This document shows, piece after piece, positions 1-64,000 of a stretch of DNA of 64,000 bases. Origin of the DNA: Diplonema japonicum (Eukaryota > Protista > Euglenozoa: Diplonemea); contig OZ025698.1 in assembly GCA_964019335.1 (NCBI GenBank), positions 372,001 through 436,000 of the forward strand, in the 5' to 3' direction. A program made the position numbers and the translations under genes. The stretch's first letter is position 1, and each line of letters starts with the position of its first letter. The notes beneath the pieces are model-generated. The model had not been told where the DNA came from and ran no database searches. It saw only the letters and a program-made list of their open reading frames with translations.

Positions 1-1
1 C

Positions 2-487
2 ACGAAACGATTTGCTGCTCATGTTGATGACCCGCATCCGCAGATGAACAGTTTGAGATTTTGCGGGGTTCTTGGAGTTTGGTGTTGTGTGTGGGGGCCT
101 TGCGCTGTTGCTTTTGTTCACGTAACCGGTATACGGCCGTTCGAGCTTCCGCCTTCCCACGTCACTTTTCTAGCTTTTTCTAACGGTCTCATGGATGCGA
201 TCTTCACTGCATCCTTGCTCATACTGCTTCGTCTCACTGACCCGACGTTTGCCTCCATGTGCAGTATTCTTGTCGTCCCCATGACCATCATCGCCGACAA
301 AATTATTCACAATTATACCGCGCCTTTTCTTACGTACATCGCGATGGTAATTATTCTTGGGGCTGTGACGGCGTTTAACTATCGTGTGTATCGGCTTCGA
401 AAGGCTTCTGAGCTGGAAGATGGTGATGATGAAGAGCGGACTGGGCTTCTGAACGGTGATAGGAAGGATGAGGTGGAGTCGGAGTGA
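2..487 (+). CDS. 3' end of a DMT/SLC35F-like membrane transporter (5' end outside the window)
   Basis: The frame is open from position 2. It has several hydrophobic helices, the motif HVTGIRPFELP and a C-terminal LTDPTFASMCSILVVPMTIIAD segment typical of SLC35F-type EamA/DMT proteins, followed by an acidic tail. Confidence 0.6.
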   Translation, partial: TKRFAAHVDDPHPQMNSLRFCGVLGVWCCVWGPCAVAFVHVTGIRPFELPPSHVTFLAFSNGLMDAIFTASLLILLRLTDPTFASMCSILVVPMTIIADKIIHNYTAPFLTYIAMVIILGAVTAFNYRVYRLRKASELEDGDDEERTGLLNGDRKDEVESE

Positions 488-636
488 TATATAAAAAAAA
501 AAAAAGGAATGAGTCTATTGCCTATTCTTTTTTTTTTTTTTTTCTTTTTTCTTTTTTTCTTAGTTTGTCAGATTGTGGCAAATATCATAACAGGAAAAAA
601 AAAAAAGAAAAAAAAAAAAGAAATTGAAGGTGAGTT

Positions 637-667
<31 letters not shown>

Positions 668-1178
668 GTAACCTAATGAAAAGTGGTGCAATCAAATTTC
701 TCTCTCTCTCTGTAACTTGAATCAAAACAAAAAACTCTTTTTTTTTTCCTTCTCATGTTATGAATTAACAGTGGACTTAAGAACTTTTTTTTGCTCCTCG
801 TCCAAAGTGTGAATATGCAACGAAGAAGGCGAAAGAGAACGGAAACAAAAAAAAAAAAAAAAAAATGCTTCTCTCAAGAGCCATCTTCTCATCCTCTTTT
901 TTTTCTTCTTCTATCCCAAACCTTTCTATGTTACTGTAAACCGTTTCTTGTCTTTTTCTTTCTTTTCTCCTTCCCGTTTTCCATCCAGGAATAAAATACA
1001 AGGGAAGGGGGAATAAAAAAGAAAGTTTTTATTTACGCTTCATATCTCTATAACACCGACAGCAAAGTCGCGTCTTAAAATTGCAACCGGAGGGGTGCGG
1101 TTGGATACGGGATTTTTCCGAGATTTCGAGATACCCAAAACTTATTTGTCTCCCCCCCCTTTACTCCGAAGTTTAAAA

Positions 1179-1213
<35 letters not shown>

Positions 1214-1994
1214 GATGTGTATTAAACTAAACTATTACTTGGAACTAAATCATATATAAATTTTTTTTTTCTTCTTTTTTTGAAGAAATATAAACTGGTG
1301 CCTGGCCACTGCGCCCGCACAGTCTTTGTTTATCATACTTTCTGTGGTTATGCTGGGGGGGGTTTTTTTTTTCTCTCTCTTTATTTTCGTTCTGATGTAA
1401 AGTCGAGATAGCCTCTCACAGTTTAGCTTCTTCTTTTTATTTTTTATTTTTTTATTTATTTTCTGGATTCCCTCTAAAGGAATTTTGGCTAGAACCGGGA
1501 AAATAAAGTTTTCATTGGAGACGACACAAAGGCAAGCCCCAACAGCCAACACCAGGATGCAACAGCAGAATGGTGACAGTTACGTGTAGGATCCCCTGTC
1601 CACGGTGGGCACCAACCATGGCACAAATACCGCAAAATTTTGTTGATTTTCCGGCCTCTTTTCTCTGAAGCCCCATTTTCACAAATCTGCTTAAAACATG
1701 AGGAAAAAAAAATAAAGTACTTTATTTTCCCTAGGGAAATTGATAACGTAGTTTGATGCCCTGTACAAAGGAGGGCTAAGCCGCCGAGCCTCTGGTCCCT
1801 TTATAGCCGCCTGAACCATACCATGAAGCATAAGCACAAAACTGCAAGACTGGCCCAGGTTGACTGCCATGCTGAAGGCGTGGACGAGCAGTGCAAGCAA
1901 CCCCCTGTCTTAATGTTATGTCAAATCCTGGACTTCCTGGCTTTGGGGGGGTTTGGGAGTGCCATCGGGAACCAGAAAATAAATAAAATTACGT

Positions 1995-2145
1995 ATTCAT
2001 GAATTAAAGTGGACTTTACTCTTTCCCTTGGCTGATAATTTGTCCCGAATTTGTCCTGATTTTCCCTCGCTTCGCTCGTGAAAATCACCCCCTCGGGACA
2101 GATTATCAGCCGCGAGAAATAAAGCCCACTTTATTTCTCATAAAT
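1995..2145. mobile_element. Palindromic non-autonomous element / Crypton-like terminus
   Basis: Imperfect inverted repeat (taaagtggactttact...aataaagcccacttta; gctgataatttgtccc...gggacagattatcagc) around ctcgcttcgctcgtgaa. The same core occurs in 44446-44620. Confidence 0.55.
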
Positions 2146-2803
2146 CAATAGTTATTATTTTGTATTCTCCCAGCGAAGAAAAGAAGTTGCTCAAAAAAAA
2201 AAAAATCAGAGATTTTGGAGACAACCACTTTCTTTTCTTTTCTTTTCTTTTTCTTTTTTTTTAAAAAAATAAAAACCGTGTGTCGAGTAGTGATGTAAGA
2301 AAAGAAAAAAAATTTTTAATGGTCAATAATTTCATTTTTTAAAAAAAAGAGGGAAAAAAAAAAAGAAAAAAAGTGAGTATCCCGCATCCGTCGTTCTTTG
2401 ATCTTGAGTACCCAGGAGAACTGGGCCAGCTTCAGGGCAACCCACCTAGTGGGTGCGGCTTAGCAAGCCGAAACGAAAAAAAAAAAAATAGGATTTTTTA
2501 ATAAAAAAAGATCTAAAGCAAAACAAACCAATTCCCCCCCCCCCCCCCCCCTGCGGTGCGCTTGGTGCCCGCCGTAGACAACAAAACAAAAAAAAAAGAT
2601 CCAAAAGAAAGAAAGGAGAGAAAAAACCCCTGGGGGGGGGGGGGGGGGTGAACCCTTCTCCTTTGTTTTTTTCTTTTTTTCTCCCCCCCAGTCTTCTTCT
2701 TTTTTTTTCCCCCTCTGTTGTCTCTCTTTAAAAAAAAAAAAAAAAAAAAAAAACGAGAAAAAAAAAAGGCGGACGTGGGGAGGCGGAAGGACAAACAAGA
2801 AAA

Positions 2804-4225
2804 ATGTTACCGGAATACCTGTCTCCAGAGCTATGTGAAGGCTTGGCAGAGATGAAAATTGAAACGTTGTTCCCCGTCCAAAGCAAGGTCTACCCCCATG
2901 TCATGGCCGCGTACAAAGGAAAAGTTAGATACGATGTGTGCATCACAAGCCCGACCGGATCAGGGAAAACACTAGGATACGCCCTCCCCATCATAGGTGG
3001 GCTGCAGGGGCGAACCGTGAAACGCCTCAGGGCACTAGTCATGGTCCCCAGAAAGGAGCTCGCAACACAAGTATTCCAGGTCTTCAAAACCCTGTGTAAG
3101 ACGACGAACCTAACAGTGCAAGCAGTAACAGGACAGGACACGCTCCGGGTGGACCAGTCGCGGTTTTCTTCAAACATACCAGATATTTTAATTGCAACTC
3201 CATCTCGTTTAATAGAAATGCTCGCGACAATTTCGCTAGAATCCTTGAGGTTCCTGGTACTGGACGAGGCGGATCTGCTACTCTCGGACACTACACAGGA
3301 TTGGCTACGCGTGGCGCTGGCAGCGTGCGGTCCAGACAGCGCGAATGCTCCGCTCCACCGGGTTCTCTGTTCTGCCACACTTACGCACAACATGGCCAAA
3401 CTAGGCCAGGTTTCCCTTGTCAACCCTAAACAGTTCATGCTACACGGCAACGGAGAAGATCTGACAGATGTGAAACGGTACGGTATCCCTTCAACACTTC
3501 AAGAGAGCGTTATGTTATGCGGCGACACTGCCAAGCTGCTGTGCCTTCGGGACATCCTACGCAAGGAGGACGGGACCATCCTCGTGTTCACGAAGACCAC
3601 CGACTCCGCACACCGTCTCGCAAGGCTTCTCCAGCTTTCCGGTGTTGTCGCAGATGAATTCAGCGGGCAGCTTACTGTGAAGGAACGTGCTAAGGTCATT
3701 CAAAATCTTCGGGAAGGCACTTCCGCATGCGCGGTTTGCTCCGATGCCTTCGCGCGAGGTATGGATCTTGACAAAGTCTCGCTTGTCATTAACTACGAAA
3801 TCCCGGCTTTCATCCAGACGTATATCCATCGAGTTGGGCGGACTGCTCGTGCGAACCGGCCTGGTAAAGCTTTGACGCTGCTGGAGGATGAGGACGAAGA
3901 GGCTGAGTTTTCGTTGCTTCATAAGAAGGCGCTCTCCGCGGCGGCGCCGTCGCAGACTGCCCCGCCCGCCACCACCGACGACGATGCTGCCCTCATGCAG
4001 ACTAATTTGAAAAAATTGCAAACAGTTCTTAGAAAGGAAGCCAAGGGGACTTTGAAGCAGACCCAACCGCTTCCCTCCGACATTTCCACAGCACCCATCG
4101 CGTTCAGAAGCAAACTGTTGAAAAGAAAACGAATGGAGTCGGACGAAGCGAGCGAAAGCGAGAACGAGAAGGAGGCTGAGAAGGAAGACTCGGAAGAAGA
4201 AAGCAGCCAAGAGACAGACGAGTAA
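2804..4225 (+). CDS. DDX51: DEAD-box RNA helicase, DDX51/Dbp6-like
   Basis: Q motif LFPVQ, SPTGSGKTLGYALPI, RLRALVMVPRKELATQV, DEAD, SAT, ARGMD, HRVGRTAR. The N-terminal motif context resembles Dbp6/DDX51. Confidence 0.85.
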   Translation: MLPEYLSPELCEGLAEMKIETLFPVQSKVYPHVMAAYKGKVRYDVCITSPTGSGKTLGYALPIIGGLQGRTVKRLRALVMVPRKELATQVFQVFKTLCKTTNLTVQAVTGQDTLRVDQSRFSSNIPDILIATPSRLIEMLATISLESLRFLVLDEADLLLSDTTQDWLRVALAACGPDSANAPLHRVLCSATLTHNMAKLGQVSLVNPKQFMLHGNGEDLTDVKRYGIPSTLQESVMLCGDTAKLLCLRDILRKEDGTILVFTKTTDSAHRLARLLQLSGVVADEFSGQLTVKERAKVIQNLREGTSACAVCSDAFARGMDLDKVSLVINYEIPAFIQTYIHRVGRTARANRPGKALTLLEDEDEEAEFSLLHKKALSAAAPSQTAPPATTDDDAALMQTNLKKLQTVLRKEAKGTLKQTQPLPSDISTAPIAFRSKLLKRKRMESDEASESENEKEAEKEDSEEESSQETDE

Positions 4226-4384
4226 ACAGAACAAAACAAATAAAAGGCCTCCCTTCCCGCCCCGCGTTTCATTTTTCACACTTTTTTTTTTTTCCACCCC
4301 CAGCACCTATCCCCCATCATATTATTATTTTTTTTTACACCCTTCTTTCTTTCACATTCCATTCTGTACACCAGTAACGCCCTG

Positions 4385-5668
4385 ATGACGGGCCTGTGGC
4401 ACCGCCCTGCAAATAAAGACGGTGAGGAGATAGCAAGAGCGGTTTGGTGGGACGATGGTGAGTTCCATGCAGTTTTCAAGAATGGTGTGCTGGTAGGGAT
4501 ACTTCGGGATGGGAGCACGTGCTGCGTGCGTGACGATGAAGGCTGCAGAAGGTACGTGACAGGGCTTTGCTCCCTACCAGCCGACATGGTGTACATCGCT
4601 ACCGCGGTGAAGATGCGTAACGAATTCTCCTCCACTCCATTTCTGTGCAAAACACTGCTCCCCACGGGCACCTCTCTCATGAAACATATCGGGTCTGAAC
4701 CTTACATCCCGAGCGTCAACTGGGCAGGGTGCAGCATTGAAGGCGACACTGTAACGTCCTTCGACAAATCTGCAAGGCTTACCCTACACCCCAGCATGGC
4801 TGTCTTCACAGTTTCGTACCCTGCCAGGGTTCGTGTCCCAAGCACGGACCCCGGTGTGATAAAGTACTCTGCGGACAGCCCTTTACGATACGGCCCGATT
4901 GTTGAAACAGAGCAGTTTTTCACGATGGTGACGGAGACGCATCTTGCAAAGCAGCCCCCTGGACACTGGGCGTGCCCTCTTGCGGTTGTTCTTCATGGAA
5001 ACCCGACGGCAGATGTTGCATCAACACCCCCGACAACTCTGCCGTTGCTCGGCGATGGTAAGATAAGAGGATACCCGCACCTCCTTGAGTCTGGGTACGC
5101 TTCTGCTAATCTTTTCCGAAGCATGACCTCTCAGAACGAGACACGCACTGTGAAGACTGTTTTTGAACGATCTGTCGGAGCTGTGTTCTGGGTGTCAGAT
5201 GCGTTGATCCTCCACGATATGTCTGTGGTGTCCAACAAATCCGGTTATTACACGCACGCGCTTGAACACGGTGAACGAGAGGTCCACGCAACAGACAGAA
5301 GGGTCCGGTTGAGCTCACCATCGTTGCTCGACGGTAGTTCGCAGTATTTTCTTCGTGATGTGCTGTTGTACATCAGCTCGATTGTGCCTGTGGGTGTTCT
5401 TTCGGAGAAGAAGGCCCCTGTCCTGTCCCCGTCCTCCAGCAAGCGGTTCGCAATACCCGATGTGGGCGACGCTAGTATCGCAGGCAACCGTCTCTCCCTT
5501 CGATTTAACGACCGGTGTGTTTTGCGAATGCAGCTCAACAACCCTTGTGCTACTCTTCTCCTCCCTAACGGAGAACACGTCGAGGCACGTGTGGACAACC
5601 CCTCCCTACCCCCCGAGGTCCGGGAATACTGCATCACCGCGGTGGCTGTGTTCGAGCAGTTACTTTGA
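4385..5668 (+). CDS. C5orf34-like uncharacterised protein
   Basis: Blocks AVKMRNEFSSTPFL, VTSFDKSARLTLHPSMAVFTVSY, PPGHWACPLAVVL and IPDVGDASIAGNRLSLRFND resemble conserved blocks of the C5orf34 family (recalled from memory, not searched). Confidence 0.6.
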   Translation: MTGLWHRPANKDGEEIARAVWWDDGEFHAVFKNGVLVGILRDGSTCCVRDDEGCRRYVTGLCSLPADMVYIATAVKMRNEFSSTPFLCKTLLPTGTSLMKHIGSEPYIPSVNWAGCSIEGDTVTSFDKSARLTLHPSMAVFTVSYPARVRVPSTDPGVIKYSADSPLRYGPIVETEQFFTMVTETHLAKQPPGHWACPLAVVLHGNPTADVASTPPTTLPLLGDGKIRGYPHLLESGYASANLFRSMTSQNETRTVKTVFERSVGAVFWVSDALILHDMSVVSNKSGYYTHALEHGEREVHATDRRVRLSSPSLLDGSSQYFLRDVLLYISSIVPVGVLSEKKAPVLSPSSSKRFAIPDVGDASIAGNRLSLRFNDRCVLRMQLNNPCATLLLPNGEHVEARVDNPSLPPEVREYCITAVAVFEQLL

Positions 5669-5804
5669 ACATTTTCTTTTTTTTATAGTTTTTCTTCTTC
5701 TTTTTTTTTTTATAGATTTCAGTAGTTCCGTTCCGTTTTCTTTTTTATCCCGTCCCCTCTGTGTGGTAGTCATTTTAAACAAACAGGGAACACAAGCAGA
5801 CAGA

Positions 5805-8050
5805 ATGACGCGTCAAATCGAAAGGATCCTCATCGCCAACAGGGGTGAGATCGCACGAAGGGTCATCCGTGCATGCGACCAGATGGGGATCGTCTCCATC
5901 GCCGTGTTCACGGAGGCTGACAAGGACATGCCCTTTATCAGAGAGGCCAAGACTGCAGTGTGTCTTGGTGCCGACACACAAGCATACCTCGACATGGATG
6001 CCATCCTGAAGGCTGCCAAGGCGACAAATGCCGATGCCATCCACCCCGGGTACGGGTTTCTATCCGAGAGGGCCGACTTTGCCACCGCCGTCGAGAAGGC
6101 AGGGATCGTGTTCATCGGGCCCACCGCTCACACCATTGAGTGCATGGGGTCGAAAATCGGTGCCAAGAAACTGCTTGCAGGGAAAGCTCCCCTTGTCCCC
6201 GGCCTAACCTCTGGAACTGTGGAGGAATGGGTCATTGCAGCTGAGAAGATGGGCTACCCTGTTCTCATCAAAGCCTCCGCAGGCGGTGGTGGCAGAGGGA
6301 TGAGGGTTGCACGCAACGCCGACGAGCTCAAGGAAGCGATGAAGACAGCTGAGGGCGAGGCCCTGCGTGCCTTCGGCGAGGGCTCCGTCATGCTCGAGAA
6401 GTACGTCGAAGAGGTGAAGCACATCGAAGTCCAGATTTTCGGCGACGCCTACGGCAACGTGATCCACCTTCTGGAGAGGGAGTGCTCGCTGCAGAGGAGG
6501 CACCAGAAGGTCATTGAAGAGGCCCCTTCCCCCTTCGTGACTCCCGAGCTCAGAAAGAAAATCTGCGCCAGCGCAGTTGAAATTGCCAAGATGCTGAACT
6601 ACAGAGGTGCAGGCACCGTTGAGTACATCGTCGACCCCAAGACGTCCGACTTCTACTTCTTGGAAGTCAACACAAGGCTGCAGGTTGAGCACCCTGTCAC
6701 AGAGCTTGTTACTAACTTGGACCTGGTGGCCTTGCAGATCCTTGTTGCCATGGGCGTCAAGATGCACGATGCCTTGGGTCAGGTGAGGCTTGACCCAACG
6801 AAGCCTGCTCTCACCACGTCACCCGTGTCCCCAATTGGATATGCCACCGAGGTCAGGGTGTATGCTGAGGACTTCAACTTGATGCCCACCGTGGGCACCG
6901 TGAAGCTGTGGGAGTCTCGCCAGGTTGCGAAGAACATCGCCTTCCACAACGCGGTGGAGTCTGGGAGCGAGATCTCCGTGCACTACGACAACATGATCTC
7001 GAAGGTGGTGGGCTGGGATGCGTTCAGTAGGGAGGCCTGCATCAGGAAGACCGCCAGAGCCCTCAAAGACACCACTTGCTTCGGACTCACTAACAACAAG
7101 CTCTTCCTGCTGTCCATCCTGCAGCACGAGGAGTACGTCGAGGGGCTGAAGATCTGCACAAAGTGGATTGCCGACAACCACAACCTGCTGAAGTCCATCG
7201 CCTTCGGGATGCTGTCAAAGGATCTCGTCTTTGAGTCAGCAGTGGCGGGGTGCATCTGGGGTGCAATGCAGGGCGGGAAGCCACACTTGAGACACCTTCC
7301 TGGCGGGTGGAGCAACACGAGAAACAGGACCGAAACAAAGCTAATGAAAGTGTTGAAGAACACGCACGGTATCCTACCTGGTGGTTTGGGAGAGGCTGAT
7401 GACTTCGGCGATGTCCCGATGATGGTCAAGCATCAGAAGGACAGGAGGGGTATCTTCACCTTCACGTGTGGGGAGAAGAAGGTTGCAGGCATCGAGCTGC
7501 TCAGCATCGAGCCACTGCCCCTTTACACGGTGTTGAGGGTGAAGTTCGGGGATAGGATCAAAACCTTCCTGGTGCAGGGGGACGCTTCAAAGAGCATCAA
7601 CGAGAAGGAGATGTTCGTGTGTGAAGTCGAGACGGGTGTCGAGGTTGCCTTCGTGAAGGTCCCGATGCTGCTGTACCCCTCGGGGGACAATACCGAGATC
7701 GCTACTACAGTATGGGGGTGGGGGTGAGGGGAAAAAAAAAGATTTAAATAAAAACTTCACAGCGTCCCTGTTCGCAGACCAACTACACCTTCACTGCTAA
7801 CCAGACGGAGGAAGATCCTGCCACTGCCAACTTGCCTGGCAAGAAGGTTGCCTGTCCTATCATGGCCAAGGTCTTCAAGATACTTAAGTCCACTGGCGAC
7901 ACTGTTACTGCCGGTGAAACCGTGCTTATCCTGGAGTCCATGAAAATGGAGACTAAGGTTACCACACCATTCTCAGGGAAGCTGACTCTTAAGGTGAAGC
8001 CTGAGGAGCTCACCAGGACCGGGAAGACATTGTTCACAGTCGAGGAGTAG
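5805..8050 (+). CDS. Biotin-dependent acyl-CoA carboxylase alpha subunit (biotin carboxylase + BCCP; MCC/PCC/GCC-alpha type). Exons 5805-7709 and 7763-8050
   Basis: ILIANRGEIA, HPGYGFLSE, GGGGRGMR, RECSLQRRHQK, EVNTRLQVEHPVTE. The biotinyl motif ESMKME is in the second exon. A phase-0 GT-AG intron at 7710-7762 joins the frames; an alternative in-frame AG lies at 7777. Confidence 0.88.
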
Positions 8051-8056
8051 AACTGA

Positions 8057-8089
<33 letters not shown>

Positions 8090-8663
8090 TTTGCAAGAGC
8101 AAGTCTTTGACTTGTTTTAACAAAAAGGGGAACGTTTTTACGGGTTATATATGTCTTCTCCAGGTTAAAACACCCAGTTCCTCTTTTTTTCTTTCTTTTC
8201 CTTTTTGTTTGTTTCCACGTTAGGTGGTAGGGCGGAAGGGGGACGGCGGGGCGATGTCTAGACTTAAAATATAAAAAAGAAGAAAAAGAAGAGGGAAAAA
8301 AAAAAGGGGGAAAAAAAAAAGGGAGGGTGTGTGGAGAGAGTATGTTGGAAAAAAAAAGTGCTGTAAATACAATACCAGTGTTACACCACCCATAACAACA
8401 TCCGCGTCTTCTTTTTCTCCACATTTTTTTTTTTTTTTCGCTCTTCTTTTTTCTTTTTTTTTCCCCCCTCTCTTCCTCTGTTCCCCCTCCCCCCTTTTTT
8501 TTTCCTTAAAAAATCGACAAAAAACCCACGGCATAAAACCCCCCCCCCCCCATTTATTCCCCTCTTATAATTCAACACTCTTCTCCCCCCCCAAAAAAAA
8601 AGAAAATAGGGACATAACACAAAAAAGAAATGGGATAAAAAAAAAAGAAAAAACAAAAAAAAA

Positions 8664-11600
8664 ATGTCTGATGTGTTCTGGAGGGACATGCCGTGCTCAT
8701 GGCCGGGGAGAACGGGGGTGGCGAAGACGTATTTCGTGCAGAAACAGCCGAGGAGGGGGTACTTCAGCAGCATCAACGAAGCGGTTTCGTTCGCAAAACC
8801 GGGGGAACGGATTGAAGTCGCACAAGGCAAATACTTCGAGAACGTCGTTGTCTGCAAGAGCGTGGAACTCGTCGCAGAAAAAGGCGCTGACAAACCAGAA
8901 ATATACTCCCACGGCGTAACCCTCTCAGTCGATGCCGACGAGGCCATGATCAGCGGCCTCTCCATCAGAACCGGCGAGCAAGAATGCTACGCTTTACTCG
9001 TCATCTCAGGCCACCCAATCATCTCCCAATGCCACATACAAAACGTACAAGTAACCGGTCTTTCAAACCCCATCATCGAAAAAAACAACATAACCCAATC
9101 CAAAACACACGGTGCATACATAACAGGCCGAGCAGGCGGTTCCTTCCAAGGCAACACCATAGAAAACCACGGTTGGTACGCTGTATGGGTCGAAGCCACT
9201 GGACAATGCGAATTCGTGACGAACTACATACAACACGGCGGCCACGGTCAGATCATGGTAACTGGTCAAACCGACTTTGACAGTATTGGCGATGTCGGGC
9301 CCAACGTCTCAGCAAGCGCAGAAGAAGTTGCACCCGTGTTTAAAGGCAACAAAATCACGGATACCGTCGTCAATTTAATACGAAAAGCGGAGCTTGGACA
9401 CAAACGACCCTCACAAGTCCGTGAAGTAGGCGACACTGTGTCAATTTTCGTCGACGAACGGGAAGAATCCGGACAAACCAGTTACGTGTCTGACGCGCGT
9501 GTCGAGCGGTTCTGGAAAGACCGCGCCGCCGTCGAGGTAAAATCCTTCGCCGTTCCCGTGTTCGAACGAAACTGGATCGCAGACGGCTTGAACCACGGTG
9601 TCCGCATACACCAAAACGGCGGTGGAATTTTCACAAAAAACAAACTCATGCGCAACGCCGGCGCCGGTGTCTGCATCAGCCTCGGCTCTCCCAAAATATT
9701 CGAAAACGACATTACATTCAACCGGGTTGGGGGGATCATCGCCACCCGCGACGCGTCCGGACACATAACCCACAACACCATTAATGGAAACGGGCTTTTT
9801 GGAGTGCAGCTTTCGAAAGGAGGCCGCAAGCTGCACATTGAGCACAATACGATTACCGATCACGAGAAGATGGGGATGCATTTTCTCGACGGCGGGACGG
9901 CGCAGTGTTTCAAGAACGAGATCGCCGAGAACAGGGGTCCCGGGGTGGTAACAGAGACATTGGGCGACCCAGTCTTGAAGCAAAACATACTCCGAGCCAA
10001 CACGATAGGCTTCACAGCAACAAGGTTCGGAAAAGGCGTTCTCACTGACAACGAAATCGTGAACAACGAGAAGGAAGGCGTCATAGTCACACAATCTGCG
10101 AACCCATACCTTGCGAAAAACCGAATCTGCCAGTCAACCTGCAATGTAGTCGTCACCCGTAACGGTTTGGGTACATTTATTGACAACTATATCCGCGATG
10201 CCCGTCAAGTGCAGGTCCTCGTCTCTGCACAGGGCAACCCAACCATGACGAGCAACCAGATCATCTGTGGTAAGGACGAAGGCGTGGTCTGCAAAGACTA
10301 CGGTGCGGGTGTCTTCAGATTCAACGTTGTCGCGTCCCACCTCGGGTGCAACATCGTCATCTCCAAGCATGCGGACCCTTGTTTCGAGCGAAACCTTGTG
10401 ATGGGCTCGCTTATCGAAGGCGTTCGTATAGAAGGGAACGGGAAGGGCACTTTTTTGTCAAACTTCATCCAACGAAACATGGGCTCCGGTGTGGTAGTCC
10501 AAAGCGGCGGCGTGCCGATCTTCAGAAACAACTTAATACGAAACTGCCGGCAAGGCGGGGTGTATATCGGCCATGGTGGTGGCGGGCAGTTCGAAAAAAA
10601 CCAGTTCCTTCGAAACCTCTGTGGCATAGAAGTCGAGGGCACCGGCGCCGGTTCACAAGAAGACGACGAACAACGAGAAATACCGGTCTTCACACGGAAC
10701 GTGGTTGCAAATTCGATCCAATACGGTTTGTGGGTAGGACGCGGGGGATGCCCGTTGCTGCAGCGGAACATCATAGAAGGCTCGCGGGTGGCCGCGGTTT
10801 ACATCGAGACCTCCGCACACCCGACGCTCCTCGCCAACGAGATCTCGAACAACAAGGCGGGCCTCGTCTTCCGCAACGAAGGCCGCGGGGTGTTCATCCA
10901 AAACCTCATCGAAGGCACCGAGACCTTCGCCGTGGAGATCAGCAACGGTTCCAACCCTTGCATCGCGTCAAATCTCATCACCGGCGGCACCGACGCCATC
11001 ATTGTCGAAGACTCCGCCAAGGGAAACCTGTACCAGAACATCATAACAGGTGCAGAGACAGGCATCCTCATTGGCTCAGGTTGCACTACAGTTATCAAAC
11101 GTAACGTCATCACGCAGTGCGGGACAGGGATGAAGCTTAACGGCGCGTCGGATTGCGAACTGGCCGAAAACATTATTTCCGAGAACACGGTACGCGGTCT
11201 GTACGTGACACCAACAGGACACTGCACATTGCTGTCCGGCCACATCGTGACCGGCCACACAGAAGGCGTCGTCATCGAAGGCCGCGGATCGTTTACAAAC
11301 AGCCACATCTTCAACAACAGTAAAGGAAACCTTGTTATACAAGAAGCGGGGGACCCGGCGTTGAAAGGCAATCTCATCGCAGGTGGCACCGTGGGGATGG
11401 CATGCCGCGGCGGCCACGGAGGTACCTCCGGCACTATCATCATGAAGTGCACGCAAGGCGTCGTCATCTCTGGTATCGCTTCGCCCGAGTTCTCCGAAAA
11501 CTTAATTACAGAGTGTGAAGTGGGTGTTGTGGTGATGGACAACGCCAACGGGATGATGACAGGGAACTTCCTCTACACAAACACGACAAACGTTCTGCTA

Positions 11601-14600
11601 CGAGGCGGCGACACCTTTTCAATGGAGGAAAACAGCATTCGTGATGCGGATGTCTCTGTCAGAACGGAGCCGGGCGGGAGGGGCACGCTCAGAGGAAACG
11701 TCATCCGTACCAACGAAGCCCTCGCAGTCCAACTCAGCGGTGGGACCACCGTTTTCGCGGAAAACTACATTTTTCAACACTGGCGGACACCAGCAGTACT
11801 GGCAGACCAGCCTGGCAAAGCGGTACTTCAAGGCAACATCGTCTTTGAAAACCTTGTCGGTGTCAAGACAATCAACGGGGCAGATCCCATCCTGCGGGAC
11901 AACCATTTAACAGGATGTTCCATTGCCGCCATACTTGTAACGGACGGTGGGGCCGGGTGCTTTGAAACCAATAAAATCTCGAAGAACAATCAGCTCGGTG
12001 TTCTGGCACAATGCGCGTCGGCGCCGGTCTTTTTCAAGAACGTGATAGAGCTAAACGGTACCAACGGCGTCATGTTGGAGGACAGCACGAAGGCTGTCTT
12101 TAAGGCTAACACCGTGACCGCGAACAAATTCGTCGGTTTCGTCGTGAGGACCAACGCAAACCCTTTATTGGAGGAGAACATGGTCAGCAGCAACCCCGTC
12201 GCGGGGATTCTTGTAAAAGAAGCGGGGAGGGGGATCATGCGGGCAAACTTTTTGAAAAGCACCGAAGCACATAAACCGCAAGTACAGATTAGGATAGAAG
12301 ATATCGGGTCAGACCCCTTCATCAGCAACTCGGAAATCTCAGGAGCGGCCACCCACGGCGTACAAGTTAGAAGCCACTGCAAAGGACAATTCGTGGGGAA
12401 CACCATCAGCCACAACACCGACTGTGGCATGGAAGTAACAGATGACGCCTCACCCACCGTGACAAAGAACACCTTCCACGACAATGGACAGCAAGGTCTT
12501 ACAATATCTCTCGGGTCGCGAGGTGTATATGAAAACAACACCGTGTTCAACAACGCAGAAGGCGGTATTCACATGCGTGCAGGCGCCACGGGAATCATCA
12601 AGGGCAACACTGTACGTGATGAAAGCCGCGGAGGCATCATGGTGACGAGCTCCACCGGTGAAGTGAGTGGGAACGACATTACATCGTGCAGCCGGTTCGG
12701 GATGTGCTTCAAAGGCTCCGTCCTTACTGTGGTAAAGGAGAACATCCTGCACCACAACACATCGCCCGCCGCCGTTGTCGAGCACGGTGCAACCCCGACA
12801 TTCACAGAAAACTTTTTCCACAGCAACCACCACGGGCTCGGGGTAGCAGTACGCGACCAAGGAAACCCGTTGTTGGAGAGAAACGTATTTTACAAGGAGC
12901 ACAAGGCTTTGTCTGTAAGCAGCGGTGGAGGCGGGGTGTACCGAAGCAATCTGTTCATAAAATGCGGAACGGAAGGAACGTACGTAGCATATGTCGAACG
13001 ATCGGAACCGAGCTTCGACTCGAATGTGTTCTGCATGAACGAAGGTGTGTCCGCGTGCTTCGGCGAAGGCGCCGGTGGAAAATTCAGCCACAACATCGTG
13101 TGCAACGGTGCCGGTGAGTCTACTGGCGTGGAACTCCTAGCCAACGCCGCGACCTGCTTCGCATCAAACACAATATGGGGCATGCGTGTGTGCGTATCTG
13201 TCACAGGTTCCGCGTCGCCCACCTTCACGGACGACGACATCATAGCAGGCGTCTCATCATGCGTTACAATCGCATCTGGTGGTGCCCCTTCCTTCAGCTC
13301 CTGTTTTATTCGGTCTAGTAAAATAACCGGCGTGCTTGTGACATCTGGGGAAGCAGGGTTTTCAGGATGCACGTTTCAAGGTAATCACTCGGGGTTGGAG
13401 GTCAAGGGTGGACAGGTCACCGTGACTGGCTCGACATTCCGGGAGAACAAAACTGGTGTCTCGTACACTGGCACCAACGGGACGATGACGGGTTGCACAT
13501 TGGTGTCGAACACGGTCGCTGTGGCGGTGCGGGCCGGGGCAAACCCTCTTATAAAAGGGAACAGGATCCACAGAAACACAAAGGGCGTCCATGTCACCTC
13601 CGAGGGAGAGGGCACCATCGAGGAGTGCGAGATATACCTCAACGACGACAACGTTGTGGTCGAAGGAGAGGCCGCACCGTACCTTGTGGAGAACCACATC
13701 TACGACGCGAGGCGGAACGGGGTTCACGTCAATGGGGGACAGGCTACGTTCACAGCGAACCACATATACGATAATTCCGACCACTCTTTCTACTGTGAAG
13801 CAGGTTCGCCCATCCTCACCGGGAATAGAATATACTACGCAAAGGAAGCAGGCGCCTTTCGGTCCGCCGACGACGCGACACCGTTAACCCGCAACAACAC
13901 TGTTCTTAACCATCAATCGCCTGTGATCAACGCTACCACGCAACAGGATAGAAAAGGCATCCACGAGAGGGCGGGGAAGGAGCTGGAGAAGGTTAAGGTG
14001 GGGCTCGCGAGAAGGGCGGCAAAGCGACGGGAGTCAGCGTCAGTCTCATTGAACATCGTGGAGCCCGTTCTCGAGATGTTCGTGGACGGCAACGGGGCGC
14101 CTAGGAAAGAGGCTAGGGACCAAAAAAGCACAAACGACGAAGAACGAAAAGAAATCGGCTCACGGGGCTCATTATTCGCAGAAGACCGAAGCGTATCCTA
14201 CACTATACTTGCGGAGGTGCGAAGGGGGTTGACGCATGTCGGCGGCTTTGGGCGGCAATCCGTAGCTGACGACAGCGGGCGGAGGAAAAGCAGTGCGTTT
14301 GGCGCACTTCGCACAAAGCTCCCCACTCCACCCCAGTCACGGCGAGGCACTGTGGCGTCTCCTCCGAGGACACCTGTTGCATCTCCTTCCCAGAGAACAC
14401 CTCCAAGAACGCCCGTAGCGAAGCCCCCCGCAACTGATCGCAAGCGAAGCAGTATCCGACCACGAAAAACCTCCTCTACTACTGTCACCCCTCGGAGCCA
14501 GTCCCCTGCACGGTCTCCACGCGCGACCCACAGGCCTTCCCGTCGTCGGAGCAACCTCCCAACCGTCAGCTCAACTACCGAATCGCGTCCTCCTACGCTG

Positions 14601-14708
14601 GAAGCCGTCCCGTACGACGCTTCCTTTGTTCCCGACAAGGAGGGTGACAACTTGCCCTCTATACCGCCTTCGCTTGAGGCTGTGTCTTACGTGGGTTCTA
14701 TACAGTGA
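8664..14708 (+). CDS. 2014-aa right-handed parallel beta-helix (PbH1/CASH, FBXO11-like repeats) protein with a P/R/S/T-rich tail
   Basis: Starts with SINEAVSFAKPGERIEVAQGKYFE, then dozens of ~23-aa N-x-I-x-x-N...G-I/V repeats and a low-complexity basic C-terminus. Confidence 0.85.
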   Translation: MSDVFWRDMPCSWPGRTGVAKTYFVQKQPRRGYFSSINEAVSFAKPGERIEVAQGKYFENVVVCKSVELVAEKGADKPEIYSHGVTLSVDADEAMISGLSIRTGEQECYALLVISGHPIISQCHIQNVQVTGLSNPIIEKNNITQSKTHGAYITGRAGGSFQGNTIENHGWYAVWVEATGQCEFVTNYIQHGGHGQIMVTGQTDFDSIGDVGPNVSASAEEVAPVFKGNKITDTVVNLIRKAELGHKRPSQVREVGDTVSIFVDEREESGQTSYVSDARVERFWKDRAAVEVKSFAVPVFERNWIADGLNHGVRIHQNGGGIFTKNKLMRNAGAGVCISLGSPKIFENDITFNRVGGIIATRDASGHITHNTINGNGLFGVQLSKGGRKLHIEHNTITDHEKMGMHFLDGGTAQCFKNEIAENRGPGVVTETLGDPVLKQNILRANTIGFTATRFGKGVLTDNEIVNNEKEGVIVTQSANPYLAKNRICQSTCNVVVTRNGLGTFIDNYIRDARQVQVLVSAQGNPTMTSNQIICGKDEGVVCKDYGAGVFRFNVVASHLGCNIVISKHADPCFERNLVMGSLIEGVRIEGNGKGTFLSNFIQRNMGSGVVVQSGGVPIFRNNLIRNCRQGGVYIGHGGGGQFEKNQFLRNLCGIEVEGTGAGSQEDDEQREIPVFTRNVVANSIQYGLWVGRGGCPLLQRNIIEGSRVAAVYIETSAHPTLLANEISNNKAGLVFRNEGRGVFIQNLIEGTETFAVEISNGSNPCIASNLITGGTDAIIVEDSAKGNLYQNIITGAETGILIGSGCTTVIKRNVITQCGTGMKLNGASDCELAENIISENTVRGLYVTPTGHCTLLSGHIVTGHTEGVVIEGRGSFTNSHIFNNSKGNLVIQEAGDPALKGNLIAGGTVGMACRGGHGGTSGTIIMKCTQGVVISGIASPEFSENLITECEVGVVVMDNANGMMTGNFLYTNTTNVLLRGGDTFSMEENSIRDADVSVRTEPGGRGTLRGNVIRTNEALAVQLSGGTTVFAENYIFQHWRTPAVLADQPGKAVLQGNIVFENLVGVKTINGADPILRDNHLTGCSIAAILVTDGGAGCFETNKISKNNQLGVLAQCASAPVFFKNVIELNGTNGVMLEDSTKAVFKANTVTANKFVGFVVRTNANPLLEENMVSSNPVAGILVKEAGRGIMRANFLKSTEAHKPQVQIRIEDIGSDPFISNSEISGAATHGVQVRSHCKGQFVGNTISHNTDCGMEVTDDASPTVTKNTFHDNGQQGLTISLGSRGVYENNTVFNNAEGGIHMRAGATGIIKGNTVRDESRGGIMVTSSTGEVSGNDITSCSRFGMCFKGSVLTVVKENILHHNTSPAAVVEHGATPTFTENFFHSNHHGLGVAVRDQGNPLLERNVFYKEHKALSVSSGGGGVYRSNLFIKCGTEGTYVAYVERSEPSFDSNVFCMNEGVSACFGEGAGGKFSHNIVCNGAGESTGVELLANAATCFASNTIWGMRVCVSVTGSASPTFTDDDIIAGVSSCVTIASGGAPSFSSCFIRSSKITGVLVTSGEAGFSGCTFQGNHSGLEVKGGQVTVTGSTFRENKTGVSYTGTNGTMTGCTLVSNTVAVAVRAGANPLIKGNRIHRNTKGVHVTSEGEGTIEECEIYLNDDNVVVEGEAAPYLVENHIYDARRNGVHVNGGQATFTANHIYDNSDHSFYCEAGSPILTGNRIYYAKEAGAFRSADDATPLTRNNTVLNHQSPVINATTQQDRKGIHERAGKELEKVKVGLARRAAKRRESASVSLNIVEPVLEMFVDGNGAPRKEARDQKSTNDEERKEIGSRGSLFAEDRSVSYTILAEVRRGLTHVGGFGRQSVADDSGRRKSSAFGALRTKLPTPPQSRRGTVASPPRTPVASPSQRTPPRTPVAKPPATDRKRSSIRPRKTSSTTVTPRSQSPARSPRATHRPSRRRSNLPTVSSTTESRPPTLEAVPYDASFVPDKEGDNLPSIPPSLEAVSYVGSIQ

Positions 14709-15224
14709 GTTTTTCTTTTTTTTTTTTCTTGCGATTTCTCTTTTTCTTTTTTTTGATTTAGGACTGTTTCGCTTCGGATCTGTAATCTGAGTTCTTAGAT
14801 TCCCCCCCCAAAAAAAAGTAAAAAAAGCAGTTGATTTGAGAAGAAAAAAAAAAAGAAAATCTCGGTGGACCCCTCTGGAGATTCTTTTGGAGAGATACGA
14901 AAGGTTCCAGAAAGGGAAAAGCAGATAAGTGGAGACAGGGGGGGGGGGGGGGGGGGGGGCGTCTTCTTCTCTCCTCTCTTTTTCCCATTTCCACGGATAT
15001 TTCTAATTACTCTCTGCTATGGGAAGGGAGAAAGTTAATAGAACTATCACGCAGAGCAAGGGCGAAAGGGATAAGCAGCGGGGCCATTCTGGTTCAGAAG
15101 TATTCTGGAAGTGGTCGTTTGCTGCCAGGTGCAATGGAGTGAGATCTCCCCCCCCCTTACCTGTTCCCCCACCCTCTTTCGTGTTAGCAATAACAACCAA
15201 TGTCCAACAGCTACGGGGTACACA

Positions 15225-16896
15225 ATGATCGGCAGTGAGTCATCTCCAAAGCCTGGGGCCTATGGCAAACGGCGGGTAGTTGGCATAGCAGTATGCTTAT
15301 GACACATTCAACAAAACAATGAACAGGCGGTCAGCAAACTAAACTTTGAACCTGCAAAAATAAACTTGAAGGGATTCGATCAGGGAATGGCGTATATCAG
15401 AATATGCCAGAAGGCCGACAGTAACGGAAAGCTGCTGGACCGTGTGTTTATCATCACAAGGCGCTGCTTGCTGCTGGCCGACACCAGCAGCAGGGTGAAG
15501 AGGTGCTTGACATTCGATTCTGTGAAACGCTTCACAATGCAGATGGACAGTAAAGGTGTGTGGGAAATGGTACTGTCCCTCGACCAACCCGAACAAGATT
15601 TGTTGCTAAAATTCGCACCCGACAAAAGGAACTTCACCGACTCCACCGAGGAGGAATTCAAGAAGATGGCAGAGCTATATGTAATGATATCCTCCGCATT
15701 CTTGGGCACACCAACCAAAGTTGAATGGCCCACAGATCCACGGGATTTGCCTACCAAAAAAGAACAAAAGCAGAAGTACGTACAAGTGGAGCACCTCGGG
15801 GAAGGCGGGCAGGGGTCAGTTTACAAGGTGATGAAAATAGCGGGCGGGAAGTTCTTTGCGATGAAGAAGCTGACTGCTGCCGCAGAAGAGCAGCATTTGA
15901 AGAATGTAAAGGAGGTGAAACACATGCTGAAGCTGAGCCACAGGAACCTTGTTCCCTGCCTTGACCACTTCATGACGACGGGGACAGAACAACACGGGGC
16001 CCTCACTGTGAAGGAGTGGCGGCTTCACATAGTAATGCCCCTGTACACTGGGGGAGACCTCCATGCTCACGTTATGAAGGAGGGACCCCTTCCTCAAATG
16101 AAGGCCCAAAGACTCTTGCAGGAGATGGCTGATGCCCTTCACTACATCCACAACCAGGACTTCATCCACAGGGATGTGAAGCCCCTCAACATTATGTTGA
16201 ATACTCCTTCTGATGCTGTTTCTGGTGGTCAAGCTGAATTCGTTCTGGCCGACCTTGGACTGTCGAGGGAGGTGGTCGGAGAGGGGGAAGCCAGCACCTT
16301 TGCGGGGACACCACCCTTCATGTCCCCAGAATTCTGGGATCAGAAGCGCTACACCAACAAGGTAGACATGTGGGCCCTTGCAGTGACTGTGTGCTACGTG
16401 GTGCTTTCCAGAGACATGAGGGACCGCTTCCTGAAGTACTTGAAGGTAAACCGTGAGCTTGTGATGACAGAGCTTCGGGCGCTCCTCCCTCCTGTCTTCA
16501 GCGCACCGCTGTGCGAGTTGATCCTCCGCCTCCTCTCCATAAACCCTTCAGAACGTCCCACTGCTGGGGAGGTCCTGCGGGAAGTAAAGACGGCGACGAC
16601 ACCAACACCAACAGCAACAACAACAACAACAACAAACGATAGTGCTTCTTGCGATCGGGAGTATAAATGGTGAGGAGAGGACCAGGAGGCTCCGTGTGGG
16701 AGTGGGGGCGGGAATGGAAGAGGTTCGGGTGGCGGCTGTGAAGGGGTTCTCAGAGGGGCAGGCGTTGCGGGTTCGCAGAGTACAGGTGTTCGACAAGGAC
16801 TTCGAGGAGTTCGTGGAGGCTGACGACGAGGACATTGTGTTCAAGGACAAGGAGCGCATCCGTATCGTGTTTGAACTCTGCAACCTCTCCATCTGA
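15225..16896 (+). CDS. Ser/Thr kinase (NEK-like) with an N-terminal TH1/PH-like domain. Intron 15291-15326; apparent +1 frameshift near 16636 before the C-terminal domain
   Basis: Kinase motifs GEGGQG, FAMK, HRDVKPLN, DLG, GTPPFMSPE and DMWAL. N-terminal KADSNGKLLDRVFIITRRCLLL is PH-like. ORF 16642-16896 is homologous to the in-frame post-kinase domain of paralog 46463-48523. Without the frameshift the frame stops at 16673. Confidence 0.75.
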
Positions 16897-17554
16897 GGGG
16901 ACCGCAGCCTTGACTTCCGCACAGACGGAGCTGAACCGTCTCGAAGCTCCTGAGAAGTTTGAAGCCGCAAAGAATCAAACAAAATTCTCCCTTTTAACTC
17001 GTATTCTCTTGTATTGGTTGTATTGACTTTCTTCTCACTCTCTTTCCCATTGTCACAGATATTCTGAGTACTCTTCTGTGGTATGGTCCGTCATCTAAAA
17101 GGCGGAGGAGAAGGAAGAAATATTTCTACTTTGAGAAGAGGAAAGCTTGGGCGCTCAAATGTTGCAATGGACCGTGTCTTCGCCCATGACTCTTGTTGTC
17201 TGCGGCCAATTGAGGACGTTGGCAACAGCATTTTTTTGTTTTCCCTCCGTTTACATCCTATATTCTTTCAAATCGATATAACAGCCTATGTTCAACACAG
17301 TGGCCCCAATTCAGTGCCAATAACGTTAAAATAAAATCACGTAGCCTCTTATAATCGCCTATAACCCCAAGTCGTGACGTGGTGAGTGCTCTTGAAAAGG
17401 TTAAGTTAGGCTAAACTAGTTTATTTTTTTTTTCCTTTCTTTTTTTTCTATAGCTGATGCCAGCGTACTGAGCTATTTTATTAGGTAAAAAAAAAAAAAA
17501 CCCACGCACTGAAAATCCACAAACAAATGAAGCGCTAAACTAGTTTTTTTTTTT

Positions 17555-18862
17555 CGACAGAGATGCATGCGGATCGCTGCGGGGTACGGCACGGGGTCCA
17601 CCCCGATGGGACCAGTAGGCAACCTGGTCTGTCGGTGGCTCCCCTATATAGGATGGAGCTGGGCGCAATTGCTAGACTGTGGGAACAAACCCTGGGCCGA
17701 ACGCGGACACGTCTTTAGGGACGCGGTGAGGAAAGCCCGGAGCAGGTCGCTGGCGAACGAGAGGAACACAGTGAGAGGGATGGAGGCAGGAGCGGATCCC
17801 AAAACCAACCAACTATGGAAAACAGCCAAAGACCCGCTCATGTCCTACTGCCTGAGACGGGTTATCACCGGAGGGGTCCCCTACCTTAGCCCGCATGCAG
17901 GAACGAATCAAAGAAGCGTCCCCCTGGCACCAGAAGGTGACGGCACCGAAGAAGTCGAAGAGAGCGTAAGCCAAGTCCCAACAACGACAGTATCACGCAC
18001 ACAAGGGTTCAGGTGCGACCTGTGTGAATCACCGTACCCGGACACGGTAACCCTACTCCGCCACCAACTCTACGAGTGCGCCTGCGCACAGGAAGAGCTA
18101 GCACAGGACGGCTTGGAACCACTGCGCAACAGGACAGGATGGCCCCTGTGTCTGGAATTGCACGCGATTCTGCCGAGAGGACATGACTTTGCGTACCTAG
18201 AGAAGCTGCAAAGATACTTAGCCGTGTTGGTTGAGAAACGAGACGTAGAGCTCATGCAGAAGGAGGATGTCAACACACAGCCGCTACCGTGGATTCGAAA
18301 TGTGGTAGGTAAGAAATGCCCCGTTCCGATAGCTGGCGAGCTCGAAGGAGTGAGCGGGGTCCTGTCCCAGTACCTGAACCCGCTGCTACAATGGTTGTCA
18401 CAACTGCGCTGGGTGGAGAAGGACACCACCTCGGAGGTGTCGGCGGTGGAACTGGCCATTGACTTCGAATGGACGACCGGAAAGTCTTTGGGAGGCCTGC
18501 TGGAAGATAGGGCGCGCAGAATCAAAGCTCTCATCGTAAAGATAAACACAGCATGCAGGGCACGGAAGAAGCGACGCCCCTTCCCAGCGGACGAGAGAAA
18601 AAGAGTGAAGTCTCTCATCGCCATTGGAGGAAAGGCAGCTATTGGTTTCTCCAGGAGGCCTATTTTCGCCACCCGGTCCACGCACGACAAGCTAATGGAA
18701 TTGAAAGCCGACTACAAGCGGGACCGCATCACACGACTCCGCAAGACGCTCACGGCCTCAATCGGAATGAAAGCAATGCTCCAGAAGGGGAGTATTAACA
18801 GATAGACCCCCCCCCCTCCCATAGGGCGGCCCTTTAGCGGGGGGCTTGTCCTGTACTTTGAG
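17555..18862 (+). mobile_element. 5'-truncated non-LTR retrotransposon (C-terminal region only; ORF 17567-18805)
   Basis: CCHC-like CDLC...HQLYEC. The C-terminal blocks VSAVELAIDF, GFSRRPIFA and QKGSINR* match the element at 24847-27744 (VSKAELAVDL, GYSTRPIFA, QKGSNTR*). Bounded by T tracts. Confidence 0.75.
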
Positions 18863-18968
18863 TTTTTTCTTTTTCTTTTCTTCTTCTTCTTATTCTTTTG
18901 TTACCTGTGCGAAAAAGATTTCGTCAAAAAAAAAAAGAGGCTTAAAAAAAAAAAAAAAAAAAAAAAAA

Positions 18969-19700
18969 ATGATGAAACTAACAATAAAAGGCACGTGGCT
19001 CCTGTACGGGTGTGTGGGTCTCACCATCTTGTGTTTTGCCTGTACGTACCCCATCTCCGTCTACGCATGCAAAGAAAGCGACGAGTGCTTGGGCCACCAA
19101 GGAGAGTACTTTCTGTCCAACACCATCAACTACCCTTACGCCAGCTGCATAGGCTCCTTCCTGCTGTCGTTCGGGGCCATGCTACTCGGCGCGGTACTAT
19201 TGCTGAAACACATGGCCATCGATAAGTGCATTCCTGAGGAAAATGGCGAGCGGTGCCAAAAGATCAACAATGTCGGTGTGGGTTTGGGCGTGACATCTAT
19301 GGTAGGGGCCATTGGGGTCTGCTCGTTTCAACTGGCCGCAATCCCATCTATGCATTACACTTTTGCAGCTTTATTTTTCGGCGGTGGGCTGCTATCTCTT
19401 TCCTGCTTCAGCTACCTTGACTATCTTCTCCATCACGATGGAACATCAATGGGAGTCGTCAGAGCACGCATTGCTTTCCTGATATGTGCTTTTTTATGCT
19501 TAACCACTTGGATCTTGATGGGTCTTGTTACTAACGATTTCAGTTCAACGCGGTACACCATCCCCACCGCAGTAATGGAGGTCTGTTGCTTCCTGTGCTT
19601 CGAGGCGGTGTTGGCAAGCTGGTACAGGGATTTTTGCACGCAATCTCTCACCCTAACCTCCCTTGACCCTTCTTCAGAATACACTCCTGTCAATGCTTGA
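18969..19700 (+). CDS. Frag1/DRAM/Sfk1 (TMEM150-like) membrane protein
   Basis: About six TM helices; YFLSNTINYPYASCIGSFLL and MHYTFAALFF motifs; E in the last helix (MEVCC). Confidence 0.7.
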   Translation: MMKLTIKGTWLLYGCVGLTILCFACTYPISVYACKESDECLGHQGEYFLSNTINYPYASCIGSFLLSFGAMLLGAVLLLKHMAIDKCIPEENGERCQKINNVGVGLGVTSMVGAIGVCSFQLAAIPSMHYTFAALFFGGGLLSLSCFSYLDYLLHHDGTSMGVVRARIAFLICAFLCLTTWILMGLVTNDFSSTRYTIPTAVMEVCCFLCFEAVLASWYRDFCTQSLTLTSLDPSSEYTPVNA

Positions 19701-20389
19701 AAAAAAAAAACTTTTTTTTTTTGTGCTGTGTCTTTCCATGTTATGTGATGTCTGTGCGAATATATGGCCTCCGATGCTCTTTTGTCGGTCAGGGAATCTT
19801 CTCGATCTTCGCGTTCCTTTGAGGGAAAGGCGAAAAAAGAAGAAGAAAAAAGTACACCCCCCCCACTCATATGGATATGCACTTCCTGCTAGAACTTGTC
19901 ATCCTTGTGCCGAGAAGAAAAAAAAGAATTAATTTCCTTACTTTATTAGGTCTTACATTTTCTTTTTTCTGCATTTTCTCGCGTTTCTTTGCTCAGGCGA
20001 GATATAAAAAAAAATAAGCTCAAGTTCTCAAAATTATTGTCCCCCCCCCCCCCCCCCTCCCCCTTAATTCTTCTACATACGATTGGAGCAACTCCTGGGG
20101 GTTTATTTTTCTACACAGCCAAAAGAATGACCGAGTCTTGCTCCGGTTAGACTTTTTTGTTTGTGCTTTTGCGTTTCGCTCGAACACACGAGGAGGATGT
20201 GAAAGGGTTTCTGTCTGTCTTATTTTCTTGCTTTTTTTTTTTCTCTCTCTTTATATCTAATTCCATTTCAAAAGAACATGGCAGCTCCATTCTTCATCAT
20301 CATCATTCTTTTTCTTTTGTGTGTGTTTGTTTTCATTTTTTTCTCCCCCCTCCGATCCACAAGAACAGGTCATCCCCCCCCACCCAACG

Positions 20390-23300
20390 ATGTCTTCCCT
20401 GGGAGTCGCTCTGGCAGAGTTAGACTCAACAAAAGACGCATTACAGCATGAAGAATACGTAAATCTCAAGCGCAAGCTTTTCGAAAAGCACCTAGGGGTG
20501 TCGCCCTGTTTGACCGACAAAGAGAGCACCTTGAAGTACATGAAGGAGCAGGCTGTTGTAGCAGAAGTAGACGCAGCACTAAAACACTTGTTCGAAGCAA
20601 AACCACCGAACGCCGTCAGTTTTCTCGCCGATTATTTCACGAGGAAGGTGCAGCTGTCCCAACGGGGGAGGCCGCAGTCTGCCGCGCCGAGACACAAACA
20701 AACAAGAGGAACGAATCTATTCGAGAGGCTCGGAGGTGAAACCATGATGAAAACCATCGTTGAGCGGTTCTATGACAAGGTACTCGACGATAACCAGGTG
20801 GCGCATTTCTTCACAGGACACCTTATGTCGAAGCAGCAGGACATGCAGAACAAATTCTTGACTAAGCTCTTCGAAGGTCCTGACAACTACAACGGCAAAA
20901 CCATGCAACAGGCTCACAAGAGACTGGTCAGCAACATGGGTCTGAACGACAAACACTTCGATATCATGATTTCACTGCTCCGCAACGTGCTCACCGATGC
21001 CAATGTCCTGCATGATGATGTGGATCGCTGCATTTCTCTAGTCGAATCAACAAGAACCGACGTTCTATGCAAGGACATGAAGGACGAGGCCCCGTCCCTT
21101 TATGAACGACTCGGCGGGTGTGCCGCGCTTAACGCTACGGTTGAAAACTTTTACGAGAAGGTTCTTGCAGACAGCAGAGTGAACGGCTTCTTCGAGGGTG
21201 TCGATATGAAGAAGCAGAAGCAGATACAGAAAGCCTTCCTCACCTTTGCTTTCGGTGGCCCCAACAAGTACTCCGGACGCAATATGCGCAAGGCACATGA
21301 GAAGCTTGTCAAGGAAAAAGGCCTGAACGACAGCCACTACGACGCCATCGTCGACCTCTTAGCAGAGACACTCAGCGAGCTAGGCGTCAGCGCCACAGAG
21401 ATCAAAGCCGTTGCCGCGGTGGCCAACACTGTGAGGGACGATATCTTGTGCAAGGAGACGGGTACACCAACACCCGCGGCCAACGAGAGTCAACCAGAGC
21501 CGCCCACTCTGTTTGAAAGGCTTGGCGGTGCTGCTGCTGTCGACGCTGCCGTCGATCAGTTCTACGAAAAGGTACTCGCAGACAGCAGGGTGAAGGACTT
21601 CTTCGAAGGTGTTGATATGAAGAAACAACGAAAAATGCAAAAGGCCTTCCTCACCTTCGCCTTTGGCGGTCCCAACAAATACTCCGGACATTCCATGCAG
21701 AAGGCTCACGAGAAGCTTGTGAAGGAGAAGGGTCTGAACGAAACCCATTACAATGCGATCGTCGAACTGCTTGCAGAAACCCTGAAAGAACTAGGTGTTG
21801 GCGATGCTGATATTGGTGAGGTGGCGAAGGTGGCGAACAGTGTGAAGGATGATGTTCTGTGCAAAGGAATGGACTTAACACCACCTTCTCTGTTCGAAAG
21901 GCTTGGCGGTGCTGCTGCTGTCGACGCTGCCGTCGATCAGTTCTACGAAAAGGTACTCGCAGACAGCAGGGTGAAGGACTTCTTCGAAGGTGTTGATATG
22001 AACAAACAACGAAAAATGCAAAAGGCCTTCCTCACCTTCGCCTTTGGCGGTCCCAACAAATACTCCGGACATTCCATGCAGAAGGCTCACGAGAAGCTTG
22101 TGAAGGAGAAGGGTCTGAACGACAGCCACTACGATGCAATCGTGGAACTGCTTGGTGGGACTTTGAAGGAGCTTGGTGTTGGCAATGCCGATGTCGATGA
22201 AGTGGCTAAAATAGCAAACAGTGTGAGGGACGATGTTCTGTGCAAAGAGTTGGTGGCGCAAGCACCTTCTCTGTTCGAAAGGCTTGGCGGTGGTGCTGCT
22301 GTCGACGCTGCCGTCGATAAGTTCTACGAAAAGGTACTCGCAGACAGCAGGGTGAGGGACTTCTTCGAAGGTGTTGATATGAACAAACAACGAAAAATGC
22401 AAAAAGCCTTCCTCACCTTCGCCTTTGGCGGTCCCAACAAATACACCGGACATTCCATGCAGAAGGCTCACGAGAAGCTTGTGAAGGAGAAGGGTCTGAA
22501 CGAAACCCATTACAATGTGATCGTCGAACTGCTTGCAGAAACCCTGAGAGAACTAGGTGTTAGTAATACCGACATCGATGAAGTGGCGAAGGTGGCGAAC
22601 AGTGTGAAGGATGATGTTCTGTGCAAAGGAATGGAAACACCTCCCCTGTTCGAAAGGCTTGGCGGTGGTGCTGCTGTCGACGCTGCCGTTGATCAGTTCT
22701 ACGAAAAGGTACTCGCAGACAGCAGGGTGAAGGACTTCTTCGAAGGTGTTGATATGAAGAAACAAAAGCAGATGCAAAAATCCTTCCTCACCCTTGCCTT
22801 CGGCGGTCCCAACAAATACTCCGGACGTTCCATGCAGAAGGCTCACGAGAAGCTTGTGAAGGAGAAAGGTCTGAACGAAACCCACTACAATGCGATCGTC
22901 GAACTGCTTGCAGAAACCCTGAAAGAGCTAGGTGTTGGCGATGCTGATATCGAGGAAGTGGCTAAAATAGCAAACAGTGTAAAAGACGACATCCTGTGCA
23001 AAGGAATGGACGTAACACCACCCCCTCTGTTCGAAAGGCTTGGCGGTGAAGCGGCTGTCGACGCTGCCGTCGATCAGTTCTACGAAAAGGTACTCGCAGA
23101 CAGCAGGGTGAAGGACTTCTTCGAAGGTGTTGATATGAAGAAACAACGAAAAATGCAAAAGGCCTTCCTCACCTTCGCCTTCGGCGGTCTCAACAAATAC
23201 TCCGGACATTCCATGCAGAAGGCTCACGAGAAGCTTGTGAAGGAGAAGGGTCTGAACGAAACCCATTACGATGCAATCGTCGAACTGCTTGCAGAAACCC

Positions 23301-24541
23301 TGAGAGAACTAGGTGTTAGTAATACCGACATCGATGAAGTGGCGAAGGTGGCGAACAGTGTGAAGGATGACATTCTATGCAAAGGAATGGAACAGGCGTC
23401 CCTGTTCAGCAGGCTAGGCGGAGCGGCAGCAGTGGATTCGGTGGTGGACCTACTCTATGATGTAATACTTGAAGACGACAGTCTGAGTAAATTCTTCTCA
23501 CCAGAGGTAATGCCACAACTTCGTAAGATGCAAAAGGATTTCCTCACCTTCGCCTTCGGCGGGAATCCATCATACGAGGGCAGCTCAATGAGGAAAGCAC
23601 ACAAACGTGCTGTGAGCAACGGGCTCAGCGATGTACATTTCGACAAAGTTGCAAATCACATCACCGAATCTATGAAAGAGCTTGGCGTTTCAAAGTCTGA
23701 TATCGAAGAGGTAGCAAAGGCGGTCGAGTCATTAAGAGATGACATCCTCTGCAAAGGCGAAGAAGGTGACCTTACTACCGCAGGTAACCTATTCGAACGG
23801 CTTGGAGGCGAGGTCGCTGTTGACACCACTGTTGGAATCTTTTACGACAAGGTTTTGAAGGACAGTAGGGTGAAGGACTTCTTCGAGGGTGTTGATATGA
23901 AGAAACAAAAACAAATGCAACGCGCGTTCCTCACCTTCGCCTTCGGCGGTCCCAACAAATACACCGGACATTCCATGCAGAAGGCTCACGAGAAGCTTGT
24001 GAAGGAGAAGGGTCTGAACGAAACCCATTACAATGTGATCGTCGAACTGCTTGCAGAAACCCTGAGAGAACTAGGTGTTAGTAATACCGACATCGATGAA
24101 GTGGCGAAGGTGGCGAACAGTGTGAAGGATGATGTTCTGTGCAAAGGAGCTGAAGTAACCGCAGAGGCAGAGGGTGAACCTTTAATTGATGTCATCACTG
24201 AGGAAGGCGTTGAAAGGGTAGTCGAAAAGCTTTTTGACAAGCTTATGCTTAACCCGGACACACAAAAGTTTTTCTCCACTGTAAAGATGCGAAAGCTCAA
24301 GGGGTTGGCCGTAGAGTACTTTGTCTCAGCCTTCGGTGGCGATGAATATTGCGGCCGCAACCTGCGCGTGGCCCACGAAAAGGTAGTTAGTGAGAGGGGA
24401 CTAAACGATGCGAGTTATAACCTCTTCATGAAATTTTTTTCGGAATCACTTACCGAAGAAAACTTATCTGCCGCAGTTGTCTCGAGGGCGGTCGCACTAG
24501 CAGAGGATGCCCGTGGAGATGTGCTGTGTAAACCAGAATAG
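20390..24541 (+). CDS. Multi-domain globin A: N-terminal RIIa/Dpy-30-like docking domain plus 10 tandem group I truncated (2/2) haemoglobin domains
   Basis: Repeated LFERLGG...FYEKVLAD...FF...DMKKQ...FLTFAFGGP...Y.G..M.KAH (proximal His F8)...DVLCK. N-terminal YMKEQAVVAEVDAALKHLFEAKPPNAVSFLADYF. ATG chosen at 20390. Confidence 0.92.
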   Translation: MSSLGVALAELDSTKDALQHEEYVNLKRKLFEKHLGVSPCLTDKESTLKYMKEQAVVAEVDAALKHLFEAKPPNAVSFLADYFTRKVQLSQRGRPQSAAPRHKQTRGTNLFERLGGETMMKTIVERFYDKVLDDNQVAHFFTGHLMSKQQDMQNKFLTKLFEGPDNYNGKTMQQAHKRLVSNMGLNDKHFDIMISLLRNVLTDANVLHDDVDRCISLVESTRTDVLCKDMKDEAPSLYERLGGCAALNATVENFYEKVLADSRVNGFFEGVDMKKQKQIQKAFLTFAFGGPNKYSGRNMRKAHEKLVKEKGLNDSHYDAIVDLLAETLSELGVSATEIKAVAAVANTVRDDILCKETGTPTPAANESQPEPPTLFERLGGAAAVDAAVDQFYEKVLADSRVKDFFEGVDMKKQRKMQKAFLTFAFGGPNKYSGHSMQKAHEKLVKEKGLNETHYNAIVELLAETLKELGVGDADIGEVAKVANSVKDDVLCKGMDLTPPSLFERLGGAAAVDAAVDQFYEKVLADSRVKDFFEGVDMNKQRKMQKAFLTFAFGGPNKYSGHSMQKAHEKLVKEKGLNDSHYDAIVELLGGTLKELGVGNADVDEVAKIANSVRDDVLCKELVAQAPSLFERLGGGAAVDAAVDKFYEKVLADSRVRDFFEGVDMNKQRKMQKAFLTFAFGGPNKYTGHSMQKAHEKLVKEKGLNETHYNVIVELLAETLRELGVSNTDIDEVAKVANSVKDDVLCKGMETPPLFERLGGGAAVDAAVDQFYEKVLADSRVKDFFEGVDMKKQKQMQKSFLTLAFGGPNKYSGRSMQKAHEKLVKEKGLNETHYNAIVELLAETLKELGVGDADIEEVAKIANSVKDDILCKGMDVTPPPLFERLGGEAAVDAAVDQFYEKVLADSRVKDFFEGVDMKKQRKMQKAFLTFAFGGLNKYSGHSMQKAHEKLVKEKGLNETHYDAIVELLAETLRELGVSNTDIDEVAKVANSVKDDILCKGMEQASLFSRLGGAAAVDSVVDLLYDVILEDDSLSKFFSPEVMPQLRKMQKDFLTFAFGGNPSYEGSSMRKAHKRAVSNGLSDVHFDKVANHITESMKELGVSKSDIEEVAKAVESLRDDILCKGEEGDLTTAGNLFERLGGEVAVDTTVGIFYDKVLKDSRVKDFFEGVDMKKQKQMQRAFLTFAFGGPNKYTGHSMQKAHEKLVKEKGLNETHYNVIVELLAETLRELGVSNTDIDEVAKVANSVKDDVLCKGAEVTAEAEGEPLIDVITEEGVERVVEKLFDKLMLNPDTQKFFSTVKMRKLKGLAVEYFVSAFGGDEYCGRNLRVAHEKVVSERGLNDASYNLFMKFFSESLTEENLSAAVVSRAVALAEDARGDVLCKPE

Positions 24542-24788
24542 GCAAGCGGAACCCTTTTTTTTTTTTTTTTTTTTTTTTTTTGGCGGGCCGTTGCTAACCA
24601 CTTCGTTCCTATCATAGTGAATTTTTTTTTGTTATTTCCATAACAAAACAGAATAAGAATAAGAAATGTACATTTATAACCCCCCCCCCCCAACACATGC
24701 TCACGACGCGCTTGAGATTTTCATTCACCGACCTCCCCCTTCTTCCCTTGTCATACTTCTCCGCTTTCCTCTCTTTTTTTTTAAATGT

Positions 24789-24846
<58 letters not shown>

Positions 24847-24847
<1 letters not shown>

Positions 24848-27744
24848 TGAAAAGGAAGGTGACAGCATTACAACGGGACGGACATTGCCTCGAAGATCCA
24901 GCGCAGTGTGAAAGCACGGAGGGAGCTAAATTCAGGCTTCTCGGTGAATCGGAGCGCGATCATGCAGTTCGTAGCAGATAGGCCCGAGAGAGAGCTGGTA
25001 GCAGCAAAAACCAACGGTGCCATCTCGACCTCAATTGAAGAGATCGACCTAGCTTTCAGGTCGGCGTGGCGCCACATCTTTCGCAAATACGAAGAACGCC
25101 CCGAACCGCGCTACGACTCTTTTGAAGAGGCGTTTGGGACGCAGATCTCCCACCACCCGATGGTAGACCTCTCACTCACTCTGGACGATCTACGGGTAGT
25201 CCTGAAAAAGAAGGAGAAGCAGGAGTGCGCAGGGATCGACGGTTGGAGGCTGTGTGAACTCGCACATTTACCGGACGCACTGCTGGAGGGTTTCGTCTTT
25301 CTGTACGAATGGATAGAGGAAGGGGGACGATGGCCCAAGGCAGTCCTCACGGCGCTTGTAACTATGATCCCGAAAGGTGAGTCCGAAGAACCGCTGGAAC
25401 ACCGCCCAATCACGGTATCGAGTGCGTTCTACCGACTCTGGGCAGGCGCTAGACTACCCGCGATCCTCGAGTGGCAAGAGGCGTGGATCACCCCTCTCCA
25501 GTTCGGTTTCAGGCCGAAACACAGCACGGACGACCTCCTCGCCCGAGTCTGCACTAGTGTAGAGACGGCGAAAGTATCAGGTAAGCACCTCTATGGCCTC
25601 TCGGCTGACTTCAAAAAGTGCTTCGACTCGATCCCCCATGCGCTTACGTTCGATTTAGTGGAGCGTTTAGGCCTCAGCCAACTTATCCTGAGACCGATAA
25701 AATCCATCTACTCGGACCTAATCCGTCGGTTACGTTTCCCCATGGGGGTGGGCGCACCGTTCAGAACCACGAATGGGATTCTCCAGGGTTGTCCAATATC
25801 ACCGGTCTTCATCAACGCGATCCTCGCTATATTCACCAAGAAATGCACGGCGAACCCTAGAAACGCCCATCCTGTGTCGTATGCAGACGACCTAAACTTC
25901 ACGTCAGCTACCTCGGAGGCCGCGGTGCAACGCTCCGTTAACCTGCTTGGCACCCTCTGCAAGCTCACAGGGATGGCTATCCACCCGAAGAAAACTAAGT
26001 CGTTTGGAACGAAACCCAAGTACTGCGGCAACGTACAGCTACACGGGGAAACCTTCGACACGTCCTGCAAACTGCAGATCCTGAGGGGTACTGGTCTACT
26101 TCCAGCCTTGTAGAAGAGAGAACACGAGAGCCCGCAAGGCACTTGCGGAAATTGAGCGCCTCGCAGCAACGAAACTTTACCACAACCGCAAGGTACAGAT
26201 CATCGCAGAGAACATCCTACCGTCCGCCTTCTACGGCGTCCTATTCGACCCAATCCCAGACTCTTGGCTGGTGAAATTGAAGAAGCAGATCACGTCATGC
26301 ATCTGGGGCGCACGCAACCCGATGCGTTCCGCCAGTGCGCTGCTAGGGATTGCCTACAAAGGACACACCCTAGACCCTTACTCTTCGGTGGTCTATAAAG
26401 CCATTTCGACCCTAGGTCGCCTGTGCACACGACAGTCGAACAAGTCCCTATTCGAGTCGGGCTGGGAAACTTACAAGTACGCAATGGAGCGAGATGGAAC
26501 GCCGTCGCTTTCGAAGGGGCCATTTGGTAATGCGGAAATATGGCTACGGGACATCGGGACGAGATGGAAGGACTTTATTAAAGAGTTGCCACGGGGCATG
26601 CCACACCTGAAACACGAGGTCAGAGCGCGGTTGAAAGAAAAACTGCGGGGCGAGCTCGCCGAAGAGCGGGACACTTTCAAAGGAATCGAGACAGGAGTGG
26701 ACGAGATGAAGACGAACGTCCTACACAACGAGGTGGCGATCACCAACCCGCAGAAAGCGAGGAGAATCCTTTGTGCCGTTACTGGCGCCATCCTTCCACT
26801 GCACCCTAGAGCCTACGGCGACATGGATGGCACGCGAACGAAATGCCTTGGGTGTGACGCACCCTTCGACATTAGAGGCGGGACCAGCAACCTCCTGCTG
26901 CATACAATTTGGCACTGCCCGGCACACGCCGGTTTTAGAACGGCCAACGCCGACCGCGAATGGCTAGTGCAAGAACACACTAACTGGCCAACCTGCACCC
27001 GCGTACACGGCATCATTACCTCGGACTTGGACATCAGCCTATTGAGAGTCAAGGAGCTCCACCTGATGCTAGCAGAAGTGGCAGGCAAGCTCGAGAACCT
27101 GCACGCCGACAAGCAGGTCAGGTACACGAACCAGCATTTCTGGAATAGACCATTCCGACCGGGGAACCTCTTAACCCCGAAGCCTCTCCCCTGGTACCAC
27201 GAACATGGGCTGCAGAAGAAATACTTCCCAGGCCTAATCCCATTTGTCCTCAACTGGCTGAACGCCCTAAAATGGGGCGAGGAAGGCGGGCAAGTTTCTA
27301 AGGCGGAACTAGCAGTCGACCTCATTGCAACGGAAAGGCTCCACATGGGTGGGGAAGACATAGCATGCTGGGCGAGAAAGCTCGGCAGGATTCTCAGCGT
27401 CTTAGAAAGGATCCATCTAAAAGGGACGGGGAATCATCTGATTCCGGCAGAAACTATGAAGTCAGTACACTCACTACGCACCCTAGGGCTCCACAGCCAT
27501 GCCGTCACTGGCTACTCCACTCGTCCGATCTTCGCATCCCCGAAGGTCACCCACTCGATCCTAGAGGAACAAATGCGCACGCATTGCATCCTCAACAACT
27601 CGCTAGTTGGTTTCACGCCCAAGCTGCTGATGAGATACTACGACGGGCCTAAGGCACTACCACGACAGAAGGGATCAAACACTAGATGAGTTGATTGTCG
27701 TTAGGCGATCCTGTCACATACTGCAGGTTCCCTTCAAAGACATC
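24847..27744 (+). mobile_element. 5'-truncated non-LTR retrotransposon with RT and a CCHC finger; single-base frameshift at ~26084 (ORFs 24908-26113 and 26271-27689 form one ORF)
   Basis: RT motifs HRPITV, QFGFRP, DFKKCFDSIP, GILQGCPISP and YADD, then CLGC...HTIWHC. Starts after a 55-T run and ends 55 nt after the stop, at a T run. Confidence 0.9.
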
Positions 27745-27992
27745 TTTTTTTTTTTTTTTTTTCTTTTTTTTTTTTCGTTGATCTGAGGCCCTCATTTATT
27801 GATCAACGAGTCATGCCCCTGTATTTATATGACTCATGAAGCAGATGAAAGAAAGCAGAACATCATGGAACAACCAACAAAAAAAAAAAAAAAAAAAGGT
27901 CTTTCTTTCTTTTTTGTATTCATTTTTTTTCCCCATTTTTTTCCCCATCGTTCGGCTTCCGCAATCCATTGCCAATAATTCACAGTTTCAGC

Positions 27993-28029
<37 letters not shown>

Positions 28030-28044
28030 ATCCACACTACCGTT

Positions 28045-30849
28045 ATGGCAGCCCAAGGCCTTCTCAACATCAACAACATGAAAAAGTCCGACAAACGTAT
28101 CGAAAGAAGGCGGCTTCTTACCTCTGTAGTCCAGCCCAAGAAGACTCTCTTCGAGAAGCTTGGTGGGGCACCCTCCATTGATGCTGCTGTTGACTTGTTC
28201 TACAAGAAGGTTCTTGCTGACAGAAGGGTGAACTCCTTCTTCAAGGGAACCGATATGAAGAAGCAACACAGGATGCAGAAGGCGTTCCTCACCTTTGCTT
28301 TCGGTGGTCCTGGCTCATACAGTGGGAAGAACATGAGGAAGGCACACCAGAAGATTGTGGACGAGCAGGGCCTGAACGACAGCCACTACGATGTGATTGT
28401 TGAGCTTCTTGGTGGTACTTTGAAGGAACTTGGTGTGTGTGATGCTGATGTTGCTGAGGCAGCCACCATTGCCAACAGTGTGAGGGATGATGTTCTGTGC
28501 AAGGACCCTGTTGCTGAGAAGAAGACCCTCTACGAGAAGCTTGGTGGGGCACCCTCTATTGATGCTGCTGTTGACTTGTTCTACAAGAAGGTTCTTGCAG
28601 ACAGGAGGGTGAACTCCTTCTTCAAAGGAACCGATATGAAGAAGCAACACAGGATGCAGAAGGCGTTCCTCACCTTCGCCTTTGGTGGTCCCGGCTCATA
28701 CAGTGGGAAGAACATGAGGAAGGCACACCAGAAGCTTGTGGACGAGCAGGGCCTGAACGACAGCCACTACGATGTGATTGTTGAGCTTCTTGGTGGTACT
28801 TTGAAGGAACTTGGTGTTTGTGATGCCGATGTCACTGAGGCAGCCACCATTGCCAACAGTGTGAGGGACGATGTTCTGTGCAAGGACCCTGTTGCTGAGA
28901 AGAAGTCTTGCGATGCTGCTGTTGACATGTTCTACGACAAGATTCTTGCTGATGAACATTTGAACTCCTTCTTCAAAGGAACAGATATGAAGAAAGAGTA
29001 CAAGATGCAGAAGGCGTTCCTCACCTTCGCCTTTGGTGGTCCTGGCACATACAGTGGGAAGAACCCCCACGTCGTGTACCTCCTACTTTTCCTTTTCTTG
29101 TGCATGACTAAGATGGCTCCGGACCAGAAGCATACTCGTCGGGAAAGCCCAAGGGAGATAAAAGCACACAAACCCGTAGAGGAGCAGGTCTTGAACGACA
29201 GCCACTACGATGTGATTGTTGAGCTTCTTGGTGGTACCTTGAAGGAACTTGGTGCGTGTGATGCTGATGTTGCTGAGGCAGCCACCATTGCCAACAGTGT
29301 GAGGGATGATGTTCTGTGCAAGGACCCTGTTGCTGAGAAGAAGACCCTCTACGAGAAGCTTGGTGGGGCACCCTCCATTGATGCTGTTGTTGACTTGTTC
29401 TACAAGAAGGTTCTTGCAGACAGGAGGGTGAACTCCTTCTTCAAGGGAACCGATATGAAGAAGCAACACAGGATGCAGAAGGCGTTCCTCACCTTCGCCT
29501 TTGGTGGTCCCGGCTCATACAGTGGGAAGAACATGAGGAAGGCACACCAAAAGCTTGTGGACGAGCAGGGCCTGAACGACAGCCACTACGATGTGATTGT
29601 TGAGCTTCTTGGTGGTACCTTGAAGGAACTTGGTGTGTGTGATGCTGATGTCACTGAGGCAGCCACCATTGCCAACAGTGTGAGGGACGATGTTCTGTGC
29701 AAGGACCCTGTTGCTGAGAAGAAGACCCTTTACGAGAAGCTTGGTGGAGCACCCTCCATTGATGCTGCTGTTGACTTGTTCTACAAGAAGGTTCTTGCAG
29801 ACAGAAGGGTGAACTCCTTCTTCAAAGGAACCGATATGAAGAAGCAACACAGGATGCAGAAGGCGTTCCTCACCTTCGCCTTTGGTGGTCCCGGCTCATA
29901 CAGTGGGAAGAACATGAGGAAGGCACACCAGAACCTTGTAACAGTGCAGGGCCTGAACGACAGCCACTACGATGTGATTGTTGAGCTTCTTGGTGGTACC
30001 TTGAAAGAACTTGGTGTGTGTGATGCTGATGTCACTGAGGCAGCCACCATTGCCAACAGTGTGAGGGACGATGTTCTGTGCAAGGACCCTGTTGCTGAGA
30101 AGAAGACCCTCTACGAGAAGCTTGGTGGGGCACCCTCCATTGATGCTGCTGTTGACATGTTCTACAAGAAGGTTCTTGCTGACAGGAGGGTGAACTCCTT
30201 CTTCAAGGGAACCGATATGAAGAAGCAACACAGGATGCAGAAGGCGTTCCTCACCTTCGCCTTTGGTGGTCCTGGCTCATACAGTGGGAAGAACATGAGG
30301 AAGGCACACCAAAAGCTTGTGGACGAGCAGGGCCTGAACGACAGCCACTACGATGTGATTGTTGAGCTTCTTGGTGGTACCTTGAAGGAACTTGGTGTGT
30401 GTGATGCTGATGTCACTGAGGCAGCCACCATTGCCAACAGTGTGAGGGACGACGTTCTGTGCAAGGACCCTGTTGCTGAGAAGAAGACCCTCTTCGAGAA
30501 GCTTGGTGGGGCACCCTCCATTGATGCTGCTGTTGACTTGTTCTACAAGAAGGTTCTTGCAGACAGAAGGGTGAACTCCTTCTTCAAGGGAACCGACATG
30601 AAGAAGCAACACAGGATGCAGAAGGCGTTCCTCACCTTTGCTTTCGGTGGTCCTGGCTCATACAGTGGGAAGAACATGAGGAAGGCACACCAAAAGCTTG
30701 TAACGGTACAAGGCTTGAACGACAGCCACTACGATGTGATTGTTGAGCTTCTTGGTGGTACTTTGAAGGAACTTGGTGTGTGTGATGCTGATGTTGCTGA
30801 GGCTGCATCCATTGCCAACAGTGTGAGGGACGATGTTCTGTGCAAGTAG
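28045..30849 (+). CDS. Multi-domain globin B: 33-aa leader plus 7 tandem group I truncated haemoglobin domains (domain 3 aberrant)
   Basis: 127-aa unit TLYEKLGGAPSIDAAVDLFY...AFGGPGSYSGKNMRKAH...DDVLCKDPVAEKK. Confidence 0.92.
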   Translation: MAAQGLLNINNMKKSDKRIERRRLLTSVVQPKKTLFEKLGGAPSIDAAVDLFYKKVLADRRVNSFFKGTDMKKQHRMQKAFLTFAFGGPGSYSGKNMRKAHQKIVDEQGLNDSHYDVIVELLGGTLKELGVCDADVAEAATIANSVRDDVLCKDPVAEKKTLYEKLGGAPSIDAAVDLFYKKVLADRRVNSFFKGTDMKKQHRMQKAFLTFAFGGPGSYSGKNMRKAHQKLVDEQGLNDSHYDVIVELLGGTLKELGVCDADVTEAATIANSVRDDVLCKDPVAEKKSCDAAVDMFYDKILADEHLNSFFKGTDMKKEYKMQKAFLTFAFGGPGTYSGKNPHVVYLLLFLFLCMTKMAPDQKHTRRESPREIKAHKPVEEQVLNDSHYDVIVELLGGTLKELGACDADVAEAATIANSVRDDVLCKDPVAEKKTLYEKLGGAPSIDAVVDLFYKKVLADRRVNSFFKGTDMKKQHRMQKAFLTFAFGGPGSYSGKNMRKAHQKLVDEQGLNDSHYDVIVELLGGTLKELGVCDADVTEAATIANSVRDDVLCKDPVAEKKTLYEKLGGAPSIDAAVDLFYKKVLADRRVNSFFKGTDMKKQHRMQKAFLTFAFGGPGSYSGKNMRKAHQNLVTVQGLNDSHYDVIVELLGGTLKELGVCDADVTEAATIANSVRDDVLCKDPVAEKKTLYEKLGGAPSIDAAVDMFYKKVLADRRVNSFFKGTDMKKQHRMQKAFLTFAFGGPGSYSGKNMRKAHQKLVDEQGLNDSHYDVIVELLGGTLKELGVCDADVTEAATIANSVRDDVLCKDPVAEKKTLFEKLGGAPSIDAAVDLFYKKVLADRRVNSFFKGTDMKKQHRMQKAFLTFAFGGPGSYSGKNMRKAHQKLVTVQGLNDSHYDVIVELLGGTLKELGVCDADVAEAASIANSVRDDVLCK
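28141..30846 (+). repeat. 381-bp near-identical coding tandem repeat (globin units)
   Basis: Units differ mostly by scattered single substitutions; the period of 381 bp equals 127 codons. Confidence 0.9.
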
Positions 30850-31850
30850 AAAGAAATAAAAGAAGGAAAAAAAAAAGTAAATGATGATGATGCGCGCTCT
30901 ATAAATGTTGCACTTTTATTTAAAAGAAAAGGGGGAGGCGACGGTGTGTGGCGTGAATTTTTTTTCTCTCGTGTGTGTGGAATGAATTTATCTTATTCGT
31001 TTTGATTTTTTATTCTTGTTTATTGTGTTCAAAATGGAGAGTGGCCTGATTTTTTATTCAAAAGTCTACGGTGATAGCACATGTGAAAATTAGTGGCGTA
31101 ACTTTTTTTACCATGCCCTTTTCAATAAAAGAGTGCAATTTTTTTTTTAAAAGTTTTTATTATAGCTAGCCGCGGCCCATCATCGCCCCTGCACACTGAA
31201 ACATTATCGAACTTTTATTCTACTCTACCCCCCCCCTCTTTTTTTTAGTCTACGCAAGTGTACCTTCCAAGGTATCACTTCATCCCAATTATTTCCTCTC
31301 TTATTTCTTATTATTCTTTTTGTTGGGGCGGCTTTTGTTTTATGTTTTCTAAAGATTAAAGTCTTTAAAAGAGCACTTGACTAAAAGGCTCTTATATTCT
31401 TTGCTGTCTGAGGCTTCAAGCAACAAGGAGTAAAAAAAAGGCAGAGGAAAAAAAAAAAAAAGAAATAAAGATTCTCAAGAACGTCCCTTGATTCCACCAG
31501 CTGTCCGACAAATCCCTCTCAATTTTTTTTTTTTTTTTTGTTTTCGTTTTTTTGTTTTTTGTTTCCTTTCCCCAGCAAAAAAATATTTATTTTAAAAAGT
31601 ATTTATTTTCTTTTATGTTCTTCTTCAACTACCTGCAAGCTTGTGGGGGGTTTTTTGACACAAGGTCGTCCAAAGAGTAGCGTCCCGTCGCCATCTTTTT
31701 GAGGTCACGTTTCAGCTCATGTGAAGGTCAGTGCGCAGTGCCCCCTTGTCTACAGTGTATTGTCGTGAAAAGCAACAACTCGAGAGGAACACCTCCTTGT
31801 TTTCAACCATTTTCTAGCACACCACAGTTCAAAAAAGAAGAAGAAACAAA

Positions 31851-33074
31851 ATGGCCGCCAAGGGTCTTCTTGACATCAACAACATGAAGAAATCTGATAA
31901 AACCGCAGAAAGGCAACAGCTTCTAACTTCTGTTGTCCAGCCTAAAAAGTCCCTCTTCGAGAAGCTTGGTGGGGCACCCTCCATTGATGCTGCTGTTGAC
32001 ATGTTCTACGACAAGGTTCTTCAGGACGAACGTGTGAACTCCTTCTTCAAGGGAACCGATATGAAGAAGCAGCGAAGGATGCAGAAGGCGTTCCTCACCT
32101 TTGCTTTCGGTGGTCCCGGCTCATACAGTGGGAAGAACATGAGGAAGGCACACCAGAAACTTGTGGACGAGCAGGGCCTGAACGACAGCCACTACGATGT
32201 GATTGTTGAGCTTCTTGGTGGTACTTTGAAGGAACTTGGTGTGTGTGATGCTGATGTCACTGAGGCAGCCACCATTGCCAACAGTGTGAGGGATGATGTT
32301 CTGTGCAAGGACCCTGTTGCTGAGAAGAAGACCCTCTACGAGAAGCTTGGTGGGGCACCCTCCATTGATGCTGCTGTTGACATGTTCTACGACAAGGTTC
32401 TTGCTGACGAACGTGTGAACTCCTTCTTCAAGGGAACCGACATGAAGAAGCAGCGAAGGATGCAGAAGGCGTTCCTCACCTTCGCCTTTGGTGGTCCCGG
32501 CTCATACAGTGGGAAGAACATGAGGAAGGCACACCAGAAGCTTGTGGACGAGCAGGGCTTGAACGACAGCCACTACGATGTGATTGTTGAGCTTCTTGGC
32601 GGTACCTTGAAGGAACTTGGTGTGTGTGATGCTGATGTCACTGAGGCAGCCACCATTGCCAACAGTGTGAGGGACGATGTTCTGTGCAAGGACCCTGTTG
32701 CTGAGAAGAAGAGCCTCTACGAGAAGCTTGGTGGGGCACCCTCCATTGATGCTGCTGTTGACATGTTCTACGACAAGGTTCTTCAGGACAAACGTGTGAA
32801 CTCCTTCTTCAAGGGAACCGATATGAAGAAGCAGCGAAGGATGCAGAAGGCGTTCCTCACCTTTGCTTTCGGTGGTCCTGGCTCATACAGTGGGAAGAAC
32901 ATGAGGAAGGCACACCAGAAGCTTGTGGACGAGCAGGGCTTGAACGACAGCCACTACGATGTGATTGTTGAGCTTCTTGGTGGTACTTTGAAGGAACTTG
33001 GTGTTTGTGATGCTGATGTTGCTGAGGCAGCCACCATTGCCAACAGTGTGAGGGACGATGTTCTGTGCAAGTAA
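31851..33074 (+). CDS. Multi-domain globin C: leader plus 3 tandem group I truncated haemoglobin domains (paralog of B)
   Basis: Same leader type (MAAKGLLDINNMKKSDK) and same 127-aa unit as gene B. Confidence 0.92.
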   Translation: MAAKGLLDINNMKKSDKTAERQQLLTSVVQPKKSLFEKLGGAPSIDAAVDMFYDKVLQDERVNSFFKGTDMKKQRRMQKAFLTFAFGGPGSYSGKNMRKAHQKLVDEQGLNDSHYDVIVELLGGTLKELGVCDADVTEAATIANSVRDDVLCKDPVAEKKTLYEKLGGAPSIDAAVDMFYDKVLADERVNSFFKGTDMKKQRRMQKAFLTFAFGGPGSYSGKNMRKAHQKLVDEQGLNDSHYDVIVELLGGTLKELGVCDADVTEAATIANSVRDDVLCKDPVAEKKSLYEKLGGAPSIDAAVDMFYDKVLQDKRVNSFFKGTDMKKQRRMQKAFLTFAFGGPGSYSGKNMRKAHQKLVDEQGLNDSHYDVIVELLGGTLKELGVCDADVAEAATIANSVRDDVLCK

Positions 33075-33265
33075 AAGGGAAACTTAATGCTCATCCTCTC
33101 TCACATTTCACAAATTTTAATTTCTACATAATAAACGACGAAAAAAAAAAAAAAAAAAAAAAAAAGAATATGGGCATCGGCTTACTTATCATTTCCCTAT
33201 CGTGTTTGCTTGACTGAACAATTTTGTTGTTTAGCTATAGACGAGGTCGGTCTGGCTAGAGGTGG

Positions 33266-33307
<42 letters not shown>

Positions 33308-35066
33308 CATCACATGATAAACTACTTCGGTAGCATCATACTGATGGCACTAACAAAGTTGAAAGTTGAGCACAAACTCCACCTTTTTTTTTTATCCCCC
33401 TATTCTTTTTTTTTCCGTCCCGTAAATACCTCCAATGCGAGGCGAAATAAAGGGGAGGATCGCTGGAATTATAAAAAAAAAAAAAAAAATACGTTGTTTT
33501 GTGACACAATAGCCCCTTTCTGTTCTTTGCTTGAAGCTTCATAAGCAAAAAGAAAGGGGCGACTCCTCACGGGGAAGCTTAACAGCTTTCTGTGACGCAA
33601 TGTGCTTTTTTTTTTTTATTTACTGGTTCTTCTTTCTTTTCAAAAATCCACAAAAAAAAAAAATAAATAAAAAGGATCAGCTCTGTGAATACATAAAAAA
33701 AAAAAAAAAAGCACGCTGAATGTAATATTTAAAAAAAAAAAATCTTTTTTCTTTTTTTCAAACACGTTCCCTGTGTGGAACCACCCATCGCCTCCACCCC
33801 TTCTTATTTCTTTAGTACGGGTCGTCTCACAAAGACGTCCCTTAACTCATATATATTTTTGGAAGTATGCTTCTACTACTAGGAACCATCCTCTTGACTT
33901 GAACTCAACATACTTTTCACTTTATTTCCTAAGGATTCGTGGCTTGCTTAGAGCTGCTAACATCATGGATTTCTTTTTTTCTCATTTGGTAAACTAACAC
34001 ATTCATTCAAGAGAACCGGCAATGAGTCTCTACAGAATATCTACTTCGATATTTCTTTTTTTTTTTTCTTCTTCTCTTTTCTTTTTTAGTTTTCATTTCC
34101 CTGCTTCGGGTCTGAATACCCCTACAAAAAAAAAAAAAAAAAAAAAGAAGAAGAAGCTGCTTATTGTATCATCACTGTTTAGAAAGCGATCCAAAGGAAG
34201 AAAAAAAAAAAAAAAAGGAGTGAGGAAAAAAAAAAAAAAAAAAAAAGAGGGGGAAAAAAAAAGGAAAGAATTCTCTTTTTCTTTTATTTTTTCGATGTTT
34301 CTTTTTTTTTTTTTTTTTTTTTTTGTATTCCTTTTCTCCCCTCTCCCCCTTCCAGCACCTTTATTTAACATTCATATCTTTAAAAAAAAAAAAGAAAAAA
34401 AAAAGAATAAAGGGGGATGTTTTGCGAGAACTTTAGAAAGAAGAAAGAAGAAAAAAAAAAAAAGTGACAATTTTTTTCTGGAACTACTATTAAAGTGATG
34501 CTCAAAATTCACTGGCAAAAGCCAATAGCAGTTTACATACGTCTCTTTTAAGAGAAACGAAGGAGGAAAAAAAAAAAAAAAAGAAATCAAAATGAAGGTG
34601 TTTTACATATCCCTCTCTCTCCCCTCCCATGTCGGTACACGGCTTGTCAATAGCTATATTCTGCCCTCCCCTCCCCACTTTTATTTTTCGCTGCTTTTTT
34701 CCTTTTTTTTTCGTTATCTCCCTTCCTGAGCTTTTTGTTTTATGAGCTCACAAGAAGCGGATTTCATTTATTGTCTCCCTCTCTGTTGTTTTTTTTTTTT
34801 TTTTCTTTTTTTTCTTTTTTACCTTCATAATCAGAAGAATTCTTTTTTTTTTTTATGTTTTTATTTTTATTTACTTATCCGCAATCCCTCTTTCGTTAAT
34901 AAAAAAAAAATATTTTTTTTATATTATTTTTTTTTTTTTCCTCATATTTCCCTCTTTCTTTTTTCCTCTTTTTCCCTGAGTTTTCTTTTTAGAAAAAAAA
35001 AAAAAAAAAAAAAAATCCCCCCTCAGGATTGGTGGCACAAGAAAAAAAAAAAAAAAAAAAAAAAAA

Positions 35067-36551
35067 ATGTCTCGAAACGTGAAAATAGCACTGTTTTTTT
35101 TTTTCTCCGTGTGGATGATCCGGACGCTCGTTGCAACGTGGTGGGTGGTCTGGGGGAACGGATCGGGTTCCGATCCAGCCAACTCGTCACCCCCAAGACT
35201 AAAACCACAGCTAAGAGCAAACCTATCAACCCCCCAAATAAAAGACATAAGACAAGTAATCATCATAGGCGGCGGCGTAGCCGGCCTATCCGCAGGTGTC
35301 TACACAAGCAGAGCAGGCATCGACACCGTAATCATCTCAGAGGGCAGCTCACAGCTAAGCATGACATCAAACGTACAAAACTACCCAGGAGTCCCGCCAA
35401 CAACTGGCGTTGAACTCCTCCTCCAGATCAGCAAGCAAGCCACCGGTACAGGTGCCGTACTATACCCGTCATCCGTGAAACAAATTGAAACAAGTACCTA
35501 CCCGTTTCAAATAACAACCGGCAACAACTCAATCCTCTACGCATGGGCGGTTATCCTTGCAACTGGCGCATCACCAAGATGGCCGAAACTTCGAAACGAA
35601 TTAAAATACATGGGCAGATATATACATTCTTGTCCTTTATGTGACGGGTCCTTATACACAGACAAGCGGGTTGTGGTGATAGGAGGTGGTGACAGTGCTT
35701 TTGAAGCTGTTTTGTACCTTGCCAAGCTTGTTTCTGTTGTGACGGTGCTGCACAGGCGGGAACAGTGGAAAGCTTCGGAGATTCTTCGGTCGAAGCTGCC
35801 GAAGAATGTTGTGTTGCGTCCTGGGGTTGAACCGATGTCGTGGGAGGGCACACCAGACGATATCCTCACAGGTATCACGTTTCGCGACACTTCTACCAAC
35901 AAAGAAGAAACCCTTCAAATCGACGGTGCGTTCATCGCGATAGGGAACGAGCCTTCAACGTCTTACTTAACATCAACCGATGTCCGCCTTGAACCGACAA
36001 GACATGTTACTGTTTTCGACAGTATACACACCACAGTTGAGGGTATCTACGCGGCGGGGGAGGTTTCGGACAGCAGGTTCAGACAAGCTGTCACTGCTGC
36101 GAGTATGGGAGCGATGGCTGCCATCGAAGTTGAAAAATGGCTTTTGAGTATAAAACAGTGTGGGGTTTCGGGGCATTTGGTAACCCCACCCCCGCCTCCT
36201 GTGACACAGCGACCTTCGAAACAGGTTGCATTTGACTTGGAATGTGAAGAGATAGCCCGTTCCTGTTTAGACGCATTTGTAAATTCTCACGCTGTTGTTA
36301 TATTCTCCAAAACGTACTGTCCTTACTGCACCACTGCCAAGGAGATGATCGCTTCTCTCAATATTGCGGACGTTGCTGTTATCGAGCTGGACACGTCCCC
36401 CCGTGGCTCGGCTGTGCACGATGTCCTCAAAAAGAAAACGGGCCGCCGCACCGTTCCGAACATATTTGTTCGCGGGAGGAACATCGGCGGCAGCGAGGAG
36501 CTGGCCAAGGAGCTGCCTTTCCTGGAACTGCTTTTGAAGAAGAACGGGTGA
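35067..36551 (+). CDS. Low-MW NADPH thioredoxin reductase fused to a C-terminal dithiol glutaredoxin, with an N-terminal hydrophobic signal/anchor
   Basis: Reductase motifs IIGGGVAG, VQNYPG, ILATGA, redox CPLC, VIGGGDSA, GIYAAGEV and RQAVTAASMG. Grx motifs FSKTYCPYC, TVPNIFV and IGG. Confidence 0.9.
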   Translation: MSRNVKIALFFFFSVWMIRTLVATWWVVWGNGSGSDPANSSPPRLKPQLRANLSTPQIKDIRQVIIIGGGVAGLSAGVYTSRAGIDTVIISEGSSQLSMTSNVQNYPGVPPTTGVELLLQISKQATGTGAVLYPSSVKQIETSTYPFQITTGNNSILYAWAVILATGASPRWPKLRNELKYMGRYIHSCPLCDGSLYTDKRVVVIGGGDSAFEAVLYLAKLVSVVTVLHRREQWKASEILRSKLPKNVVLRPGVEPMSWEGTPDDILTGITFRDTSTNKEETLQIDGAFIAIGNEPSTSYLTSTDVRLEPTRHVTVFDSIHTTVEGIYAAGEVSDSRFRQAVTAASMGAMAAIEVEKWLLSIKQCGVSGHLVTPPPPPVTQRPSKQVAFDLECEEIARSCLDAFVNSHAVVIFSKTYCPYCTTAKEMIASLNIADVAVIELDTSPRGSAVHDVLKKKTGRRTVPNIFVRGRNIGGSEELAKELPFLELLLKKNG

Positions 36552-36589
<38 letters not shown>

Positions 36590-36873
36590 ATTAATTATTA
36601 TTTATTTCGCCGAGAGCGACTTGGCTGTTTAATAGTGCGATGTGCAGAAGGCCATGATGACTGAGATAATGGTACCGCACGAACTATATGCGCATCCTCG
36701 AGGCATGAAGAGGTAGTGACCTACGAGAGAGCAAAACACGTCGAATGCACGCAAGGCATGCCGCCGGACTAGTTGGTGAGAGCGAGGTTTCCCCCCTTTT
36801 CTTTTTTCTGTTCTTCTTCCTCTTCTTTTTTTTTTTTTTCCAAAAAAAACCATCCCAGGGCTGTCCACACACA

Positions 36874-38013
36874 ATGCCGTCCCCTCAGAGCCCGAACCGT
36901 GCCCCCATCCCGCCCACACCGGGGACAGTGACATCGACGACATCCGGCCCGCAGTGTGCGATATGCATGTCTGGGCTTGCAGACGGGAAGGTGTTGGAGC
37001 CTTGTGAGCATGCAATCTGCATGCCTTGTTTTGGAACATGGGCACAGACATGTAGATGTGCCATTCCAGGTGTACCCCCGGAGTGTATCCACTGCAGCAG
37101 CGGGAAGGTCGAGTGCCCGTTCTGCAGGGAGCTGACAACACACCCCGCAGAGTCGAAGAACGACCAGCGCAGACGGAAGGTAGAACGGGACCAACGCCAC
37201 GCCCTCCGCAGGGCAAGGGAACGCCATGCGGCAGAACAGCGCGCTGGGGGGTACGTTAAAAAAAACTTCAAGATCAAGAAGAACGTGGAAGGGACCATCG
37301 GCGTCAGATTCCGTGGGAGGGAAGTCACGGAAGTACTGCAAGGAACACCTGCCTACACCACAGGGATCAGACAGGGCATGCGCATCAAACAGATCGAAGG
37401 CACTGCTGTGCAGGACCACTCCGACGCCGTCCACGACGCTCTAAAGTCAGCACCTACCGTGTTCATGATGACAGTGGATGCTCCTAAGAACCAAGAAAGG
37501 GAAAGGGAAGCCCAACAACAACCCCCAGCACGTGTTGAAAGACCAAGGCAGGAGGAAAGGGAAAGGGAAGCTCAACAACCCCCAGTACGCGTTGAGAGAC
37601 CAAGGCAGGAGGAAAGGGAACGCGTCAGGGAAAGAGTCGCGGCACAACCCAGACCTGATGTGGAACGCCAGCAGAAGGTTTTGGCTGAAATGAGAGAGCG
37701 TGCCGAACGGGAAAAGGAAAAAGAGAAGCAGCGCCTGCGTGATATGGAAAAAGAGCGGGCTCGTGCCCAGCACAAGCAGCTGCACAATTACCGGCAGAAC
37801 CACCACGGGATGTGGCAGCCTGTCAGTGGTAGGCCTCCTCAGACGGCACACAACCTCCCTATGCAGCCACAGTACAGAACCGCGCCTCATCATGATCACA
37901 TGGCTCACCTGCGCAACCCTTATGCGCTGCCGTATGGCAACCACAGGAACGGGTATCAGCAGAGGCCTGCTCTTCCTCATCACCACCCACACCGCCCCCT
38001 GAATATGCCTTGA
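36874..38013 (+). CDS. RING-finger + PDZ-like + coiled-coil protein (putative E3 ligase)
   Basis: CAIC...PCEHAICMPC...CPFC; PDZ-like GVRFRGREVTEVLQGTPAYTTGIRQGMRIKQIEG; E/R/Q-rich repeats. Confidence 0.75.
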   Translation: MPSPQSPNRAPIPPTPGTVTSTTSGPQCAICMSGLADGKVLEPCEHAICMPCFGTWAQTCRCAIPGVPPECIHCSSGKVECPFCRELTTHPAESKNDQRRRKVERDQRHALRRARERHAAEQRAGGYVKKNFKIKKNVEGTIGVRFRGREVTEVLQGTPAYTTGIRQGMRIKQIEGTAVQDHSDAVHDALKSAPTVFMMTVDAPKNQEREREAQQQPPARVERPRQEEREREAQQPPVRVERPRQEERERVRERVAAQPRPDVERQQKVLAEMRERAEREKEKEKQRLRDMEKERARAQHKQLHNYRQNHHGMWQPVSGRPPQTAHNLPMQPQYRTAPHHDHMAHLRNPYALPYGNHRNGYQQRPALPHHHPHRPLNMP

Positions 38014-38297
38014 CTGATATGATGGTGTTATAAAAGATGATAAAAAAAAAATTTTTTTTTTTTGTCTCCTCCCCGTGTCAAAATTCGAAATAGGGAAATG
38101 GAGAGTGGTTTGGGAGGAGGGGGGGAATCATATAAATAATAAAAGTTTTTTTTTTACCCTCCCTCTCTCTCTCTCTTCTTCTCTCTTGTCTCCGTAGAAA
38201 ACGATATTTAAAAATTAAATCTTTTAAAAATCTTTTTTTTTTTGTCTTACCAACACCCTCCCCATGCCCTCATTGTTAGAACAACTATAGAATTTTC

Positions 38298-38328
<31 letters not shown>

Positions 38329-38466
38329 CCCTCTCAGCTTGTTTTTTTTTTCCTCTTTTTTCTCCTCCATTGTCGATGATTTTTTTTTTCCTCTTTTTTT
38401 TTTTCTTTCTCTTCTTCGCTCGAAATAAAAAAAAAAAAAAAAAAAAGAACAAATAATAATAAAAAA

Positions 38467-39444
38467 ATGGACGTCGATCCCAATGTCGCGATGCAGATGA
38501 TGTCACGAGGCGGAGAGTTCTGGAAGTACCATTACCGGCAAGTAGGGAGGCCGAGCAGAGTGATGGTCAGGCTCATCGGCACAGGTGATGACAGAGCCTT
38601 CGCCTGGAAGGACGTCGGCGACAGGGAATTCGCAGCTCTGATTTCCGTCAGCGACGTCACCGAAGTGAAAAAAGGCCCCGGCTCTAGAACCTTCGCGGAA
38701 AACCAAGCCTCCATAATCAACCCAAACATGTGCTTCACCATCTACACTAGAGGACGTACCCTCGACCTCGAAGCTGTGCATCCCGAGGACCTTAAAATTT
38801 GGGTCTCAGGAATTCGCCACCTCTTGAATTCCGCAGGGAAGGTTGCTAGGGAGCGCGACGACACGAATTACACTTACATTAACAGCCGCACCAAGGAGGA
38901 ATGGCTCTACGATGGGGGCAGGATGGTCCAGCACCGTGAACGCGGCCCCGACATGGGCGGTAGAGGCCACTCCGACATGGTGGAGGACCTCGAGAGACAC
39001 ATGGAAATGTCGTGCCATAATGGTGTGCGAGAGAAAAAAAAAAAAAAAGGGAAAAAAAAAAAAATCATATACAGATCCCCTTGACTCTATTGAGGAGTGG
39101 CTTGCTATGAAGAGGCAGACCAGCAGGGCTCTCGGACCGCCACCTGAACCCCTTGACGTTGACCAGTGGTTCAAGGCCGGGCCGTACCGTAACGAGCAGC
39201 CCCAACCTTCACAGAACCCTGCGTATGAAGGGGAAAGATTGGAGGGAAAAAAAAAAAAAAAAAAAAAAAAAAAAACAGGATTCCTGCCTTCCCTACCCCT
39301 GCTGGGCCCCCTGGGGTGACATCGGATAATTATCATGCTGGTTTTGAAGCTGGATTGAGGCAGGCTCAGCATGCTCCGCCTGCTGTGCAGCAGCAGGGGC
39401 CTCCTCAGGGTGGGTTCCGGCCTCAGGGCCAGTTTGGGTATTGA
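38467..39444 (+). CDS. PH-domain (PLC/Mcp5-type) protein with a Pro/Gln-rich tail. Exons 38467-39022, 39075-39222 and 39279-39444
   Basis: PH-like MSRGGEFWKY...ISVSDVTEVKKG...CFTIYTRGRTLDLEA...WVSGI. Two GT-AG introns restore a sensible frame ending ...GGFRPQGQFGY*. Confidence 0.75.
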
Positions 39445-40191
39445 TTTTTGTTGTTTTTTTTTGTTGTTTTTTTGTTTCTTCTCCTCTCCTCCCCCATTTG
39501 TGCAGAAAGAAATTGAGAAAAGATTGTATTTCCTCATCCTCCTCCTCCTCCTCTTCCGCCCTTTTTTGTTTAGATGTACTCCCCCCCTTGGAAAATTTTT
39601 CCTTCTTTTTTTTTTTGCAGGCGTAGTTTTTTTTCCTTTTATCCAAGAAAAAGAGCAACAAAAAGTTTTCTTTGTGTTTCCCCACCCCCCTTTTTTTTAC
39701 CCTGTTCTCCCCCCCCCCCCCCCCCATCCTCTTTTTTTCTTTGTTAGGTTTCTTGCCTCACTCTCTACTTTGTTTGTATGATGAAAGAAAAAAAACATTT
39801 TTATATTTCACCCCCCCCCCCCCAACTTTCTCACCACCCATCTTCGGCCAGAACAGAAACACGATGATAATTTTTTATTTTATGTTGAAAAAAGGGTAAC
39901 AAAAAAAAACCCCCCCCAATAAAAAAAAGGGAAGGGAGAGTGCAGAGGGGAAAGGGGGGAGAGACCTCACGCGAGACGAGCTATAGAAGAAAAAATAGCA
40001 GAAGAAGAGAAAAAAAAAGACAGCGCCCCCCTCAACCCTGTTCCCCCCCCCCCCCCCCCCCCCCCCTCCCTCCCCCATCCCTGTTGTCAAGTTATTTGTT
40101 ATTTTTACCCCCCAAACCCTCCAAAAATCCCAGCAAAAAAGAAAAAAAAAAAAAAAAAAAAAAAGGAAATAAAGCAAAACAAAACAAAAAA

Positions 40192-42076
40192 ATGATTTCC
40201 GCCTCAGAGTACCCCGAGATGGGGGCTCAGGTTGGTGCTTTGGAACAGTTGGATGGTGCGCCACGTTATTGTTTTAAAACAGAGGGTCCCGACGGGCAGC
40301 AACGGGAAATGGGCCAGCAAGACCTCATCGGCGGCGGCGCCTACGGCATGGTCGCAAAATGCTACGACAGAAAATGGGGCCGCAGCGTCGCCGTCAAGCG
40401 CATGTGCTGGCAGACAATAGAACGCGAGGTCCGACGCGTCATAAGGGAAATCCAAGTCCTGCGACACGTAAACCACCCCAACCTTGTCCATCTCCTAGGA
40501 CTGTACACAACACCCACAGGCAACGAATCTGAAAGCCGATCAGGCGTTTCCCCTTACGGGGTGTTCATAGTGACAGAACTCATGGACATGCCTCTGAGCC
40601 AACTTATATCCCAACATGCCAACGCATGGAATCTTTCAGGCCACCAGCGAGGGCAGTTTCAAATAGAACACGTAATATGGCTGGCGCACCAAATGCTACA
40701 CGGTCTGCACGGGTTGCACAGTGCCGACATCATCCACAGAGACATCAAGCCGCACAATCTTCTTGTGAACATGGCTGACACTACTCTGCGTATTTGTGAT
40801 TTCGGGCTTGCTCGTGTCTCGCGGTCTGATGTGAGATCGTGCAATGTGTCGCACTATGTGGTGACGAGGTACTACCGGGCACCAGAAATCGTATTTGGTT
40901 CAAAAACCTTGGACAGCAGCATGGATATCTGGGCAGCGGGGTGCGTTATCGCAGAAATGGTGATTGCTGAACCACTGCTCGCCATAAATTCCACAACGGT
41001 GGACGGACGGTATTTTTTTTTTTTGGGGAAAAAAAAAAAAAAAAGGTACCATGGTGGGCGTGCTTCGCAAGCTCTTCTTCGAATTTTGAACCGGTTGGGG
41101 AAGCCCAGTGCGGAGGACATTGATGCCGTGCCGCATGATAATGTGAGGCAGTACCTTTCTAAAATTAGCGGGACGCATATGGAGAAGGGCAGCACCGAAC
41201 GGGATGTGAAACAGTTCATAAGGAGCAACGTATGACAAGAAAAAAAAAAAAAAAAAAGAAATACAGTTAAAACTGCCGCAAGAAGGAGACGCCGGATCAA
41301 AAGTCGAGCAGACCCTCGAATTAATCGACGGCATGCTGCAATTCAACCCGGCATCCCGGCCCACCGCCAGGAAACTCCTCGTCAACGAGGTTTTTGCATC
41401 CTTTGCGAGAGAAGATCTCATCCAGTCTTGCGCACCTCTTGACGATGTCGATCCAACCGAAATGGCGGATTTCACATTAGTTCGTGGAGTTACAATGCTG
41501 AAAGATGAAATTGAACGAACGGTAATCGACGAATCGTGGTTGGAAGAAGAGTGCGAAGAAGAAGAAGAAGAAGAAGGCATGACCGCTATACAATTTTTAA
41601 CCCTCGCTGCAACCGGCGCCGCGCCAACACAAGCCCTTTGGCAATCGTTGTTACGGGACCATATGAGTATAATAGCACCTGCTTTAAGCTCTTTACACAT
41701 TTCACCGAATTTGGAAGCTTTAGTTTCGTTGGGTCCTCAGCAGTTGAGGGATTTGTATAAGCTTGTGGGACCGGCTATGCAGAATGCGGCGCTTAGCTTT
41801 ATAAATAGTTCTGACTCCAGCATCGTGCCCACCACCATCACGTTGGCCAACGTAACAGAATTGCAGCCTATTATTTACGGTAAGTTGGCGGAGCTGGACC
41901 CCACCTCGGAGCACGCGGAGGTGTTGCGGGAAAACTTGGATTTCCTTGTGAACAGCACAATGCTTCCGCTTCCCCCTGTAGGATCCACCCCCAAGGTCGT
42001 TGACTGGACCACACCAGCTGGGGAGCCAGAGGACGACGAGGCAATGGAGAGTGGGGACTTCGCGTTCGAACAGTGA
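40192..42076 (+). CDS. MAPK-like CMGC kinase. Introns 41010-41045 and 41230-41266
   Basis: GGGAYG, VAVKR, REIQVLRHVNHPN, HRDIKPHN, ICDFGLAR, SHYVVTRYYRAPE and DIWAAGC. After splicing, MLQFNPASRPTA supplies subdomain XI. Confidence 0.85.
41010..41045 (+). other. 36-nt hairpin-type GT-AG intron (T-run, GGGG, A-run)
   Basis: Removing it deletes an implausible FFFLGKKKKK insert from the kinase domain. Confidence 0.8.
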
Positions 42077-42711
42077 AAGGGGTTGGGAAAAAAAAAAAAA
42101 GAAAAAAAAAAAAAAGTGTTCACAATATATGGGTTGAAAAGTGTATTTTCTCTTCTTTTCTTTTTTTTGGGGGGGGGAAAAACACTGGTCTTTACTAGTT
42201 TTTTTTTTTTTTTTCCAATTCTTCTAGCATTTTTGTTTTGGATGCGGGGGGAAAAAAAAAAGAGGGGGGAAAGCCCTCCCCCCTCCCCCCTGATCTTTTA
42301 TATTTCTTCTGATTACCCCTACCCTTTTTTTTTTTGAAGGTTTCTTTTCTTGAATACAGTCCTTCCCTAGTCTATCCCCCTCCTCTCCCCCCTCCATGGG
42401 TTTTACAAGGGGATACAGGATAGTATGGAAGGGAGCTCTTCTTTCTTTCTTTTTTTTTTCCCCCCTTTTTTTTTATCTCGTTCTCTCTATCCCTCTTCTC
42501 GCACCCGTTTCCCCTTTGGCTTTTTTTTTTCCTTCTCCCCTCCTTTTTTTTTTCCTTTCTTCTTTTTTTTTTCTTTTTTTTTTCTTTTTTTTTTTTTGGC
42601 TTATCACAACCCTTTTTTTTTTTTAAATTTTATATCCTCCTTTCTATCTGCCAGAGCGGGCGGGGGTGGGGGAGGGGGGGTGGAATACAACAAAAAAAAA
42701 AAAAGAGAGAA

Positions 42712-43233
42712 ATGATATCTACCGTGCGAAAGATTTTCGTGAAGATCAAAGACAGGGTCTCGGGGAGAAAAAAACAGCAAAAGGTTTTGGCCGAGCTGGT
42801 GCGGAGGAAAGAGCATTGCATGAAGCTACAGCAGAGGGTGCAGGTTCTCAACGCAGAAATACAGAATTTGAAGAAGGAGTGCAAGTGCTTAACAAAGGAT
42901 ATAATGGAGCATCCTTACATAGCTGTGGGAGTAATTAAGAATCAATTCATCAGCATCATCGACACCCGCCCTCCAGAGGTGAGCCAACGAAGGTACAGTG
43001 CAACTTCCCCAACAGTGAAGGAAACCTGCGACACGCTGCAGGGCCATGTTTTCTGCCTTCTTCGATTGCGTTCCTTCTACATTGAGAGGTACAGCTCCCT
43101 CTCTGGTATAAGAGAGGCTCTTCTGATCCCGAAGGTAAAACCAAAAGTGGAACCCCCCATAGAGTCAAAATTTTTTTTGGTGGCGGAGAATGAACCTGAC
43201 GAAGAAGTAAGGGCGATAATGGAAATGCTGTGA
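42712..43233 (+). CDS. Hypothetical coiled-coil protein
   Basis: 173-aa ORF of coding-like composition between homopolymer spacers, with a heptad-like LQQRVQVLNAEIQNLKKE. Confidence 0.5.
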   Translation: MISTVRKIFVKIKDRVSGRKKQQKVLAELVRRKEHCMKLQQRVQVLNAEIQNLKKECKCLTKDIMEHPYIAVGVIKNQFISIIDTRPPEVSQRRYSATSPTVKETCDTLQGHVFCLLRLRSFYIERYSSLSGIREALLIPKVKPKVEPPIESKFFLVAENEPDEEVRAIMEML

Positions 43234-43239
43234 TGTTTT

Positions 43240-43290
<51 letters not shown>

Positions 43291-43470
43291 TATATTTGCA
43301 CACTTTTATTGATGATGCAAGAGAAGAAAAAAAGAATTTTTTCTTTTTTCTTTCTTTTTTTTTTTTTCCACCGTTCTTTTTGGTGATGACGAGTGATGTC
43401 GTCTATTTCTTTTTTGTGTTGAAATTCAGGGAATTTAAAAAAAAAAAAAAAAAAAAAAAAAGACTAATTT

Positions 43471-43655
43471 ATTTAGTGTGAAAATAAGATACGTATGATT
43501 TCCACGTGTGTTGGCAGTGGTTTAACCAGTGAATGAGTTACACATGCCACCACAAGTGGAAATCAGATCTATTTTTCACTAAATGCGTTGCTTTATTTCA
43601 CGACAGCCAGATTTGAAGGTGTGGGGTATTACAGGTTCGTTACAAGTTACAAGTT
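43471..43655. mobile_element. Palindromic Crypton-like terminus (copy 1)
   Basis: Inverted repeat atttagtg..aaaataagat / atctatttttcactaaat (43471-43584), followed by cgttgctttattt...gccagatttgaaggtg. Homologous to 44446-44670. Confidence 0.6.
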
Positions 43656-44445
43656 TTACATCAGTATCAACATCAAGGCTTATCTTCTGCGGGGCTGTGC
43701 GGCCCGCTTTCGGCTTTTTCACAGCACCTTTTACTGCAGGGCCAGCGTGAATTCACGAATAAAGTAATTTTCACTCCTGGACCTGTTTTTTTTTTTTCTA
43801 ATAAAACAAGCCTGAAAATAAAGTGAAATATTTATATTCACTCACACACTTGAAAAATCTGGCTGGAGTTGTATTTGAAAAAAAAAAAAAAAAAAAAAAA
43901 AAAAAACGTACCAATAAGTAACAAGAACGAAAGAAAAAGAAAAGAAAATAAAAGGGGAAAAAAAAAAACCTCTTTTAACTCAGAGGGTGCACGTTCCCCC
44001 CCCCTTTTTTTTGCTTGAACAAAGAAAACAACAAATTTGAAATGAATTGTACTTCTTGCTAAGAGGTGTCGAGACAGCTTTGTTTTCAGCTTCAACCTTC
44101 TGCTGCAATAAAACCGACTTTGAACAAACAAGATGATGAACGGGACACACAAAAAATATTAACAACCTTGCCTTGTGCTGTTCTTTTTTTTTTCAACTTT
44201 TGACTCTTTGGCTGGTCTTTGTAAAAGCAGCCTTTTAATTGTGTAGTGCTAAACGGTTAACAAATCTGATTTTTATTTTCTTGTCCGTTTTTGGTGTTGG
44301 GGGCCAGTATCAGAGGGGTGATCCCATCCCCTTCTGAGGCCTGAGCTTACTTTTTTTTTTCTTCTTCTTTTCTCTGTATTTGTTTTTTTTTTGCACGAAC
44401 AAGAAAAAACAATATATGAGCTCGTCGGGGGGGAAAATAGCTATT

Positions 44446-45070
44446 TATTAAGTGAAAATAAGATAGCATTATTTCACGCGTGGTGGCAGGGGGTTTAAGT
44501 TCACTCGCTTCGCTCGTGAACTAATATCCCGTTTACTTCACGAGCGCAGCGAGTGAAAATAAAAAGCTCCGAGTTAAACCTGCCACCACAAGTGGAATAA
44601 TGCTCTTATTTTCACTAATACGTTGTTTTATTTAACAAGAGCCGGGTTTGAAAGGGTGGGAGGTTACAGGGTTGGGATTTGGGTTACAGTGTGTGGGAGA
44701 TACAACGTCGCTAAATTTCAGTTTGTGCGACTCTTTTGTCCTCATCCCGCTTGCAAACATGCAAGCTGCATATGCCTGACACACGTTGTAGGGGTCGCTG
44801 AATTTCACTGCCAGATACTCTTTCATTTGTTCCTGACTTAATACCGAAGCTTTTTTTCGCCTCATGGCCTTCTTCAAAAGAAGTGCAACCCCGGGAAAAC
44901 TCTGCATTTTTTTACCGAAGTTTCGTTGGGTGATGGCGTTGATCTTGCTGTAACTTGCCCTAAACCTAGGTGGAATAGGTGAAATTAGGCCCAGGAGTGA
45001 AATAATGTTACAGCAAGTAACTTGTAATTTCAAGGTAACTCCCACCCTTGAAAACCCGGCTCGAGTTATA
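44446..45070 (-). mobile_element. Degenerate tyrosine-recombinase (Crypton-like) transposon remnant with a palindromic terminus
   Basis: The minus-strand frame YSKINAITQRNFGKKMQSFPGVALLLKK...KKASVLSQEQMKEYL...FASGMRTKESHKLKFSD contains the YR box I pattern G-x-R-x-x-E-x-x-x-L-x-x-x-D. A 175-bp palindrome lies at 44446-44620, and ~35-bp inverted repeats at ~44633-44668 and ~45035-45070. Confidence 0.65.
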
Positions 45071-45863
45071 TAAAAAAAAAAAAAAAAAAAAAAAGTCAAC
45101 ACATTTTATTTGGCAGAAATCTTTTGTTTTGATTCCTGAAAAGTGAAAAATTCCCGAACGGACAAGCGCCCGGGTCATTTTTCGCGTCTGGGAATTTTTC
45201 TTGAGGGGCGGCCCCTGGAAGTTGCGAAGAAACGCCACCAACGTCACTGGATTTCAGACCAAACAAGAAGCCCAGCTGCTCTTGATAGGCTGGCGAGGTG
45301 GTGGGGGGGACTTCTTGACCCGAGGTACGGAGCCCGGGTAGTCCTTTCCCCTTGCAGGCTGGGTCTGGCCCTTGTAAATAACTGCGGAGGAAATTTTTCT
45401 CGGGCACAGGACTTGTTTCACATGAAGCGTCACTCAAGGAATAAAAAGCACATCTGGCCGCCAGCAATTCTGCACACAAAGTGGTGTAGGTACTTTTGTA
45501 CTTAGAAACCTTCAGAGGGGTTTTCCGTTGTAAAAGAGGTTCATTTGTTTGACATTTTTTTTTTTTTTTGACTGATTTTATTTTATTGTAGAAAATGCCC
45601 CCATCATCACAATGGTATTCTTTTTTTTTTTTTTTTTTTTTCTTTTCTTTTTTTTTCCTTCCTACACAAGCTTGAGTAGAACGTACCCCCCTCCCCCCCA
45701 TAGAGCACATTTCTCTTTATGTGGCAAAACAATGCGTTTAGTGGAAACAAGCATGAAGCTTCAGTTCGACCACGAAAAATACGCTTGGTCACACACATCC
45801 CACCACCCCTACCTACTTACAGAACCGATTATTCTTTTTTTTTTTCTTTCTCTTTTTTTTTTT

Positions 45864-46403
45864 AAAACCCAAATACCGGGGGAATGTGAAATTGAACGGG
45901 GGAGACCTTTGCCACGACCAATAGTCTGCAAATCTTAGGGGTACAAATCTACTTCCAGCCGAGCAGGAGGGATAACTCGAGGGTCCACAAAGCCCTGGCC
46001 GGAATAGAACGCCTCTCCTCAACTAGGCTATACCACGATCGCAAGGTACGGACCATCGCGGAGAACATCCTGCCATCCGCCTTCTACGGCATCCTATTCG
46101 ACCCAATCCCGGACTCTTGGCTGGAGAGATTGAAGAAGCGGATCACTCTTTGCGTCTGGGGTGCCCGCAACCCGATGCGCTCCTCCAGCGCCCTGCTGGG
46201 GATTTCCCATAAGGGACACACCCTGGACCCGTACTCTACAGCGATCTACAAGGCCATCTCTACTCTGGGACGACTTTGCACACGGCATTCGAACACGTCC
46301 CTTTTCATATCATGCTGGGAAGCGTACAGGAGAGCAAGGGATCAAGGCTCTCCATCATTTCCGATGGGACCATTTGCCAATGCAGACCTGTGGCTCCGAG
46401 AAT
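45864..46403 (+). mobile_element. Internal fragment of the same non-LTR retrotransposon family
   Basis: High nucleotide and protein similarity to ~26012-26550 (LQILGVQIYFQP, ENILPSAFYG, WGARNPMRS, KGHTLDPYS). Begins after a T run. Confidence 0.85.
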
Positions 46404-46462
46404 GATCATCAACACAGTGGAGATTTATTAAAAGAAGAACACACCGTAAACAAAAAAGAATA

Positions 46463-48523
46463 ATGCAGAACGTTGAGAAGTACAAGAAAGGGGTGCACCT
46501 CGGGTCAGGGGGCCAGGGGTCGGTGTACAAGGCGGTGAGGAGGATTGACGGGAAGGAGTTCGCGATGAAGGTGGTGGAGGCGGCGACGAAGGAGGAGTAC
46601 GCGAGGGACGCGAGGGAGGTGGAGAACATGCTGCAGCTGAAGCACAGGAATGTGGTCCCGTGCGTGGACTACTTTGGAACGACAGAGCTGTTGGCTCCTG
46701 GGGTGATGCAGTGGGAGCTCCACATCGTGATGCCCCTGTACACTGGAGGGGACCTGCAGAAGCTCCTGGAGAGGGAGGGACCGCTCTCTCGGGAGAAGGC
46801 AGTGAGGTTGCTGCGGGAGGTGGCTGAGGCGCTCGCCTACTTGCACGGGAAGGGTTGGATCCACAGGGACGTGAAGCCTCAGAACATCATGGTGGACGAC
46901 GGCAACAACAGCAACTCCGAGACAGGATTCGTTCTGGCTGACCTGGGACTGTCGAGGGCTGTTGTTGGTGCAAGTGGTAGCAGCAGCAGCAGCAGCATGA
47001 TCACTTCTTCTGGAGCGACCGCCAACAGCGTTGTGGGGACCCCCGCCTTCATGGCACCCGACTTTGTAGGTCCGTACACCAACAAGGTGGACATGTGGGC
47101 CCTCGGGGTGACCGTGTGCTTCGTCGTTCTGGAGGACGAGAAGCTGAGGGAACGCTTTCTGAAGTACCTGAAGATGAACCGGGACCTTGTGATGGGTGAG
47201 CTGGAAGGACGCCTCCCGAAGCTTGTGGGGGAGTCTGTGGGGACCCTGCTGCTCCGCCTCCTCTGCGAGGACCCTTTGAAACGCCCGACCGCTTCTGAGG
47301 TTCTGTCTGTGCTGACGACTCCACCTGCGATGACGACGACGACTACAACAACGATGACGATGATGGAGCTTCTGGCCTTCGCGGACTTTGGTGGTGAGGA
47401 GAGGAAGAGGCTACTCCTTGTGGCTGTGGGATCGGGTGTGGAGGAGGTTCGGGTGGCGGCCGAGGAGGCCTTTGCAAAGGACGGGCTGGAACGGGTTCAC
47501 AGGGTGGAGGTCTTCAACAGCAACTTCGATCTGTTCGTGGATGCCGACAGCAGGACTGTCTTCCATGACAAGGAACGGGTGAAGGTCTTCCCTGAGCACA
47601 CCAACAACAAGAACAACATGCACCACCACCACCACGATCCGAACCAACATCAGCATCATCCCGTTTTGGCCTTGAAGGAAGCAAGCCGGCTCACCTCAGA
47701 GGAAGAAGCGAAGAGGAAGGGTCTCGTTGTGGAGTGGGAAGAAGGCATGGAGGGGTTCTTGGGAATGATGGAAAAGATGCAGGTGGTGGTGAAGCACAAC
47801 AACAACAACATCTACCACCACCACGATCCGAACCAACATCAGCATCATCCCGTTTTGGCCTCGAAGGTAGCACGCCGGCTCACCTCAGAGGAAGAAGCGA
47901 AGAGGAAGGGTCTCGTTGTGGAGTGGGAAGAAGGCATGGAGGGGTTCTTGGGAATGATGGGAAAGATGCAGGTGGTGGTGAAGCACAACGAGCTTCAGTT
48001 GCTTGATAAGCTGAAGGAGCGTCCACCGATCTTGGTGATTGACTTCACATGGGCTTCCTTGGTTCATGTGAAGGAGAGGTACGTCCCCCTTGTGACGAGC
48101 TTTGAACACGTGGTGCTGAAGGGCGTGCGGGGCAACATCGCTGATGACTTCCTGGCGCAAGACAAAAACAAGACCACTTGTCGGCTGAGGTCACTCCGCT
48201 TTTCCCTCGACTCCCCTGTTGGTGTGTGGGGGCGATTCTTGAGGCGCTTCACAGGGCCTGGGTCCGTCACCTCCATCGGCGGAAGCTTCTTGGCTGGGTG
48301 CACATCTCTTCAGGCGGTCGACTTCGGGCTGCTTTCCAACGTCACCAGCATCGGAGAGTGGTTCTTGCAAGGGTGCACCTCCCTTACGGTGATCGATCTC
48401 AGACCGCTTTCTAGCATCACCGTCATCGGTAATTGGTTCATTTCTGGGTGCACCTCCCTTCAGAAAATCAAAGCTAACGACTACTTGCTTCTCCCCGAAA
48501 GCCTTGAAAAGTTAAGGCAATGA
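46463..48523 (+). CDS. NEK-like Ser/Thr kinase with C-terminal BspA-type leucine-rich repeats
   Basis: GSGGQG, FAMK, HRDVKPQN, DLG, GTPAFMAP; LRRs of the type VTSIGxxFLxGCTSLxxxDL. Paralog of 15225-16896. Confidence 0.85.
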   Translation: MQNVEKYKKGVHLGSGGQGSVYKAVRRIDGKEFAMKVVEAATKEEYARDAREVENMLQLKHRNVVPCVDYFGTTELLAPGVMQWELHIVMPLYTGGDLQKLLEREGPLSREKAVRLLREVAEALAYLHGKGWIHRDVKPQNIMVDDGNNSNSETGFVLADLGLSRAVVGASGSSSSSSMITSSGATANSVVGTPAFMAPDFVGPYTNKVDMWALGVTVCFVVLEDEKLRERFLKYLKMNRDLVMGELEGRLPKLVGESVGTLLLRLLCEDPLKRPTASEVLSVLTTPPAMTTTTTTTMTMMELLAFADFGGEERKRLLLVAVGSGVEEVRVAAEEAFAKDGLERVHRVEVFNSNFDLFVDADSRTVFHDKERVKVFPEHTNNKNNMHHHHHDPNQHQHHPVLALKEASRLTSEEEAKRKGLVVEWEEGMEGFLGMMEKMQVVVKHNNNNIYHHHDPNQHQHHPVLASKVARRLTSEEEAKRKGLVVEWEEGMEGFLGMMGKMQVVVKHNELQLLDKLKERPPILVIDFTWASLVHVKERYVPLVTSFEHVVLKGVRGNIADDFLAQDKNKTTCRLRSLRFSLDSPVGVWGRFLRRFTGPGSVTSIGGSFLAGCTSLQAVDFGLLSNVTSIGEWFLQGCTSLTVIDLRPLSSITVIGNWFISGCTSLQKIKANDYLLLPESLEKLRQ
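47625..47989 (+). repeat. 189-bp in-frame tandem duplication inside the kinase-LRR gene
   Basis: HHHDPNQHQHHPVLA...MQVVVKHN occurs twice; gatcc at 47636 and 47825. Confidence 0.85.
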
Positions 48524-48601
48524 AGTTAGTAGAAGCGTTTTTTTTTAAAAAAAAAAAAAGAATTTCACGTTTTAAAAAGAAAAAGAAAAGAAAAAAAAAA
48601 C

Positions 48602-48959
48602 ATGTCGTCAGCTTACCAAAAGAACACTGTGCGGGAGGTACGGATGGCGAAGAGGGCGCACAAATGGAAAGCCCACTCAATGTGGAGACGGTGCTGCGAA
48701 GTAGTTCAGTTTCCTGCACGGAAGCCTGAAGAACCAAGGTCATGGGAAGATGCGGACAGACTCCCCCAGAGGGACCATGACAGGCAGTTCACACACTGTT
48801 ACCCAAGACATGGTGCAAGGCACCATTCCAACAAAGGAATCAACAAAGCAAAGTTGGGTATTGTCCACAGCCACTACCAAGACAAAGAGCGGGCGACAGC
48901 AAGGGTGCTCCGCCACGGGTACGCTGCCTTGGAGCGAGCTGCACGATTTCCGCATGTGA
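48602..48959 (+). pseudogene. Orphan small basic protein family copy 1, with an apparent 2-nt deletion near 48933
   Basis: Homologous to 49511-49846. The ancestral end ELHDFRM* (stop at 48957-48959) is out of frame; as written the frame reads on to 49051. Confidence 0.55.
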
Positions 48960-49510
48960 AGAAAAAAAAAAAAGAAAAAAAAAAAAATGGGGCTTTGATT
49001 GCAACACTAGGTGGCGTTAAGCGTGCAATGAAGCACGAACTACCTACTTGATTACAGGGGGCGCTCCTCGGCCGAGCAGTAGCTTCTTCTGCGTTCCGCG
49101 TGCTCAACCCTAGCCGGGGCGTCCCGGGTAACCAAGATTCTGCGCTCGTGCAGTTTGCTGCCTGTTCGTCACCCTGAGCATCTGCGTTACGTTCTTCCAC
49201 TCGGGCGCTACCGGTGATGACCGACGAGGAGGTCAACAGCAAACAACACATCTGATGTACTTCTTATATTTCCATGTTATCCCCACCACCTTAAAAAAAA
49301 AAAAGAGTATTCGTATATCCAACCCCCTCCCTAGCCCATGGGGCTGTTTGGAAGGGCGGGAAGAAAATCTATCTCGTATTTTCCCACCCATCGATTCTCT
49401 CCCTCCTCCCCCCCCCTTTTTTTTTCCTTCTTTTTTTTTTTAAAGCCAACTGTAATTCTCAAAAAACAGGAAAAAAAGAAAAGAAACAAAGAAAAAAAAA
49501 AAGGGTGTTC

Positions 49511-49846
49511 ATGTCTCCAGCTAACCAAAAGAGCGCTGTGCGGGAGGTACGGATGGCGAAGAGGGCGCACAAATGGGAACACCACTCAATGTGGAGACGG
49601 TGCGAAACTATTTCACACAGAGTTCGACCAGAAGAACCAAGGTCGTGGGAAGACACAGACAGGCTCCCCAAGAGGGACCATGACAGGCAGTTCACACACT
49701 GTTACCCAAGCCGAGGAAACTTCAAGTGCAACAAAGGCTTCAATAAAGCAAAGTTAAGTGACGGGAAAGCCGCTGCTGCTAGAAGAGTGCTCAAGTCCGG
49801 GTATGCCACCTTGGACTGCGAACTTCACGACTTCCGCCTTTCTTAA
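49511..49846 (+). CDS. Orphan small basic protein family copy 2 (111 aa)
   Basis: RAHKWEHHSMWRRC, EPRSWED and LPKRDHDRQFTH are conserved in three copies. Confidence 0.7.
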   Translation: MSPANQKSAVREVRMAKRAHKWEHHSMWRRCETISHRVRPEEPRSWEDTDRLPKRDHDRQFTHCYPSRGNFKCNKGFNKAKLSDGKAAAARRVLKSGYATLDCELHDFRLS

Positions 49847-49956
49847 AAAAAAAAAAAAAAAGAAAAGCCTCCACCTCACTATCCTCTTTCGTGGAGACCT
49901 CTCTCTCTTTTCCTAAATTTTTCCTAAATATCCATTTCTATCTCGGGTTACTATTC

Positions 49957-49990
<34 letters not shown>

Positions 49991-50156
49991 CAAAAAGTCA
50001 ATAATTTTTTTTTTTTGAGGGAGGATTATTCAAACTATACATATATGGTGTACCTCTTGCCGTTCTTTCAATTTGCGATGCTTGTTCCACCATGAGGGCG
50101 GCAGGCTTTTGTAAAACAATAAAATGCTTAACATACGGCACCTAGGGTGCAATATG

Positions 50157-50192
<36 letters not shown>

Positions 50193-50193
50193 A

Positions 50194-50221
<28 letters not shown>

Positions 50222-50224
<3 letters not shown>

Positions 50225-51847
50225 CTCCGAAGTATATTCAGCATAAGCGGCCTGGCGAGCATAGCATGCATGGGGTACCTGGCGCTGATGACCACGAATA
50301 TGAGCAAGGTGATCTACCCTCTGTGGTACGTGAGCGAGGAACAGATGAAAGGCGCGATGCGGCCGTCATGGAAGCACGGTGACGAGCTGCACCTGCAAGT
50401 TACAATCGGACAGCAAATCGGATGCTCGTGCAAAAAAGACAACTGCGTGGTGGTATGGGATGCAGAGGCCAACATGGCCGGCGACATCGTCATGGAAAAA
50501 ACCGTCTGGCTCAACGAAACAACTCACAAAAACCTATGGCACTCTATACAAAACCACGATTCACCAACAACCATCCACGCCAACTTCTGCCTACGAAACA
50601 CCAAGACGGCCGCAACACAACACACTTCCACAAAACTAAACACAATGTCATCTGTTCCAAAGTACACGACCCTTCGATGGCTGCTTCAAGACATCGGTAT
50701 GGGGCACATCTCAGGGGTAACATCATGGGCTGACCCTGCAGAGGATACCCCACCTGAACCAGGCACTATAACAAGATTATGGAAATCTGACATTGCAGCC
50801 AGAATTGTATCATCCGGTGAATTGATTCCGAAGCCTCAGAACATGCTGATCCAAAGCTTGCACCCGTTTTTGAGAAAAGGGTCCGACGGGGCATACCTTC
50901 CTCCGTTTTACTCCGCGGCTCAGAATTTAAACGGGGAGGGGTACAAGATGGTGAACGGGACGGAGCTTCCTTTAAATTTGATGTTGGTATCTACGGAGCT
51001 GTCGAGATGGCTTCTTTTGAACCATTTCGACGCCACGAAAAAGCTTGCCAAGGATATGGGTATTGCCGATGATATGATGGACGAAACGCTCGATGGTTTT
51101 GCCAGCACATCCGTCCCGTTGCTCACCGTCACGTTGGTCGCTACACTTCTACACTGTTTGTTCGAATTCCTGGCGTTTAAATCCGATATTTCTTTCTGGT
51201 CCGCAAACTCTTCCCTCCGAGGGTTGTCCGTCCGTGCATTGTTCATCGATATGCTCTTCCAGCTCATTATCGTTTTGTATCTGCTAGATGAATCTGCGTC
51301 CGTCGTGATCTTAATCCCCAGTATTTTGAGCATATTCATTCAAATCTGGAAGATCCGCAAAGCCACCGGATTGACGTTCACATCGAAATTCCCTTACATC
51401 ATCCTTCAAAGGCTCGACAGTGAAGCATCTACCAAGGACGCCGTCACCTTAGCCACAATGGAAACCGATAAAAAAGTGAATTCTTACATCGTTAAAGGGC
51501 TTTTCCCTGTTGTAATTGCGTACTCTGCGTATACGTTGATCACATCGAAACACCAGTCGTGGTGGTCTTGGTTGATAGGAAGTATGGCTGCGACGACATA
51601 CTCTGCTGGGTTCCTGCTGATGACACCGCAGGTTATCATCAACTACAAGCTTAAATCGGTCGCGCACCTTCCGTGGAATCTCTTGACCTTCAGGTTCATC
51701 AACACCTTCATCGATGACCTCTTTGCGATGATCGTGAAGCTCCCCTCGATGCACAGGCTCAGTGTTTTCCGCGACGACATTATCTTTATAATATGCATCG
51801 TGCAACGCTTTTTGTACAGGGTGGACAACTCGAGAAAGGAAGACTGA
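50222..51847 (+). CDS. CLPTM1: CLPTM1/CLPTM1L family membrane protein (lipid scramblase-like)
   Basis: LHCLFEFLAFKSDISFW, GFLLMTPQVIINYKLKSVAHLPW, NTFIDDLFA, HRLSVFRDD and YRVD. The subfamily (CLPTM1 vs CLPTM1L) is not resolved. Confidence 0.9.
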
Positions 51848-51870
51848 AAGAAAACAAAATGAAATGAAAT

Positions 51871-52021
51871 TTGACCTTCAGGTTCATCAATACCCGATGA
51901 TCGTGAAGCTCCCCTCGATGCACAGGCTCAGCGTATTCCGTGACGACATTATCTTTATAATATGCATCGTGCAACGCTTTCTGTACAGGGTGGACAACTC
52001 GAGAAAGGAAGACTGAAAGAA
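51871..52021 (+). repeat. Tandem partial duplicate of the CLPTM1 3' end (~51683-51851) with a ~19-nt deletion
   Basis: Near-identical ttgaccttcaggttcatcaa...gactgaaaga; ttcatcgatgacctctttg is missing from the copy. Confidence 0.9.
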
Positions 52022-52086
52022 GATGAAATGAGTGTTTTATTTCTTAAGAGGGTTACAAAAAAAGAAGAAAAAAATAACTCTCCAGG

Positions 52087-52608
52087 ATGAGATGGAAACG
52101 ATGGTTGTACGGCTTTACAGTCGATGGAGGTGTTTTCAAAGCCCACCCGGTGTGGACAGACATAAAGCTTAGCCGCAAAGGGTTGTTCTTGCAGCCTATC
52201 GGTGTGAGGCCCCGTGCTACGGTAGAGGCATCGCGACAACAAGAGAAATCGGAGCATGTCAACACACAGACTCATAAAGCCCAGCATGTGTACACGGTGT
52301 CGAGCAGGAGAATGGTGAGAATGTGTGAGTGGGAGCAAGAAAAGATCGGGGGAGACTTCCCTGCGTGTCTTGCTCAATCCAGCACGCCTGAGCGTGAACT
52401 GTACAAGCGCACACAGCCGACGAATGCAGAGGCAGCTGATTTGCTAGCTGCAGCGAAAATGCTGGAGAAAAAGTACGATCTGAAGGAAGGAGACCTGACC
52501 CCGAGGATCATTCTACAAATTGCAGAGACCGAAGGAAGCAGAACGTTGCTGTCGGAGCAGTACTCCGCTGCGGAGGAGGGCTTGGTTGTGGATTTTGTCG
52601 TGGTTTGA
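52087..52608 (+). CDS. Hypothetical protein (173 aa)
   Basis: ORF of coding-like composition on the common strand; no recognised motif. Confidence 0.45.
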   Translation: MRWKRWLYGFTVDGGVFKAHPVWTDIKLSRKGLFLQPIGVRPRATVEASRQQEKSEHVNTQTHKAQHVYTVSSRRMVRMCEWEQEKIGGDFPACLAQSSTPERELYKRTQPTNAEAADLLAAAKMLEKKYDLKEGDLTPRIILQIAETEGSRTLLSEQYSAAEEGLVVDFVVV

Positions 52609-52685
52609 ACGGAGCGAAAAAAAAAGGGGGGGAAACCATTATACTTTTTTTTCTCCATAATTTCCGGGAAAAAAAAAAAAAAGAA

Positions 52686-52716
<31 letters not shown>

Positions 52717-52735
52717 AAAAAGGGGAGGGGGAAGA

Positions 52736-54529
52736 ATGATACACCACCTCACTGTAGTGGGTCTGCTTGTGTGCGCCACAGTGTCGCACGGAGGGGAGTG
52801 TCGGACCGCTTCGTGTTTAGCGGGAAAGACGTACGAGGAGCATGTTGAAGAGGAGCCTCCCATCGACCTCCGCCCCGCTCCTGAAATCATGCCGAAATTC
52901 GACAAAAAGGTAATGTGCCGGGTCTGGCTCAAAGACGAAACAGCAACACCACCATGGCAACCCGAGGGGCTTACAGCAGCATATTTTCAAACCCCCAGCG
53001 ATATCCGAAAATATTTCAAAGAAAACCCGACAACAGGGTGTCTCTACGCGCACATTGTTCCTGGTGGGCAGAACCTACCTGAACCACGTTGGGTCCATGC
53101 TATCATTGAAGCACTGCAAGGGAAGGTAGAGAGAGATCTCATCATACAAAATATGGGAGATCCTGAGGTGTGCAAAGGTTTTGTTGGTGCAAAGGCTTCA
53201 AACCTCATCGAGCGGGAACGGTGCAAGTTTGGAGACAATTCCAGCTATAAATGGTGTAAATGCCACTCCGGGAGACGGGCCTTGAAAACTCTACTCTGCG
53301 TCCCAGAAGACCACAAGCTTCTTTTCAACCCATCTCCTCTTCTCGACCACAAGATGACGTGCGTCTTTCGCCATACCTATAAACCTGTTCACGAACCGAA
53401 CAATGTTGTACCCAAGTTCACGCCCCGAAGGCCGTACCCTACACCGGGGAGCGAGGTTAAAACAGCTGTCCTGGCGTATGTAAACTCGCAACGGCTGTTG
53501 GAAGGAACCGCGGAAACCTTCAGAACATGGATGCCGCACTTTATCGGCCCCTTAAAAATGTCACTGTTCATATACCGGGAGAAAACACGGATCACAGAAC
53601 CAGAACTTGTGAAAGCGTTTCGGCTAACCAAAGACGCTGTGGATCCAAATGTGTACACAACAACGCTTTCTGGCACGACATACGGACGAATCTTTCTAGC
53701 AGATGTTGAAGAACAGCTCCCGGCGAGTCTGAACCAGACGCTGCTGTCTGCGATCCGACCGCGGTGTGGGTGCCCGCCGCTTTGTTCGTTCCCTACACAC
53801 CGATCGCCAGATGCTTTTATGATATCCGGTCTTCGATATGTTCAGGGAACATCTGCGTTCACGCAAGAATTGCTGACCGACCCCCGTCTGACAGAGTACG
53901 ACTTTGTGATCAAAATAGATTGGGATATCCGGTTTTTTCGAACTGTTCCGTCGGACATTATGACAGAGGTTGTCGCTGCTGGTGCTTTTGGGTTCCACAC
54001 GGGTTTTGCAAATAACGGAAACGGGTGCAGCAAGGACACGCAACGTGCGTTGGATTCGTACGCAAGAATGCAAGGGACACGAGCGAAGTCAGCCGGGGAT
54101 TGGTTTTATGAGAACGAACAGCTGACTTGGCATTCTGCGTTGTTCGGGGTTTGGACCGGTTTTGTCCTTTCCCCGGAGTACCGGGAGCTGATGGATTATT
54201 TGCGAACAAGCGAATTCGGGTATTCTTGGTTTCGATTCCGGTGGACAGACCAGTCAGTCTGGCCCAAGGTGATGGGGTACTTCCATGGTGATCTTGTTGA
54301 AGCGATGCTCGATCTCAGGAGGTTGCGGTGGAACCCAAACGCTCCGCGACCGAAGTCGGTCTTCTACCACAGGAAGAAGATGCGGACTCAGCAAGAGCTC
54401 TGCTGCGGGCCGTGCGATGAAGGAAAACCTTGCTACAAGCGGAAGAAAACGTCGCCTTATGTGTTCTGCCCGATGCCGCCTTCATCGAACATCACCGCAC
54501 GGCTGCAGCTCGACATTTGCGAACGCTAA
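52736..54529 (+). CDS. Secretory-pathway GT-A glycosyltransferase, GT15 (KRE2/KTR mannosyltransferase)-like
   Basis: N-terminal signal/anchor. LTEYDFVIKIDWD resembles YDYYWRVEPD; YRELMDYL...FRWTDQSV resembles RWGDA. Confidence 0.6.
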   Translation: MIHHLTVVGLLVCATVSHGGECRTASCLAGKTYEEHVEEEPPIDLRPAPEIMPKFDKKVMCRVWLKDETATPPWQPEGLTAAYFQTPSDIRKYFKENPTTGCLYAHIVPGGQNLPEPRWVHAIIEALQGKVERDLIIQNMGDPEVCKGFVGAKASNLIERERCKFGDNSSYKWCKCHSGRRALKTLLCVPEDHKLLFNPSPLLDHKMTCVFRHTYKPVHEPNNVVPKFTPRRPYPTPGSEVKTAVLAYVNSQRLLEGTAETFRTWMPHFIGPLKMSLFIYREKTRITEPELVKAFRLTKDAVDPNVYTTTLSGTTYGRIFLADVEEQLPASLNQTLLSAIRPRCGCPPLCSFPTHRSPDAFMISGLRYVQGTSAFTQELLTDPRLTEYDFVIKIDWDIRFFRTVPSDIMTEVVAAGAFGFHTGFANNGNGCSKDTQRALDSYARMQGTRAKSAGDWFYENEQLTWHSALFGVWTGFVLSPEYRELMDYLRTSEFGYSWFRFRWTDQSVWPKVMGYFHGDLVEAMLDLRRLRWNPNAPRPKSVFYHRKKMRTQQELCCGPCDEGKPCYKRKKTSPYVFCPMPPSSNITARLQLDICER

Positions 54530-54603
54530 GAAAAAAAAAAAAAAAAAAGAAAATTTAAGGTAAACCTATGGGGTGGGGGGGGAGGGGGAGAAGAAAAAAA
54601 AAG

Positions 54604-54819
54604 ACTGCATCGTCACCTGCACCGCAAAGCCTGCCCGTCATCCAGCCTATCCAGCCTATCGAGCCCATTGCCCCTGTTATCCAGCAGATCACAGCACCTG
54701 CATCCAACCCTCAGCTTGAAGTCAAGCTCCAGGAGAAGGACTTGCACATCAAAGAGCTGCAGGAAGCATTGGCACTTGCCAGGCAGCAACTTGAGGACCA
54801 CTGGAAGTCGAGCGTGAAG
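54604..54819 (+). pseudogene. Orphan exon-like coiled-coil fragment
   Basis: Coding-like PIQPIQPIEPIAP...LEVKLQEKDLHIKELQEAL, flanked by intron-like GT..AG (54560-54603) and a GT at 54820. No upstream start exon is visible. Confidence 0.35.
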
Positions 54820-54980
54820 GTATTACTGAATGTATTACAGAAAAAAAAGAACAATTTTTTTTTTTATTATTTATAAAAGTCGTGTTTTTGTTTCCCCCCT
54901 ATTTTCATAACGTGAAGAAATGCAAAAAACCAAAAAAAAAAGGAGGGAGGGGGAAGGGGGAAAAAAAAAAAGAGAGAAAG

Positions 54981-57900
54981 ATGTCAACACCACGCCTCGA
55001 TGTTATTCTAAAAGACGAGGCGATCCTGCAGGCGTGCGGGGAGCGAGATGCGGACAACATTGTCATAGTTGAAATCGTGAAGAAGGGCGTGGAGCTACCG
55101 TACTTCGAAACGGAGCAGCTGGAAGAGTGCATGCGAAGGAAAAGCCGGGGAGGGAAGGAGAAAAAAAAAAGCAGACGCGACGAGGCCATCGACAAGGCCG
55201 AGGCATGGAGCGCAGCTGTGGTAATAAGCGAAACGACCGGAAAAGCCGCTAGGGAAATCGCCTTATCAAACACCTTCAAAATCGTCAAAACCACGACTGA
55301 GAAGGACGTTATCGCGACATTACACAACCTACCGAACGTCCTCAGCTTACCAAGGACATCTGCTGTCCTGTCTTGCGTGTTGTACGGGCTGATTTCATCT
55401 CAGAACCCAAAACCGAACCCTGTGAACACATACCCGTACTTCTCAACAACTTGTATGGCGTCCATCGCTGCATGGCAAAACTCAACAACAGAAGAAACTG
55501 GAGAGATCCCATTTGTGTTGATCGGCAAGCCCGAAACATTTTTAGACACATTTCCACGTTCGGCGAGGTTTGCTTCGACATCGACTCCACCGTCGCCTGT
55601 CGGTGTGCTGCATCTCAACGCCAGCGGCAACGAACATGCCGATATTTATTTCAGATACCTTCACAAACTGGGCTTACTGCACGAACTGGTGACGGACGAG
55701 GGGTGCTTCGACGTCGTAGCGGAACAAAACGTCAAAGAAGTACATTGCAACTTGTTAGAAACTCTTGAAAAAGGCGGGCCAACCACCATTTGCTCCGATG
55801 GGTTGACTGACGTCGTCATAGGTAGCGGGATGACTACAGTGACAGGAGTCGTGAGGTCCGCCAGGTTCACCGGCCCCATTGGGTTTATGACAGTCGTCGA
55901 GGGCGGCCACGGTTACAAGATACAGGTCATTGTGAAAATGGACGAACTGGCCGATGAAGGCAGCAAGATCGCTGTGAAGAAACTATCTCCCACCGACACA
56001 ACACGCATTACCGGAAAGATGTCGAGAAGCGATCGTGGCCGCACATGCATTGTGGCATCCACTGTGACCAGACAGTCGGTCCCGCGTTTTGTCCATGACA
56101 AGAACAACATGGTCTCCCTGCTCCCCTGCGATCTCCCGAACATAATCGCATACTGCAAACCGGCAGGACTTCTTGCCATACCAACCGCCACCATCAAGAG
56201 CAACGATCACCCAACAGCATTGTCTGTCGCTTCAAAGCTTTCTGGTGTCAAACTGTACCCGTTGTCGTCTCTGCCGAAGGACGTCAGCGGAGTGTGCTTG
56301 GCTTCAACAACACAACCACAGACCGGTGTCAACCCTGTGTCTGACCTACAGTTGGAGTACCTTCTGCTCGCGTCGAAGGAAGCAGACGACGCAGAGCTTC
56401 TGTACAGGTTCGATGAGGGTAACACGTCGCTTAAGATGCTTCGCACTACCTTTCATGACGATGCCGCCAAGATCGTAAAGCGACACGGTGTGGTTGATGG
56501 AACATGTGCGGGCGGGTTGGGCGTCTCAAAGGTCTTTACAAAACGCTATGGCGTCAAGAGAATCATGCTCCATCTATGGAGGGTCGGCAGCGTCGTCTGC
56601 AACGAGATGGGCACAATGTCCGGCGTGCTCGGATCCCTGCGATGCTTTGAAAGCACCTGTCTGTCCAAAAAAACACCTCTTCCATGCCATATTCGCTGTC
56701 TTGAAGGAATTGAAGCGATCGCAGAAGTCGTCGGCGACACCATGCACGCAGTTGCACACCAAGGAGGCTGTGCTTTCCTGTCGTCAATCATGTCACGAGA
56801 CCCCACTCTTCAAACCCGGGCTGGTACTACTGCATCGTTGCCCGATTTGCTTCACACCTATGCAAGCCACTTACTGACAATAACCCCTGTCGACGGAACC
56901 TTCAAACTGATGTTAAAATCGTCGGAGGGCCGAGACTTAAAGGCCTCGCTGGAAAAACCCCTTGCGGGCCTCATACATGAAAAGCTCGTTGCGAAATCCC
57001 CACAGGACCTCCCGGTTCCTTGGCTTGTCCAAATGATGGGGAGGAAGCTGAGGGAGTACATTCAATCCACCGGGAGGATCGAATTCGACAACACAGAATC
57101 AGCGAACATACTGGGAGACTTTATAAAGACAAGCGGTGACGTGAAGGAACATGGAATTGCGTGGGGGAAGCAAACCGAGTGCAGGACGGCTTCTCATGCA
57201 GAAGGCTGTGTATGCGAATGGACGGTTACGTTGGCTAAACCGGATAACGAAGCAAGCAAAGCCATCGCAATACCAACCCAGTTGAAACCTTTGCAAGCGC
57301 TCCTTCCAGGCGACATCGTTCTTGTGACGAAGGACGCGGGGAGGATAGTCGACATTTCGAAACTGGAGGTCCAGCTTCTCGGATGGGGACAGCCCGTGAG
57401 GATATCCCCCGGACTGTACAAGGTGAAGGATGTTCCTAACCCTTTCCCGCGAAGCTTTTCAACAAGTATTCGCTATGTGGTTGAGATTATCGCATCGGGG
57501 GATCAACACGAAGCAACGGGCAAGTTCATCAATCGCGTGAAGCAACTGAACGCATCAACGTACCACCTTCGACATGAAGTGCTCCACGGTGACGCTGAGC
57601 TGGGTACGCTGCCGTTTGTTTCGTACGATGCCGTTTCGGGTGTTGTGGGTGAAGTGTGTCGTACGCTTGGAACGCCTTCCGAACAGAGTGAATGTGGTCC
57701 CGTTGAGACAAACATCGCATTTTACCTACCAGAAACGGTGCTGTTCGCGAAACCTTTGACACAGAAGAACCGATTGACGGACAGGGTCGAGGAGTTTGTA
57801 AAGACATGGGAGATGAAACCGTTTTCATTCTCCGGGTCGATGGAGGCACCAGTCGCAGCAGTGATCGTTCGATGTGCGTTGCTAGCAGCGGGTTTTGAAG

Positions 57901-58346
57901 AGGAGGCGTGGAGCAACGTGAAAATCGTCGACGCCTGTGCTGGGTCGGGCACACTCTCTGCAGCGGCGTCTTTCATCTACGGGTGCACTGTGTACTCTAA
58001 CGAGCTCAGAGAAGACTTCGCAGAGAACGCACGGTGCAACCTCGCCCACCTTGGAGCCGACAGCATTACGCTTATTGCGCAGGATGCGACGGCCCCCTAC
58101 CCGGCATACTACACAGGCATCGATATCGTATTGTGCAACCCTCCATGGGGGGTGCGTTTCGGGAACTCTTCCGACTCCCTCCCTATCCTATCCTCGTTGT
58201 CGAGGTCCTTCCCTGATGCGCTGTACTGCTTTGTCGCACCGAAGGCGGCATTCGACCTTTTCCTATCCACCAACACGCCGAAAATCACACCGCTGCACAG
58301 AATGCAGTTTGGCGCTGTTGAGATTCTAATATGCAAAAAAGCTTGA
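54981..58346 (+). CDS. Multidomain RNA-modification-like protein: OB fold + degenerate RluA-type pseudouridine synthase + class I SAM methyltransferase (Trm11/UPF0020-like)
   Basis: OB-like VTGVVRSARFTGPIGFMTV...ITGKMSRSDRG; RluA-like AYCKPAGLL and SSLPKDVSGVCL; methyltransferase IVDACAGSGTL, DAT and DIVLCNPPWG. Confidence 0.65.
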   Translation: MSTPRLDVILKDEAILQACGERDADNIVIVEIVKKGVELPYFETEQLEECMRRKSRGGKEKKKSRRDEAIDKAEAWSAAVVISETTGKAAREIALSNTFKIVKTTTEKDVIATLHNLPNVLSLPRTSAVLSCVLYGLISSQNPKPNPVNTYPYFSTTCMASIAAWQNSTTEETGEIPFVLIGKPETFLDTFPRSARFASTSTPPSPVGVLHLNASGNEHADIYFRYLHKLGLLHELVTDEGCFDVVAEQNVKEVHCNLLETLEKGGPTTICSDGLTDVVIGSGMTTVTGVVRSARFTGPIGFMTVVEGGHGYKIQVIVKMDELADEGSKIAVKKLSPTDTTRITGKMSRSDRGRTCIVASTVTRQSVPRFVHDKNNMVSLLPCDLPNIIAYCKPAGLLAIPTATIKSNDHPTALSVASKLSGVKLYPLSSLPKDVSGVCLASTTQPQTGVNPVSDLQLEYLLLASKEADDAELLYRFDEGNTSLKMLRTTFHDDAAKIVKRHGVVDGTCAGGLGVSKVFTKRYGVKRIMLHLWRVGSVVCNEMGTMSGVLGSLRCFESTCLSKKTPLPCHIRCLEGIEAIAEVVGDTMHAVAHQGGCAFLSSIMSRDPTLQTRAGTTASLPDLLHTYASHLLTITPVDGTFKLMLKSSEGRDLKASLEKPLAGLIHEKLVAKSPQDLPVPWLVQMMGRKLREYIQSTGRIEFDNTESANILGDFIKTSGDVKEHGIAWGKQTECRTASHAEGCVCEWTVTLAKPDNEASKAIAIPTQLKPLQALLPGDIVLVTKDAGRIVDISKLEVQLLGWGQPVRISPGLYKVKDVPNPFPRSFSTSIRYVVEIIASGDQHEATGKFINRVKQLNASTYHLRHEVLHGDAELGTLPFVSYDAVSGVVGEVCRTLGTPSEQSECGPVETNIAFYLPETVLFAKPLTQKNRLTDRVEEFVKTWEMKPFSFSGSMEAPVAAVIVRCALLAAGFEEEAWSNVKIVDACAGSGTLSAAASFIYGCTVYSNELREDFAENARCNLAHLGADSITLIAQDATAPYPAYYTGIDIVLCNPPWGVRFGNSSDSLPILSSLSRSFPDALYCFVAPKAAFDLFLSTNTPKITPLHRMQFGAVEILICKKA

Positions 58347-58467
58347 ACTCGGGGGGGGGGGGGGGGGGGGGGAATGGAGTAACCATCAATTACTATTTTT
58401 TCTTCTTCTTCCCTCTTTTTTAAAAAGTCAGCACAGGGGAGGGGGGGGAGGGGCCACGATCCACAAT

Positions 58468-61400
58468 ATGAGCGGGGGGGATGCGGAGAACGAGGATATC
58501 CTTGCGCTGCTGAGGCCGTTGTTAATGGACGCCGGACAGCAGGAGGTGAGTTTGGAAGAAGAGGAAGCGATTGGAGAAGTGGAAGATGAGCTGATGTCAT
58601 TGTGCGACAAGCTGGAAGCTATTGAAGACGCCCACGGGAGGAACGCGAACGACTGGAACGAAGCGGCGGTCAAAGACGCAAAGGGCATCATGGTGGAGAT
58701 GTGCGGCGTTCTCAAATCCGAATCCATGGTCTTTGAAGAAAAGTTCGTGAGAGATTTCAACGGTGCCGCGGGGAAGCGGCTGCACCGTGTCAGGAAATAC
58801 TTTACCTCGCATCACCCTGACCGTATCGAAACTATCGTGGGAATGGGTCTCCTCCCAGGCGTGGACGTTATACTGTCATGCCTGGGGCTGTACTGCCTTC
58901 GGTCCATGTGGAGTTCGATGATGGACCCTGATTACCCAGGCACGAGGGATCCTTTAGGTCTGGGGTTTCTTCGCATCAATTTTGAGGATCTTGGTGTTGG
59001 GCGGAATGTAGAGAGGATCACAGAGCTGGCTACTAACCCTGTACAGCTGACGGGCCCCCCGGCCGTCCAGCGTGCCCTCGCAACATCTCTCCTCCGTGTG
59101 GCTATCCGTGATGTCGATGTCTGTTATGAATTTGTCGACAACCCCACCAATGCAAAGAACATGTTGGCACGTTTGTGGTCGTACTGGTTCGGTCCCTCGC
59201 GACCTTCTCCTCGCCGTCCTACGCGGCGGCCTAAAAGCGGCGAGACACCGTCGGCACCCACGACCCCTGTCACTCCCAAGGCGCCTGACAGCCGTGTGAC
59301 CCTCTCCCTCCGTCGCAGGGAAACCCGTCCTTCAACCCCCTCCAACCCACCGCCTCAACCTGCCCCGGAGCAAAAGCGGCCTGGCGATGAACCCGAAGCA
59401 CCCAAACCAAAACGGCGAGGTCTTGCAAACAGGCTCAAGTTGCTGCGGCCGACTGACCTTATCCATGAAAACACTCTGTTTCCCACGGGTTGCAACTCCA
59501 AGGCGCCGCCTGCCATTACGTTGTGCGCTCTCGACACGCACGCACTGGTGCAGCTGCTTGGCGGTTGCGCCACGTGCCAAGAGATACTGGCACCTGCCCT
59601 GCAGGGTGGTCTTCTTGACGTGCTGTTGCAGATCTTGGACCCGACGCACCGCAGCATGCACAGCCACGAGCTAGTCGTCGGGTGCTACAATTTACTTGCC
59701 GCGCTGTTGACGCACAAAAAGTTCGCATTGTTGTTCGTAGATACTAACGGAGTGGAGCAGCTGCTCGAGGACTCCGTGCAGACGGTCGAGGCGGGACTGG
59801 CCCCCATTGCGCAGGGGCAGTGTGGGACATTGCTGACGTTCAGCAAGATGACGCCTGTAGTGGAGAGGTTTGCATCGTCACGATCGGCGTCCATCCCCGA
59901 CGTCATCACTTTCTGCGTTAGTCTCCTCAATTGGAGCAACAACGAACTCAAGAGAGAAGCTTCTCTGGTGCTGGTGCAGCTTCTATCTCTCCCTTCGATG
60001 CTGCACGCCTTTGACGCCAACCCGCACTCCCTAGCAACGATGGTGAACGCATTGGACAATGCGTCCAAGACCACAGACTGCTCGACAGGGTTGGAATCCG
60101 GTCTTTGCTTGGCACTTGAAGCGTACCTGGGCTCACATCTACTACTGTCTACGTCAGGGCTGTGGCCGTCGTCACGAAGATTTGGGAAGAGTATGAGCCG
60201 TGCGGTGTTCAAGGCGCTGCCTAGCAATGCGATCGACAGTTTGGTGTGTCACTTGGAACAGCCTGTAAACGTGGTAGAGAAGCAGTCCAGCACAGGACCT
60301 GAGAAGAAGGCGCAGCCGCATGTCGCTGCGCCTGGCGGCGTGTCTGGGATGACTCTGCTCACGAGAAGCAGGTACCCAACCGCGTCACGCGTTGCAGAGC
60401 TTGGGACCATTCAAGTGTTGCTGAGGCTTCTCCGTGCTGCGTACCGATGGATGAACCTCACGACCATCGACGCCGTGCTCGCTGTCCTGGTGCTGCTCTC
60501 CACCATTCCGTACCTTCACCACACGATCGCTTCCTCCCACATCGAAGAGATCAGCGTGACGTGTGGTTTGGGGCTTCTTCTGGAAGTGGCTAGCGAGACG
60601 TACGAAAACGAGGGTTACCCGCCACCAAAATACCTGAACCTCAAGGCGCTTCGCTGTATCAGGAACTTGGTGACACCGCCGAGCTACGAAGAGCCGCTTC
60701 ACGTGTACAATGAGATCTGGCAGCTGTTCAGGGCTAACTACGGTGTGAAGGTGGTATTAGCTGCCTTGCACGAAAAGAGCACTGCCGACGGCGACGCCAT
60801 TCGATGGCAGGCGTCGAGAATTCTGCTGGCGATGTGCGTGCACCCTGTTTTGAAGGGAATGCTGTCGAAACTCGAGGTCCCTAAAATGCTTGTCAATCTG
60901 CTGCATGAAGGACCGCTGTCGGAAACCGGCCATTTCCCGCACTTTAAAAAAGCATGCCAACTGACGGTGGGCTGCCTGACAGATGCTGGAGGCGGCGCTG
61001 ATGCCGCATGGACACTGGACATGGACCACGCACTACAGAGGTTGGAAAAGAACGTTGTGGTCCAGAACACGGACATTGAGTTCTACAAGAGTGAGATGAT
61101 GCAGATAGTGCATGCTTATCTGAAGTCGGAAGGGATGGATAAGGCAGCCGCGGTTTTGAAAAAGGAGACCGGTCTGCAGCTTCCGAAGAAAGGGAGCACG
61201 CTACGTCCGTTGTGCGAGCTCAGCGACATCGTGAAGTCGTTCTTGAGGCAGCAGACGTTGAACGCATGCTCTAACCCTATCAGCACGCTCCCGACATTCT
61301 CATTGCGGAAGGGAACACAGCCGGCTCTACGTGCCGCGAACGAAAAACCGTCATCGAGCAGCAACGTTGCCGTCCGTATCAGGCAGAGAATGCTGGGAAA

Positions 61401-62641
61401 CCGTACAAAACTGCACTCTTCGTACGATAGGAAACTGGTGTACTCCAGACTGAAGAGCCAGCTCTTAACAAGAGGTGATGCTTACTCCGCAACCATTTCG
61501 CTGGGTTTCTCCAGAGACGGTACCTCTGCACTCGTTGGAACAAACACAGGAGTTGTTGTAGAACATTTCATCACACCGCCTTATGACAAGGATCCTGTTG
61601 ACTACGAGCTGTTTACGGAGCCTGTTGTGGGGATACGGCCGTCGTTGCTTCACGATTTGTATGCGTTTTGGATGGACGACAAGGTAGCGGTGCACGATGC
61701 GAAAGATATCTCTGCGATGAGGGTGGAGCTCCCGGGGTACCGTTCCGCCGTGTTCGGGAACTGGAACCCGAAGATCGTTCTTGCCACGAAGTCGGGGGCG
61801 GCGACAGCAGCACTTGTTGACCTAGAAACCAAGCGGCTCGTCATGGAGTGGCGTGACATGGACAGGCGTGTGGACAACGAGCTCAACCTCGCATGCACCA
61901 ACAGCGACGACAGTATAGTTCTGTCAGATGCTGTTCTTTACGATATCCGGCAGTCCGCCGACAGGGCGATCCACCGCTATGACAAGCTCACCCAACACTC
62001 CCGTGGTATCATCTCCGCCTCGCAGCATCAGGTTATCATTGACAAAGAGGTTTGTTTTTTTTTTTTTTTTGGGGGAAAAAAAAAAAAAAAAAGGTCTGGG
62101 ATACACGGACGCACCGCCTCTTGTGCACCATCCCGTCACTGGCGTCCAGTGTGATGCAGCCGTGTTGGAAGGGGCATGTTATTTACGGTATGGATTGGAA
62201 GAAGAAGGAAAAAGTTTTTTTTAAAAGGTATAAAGCATCGAATAGAAAGTGAGGTCGAAGCAGTTAAGCACACCACGTATGTGAAGGAATAAAAATAACA
62301 ACACCTTTTTCCCCTTTCTCAGGTTCACGGTTGTTGATGGTGTGAGTTTTGACCACATCACCACTCAGAACCAATATGACCAAGTTGAAGATTTCGCCTC
62401 AGACCCTACAGGGGCTTTCATCGGCTGCTCGCTGGTCAGCGACGGTGAGTCTCAAGTAAAGCTCTATCATGTTGGCCGCACCACGAACAGCGACGACAGC
62501 GAAACAGACGACCAGGAGACCCACTCAGATGACGCAGGCAATGGTAACGACACAGGTACTGATGACCAGGAGGAAGATGAGGAAGACTGGACAGGCACCG
62601 CAGATTCTGATAGCGGTGAGATGATCCAAGAATGGGACTAG
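58468..62641 (+). CDS. DCAF1: DCAF1/VprBP homolog (ARM-like, LisH, WD40, acidic tail). Introns 62050-62093, 62188-62227 and 62277-62322
   Basis: HKKFALLFVD, ANYGVKVVL, DAIRWQASRIL, LisH IVHAYLKSEGMDKAAAVLKKE, CSNPISTLPTFSL, DRKLVYSR, IHRYDK, spliced EVWDTRTHRLL and a D/E-rich C-terminus. Confidence 0.88.
62050..62093 (+). other. 44-nt hairpin-type GT-AG intron (T-run, GGGGG, A-run)
   Basis: Removal gives DKE|VWDTRT, matching the DCAF1 WD40 EVWD motif. Confidence 0.85.
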
Positions 62642-62967
62642 AAAAACAAAAAAAAAAACAAAAAGAAGAAGAAAAAAAACAACATTAAAAACGAAAAGAA
62701 GAAGGAAGAAAAAAAGATCAGTTTACAGTTCACCTTTATTATTTTATTTTTTTTTTAAATGTTGGACCCCCTGTTTTCGCAGCCGTGACAATGCGTTGTA
62801 GTGGGAATCTTCCCTTTTGTCGGTCCTACCAAGCAGTTTTCCATTTTTTTTTTCTTTCCCCGGAGTTAGAAAGAAAAAAGAAGGGGAAAAAAAAAAGAGA
62901 CGAAAGCAGTTTTTTTTTTTTTTTTTTTTTTTTTAGAAGAAACTTAAAGACATTCTGAGGCGGAGAA

Positions 62968-63607
62968 ATGAAGAGAAATGCACCGTCTGTGCAGCTAGCC
63001 GTGAGCCTTCCCTCCTCGGAGTGGGTGACTGTTGACGCAGAGGCAACAGAAAGCATGAAGGAGGTGAAGGGGAGAATCGCGTCGTTGGCCAAACTCGGCA
63101 AGAACGCCTTCGTCCTCACTTTCGATGGGGAGGAGGTGGGGGATGACAGTGACGGGAGGGCAGTTGGGGACCTTCCCTTCGAGGACCAGAGCACGCTTAA
63201 GGTAGTCTACAACAAGAAACATGAGATTCTCATGAAACTAGACGAAATGGGGTACAAGGAAGGAATGGCACGAGTGATAAAGGTGCTGAGCCCAAAATCT
63301 AAGAGGCCTTGGAGGTCCTTTGATAAGCAGATGTGCGAGATTCTGGGCTTGATGGCCGACGCTGGGCTTTGCGAAGACCTGGAGGAAGTCAGCACAGTGC
63401 TTTTTCTCTTGGCGGAAAAACACCAGCTTCTTCTTAACAGTGCGGAGCTCCTCCTCACCCGTACTGGGGTTGACATCAACGGGGAGAATGCCCATCAGCA
63501 GACGCCACTTTACGTGGCTGTAGCCGCAACAGGCTCCTACGGGGAAATGGCAGACCTGTTCGTGAGGCACGGCGCTGATGCAGATTGTTTAAATTCAGAT
63601 TGTTCAG

Positions 63608-63641
<34 letters not shown>

Positions 63642-63642
63642 G
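62968..63642 (+). CDS. Ubiquitin-like domain + ankyrin-repeat protein (3' end runs into an A tract)
   Basis: Ubl-like ESMKEVKGRIASL...LTFDGEEV...LPFEDQSTLKV; ankyrin GVDINGENAHQQTPLYVAV...LFVRHGAD. Confidence 0.65.
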
Positions 63643-63756
63643 CATGATATAAAAAAAAAAAAATAAATCGTTCTTGTGTGGTGGGATGAAAATCTATGGA
63701 GACATCATGCGTTCATCCAAAGTCGTGACAGGTTTATAAAAAAAAAAAAAAAAAAA

Positions 63757-64000
63757 ATGGATTTGGCCAACCGAAAGAACTCTGTACAAGTGGTGCGGGA
63801 AGCGAACAGGGCGCACAAATGGGAACACGGCTCAGTGTGGAAACGATGCTGTAAGAAGGTTGCTTACAGCTTCCCTCCGCCGCCACAAGAGTCGAGGTCA
63901 TGGGAAGATGTGAACAGGCTCCCCCAGAGGGACCACGACAGGCAGTTCACACACGCTGAACTACCGAATGTTCACTACAAATCTAACAAGGGTCACAAAA
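63757..64000 (+). CDS. Orphan small basic protein family copy 3 (runs off the window end)
   Basis: My translation: MDLANRKNSVQVVREANRAHKWEHGSVWKRCC...SRSWEDVNRLPQRDHDRQFTH. Absent from the ORF track because there is no stop in the window. Confidence 0.7.
   Translation, partial: MDLANRKNSVQVVREANRAHKWEHGSVWKRCCKKVAYSFPPPPQESRSWEDVNRLPQRDHDRQFTHAELPNVHYKSNKGHK

Follow-up and report, generated by a model that had tools for sequence, protein, structure and literature searches.

Polymeric group I truncated haemoglobin genes in a diplonemid, one of them with a putative N-terminal docking domain

Three neighbouring open reading frames in the window, the 64,000-nucleotide stretch of Diplonema japonicum DNA analysed here, are built largely from repeated globin domains. 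A reading made from the sequence alone had taken them for polymeric truncated-haemoglobin genes of 10, 7 and 3 domains, and for the best candidate in the window for an undescribed system. Are these arrays what they seem, is their design new, and what might such chains do? The three open reading frames are co-oriented on the plus strand, lack internal stops and lie at 20390-24541, 28045-30849 and 31851-33074. A domain HMM derived from the locus recovers 10, 7 and 3 globin domains in them, 20 in total, Tandem Repeats Finder reports a 381-nt period in each gene, and PF01152 scores 545, 364 and 177 bits for genes 1, 2 and 3 (cut-off 21), matching 9, 7 and 3 stretches; together with the reading frames themselves, these results bear out the 10 + 7 + 3 count. 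Units are ~124-127 residues long and are joined by linkers of 3-13 residues. When PF01152 was run against the whole genome, 19 of its 20 matches fell in the cluster. The best matches of the globin genes are to Diplonema, Lacrimia and Rhynchopus, in keeping with the protist host that had been proposed. The features, in window positions, are:

20390-24541, plus strand: gene 1, 1383 residues; N-terminal helical region with the putative docking domain, ten globin units, stop codon
20519-20665, plus strand: putative RIIa/DPY-30-type dimerisation/docking (D/D) helix-turn-helix, gene 1 residues about 44-92
20711-21082, plus strand: gene 1 unit 1, divergent, second Gly-Gly replaced by E-G
21092-21463, plus strand: gene 1 unit 2, E10 Ile
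21503-21874, 21884-22255, 22265-22636, 22640-23011 and 23021-23392, plus strand: gene 1 units 3-7, canonical, nucleotide identity 88-95%
23396-23764, plus strand: gene 1 unit 8, divergent, with B9 Leu and E7 Leu; Tyr B10, Gln E11 and His F8 retained
23783-24154, plus strand: gene 1 unit 9, canonical
24188-24538, plus strand: gene 1 unit 10, degenerate C-terminal cap domain ending in CKPE, 72 bits to the unit HMM
24908-27689, plus strand: retroelement between genes 1 and 2, outside the globin system; reverse-transcriptase-domain ORF at 24908-26113 (Pfam RVT_1, 1.7e-24)
26271-27689, plus strand: second retroelement ORF, after which A-runs extend to 28026
28045-30849, plus strand: gene 2, 934 residues; 32-residue leader and seven units
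28141-28512, 28522-28893, 28885-29331, 29341-29712, 29722-30093, 30103-30474 and 30484-30846, plus strand: gene 2 units 1-7
28885-29331, plus strand: gene 2 unit 3, damaged by a 30-nt deletion and an 87-nt in-frame insertion
31851-33074, plus strand: gene 3, 407 residues; leader of the gene 2 type and three units
31947-32318, 32328-32699 and 32709-33071, plus strand: gene 3 units 1-3, mutual identity 96-97%

The cluster sits in a run of co-oriented genes, and a gene for a thioredoxin-reductase-like and glutaredoxin fusion lies 2 kb downstream of it. Flavohaemoglobin-like modules are also encoded in the same genome.

Sequence comparison assigns the domains to the group I (GlbN-like) 2/2 globins, as had been proposed. 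The 25 best solved relatives all belong to this group (E 3e-37 to 4e-10) and include Synechocystis GlbN, the nearest (3e-37), Tetrahymena pyriformis trHb, Chlamydomonas THB1 and M. tuberculosis HbN. Eight further solved-structure matches are much weaker (E 3e-8 to 8e-4); four are labelled just 'Globin', and those that we recognised (HbO, Geobacillus trHb and YjbI) we take to be group II proteins. Among the Pfam families matching the three proteins at E<=0.01, PF00042 (3/3 globin) was absent, and an overlapping match to Protoglobin (PF11563) was found besides PF01152. With no PF00042 match and with 2/2 proteins as the nearest solved structures, the claim that these polymers are unrelated to the concatenated globins of invertebrates holds up. 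Those globins (nine domains in Artemia, 13 in Biomphalaria, two in clams) likewise carry many units per chain through internal duplication, but they belong to the 3/3 fold class and are unrelated in sequence; the classic examples carry O2 outside cells.

GlbN of Synechocystis sp. PCC 6803 (PDB 1MWB, 1RTX, 1S69, 2HZ1) aligns without gaps over residues 2-104 and shares with the units the B9-B10 Phe-Tyr pair, Gln E7, Gln E11, His F8 and both Gly-Gly motifs. It differs in being single-domain, in having His46 at E10 where the units have Met, in having His117 where they have Val, and in lacking a terminal Cys; His46 is the sixth haem ligand of GlbN, and His117 bonds covalently to the haem. Chlamydomonas reinhardtii THB1 (PDB 4XDI) and M. 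tuberculosis HbN (1IDR), also of group I, have Tyr B10 and Gln E11 as here; both are single-domain, THB1 has Lys E10 as its distal ligand, and HbN has Leu E7 and a pre-A motif. E10 is thus the sixth-ligand site in GlbN and THB1 alike. Slow O2 release and NO dioxygenase activity are known from TrHbN proteins that combine Tyr B10 with Gln E11, HbN and THB1 among them, and these two are the functional model adopted here.

The residues expected of a haem pocket are retained in nearly every unit. His F8 and Phe CD1 are present in all 20, Tyr B10 and Gln E11 in 19 each, E10 Met in 18 and E7 Gln in 17. The Gly-Gly motifs, the Phe-Tyr pair and the proximal His had been said to be kept in nearly all domains, and so they are: the first Gly-Gly motif is found in 18 of 20 units (missing from gene 1 unit 10 and gene 2 unit 3), the second in 19 of 20, the pair in 18 of 20 and the His throughout. 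Eighteen units look fully canonical, and two are degenerate or damaged. The first of these, gene 1 unit 10, retains His F8 and Phe CD1 and lacks the first Gly-Gly, Tyr B10, Gln E7 and Gln E11. In the second, gene 2 unit 3, the deletion takes out the pre-A region and the first Gly-Gly, and the insertion (at about 29065-29151) falls immediately before His F8, where the match to the unit HMM is split in two; its dN/dS of 0.40 indicates relaxed selection. We considered whether the insertion is an intron and rejected this on a by-eye reading, as the sole in-frame GT...AG piece is ~42 nt and its removal leaves the consensus unrestored. Every unit has a Cys at the end of the H helix (20/20). In most of the diplonemid orthologues examined, Cys also predominates at this place, and the ciliate and green-algal polymers that we compared have none at the aligned position; the terminal Cys thus appears to be diplonemid-specific. 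Covalent haem attachment through it is unlikely, since it lies six residues beyond the position of His117 in the GlbN alignment.

Gene 1 opens with a putative RIIa/DPY-30-type docking domain, for which the support is a small predicted fold. Its AlphaFold2 model has a pLDDT of ~95 over residues 56-91. In a VIA-align comparison with 48,161 chains, the best match is the D/D domain of PKA RI-beta (Z 6.8, rmsd 2.2, 55 aligned), and 8 of the 12 top chains are D/D domains, although a Z of 6.8 is also compatible with a common helical arrangement. Foldseek likewise places DPY-30 and PKA D/D domains at the top, yet with E>1, which is not significant. Among the nearest structures of the D/D fold are radial-spoke, central-apparatus and doublet-microtubule chains as well as PKA regulatory subunits. 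Profile searches are less generous: Pfam RIIa (PF02197) stays below its cut-off (18.4 against 22.4 bits) and matches just 2 of 10 gene 1 orthologues at E<0.1, and Dpy-30 (PF05186) gives no match. The N-terminal motif itself is conserved in nine orthologues. Genes 2 and 3 lack the domain; their leader was considered as an AKAP-like helix for it and rejected, the hydrophobic spacing, judged by eye, being unsuitable.

The gene 1 design recurs across diplonemids. The D. papillatum protein annotated 'Group 1 truncated hemoglobin GlbN' (KAJ9457924.1, 2801 residues; a second model has 2287) is an orthologue of gene 1, 57% identical across 92% of the query. It shares the N-terminal docking motif, the tandem units, a degenerate last domain ending in CKPE, E10 Met and the terminal Cys, and differs in having 16 or 20 units rather than 10 and a longer spacer between docking motif and first unit; the two gene models differ by a four-unit block. 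The N-terminal motif and the CKPE end are found together in D. papillatum (P0001, P0231), an ENA diplonemid (P0002) and Lacrimia (P0006), and the start ATG of gene 1 agrees with that of P0001. Lacrimia and Rhynchopus transcriptomes contain orthologues with 8-13 domains, and Trinity transcripts cross unit junctions in Lacrimia (1882 residues, 12-13 units), in Rhynchopus (1148 residues) and in a fragment, P0248. We placed the domains in a FastTree phylogeny with SH-like supports. Gene 1 unit 10 groups with the last domains of D. papillatum, the ENA species and Lacrimia (support 0.85), which makes the cap domain a positional orthologue, whereas central units cluster by gene and species. Judging from this tree, the central units were amplified lineage by lineage, separately in D. 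papillatum and here. Backbone support is low; hence, we make no claim about a bacterial donor. E10 is variable among diplonemids, being Met, Ile, Val, Lys or Ser.

Long truncated-haemoglobin chains are not confined to diplonemids. A search against 1.84 billion representatives returned, among its best 150 matches, about 80 with at least two TrHb1 units and 19 with at least five. Other protists reach 16 units (Perkinsus olseni), 12 (Pseudocohnilembus), 6 (Volvox africanus) or 5 (P. marinus and Astrephomene), and in Tetrahymena malaccensis a peroxiredoxin is fused to seven TrHb units. Bacterial relatives carry one to three TrHb1 units fused to the chemotaxis proteins CheA and MCP. The domains of the Perkinsus, ciliate and volvocine polymers are ~30-50% identical to those described here and form clades of their own, and the polymers examined lack the D/D domain, the CKPE cap and the terminal Cys. 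A passage of PMC7082302 acknowledges several 2/2Hb domains per polypeptide and cites Hade et al. 2017 (IUBMB Life 69:479), which, going by its title and its citations, deals with multidomain/multiunit truncated haemoglobins. The polymeric design is therefore already in databases for related and unrelated protists, with the 16- and 20-unit D. papillatum orthologues annotated, and the idea of an undescribed system finds no support. Indeed, what the sequence-only reading had named as grounds for abandoning it, many already-described proteins with the same architecture, is largely what the database survey and PMC7082302 provide. The feature is real and well conserved, yet it is not a new kind of system; what is added here is the putative docking domain of gene 1, the conserved cap domain, the lineage-wise amplification and the diplonemid terminal Cys. 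In the literature that we searched on diplonemid or Diplonema globins and on Perkinsus truncated hemoglobin, we found no paper on these proteins, no characterisation of any protist TrHb polymer and no docked polymeric globin of the gene 1 kind; the D. papillatum genome paper has a mere orthogroup line for these globins in a supplement. Polymers of 10-20 units are widespread in protists, occurring in volvocine algae, ciliates, Perkinsus and diplonemids. This family makes it possible to test by what route, and for what reason, haem proteins have become polymeric again and again, and how a docking domain might anchor a haem array. The diplonemids rank with the most abundant heterotrophic flagellates of the sea, and one of them, D. 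papillatum, can be manipulated genetically.

We favour, at somewhat better than even probability, a reading in which the cluster consists of tandem functional genes for polymeric TrHb1 proteins that would form a high-affinity O2-binding/NO-dioxygenase array, partly anchored to a scaffold. As beads on a string, the chains could hold up to 10, 7 and 3 haems. Most units keep His F8 and the distal hydrogen-bonding set of Tyr B10, Gln E7 and Gln E11, and each would be expected to bind O2 tightly, so that the chains may act as a concentrated O2-scavenging and NO-dioxygenase array, detoxifying reactive nitrogen and oxygen, rather than as O2 carriers. Gene 1 would represent a conserved diplonemid class whose docking domain dimerises the chain and tethers it to an amphipathic helix of a scaffold; in other organisms, RIIa/DPY-30-type domains are found mainly in the axoneme or at PKA anchors. 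Genes 2 and 3 would represent a second class, with a leader alone, whose proteins are probably soluble. Unit number may rise and fall by unequal recombination in each lineage, with selection keeping every unit haem-competent. By analogy, the T. malaccensis peroxiredoxin fusion suggests a redox or detoxification link. Against this reading, two of the 20 units are degenerate or damaged, the docking domain is a small fold, E10 Met could make the units hexacoordinate, with different chemistry, as the E10 ligands of GlbN and THB1 might lead one to expect, and the flavohaemoglobin-like modules of the genome could cover NO dioxygenation instead. More speculatively, and with considerably less confidence than we place in the array itself, the D/D domain of gene 1 might join two 10-unit chains and dock ~20 haems on an axonemal or cortical scaffold, giving local control of O2 and NO at the motility apparatus. 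In this picture the terminal Cys would relay thiol redox changes or S-nitrosation, and thioredoxin/glutaredoxin-type reductases, the downstream fusion among them, would service it.

The earlier reading had offered an O2 store, NO scavenging and a redox chain as possible functions. An O2 store or buffer is the strongest competitor of the scavenging array, although we consider it unlikely: the polymers would hold a large cytosolic O2 pool, or ease diffusion, in a flagellate that crosses oxyclines. The rationale, to which we give no greater weight, is that polymerisation raises haem concentration but not osmotic pressure, as in the polymeric haemoglobins of invertebrates. Up to 20 haem sites in one cluster, the independent expansion of unit number in several protist lineages and purifying selection on every unit would all suit a store. 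However, characterised TrHbN proteins that have Tyr B10, Gln E7 and Gln E11 together release O2 very slowly, which fits scavenging or catalysis better than delivery. D. papillatum tolerates hypoxia (PMC8611851), which also suits a store, but the text and supplements of that study do not mention globins.

We regard as distinctly improbable a haem-based sensor or scaffold, in which the docking domain would place the array in an axonemal or PKA-anchor-like complex and the ligand or redox state of the haems, or that of the C-terminal Cys residues, would modulate motility or signalling. The nearest structures to the D/D domain, the H-helix Cys of all 20 units, the bacterial fusions to CheA and MCP and the reductase fusion 2 kb downstream can each be cited for it. 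Against this, Pfam finds no output domain in the three genes, ten near-identical units have no obvious sensing rationale, and genes 2 and 3 have no docking domain. The adjacency of the reductase gene also means little if the co-oriented run is transcribed polycistronically, as co-oriented genes are in other euglenozoans. Least likely of the three proposed functions, and in our view barely credible, is a multi-haem chain that relays electrons along the polypeptide: a cytochrome-like His/Met ligation is conceivable for the 18 of 20 units with E10 Met, but that Met gives way to other residues in other diplonemids, each haem sits in its own 2/2 domain between flexible linkers, the genes encode neither inter-domain packing nor a membrane or redox partner domain, and the conservation of Tyr B10, Gln E7 and Gln E11, which stabilise O2, indicates ligand chemistry.

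We attach as little probability to the view that the unit counts are assembly expansions, or that the genes are untranscribed and degenerating. The units of genes 2 and 3 are 91-99% identical, and their repeat counts are those of the assembly; short-read contigs break in the arrays, gene 2 unit 3 is damaged, the D. papillatum models disagree by four units, and a retroelement has come to lie between genes 1 and 2. Nevertheless, the 1383 + 934 + 407 = 2,724 codons contain no stop or frameshift, dN/dS between units (0.04-0.44) is far under 1, as expected of purifying selection, and orthologous arrays are transcribed in relatives. All ten units of gene 1 are mutually distinct (identity at most 95%), and its array is thus not a simple assembly expansion. 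Over 20000-25900, the region compared, Logan contigs (type not specified) agree letter for letter with the unique parts of gene 1 and break inside the repeats; they come from three runs of two studies. Very high depth and apparent joints at 20040-20250 and 24544-24640 correspond to poly-C and poly-T low-complexity tracts and not to an element.

The locus encodes further multiunit group I truncated haemoglobins (TrHb1), a known kind of protein, and is not a new system. Three polymeric genes make up the cluster:

20390-24541, plus strand: gene 1, no internal stop, 1383 aa counted from the ATG
28045-30849, plus strand: gene 2, no internal stop, 934 aa
31851-33074, plus strand: gene 3, no internal stop, 407 aa (45 kDa)

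Tandem Repeats Finder detected a 381-nt period common to all three genes, and Pfam PF01152 (Bac_globin) scored 545, 364 and 177 bits on genes 1, 2 and 3, respectively. An HMM made from the locus resolved 10, 7 and 3 units, the same 10+7+3 domains that had been counted in the sequence-only reading. We then scanned the whole 62.5-Mb, 132-contig assembly in six frames for PF01152; 19 of 20 matches genome-wide fall in this cluster.

The closest solved structure to the units is Synechocystis GlbN (E 3e-37), which aligns without gaps over residues 2-104, followed by Tetrahymena pyriformis trHb, Chlamydomonas THB1 and M. tuberculosis HbN. HbO, Geobacillus trHb and YjbI, which we take to be group II proteins, match the units at E about 1e-4, versus 3e-37 for GlbN. 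Since GlbN-type structures match far better than group II proteins, the units belong to group I, and their earlier description as GlbN-like holds. In GlbN numbering, His F8 and Phe CD1 are present in 20 of 20 units, Tyr B10, Gln E11 and the second GG in 19, the Phe-Tyr pair at B9-B10, Met E10 and the first GG in 18, and Gln E7 in 17; the GG motifs, FY pair and proximal His had rightly been reported from nearly all units. Two of the 20 units, numbered from the N-terminus of each gene, are non-canonical:

24188-24538, plus strand: gene 1 unit 10, lacking the first GG, Tyr B10, Gln E7 and Gln E11, with His F8 kept
28885-29331, plus strand: gene 2 unit 3, which has lost the first GG through a 30-nt deletion and carries an 87-nt in-frame insertion directly before His F8

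An intron is not a plausible explanation for the 87-nt insertion. Unit-versus-unit comparisons gave dN/dS values of 0.04-0.44, with 0.40 for the damaged gene 2 unit. The units of gene 1 are all distinct (nucleotide identity at most 95%), and those of genes 2 and 3 are 91-99% alike. The H helix of every unit ends in Cys ("VLCK", 20/20). This terminal Cys predominates in most of the diplonemid orthologues examined, and the ciliate and green-algal polymers examined lack it at the corresponding position of the alignment. Position E10 is where GlbN (His46) and THB1 (Lys) carry their sixth haem ligand. Met E10 occurs in D. papillatum as well, and other diplonemids have Ile, Val, Lys or Ser; hence His/Met ligation, if real, is not a constant of the family.

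A conserved helical region lies at the N-terminus of gene 1 and its orthologues. An AF2 model of this region had a pLDDT of 79 overall and about 95 at residues 56-91, and a comparison with 48,161 chains gave the dimerisation/docking (D/D) domain of PKA RI-beta as the top match (Z 6.8, rmsd 2.2 angstroms over 55 residues). D/D modules accounted for 8 of the 12 top structural matches, including radial-spoke and axonemal-doublet chains, RII-alpha, yeast PKA and SPA17; DPY-30 ranked 21st (Z 4.7). Foldseek recovered the same D/D families, but at E>1, and Pfam RIIa gave a sub-threshold 18.4 bits. We read the gene 1 N-terminus as a probable D/D domain of the RIIa/DPY-30 type. We found no paralogue of it in the D. 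japonicum genome.

The tandem units are GlbN-like, under selection, and equipped with a complete set of proximal and distal residues. The Tyr B10/Gln E7/Gln E11 network is that of characterised NO-dioxygenating TrHbN proteins. We infer that every unit would hold haem and bind O2 tightly through this network, that the chains would act as dense arrays scavenging O2 or detoxifying NO, and that the docking domain would dimerise and tether the gene-1 class. That the polymers instead serve as an O2 store or buffer seems to us unlikely, and a role as an anchored sensor or thiol-redox scaffold less likely again. A multi-haem electron chain is very improbable, because the haems would lie in separate domains joined by flexible linkers, the genes encode no partner domain, and the ligand-stabilising residues are kept.

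By position, the degenerate last unit of gene 1 (...CKPE), a cap domain, is orthologous to the unit that closes the chain in D. papillatum, Lacrimia and an ENA diplonemid (support 0.85). Central units group in the tree by gene and species, indicating separate amplification or homogenisation in each lineage. The non-diplonemid polymers each make up a clade of their own, with weak support for the tree backbone; these separate clades fit independent polymerisation. The nearest single-domain relatives are bacterial GlbN proteins (60-68% identity), with other eukaryotic TrHbs more distant, which hints at a bacterial origin. Genes 2 and 3 have a common 32-residue leader that is conserved in the transcript of another diplonemid. 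Inspection by eye revealed a hydrophobic tail of roughly 40 residues in two relatives of the gene 2/3 class, P0007 (6 units) and P0069 (5 units), from the ENA diplonemid (322-kb contig). The tail resembles a membrane anchor; it is missing from genes 2 and 3, which stop directly after the last unit. The docking domain, the cap domain and the terminal Cys are worthwhile leads for work on D. papillatum.

We surveyed homologues with a full HMMER search of 1.84 billion representatives, using one unit as the query, and obtained 3813 matches. Among the best 150 of these, about 80 have at least two units and 19 have at least five. Named cases include D. papillatum proteins annotated as "Group 1 truncated hemoglobin GlbN" (KAJ9457924.1, the orthologue of gene 1, 2801 aa with 20 units; a second model, 2287 aa with 16). 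Others occur in Perkinsus olseni (up to 2375 aa, 16 units), P. marinus (5 units), Pseudocohnilembus persalinus (12), Astrephomene (5), Volvox africanus (6) and Tetrahymena malaccensis (P0011, a peroxiredoxin with 7 TrHb1 units). A CheA-like protein from a Logan contig (P0012) has three TrHb1 units with 52% identity to those of D. japonicum. Tandem TrHb1 units therefore occur also in redox-enzyme and chemotaxis-kinase contexts. Other diplonemid assemblies carry clusters of four polymeric TrHb genes on one contig. Two NCBI models of a single D. papillatum gene (P0001 and P0231) have 16 and 20 units, a four-unit block apart, with extra units that hardly differ from those next to them; hence, unit number in this species is variable or uncertain. 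A passage in PMC7082302, citing Hade et al., already describes several 2/2Hb domains on one polypeptide. The sequence-only reading had put the cluster forward as its best candidate for an undescribed system, along with a survey for proteins with five or more TrHb1 domains; with 19 such proteins among the best 150 matches and multi-2/2Hb proteins in print, that proposal is not supported. As a kind, the polymeric architecture is known and has database entries. The literature searched seems not to discuss the diplonemid family itself: the text of the D. papillatum genome paper does not contain "globin" (its supplement has a single orthogroup line), a D. papillatum hypoxia study does not mention globins, and the searchable literature yielded no characterised polymeric truncated haemoglobin of this type. 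The databases searched do not yet contain proteins of the D. japonicum genome.

The unique parts of gene 1 (20373-21544, 23341-23974 and 24119-24543) have exact counterparts among the contigs of three sequencing runs from two studies; being assembled from short reads, these contigs break within its repeats. Transcriptome-derived orthologues are 1882 aa with 12-13 units in Lacrimia lanifica and 1148 aa with 8 units in Rhynchopus euleeides, and further transcriptome-derived fragments run across unit junctions. Intact frames, purifying selection and relatives' transcripts give strong indirect support to the assembly and to probable expression of the arrays, with provisional unit counts for genes 2 and 3; an artefact or a decaying repeat is very improbable.

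Nearly all long ORFs of the window are on the plus strand, with T-rich tracts upstream of genes, and the best matches of the cluster proteins are in Diplonema papillatum, Lacrimia and Rhynchopus. Neighbouring features include:

8664-14708, plus strand: 2014-aa ORF, about 16 right-handed beta-helix/NosD-type repeats
24908-28026, plus strand: retroelement between genes 1 and 2, with an RT-bearing ORF (RVT_1), a second ORF of 472 aa and long A-runs
35067-36551, plus strand: 494-aa ORF 2 kb downstream of gene 3, Pyr_redox_2 (thioredoxin-reductase-like) with a C-terminal glutaredoxin

The second retroelement ORF had no Pfam match, and the A-runs stop 18 nt upstream of the gene 2 start codon. On either side of gene 1 (20040-20250 and 24544-24860) are poly-C, poly-T and CT-rich tracts, where k-mer depth is enormous and short-read contigs are falsely joined. 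The reductase-glutaredoxin protein could serve the globin units, with their terminal Cys, as a thiol reductase. Co-oriented euglenozoan genes are transcribed polycistronically, and if this applies here, the adjacency may mean little.

Elsewhere in the genome, the twentieth PF01152 match, a weak one, lies on contig C65 (around 477696-478019) in a glutaredoxin-TrHb fusion, and contig C104 carries a fusion with a 3/3 globin:

L020:523-1908 (C65 extract), plus strand: 461-aa ORF, glutaredoxin (CPFC motif) with a weak C-terminal TrHb (PF01152, 26 bits)
L022:2464-6003 (C104 extract), minus strand: 1179-aa ORF, adenylate/guanylate cyclase, cytochrome b5, 3/3 globin and FAD/NAD-binding reductase domains

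By its predicted domains, the C104 ORF is a cyclase fused to b5 plus a flavohaemoglobin-like module. Genome-wide there are at least eight 3/3-globin matches, in ORFs of 546-1185 aa; besides C104, they lie on contigs C49, C103, C37, C6, C113 and C52.
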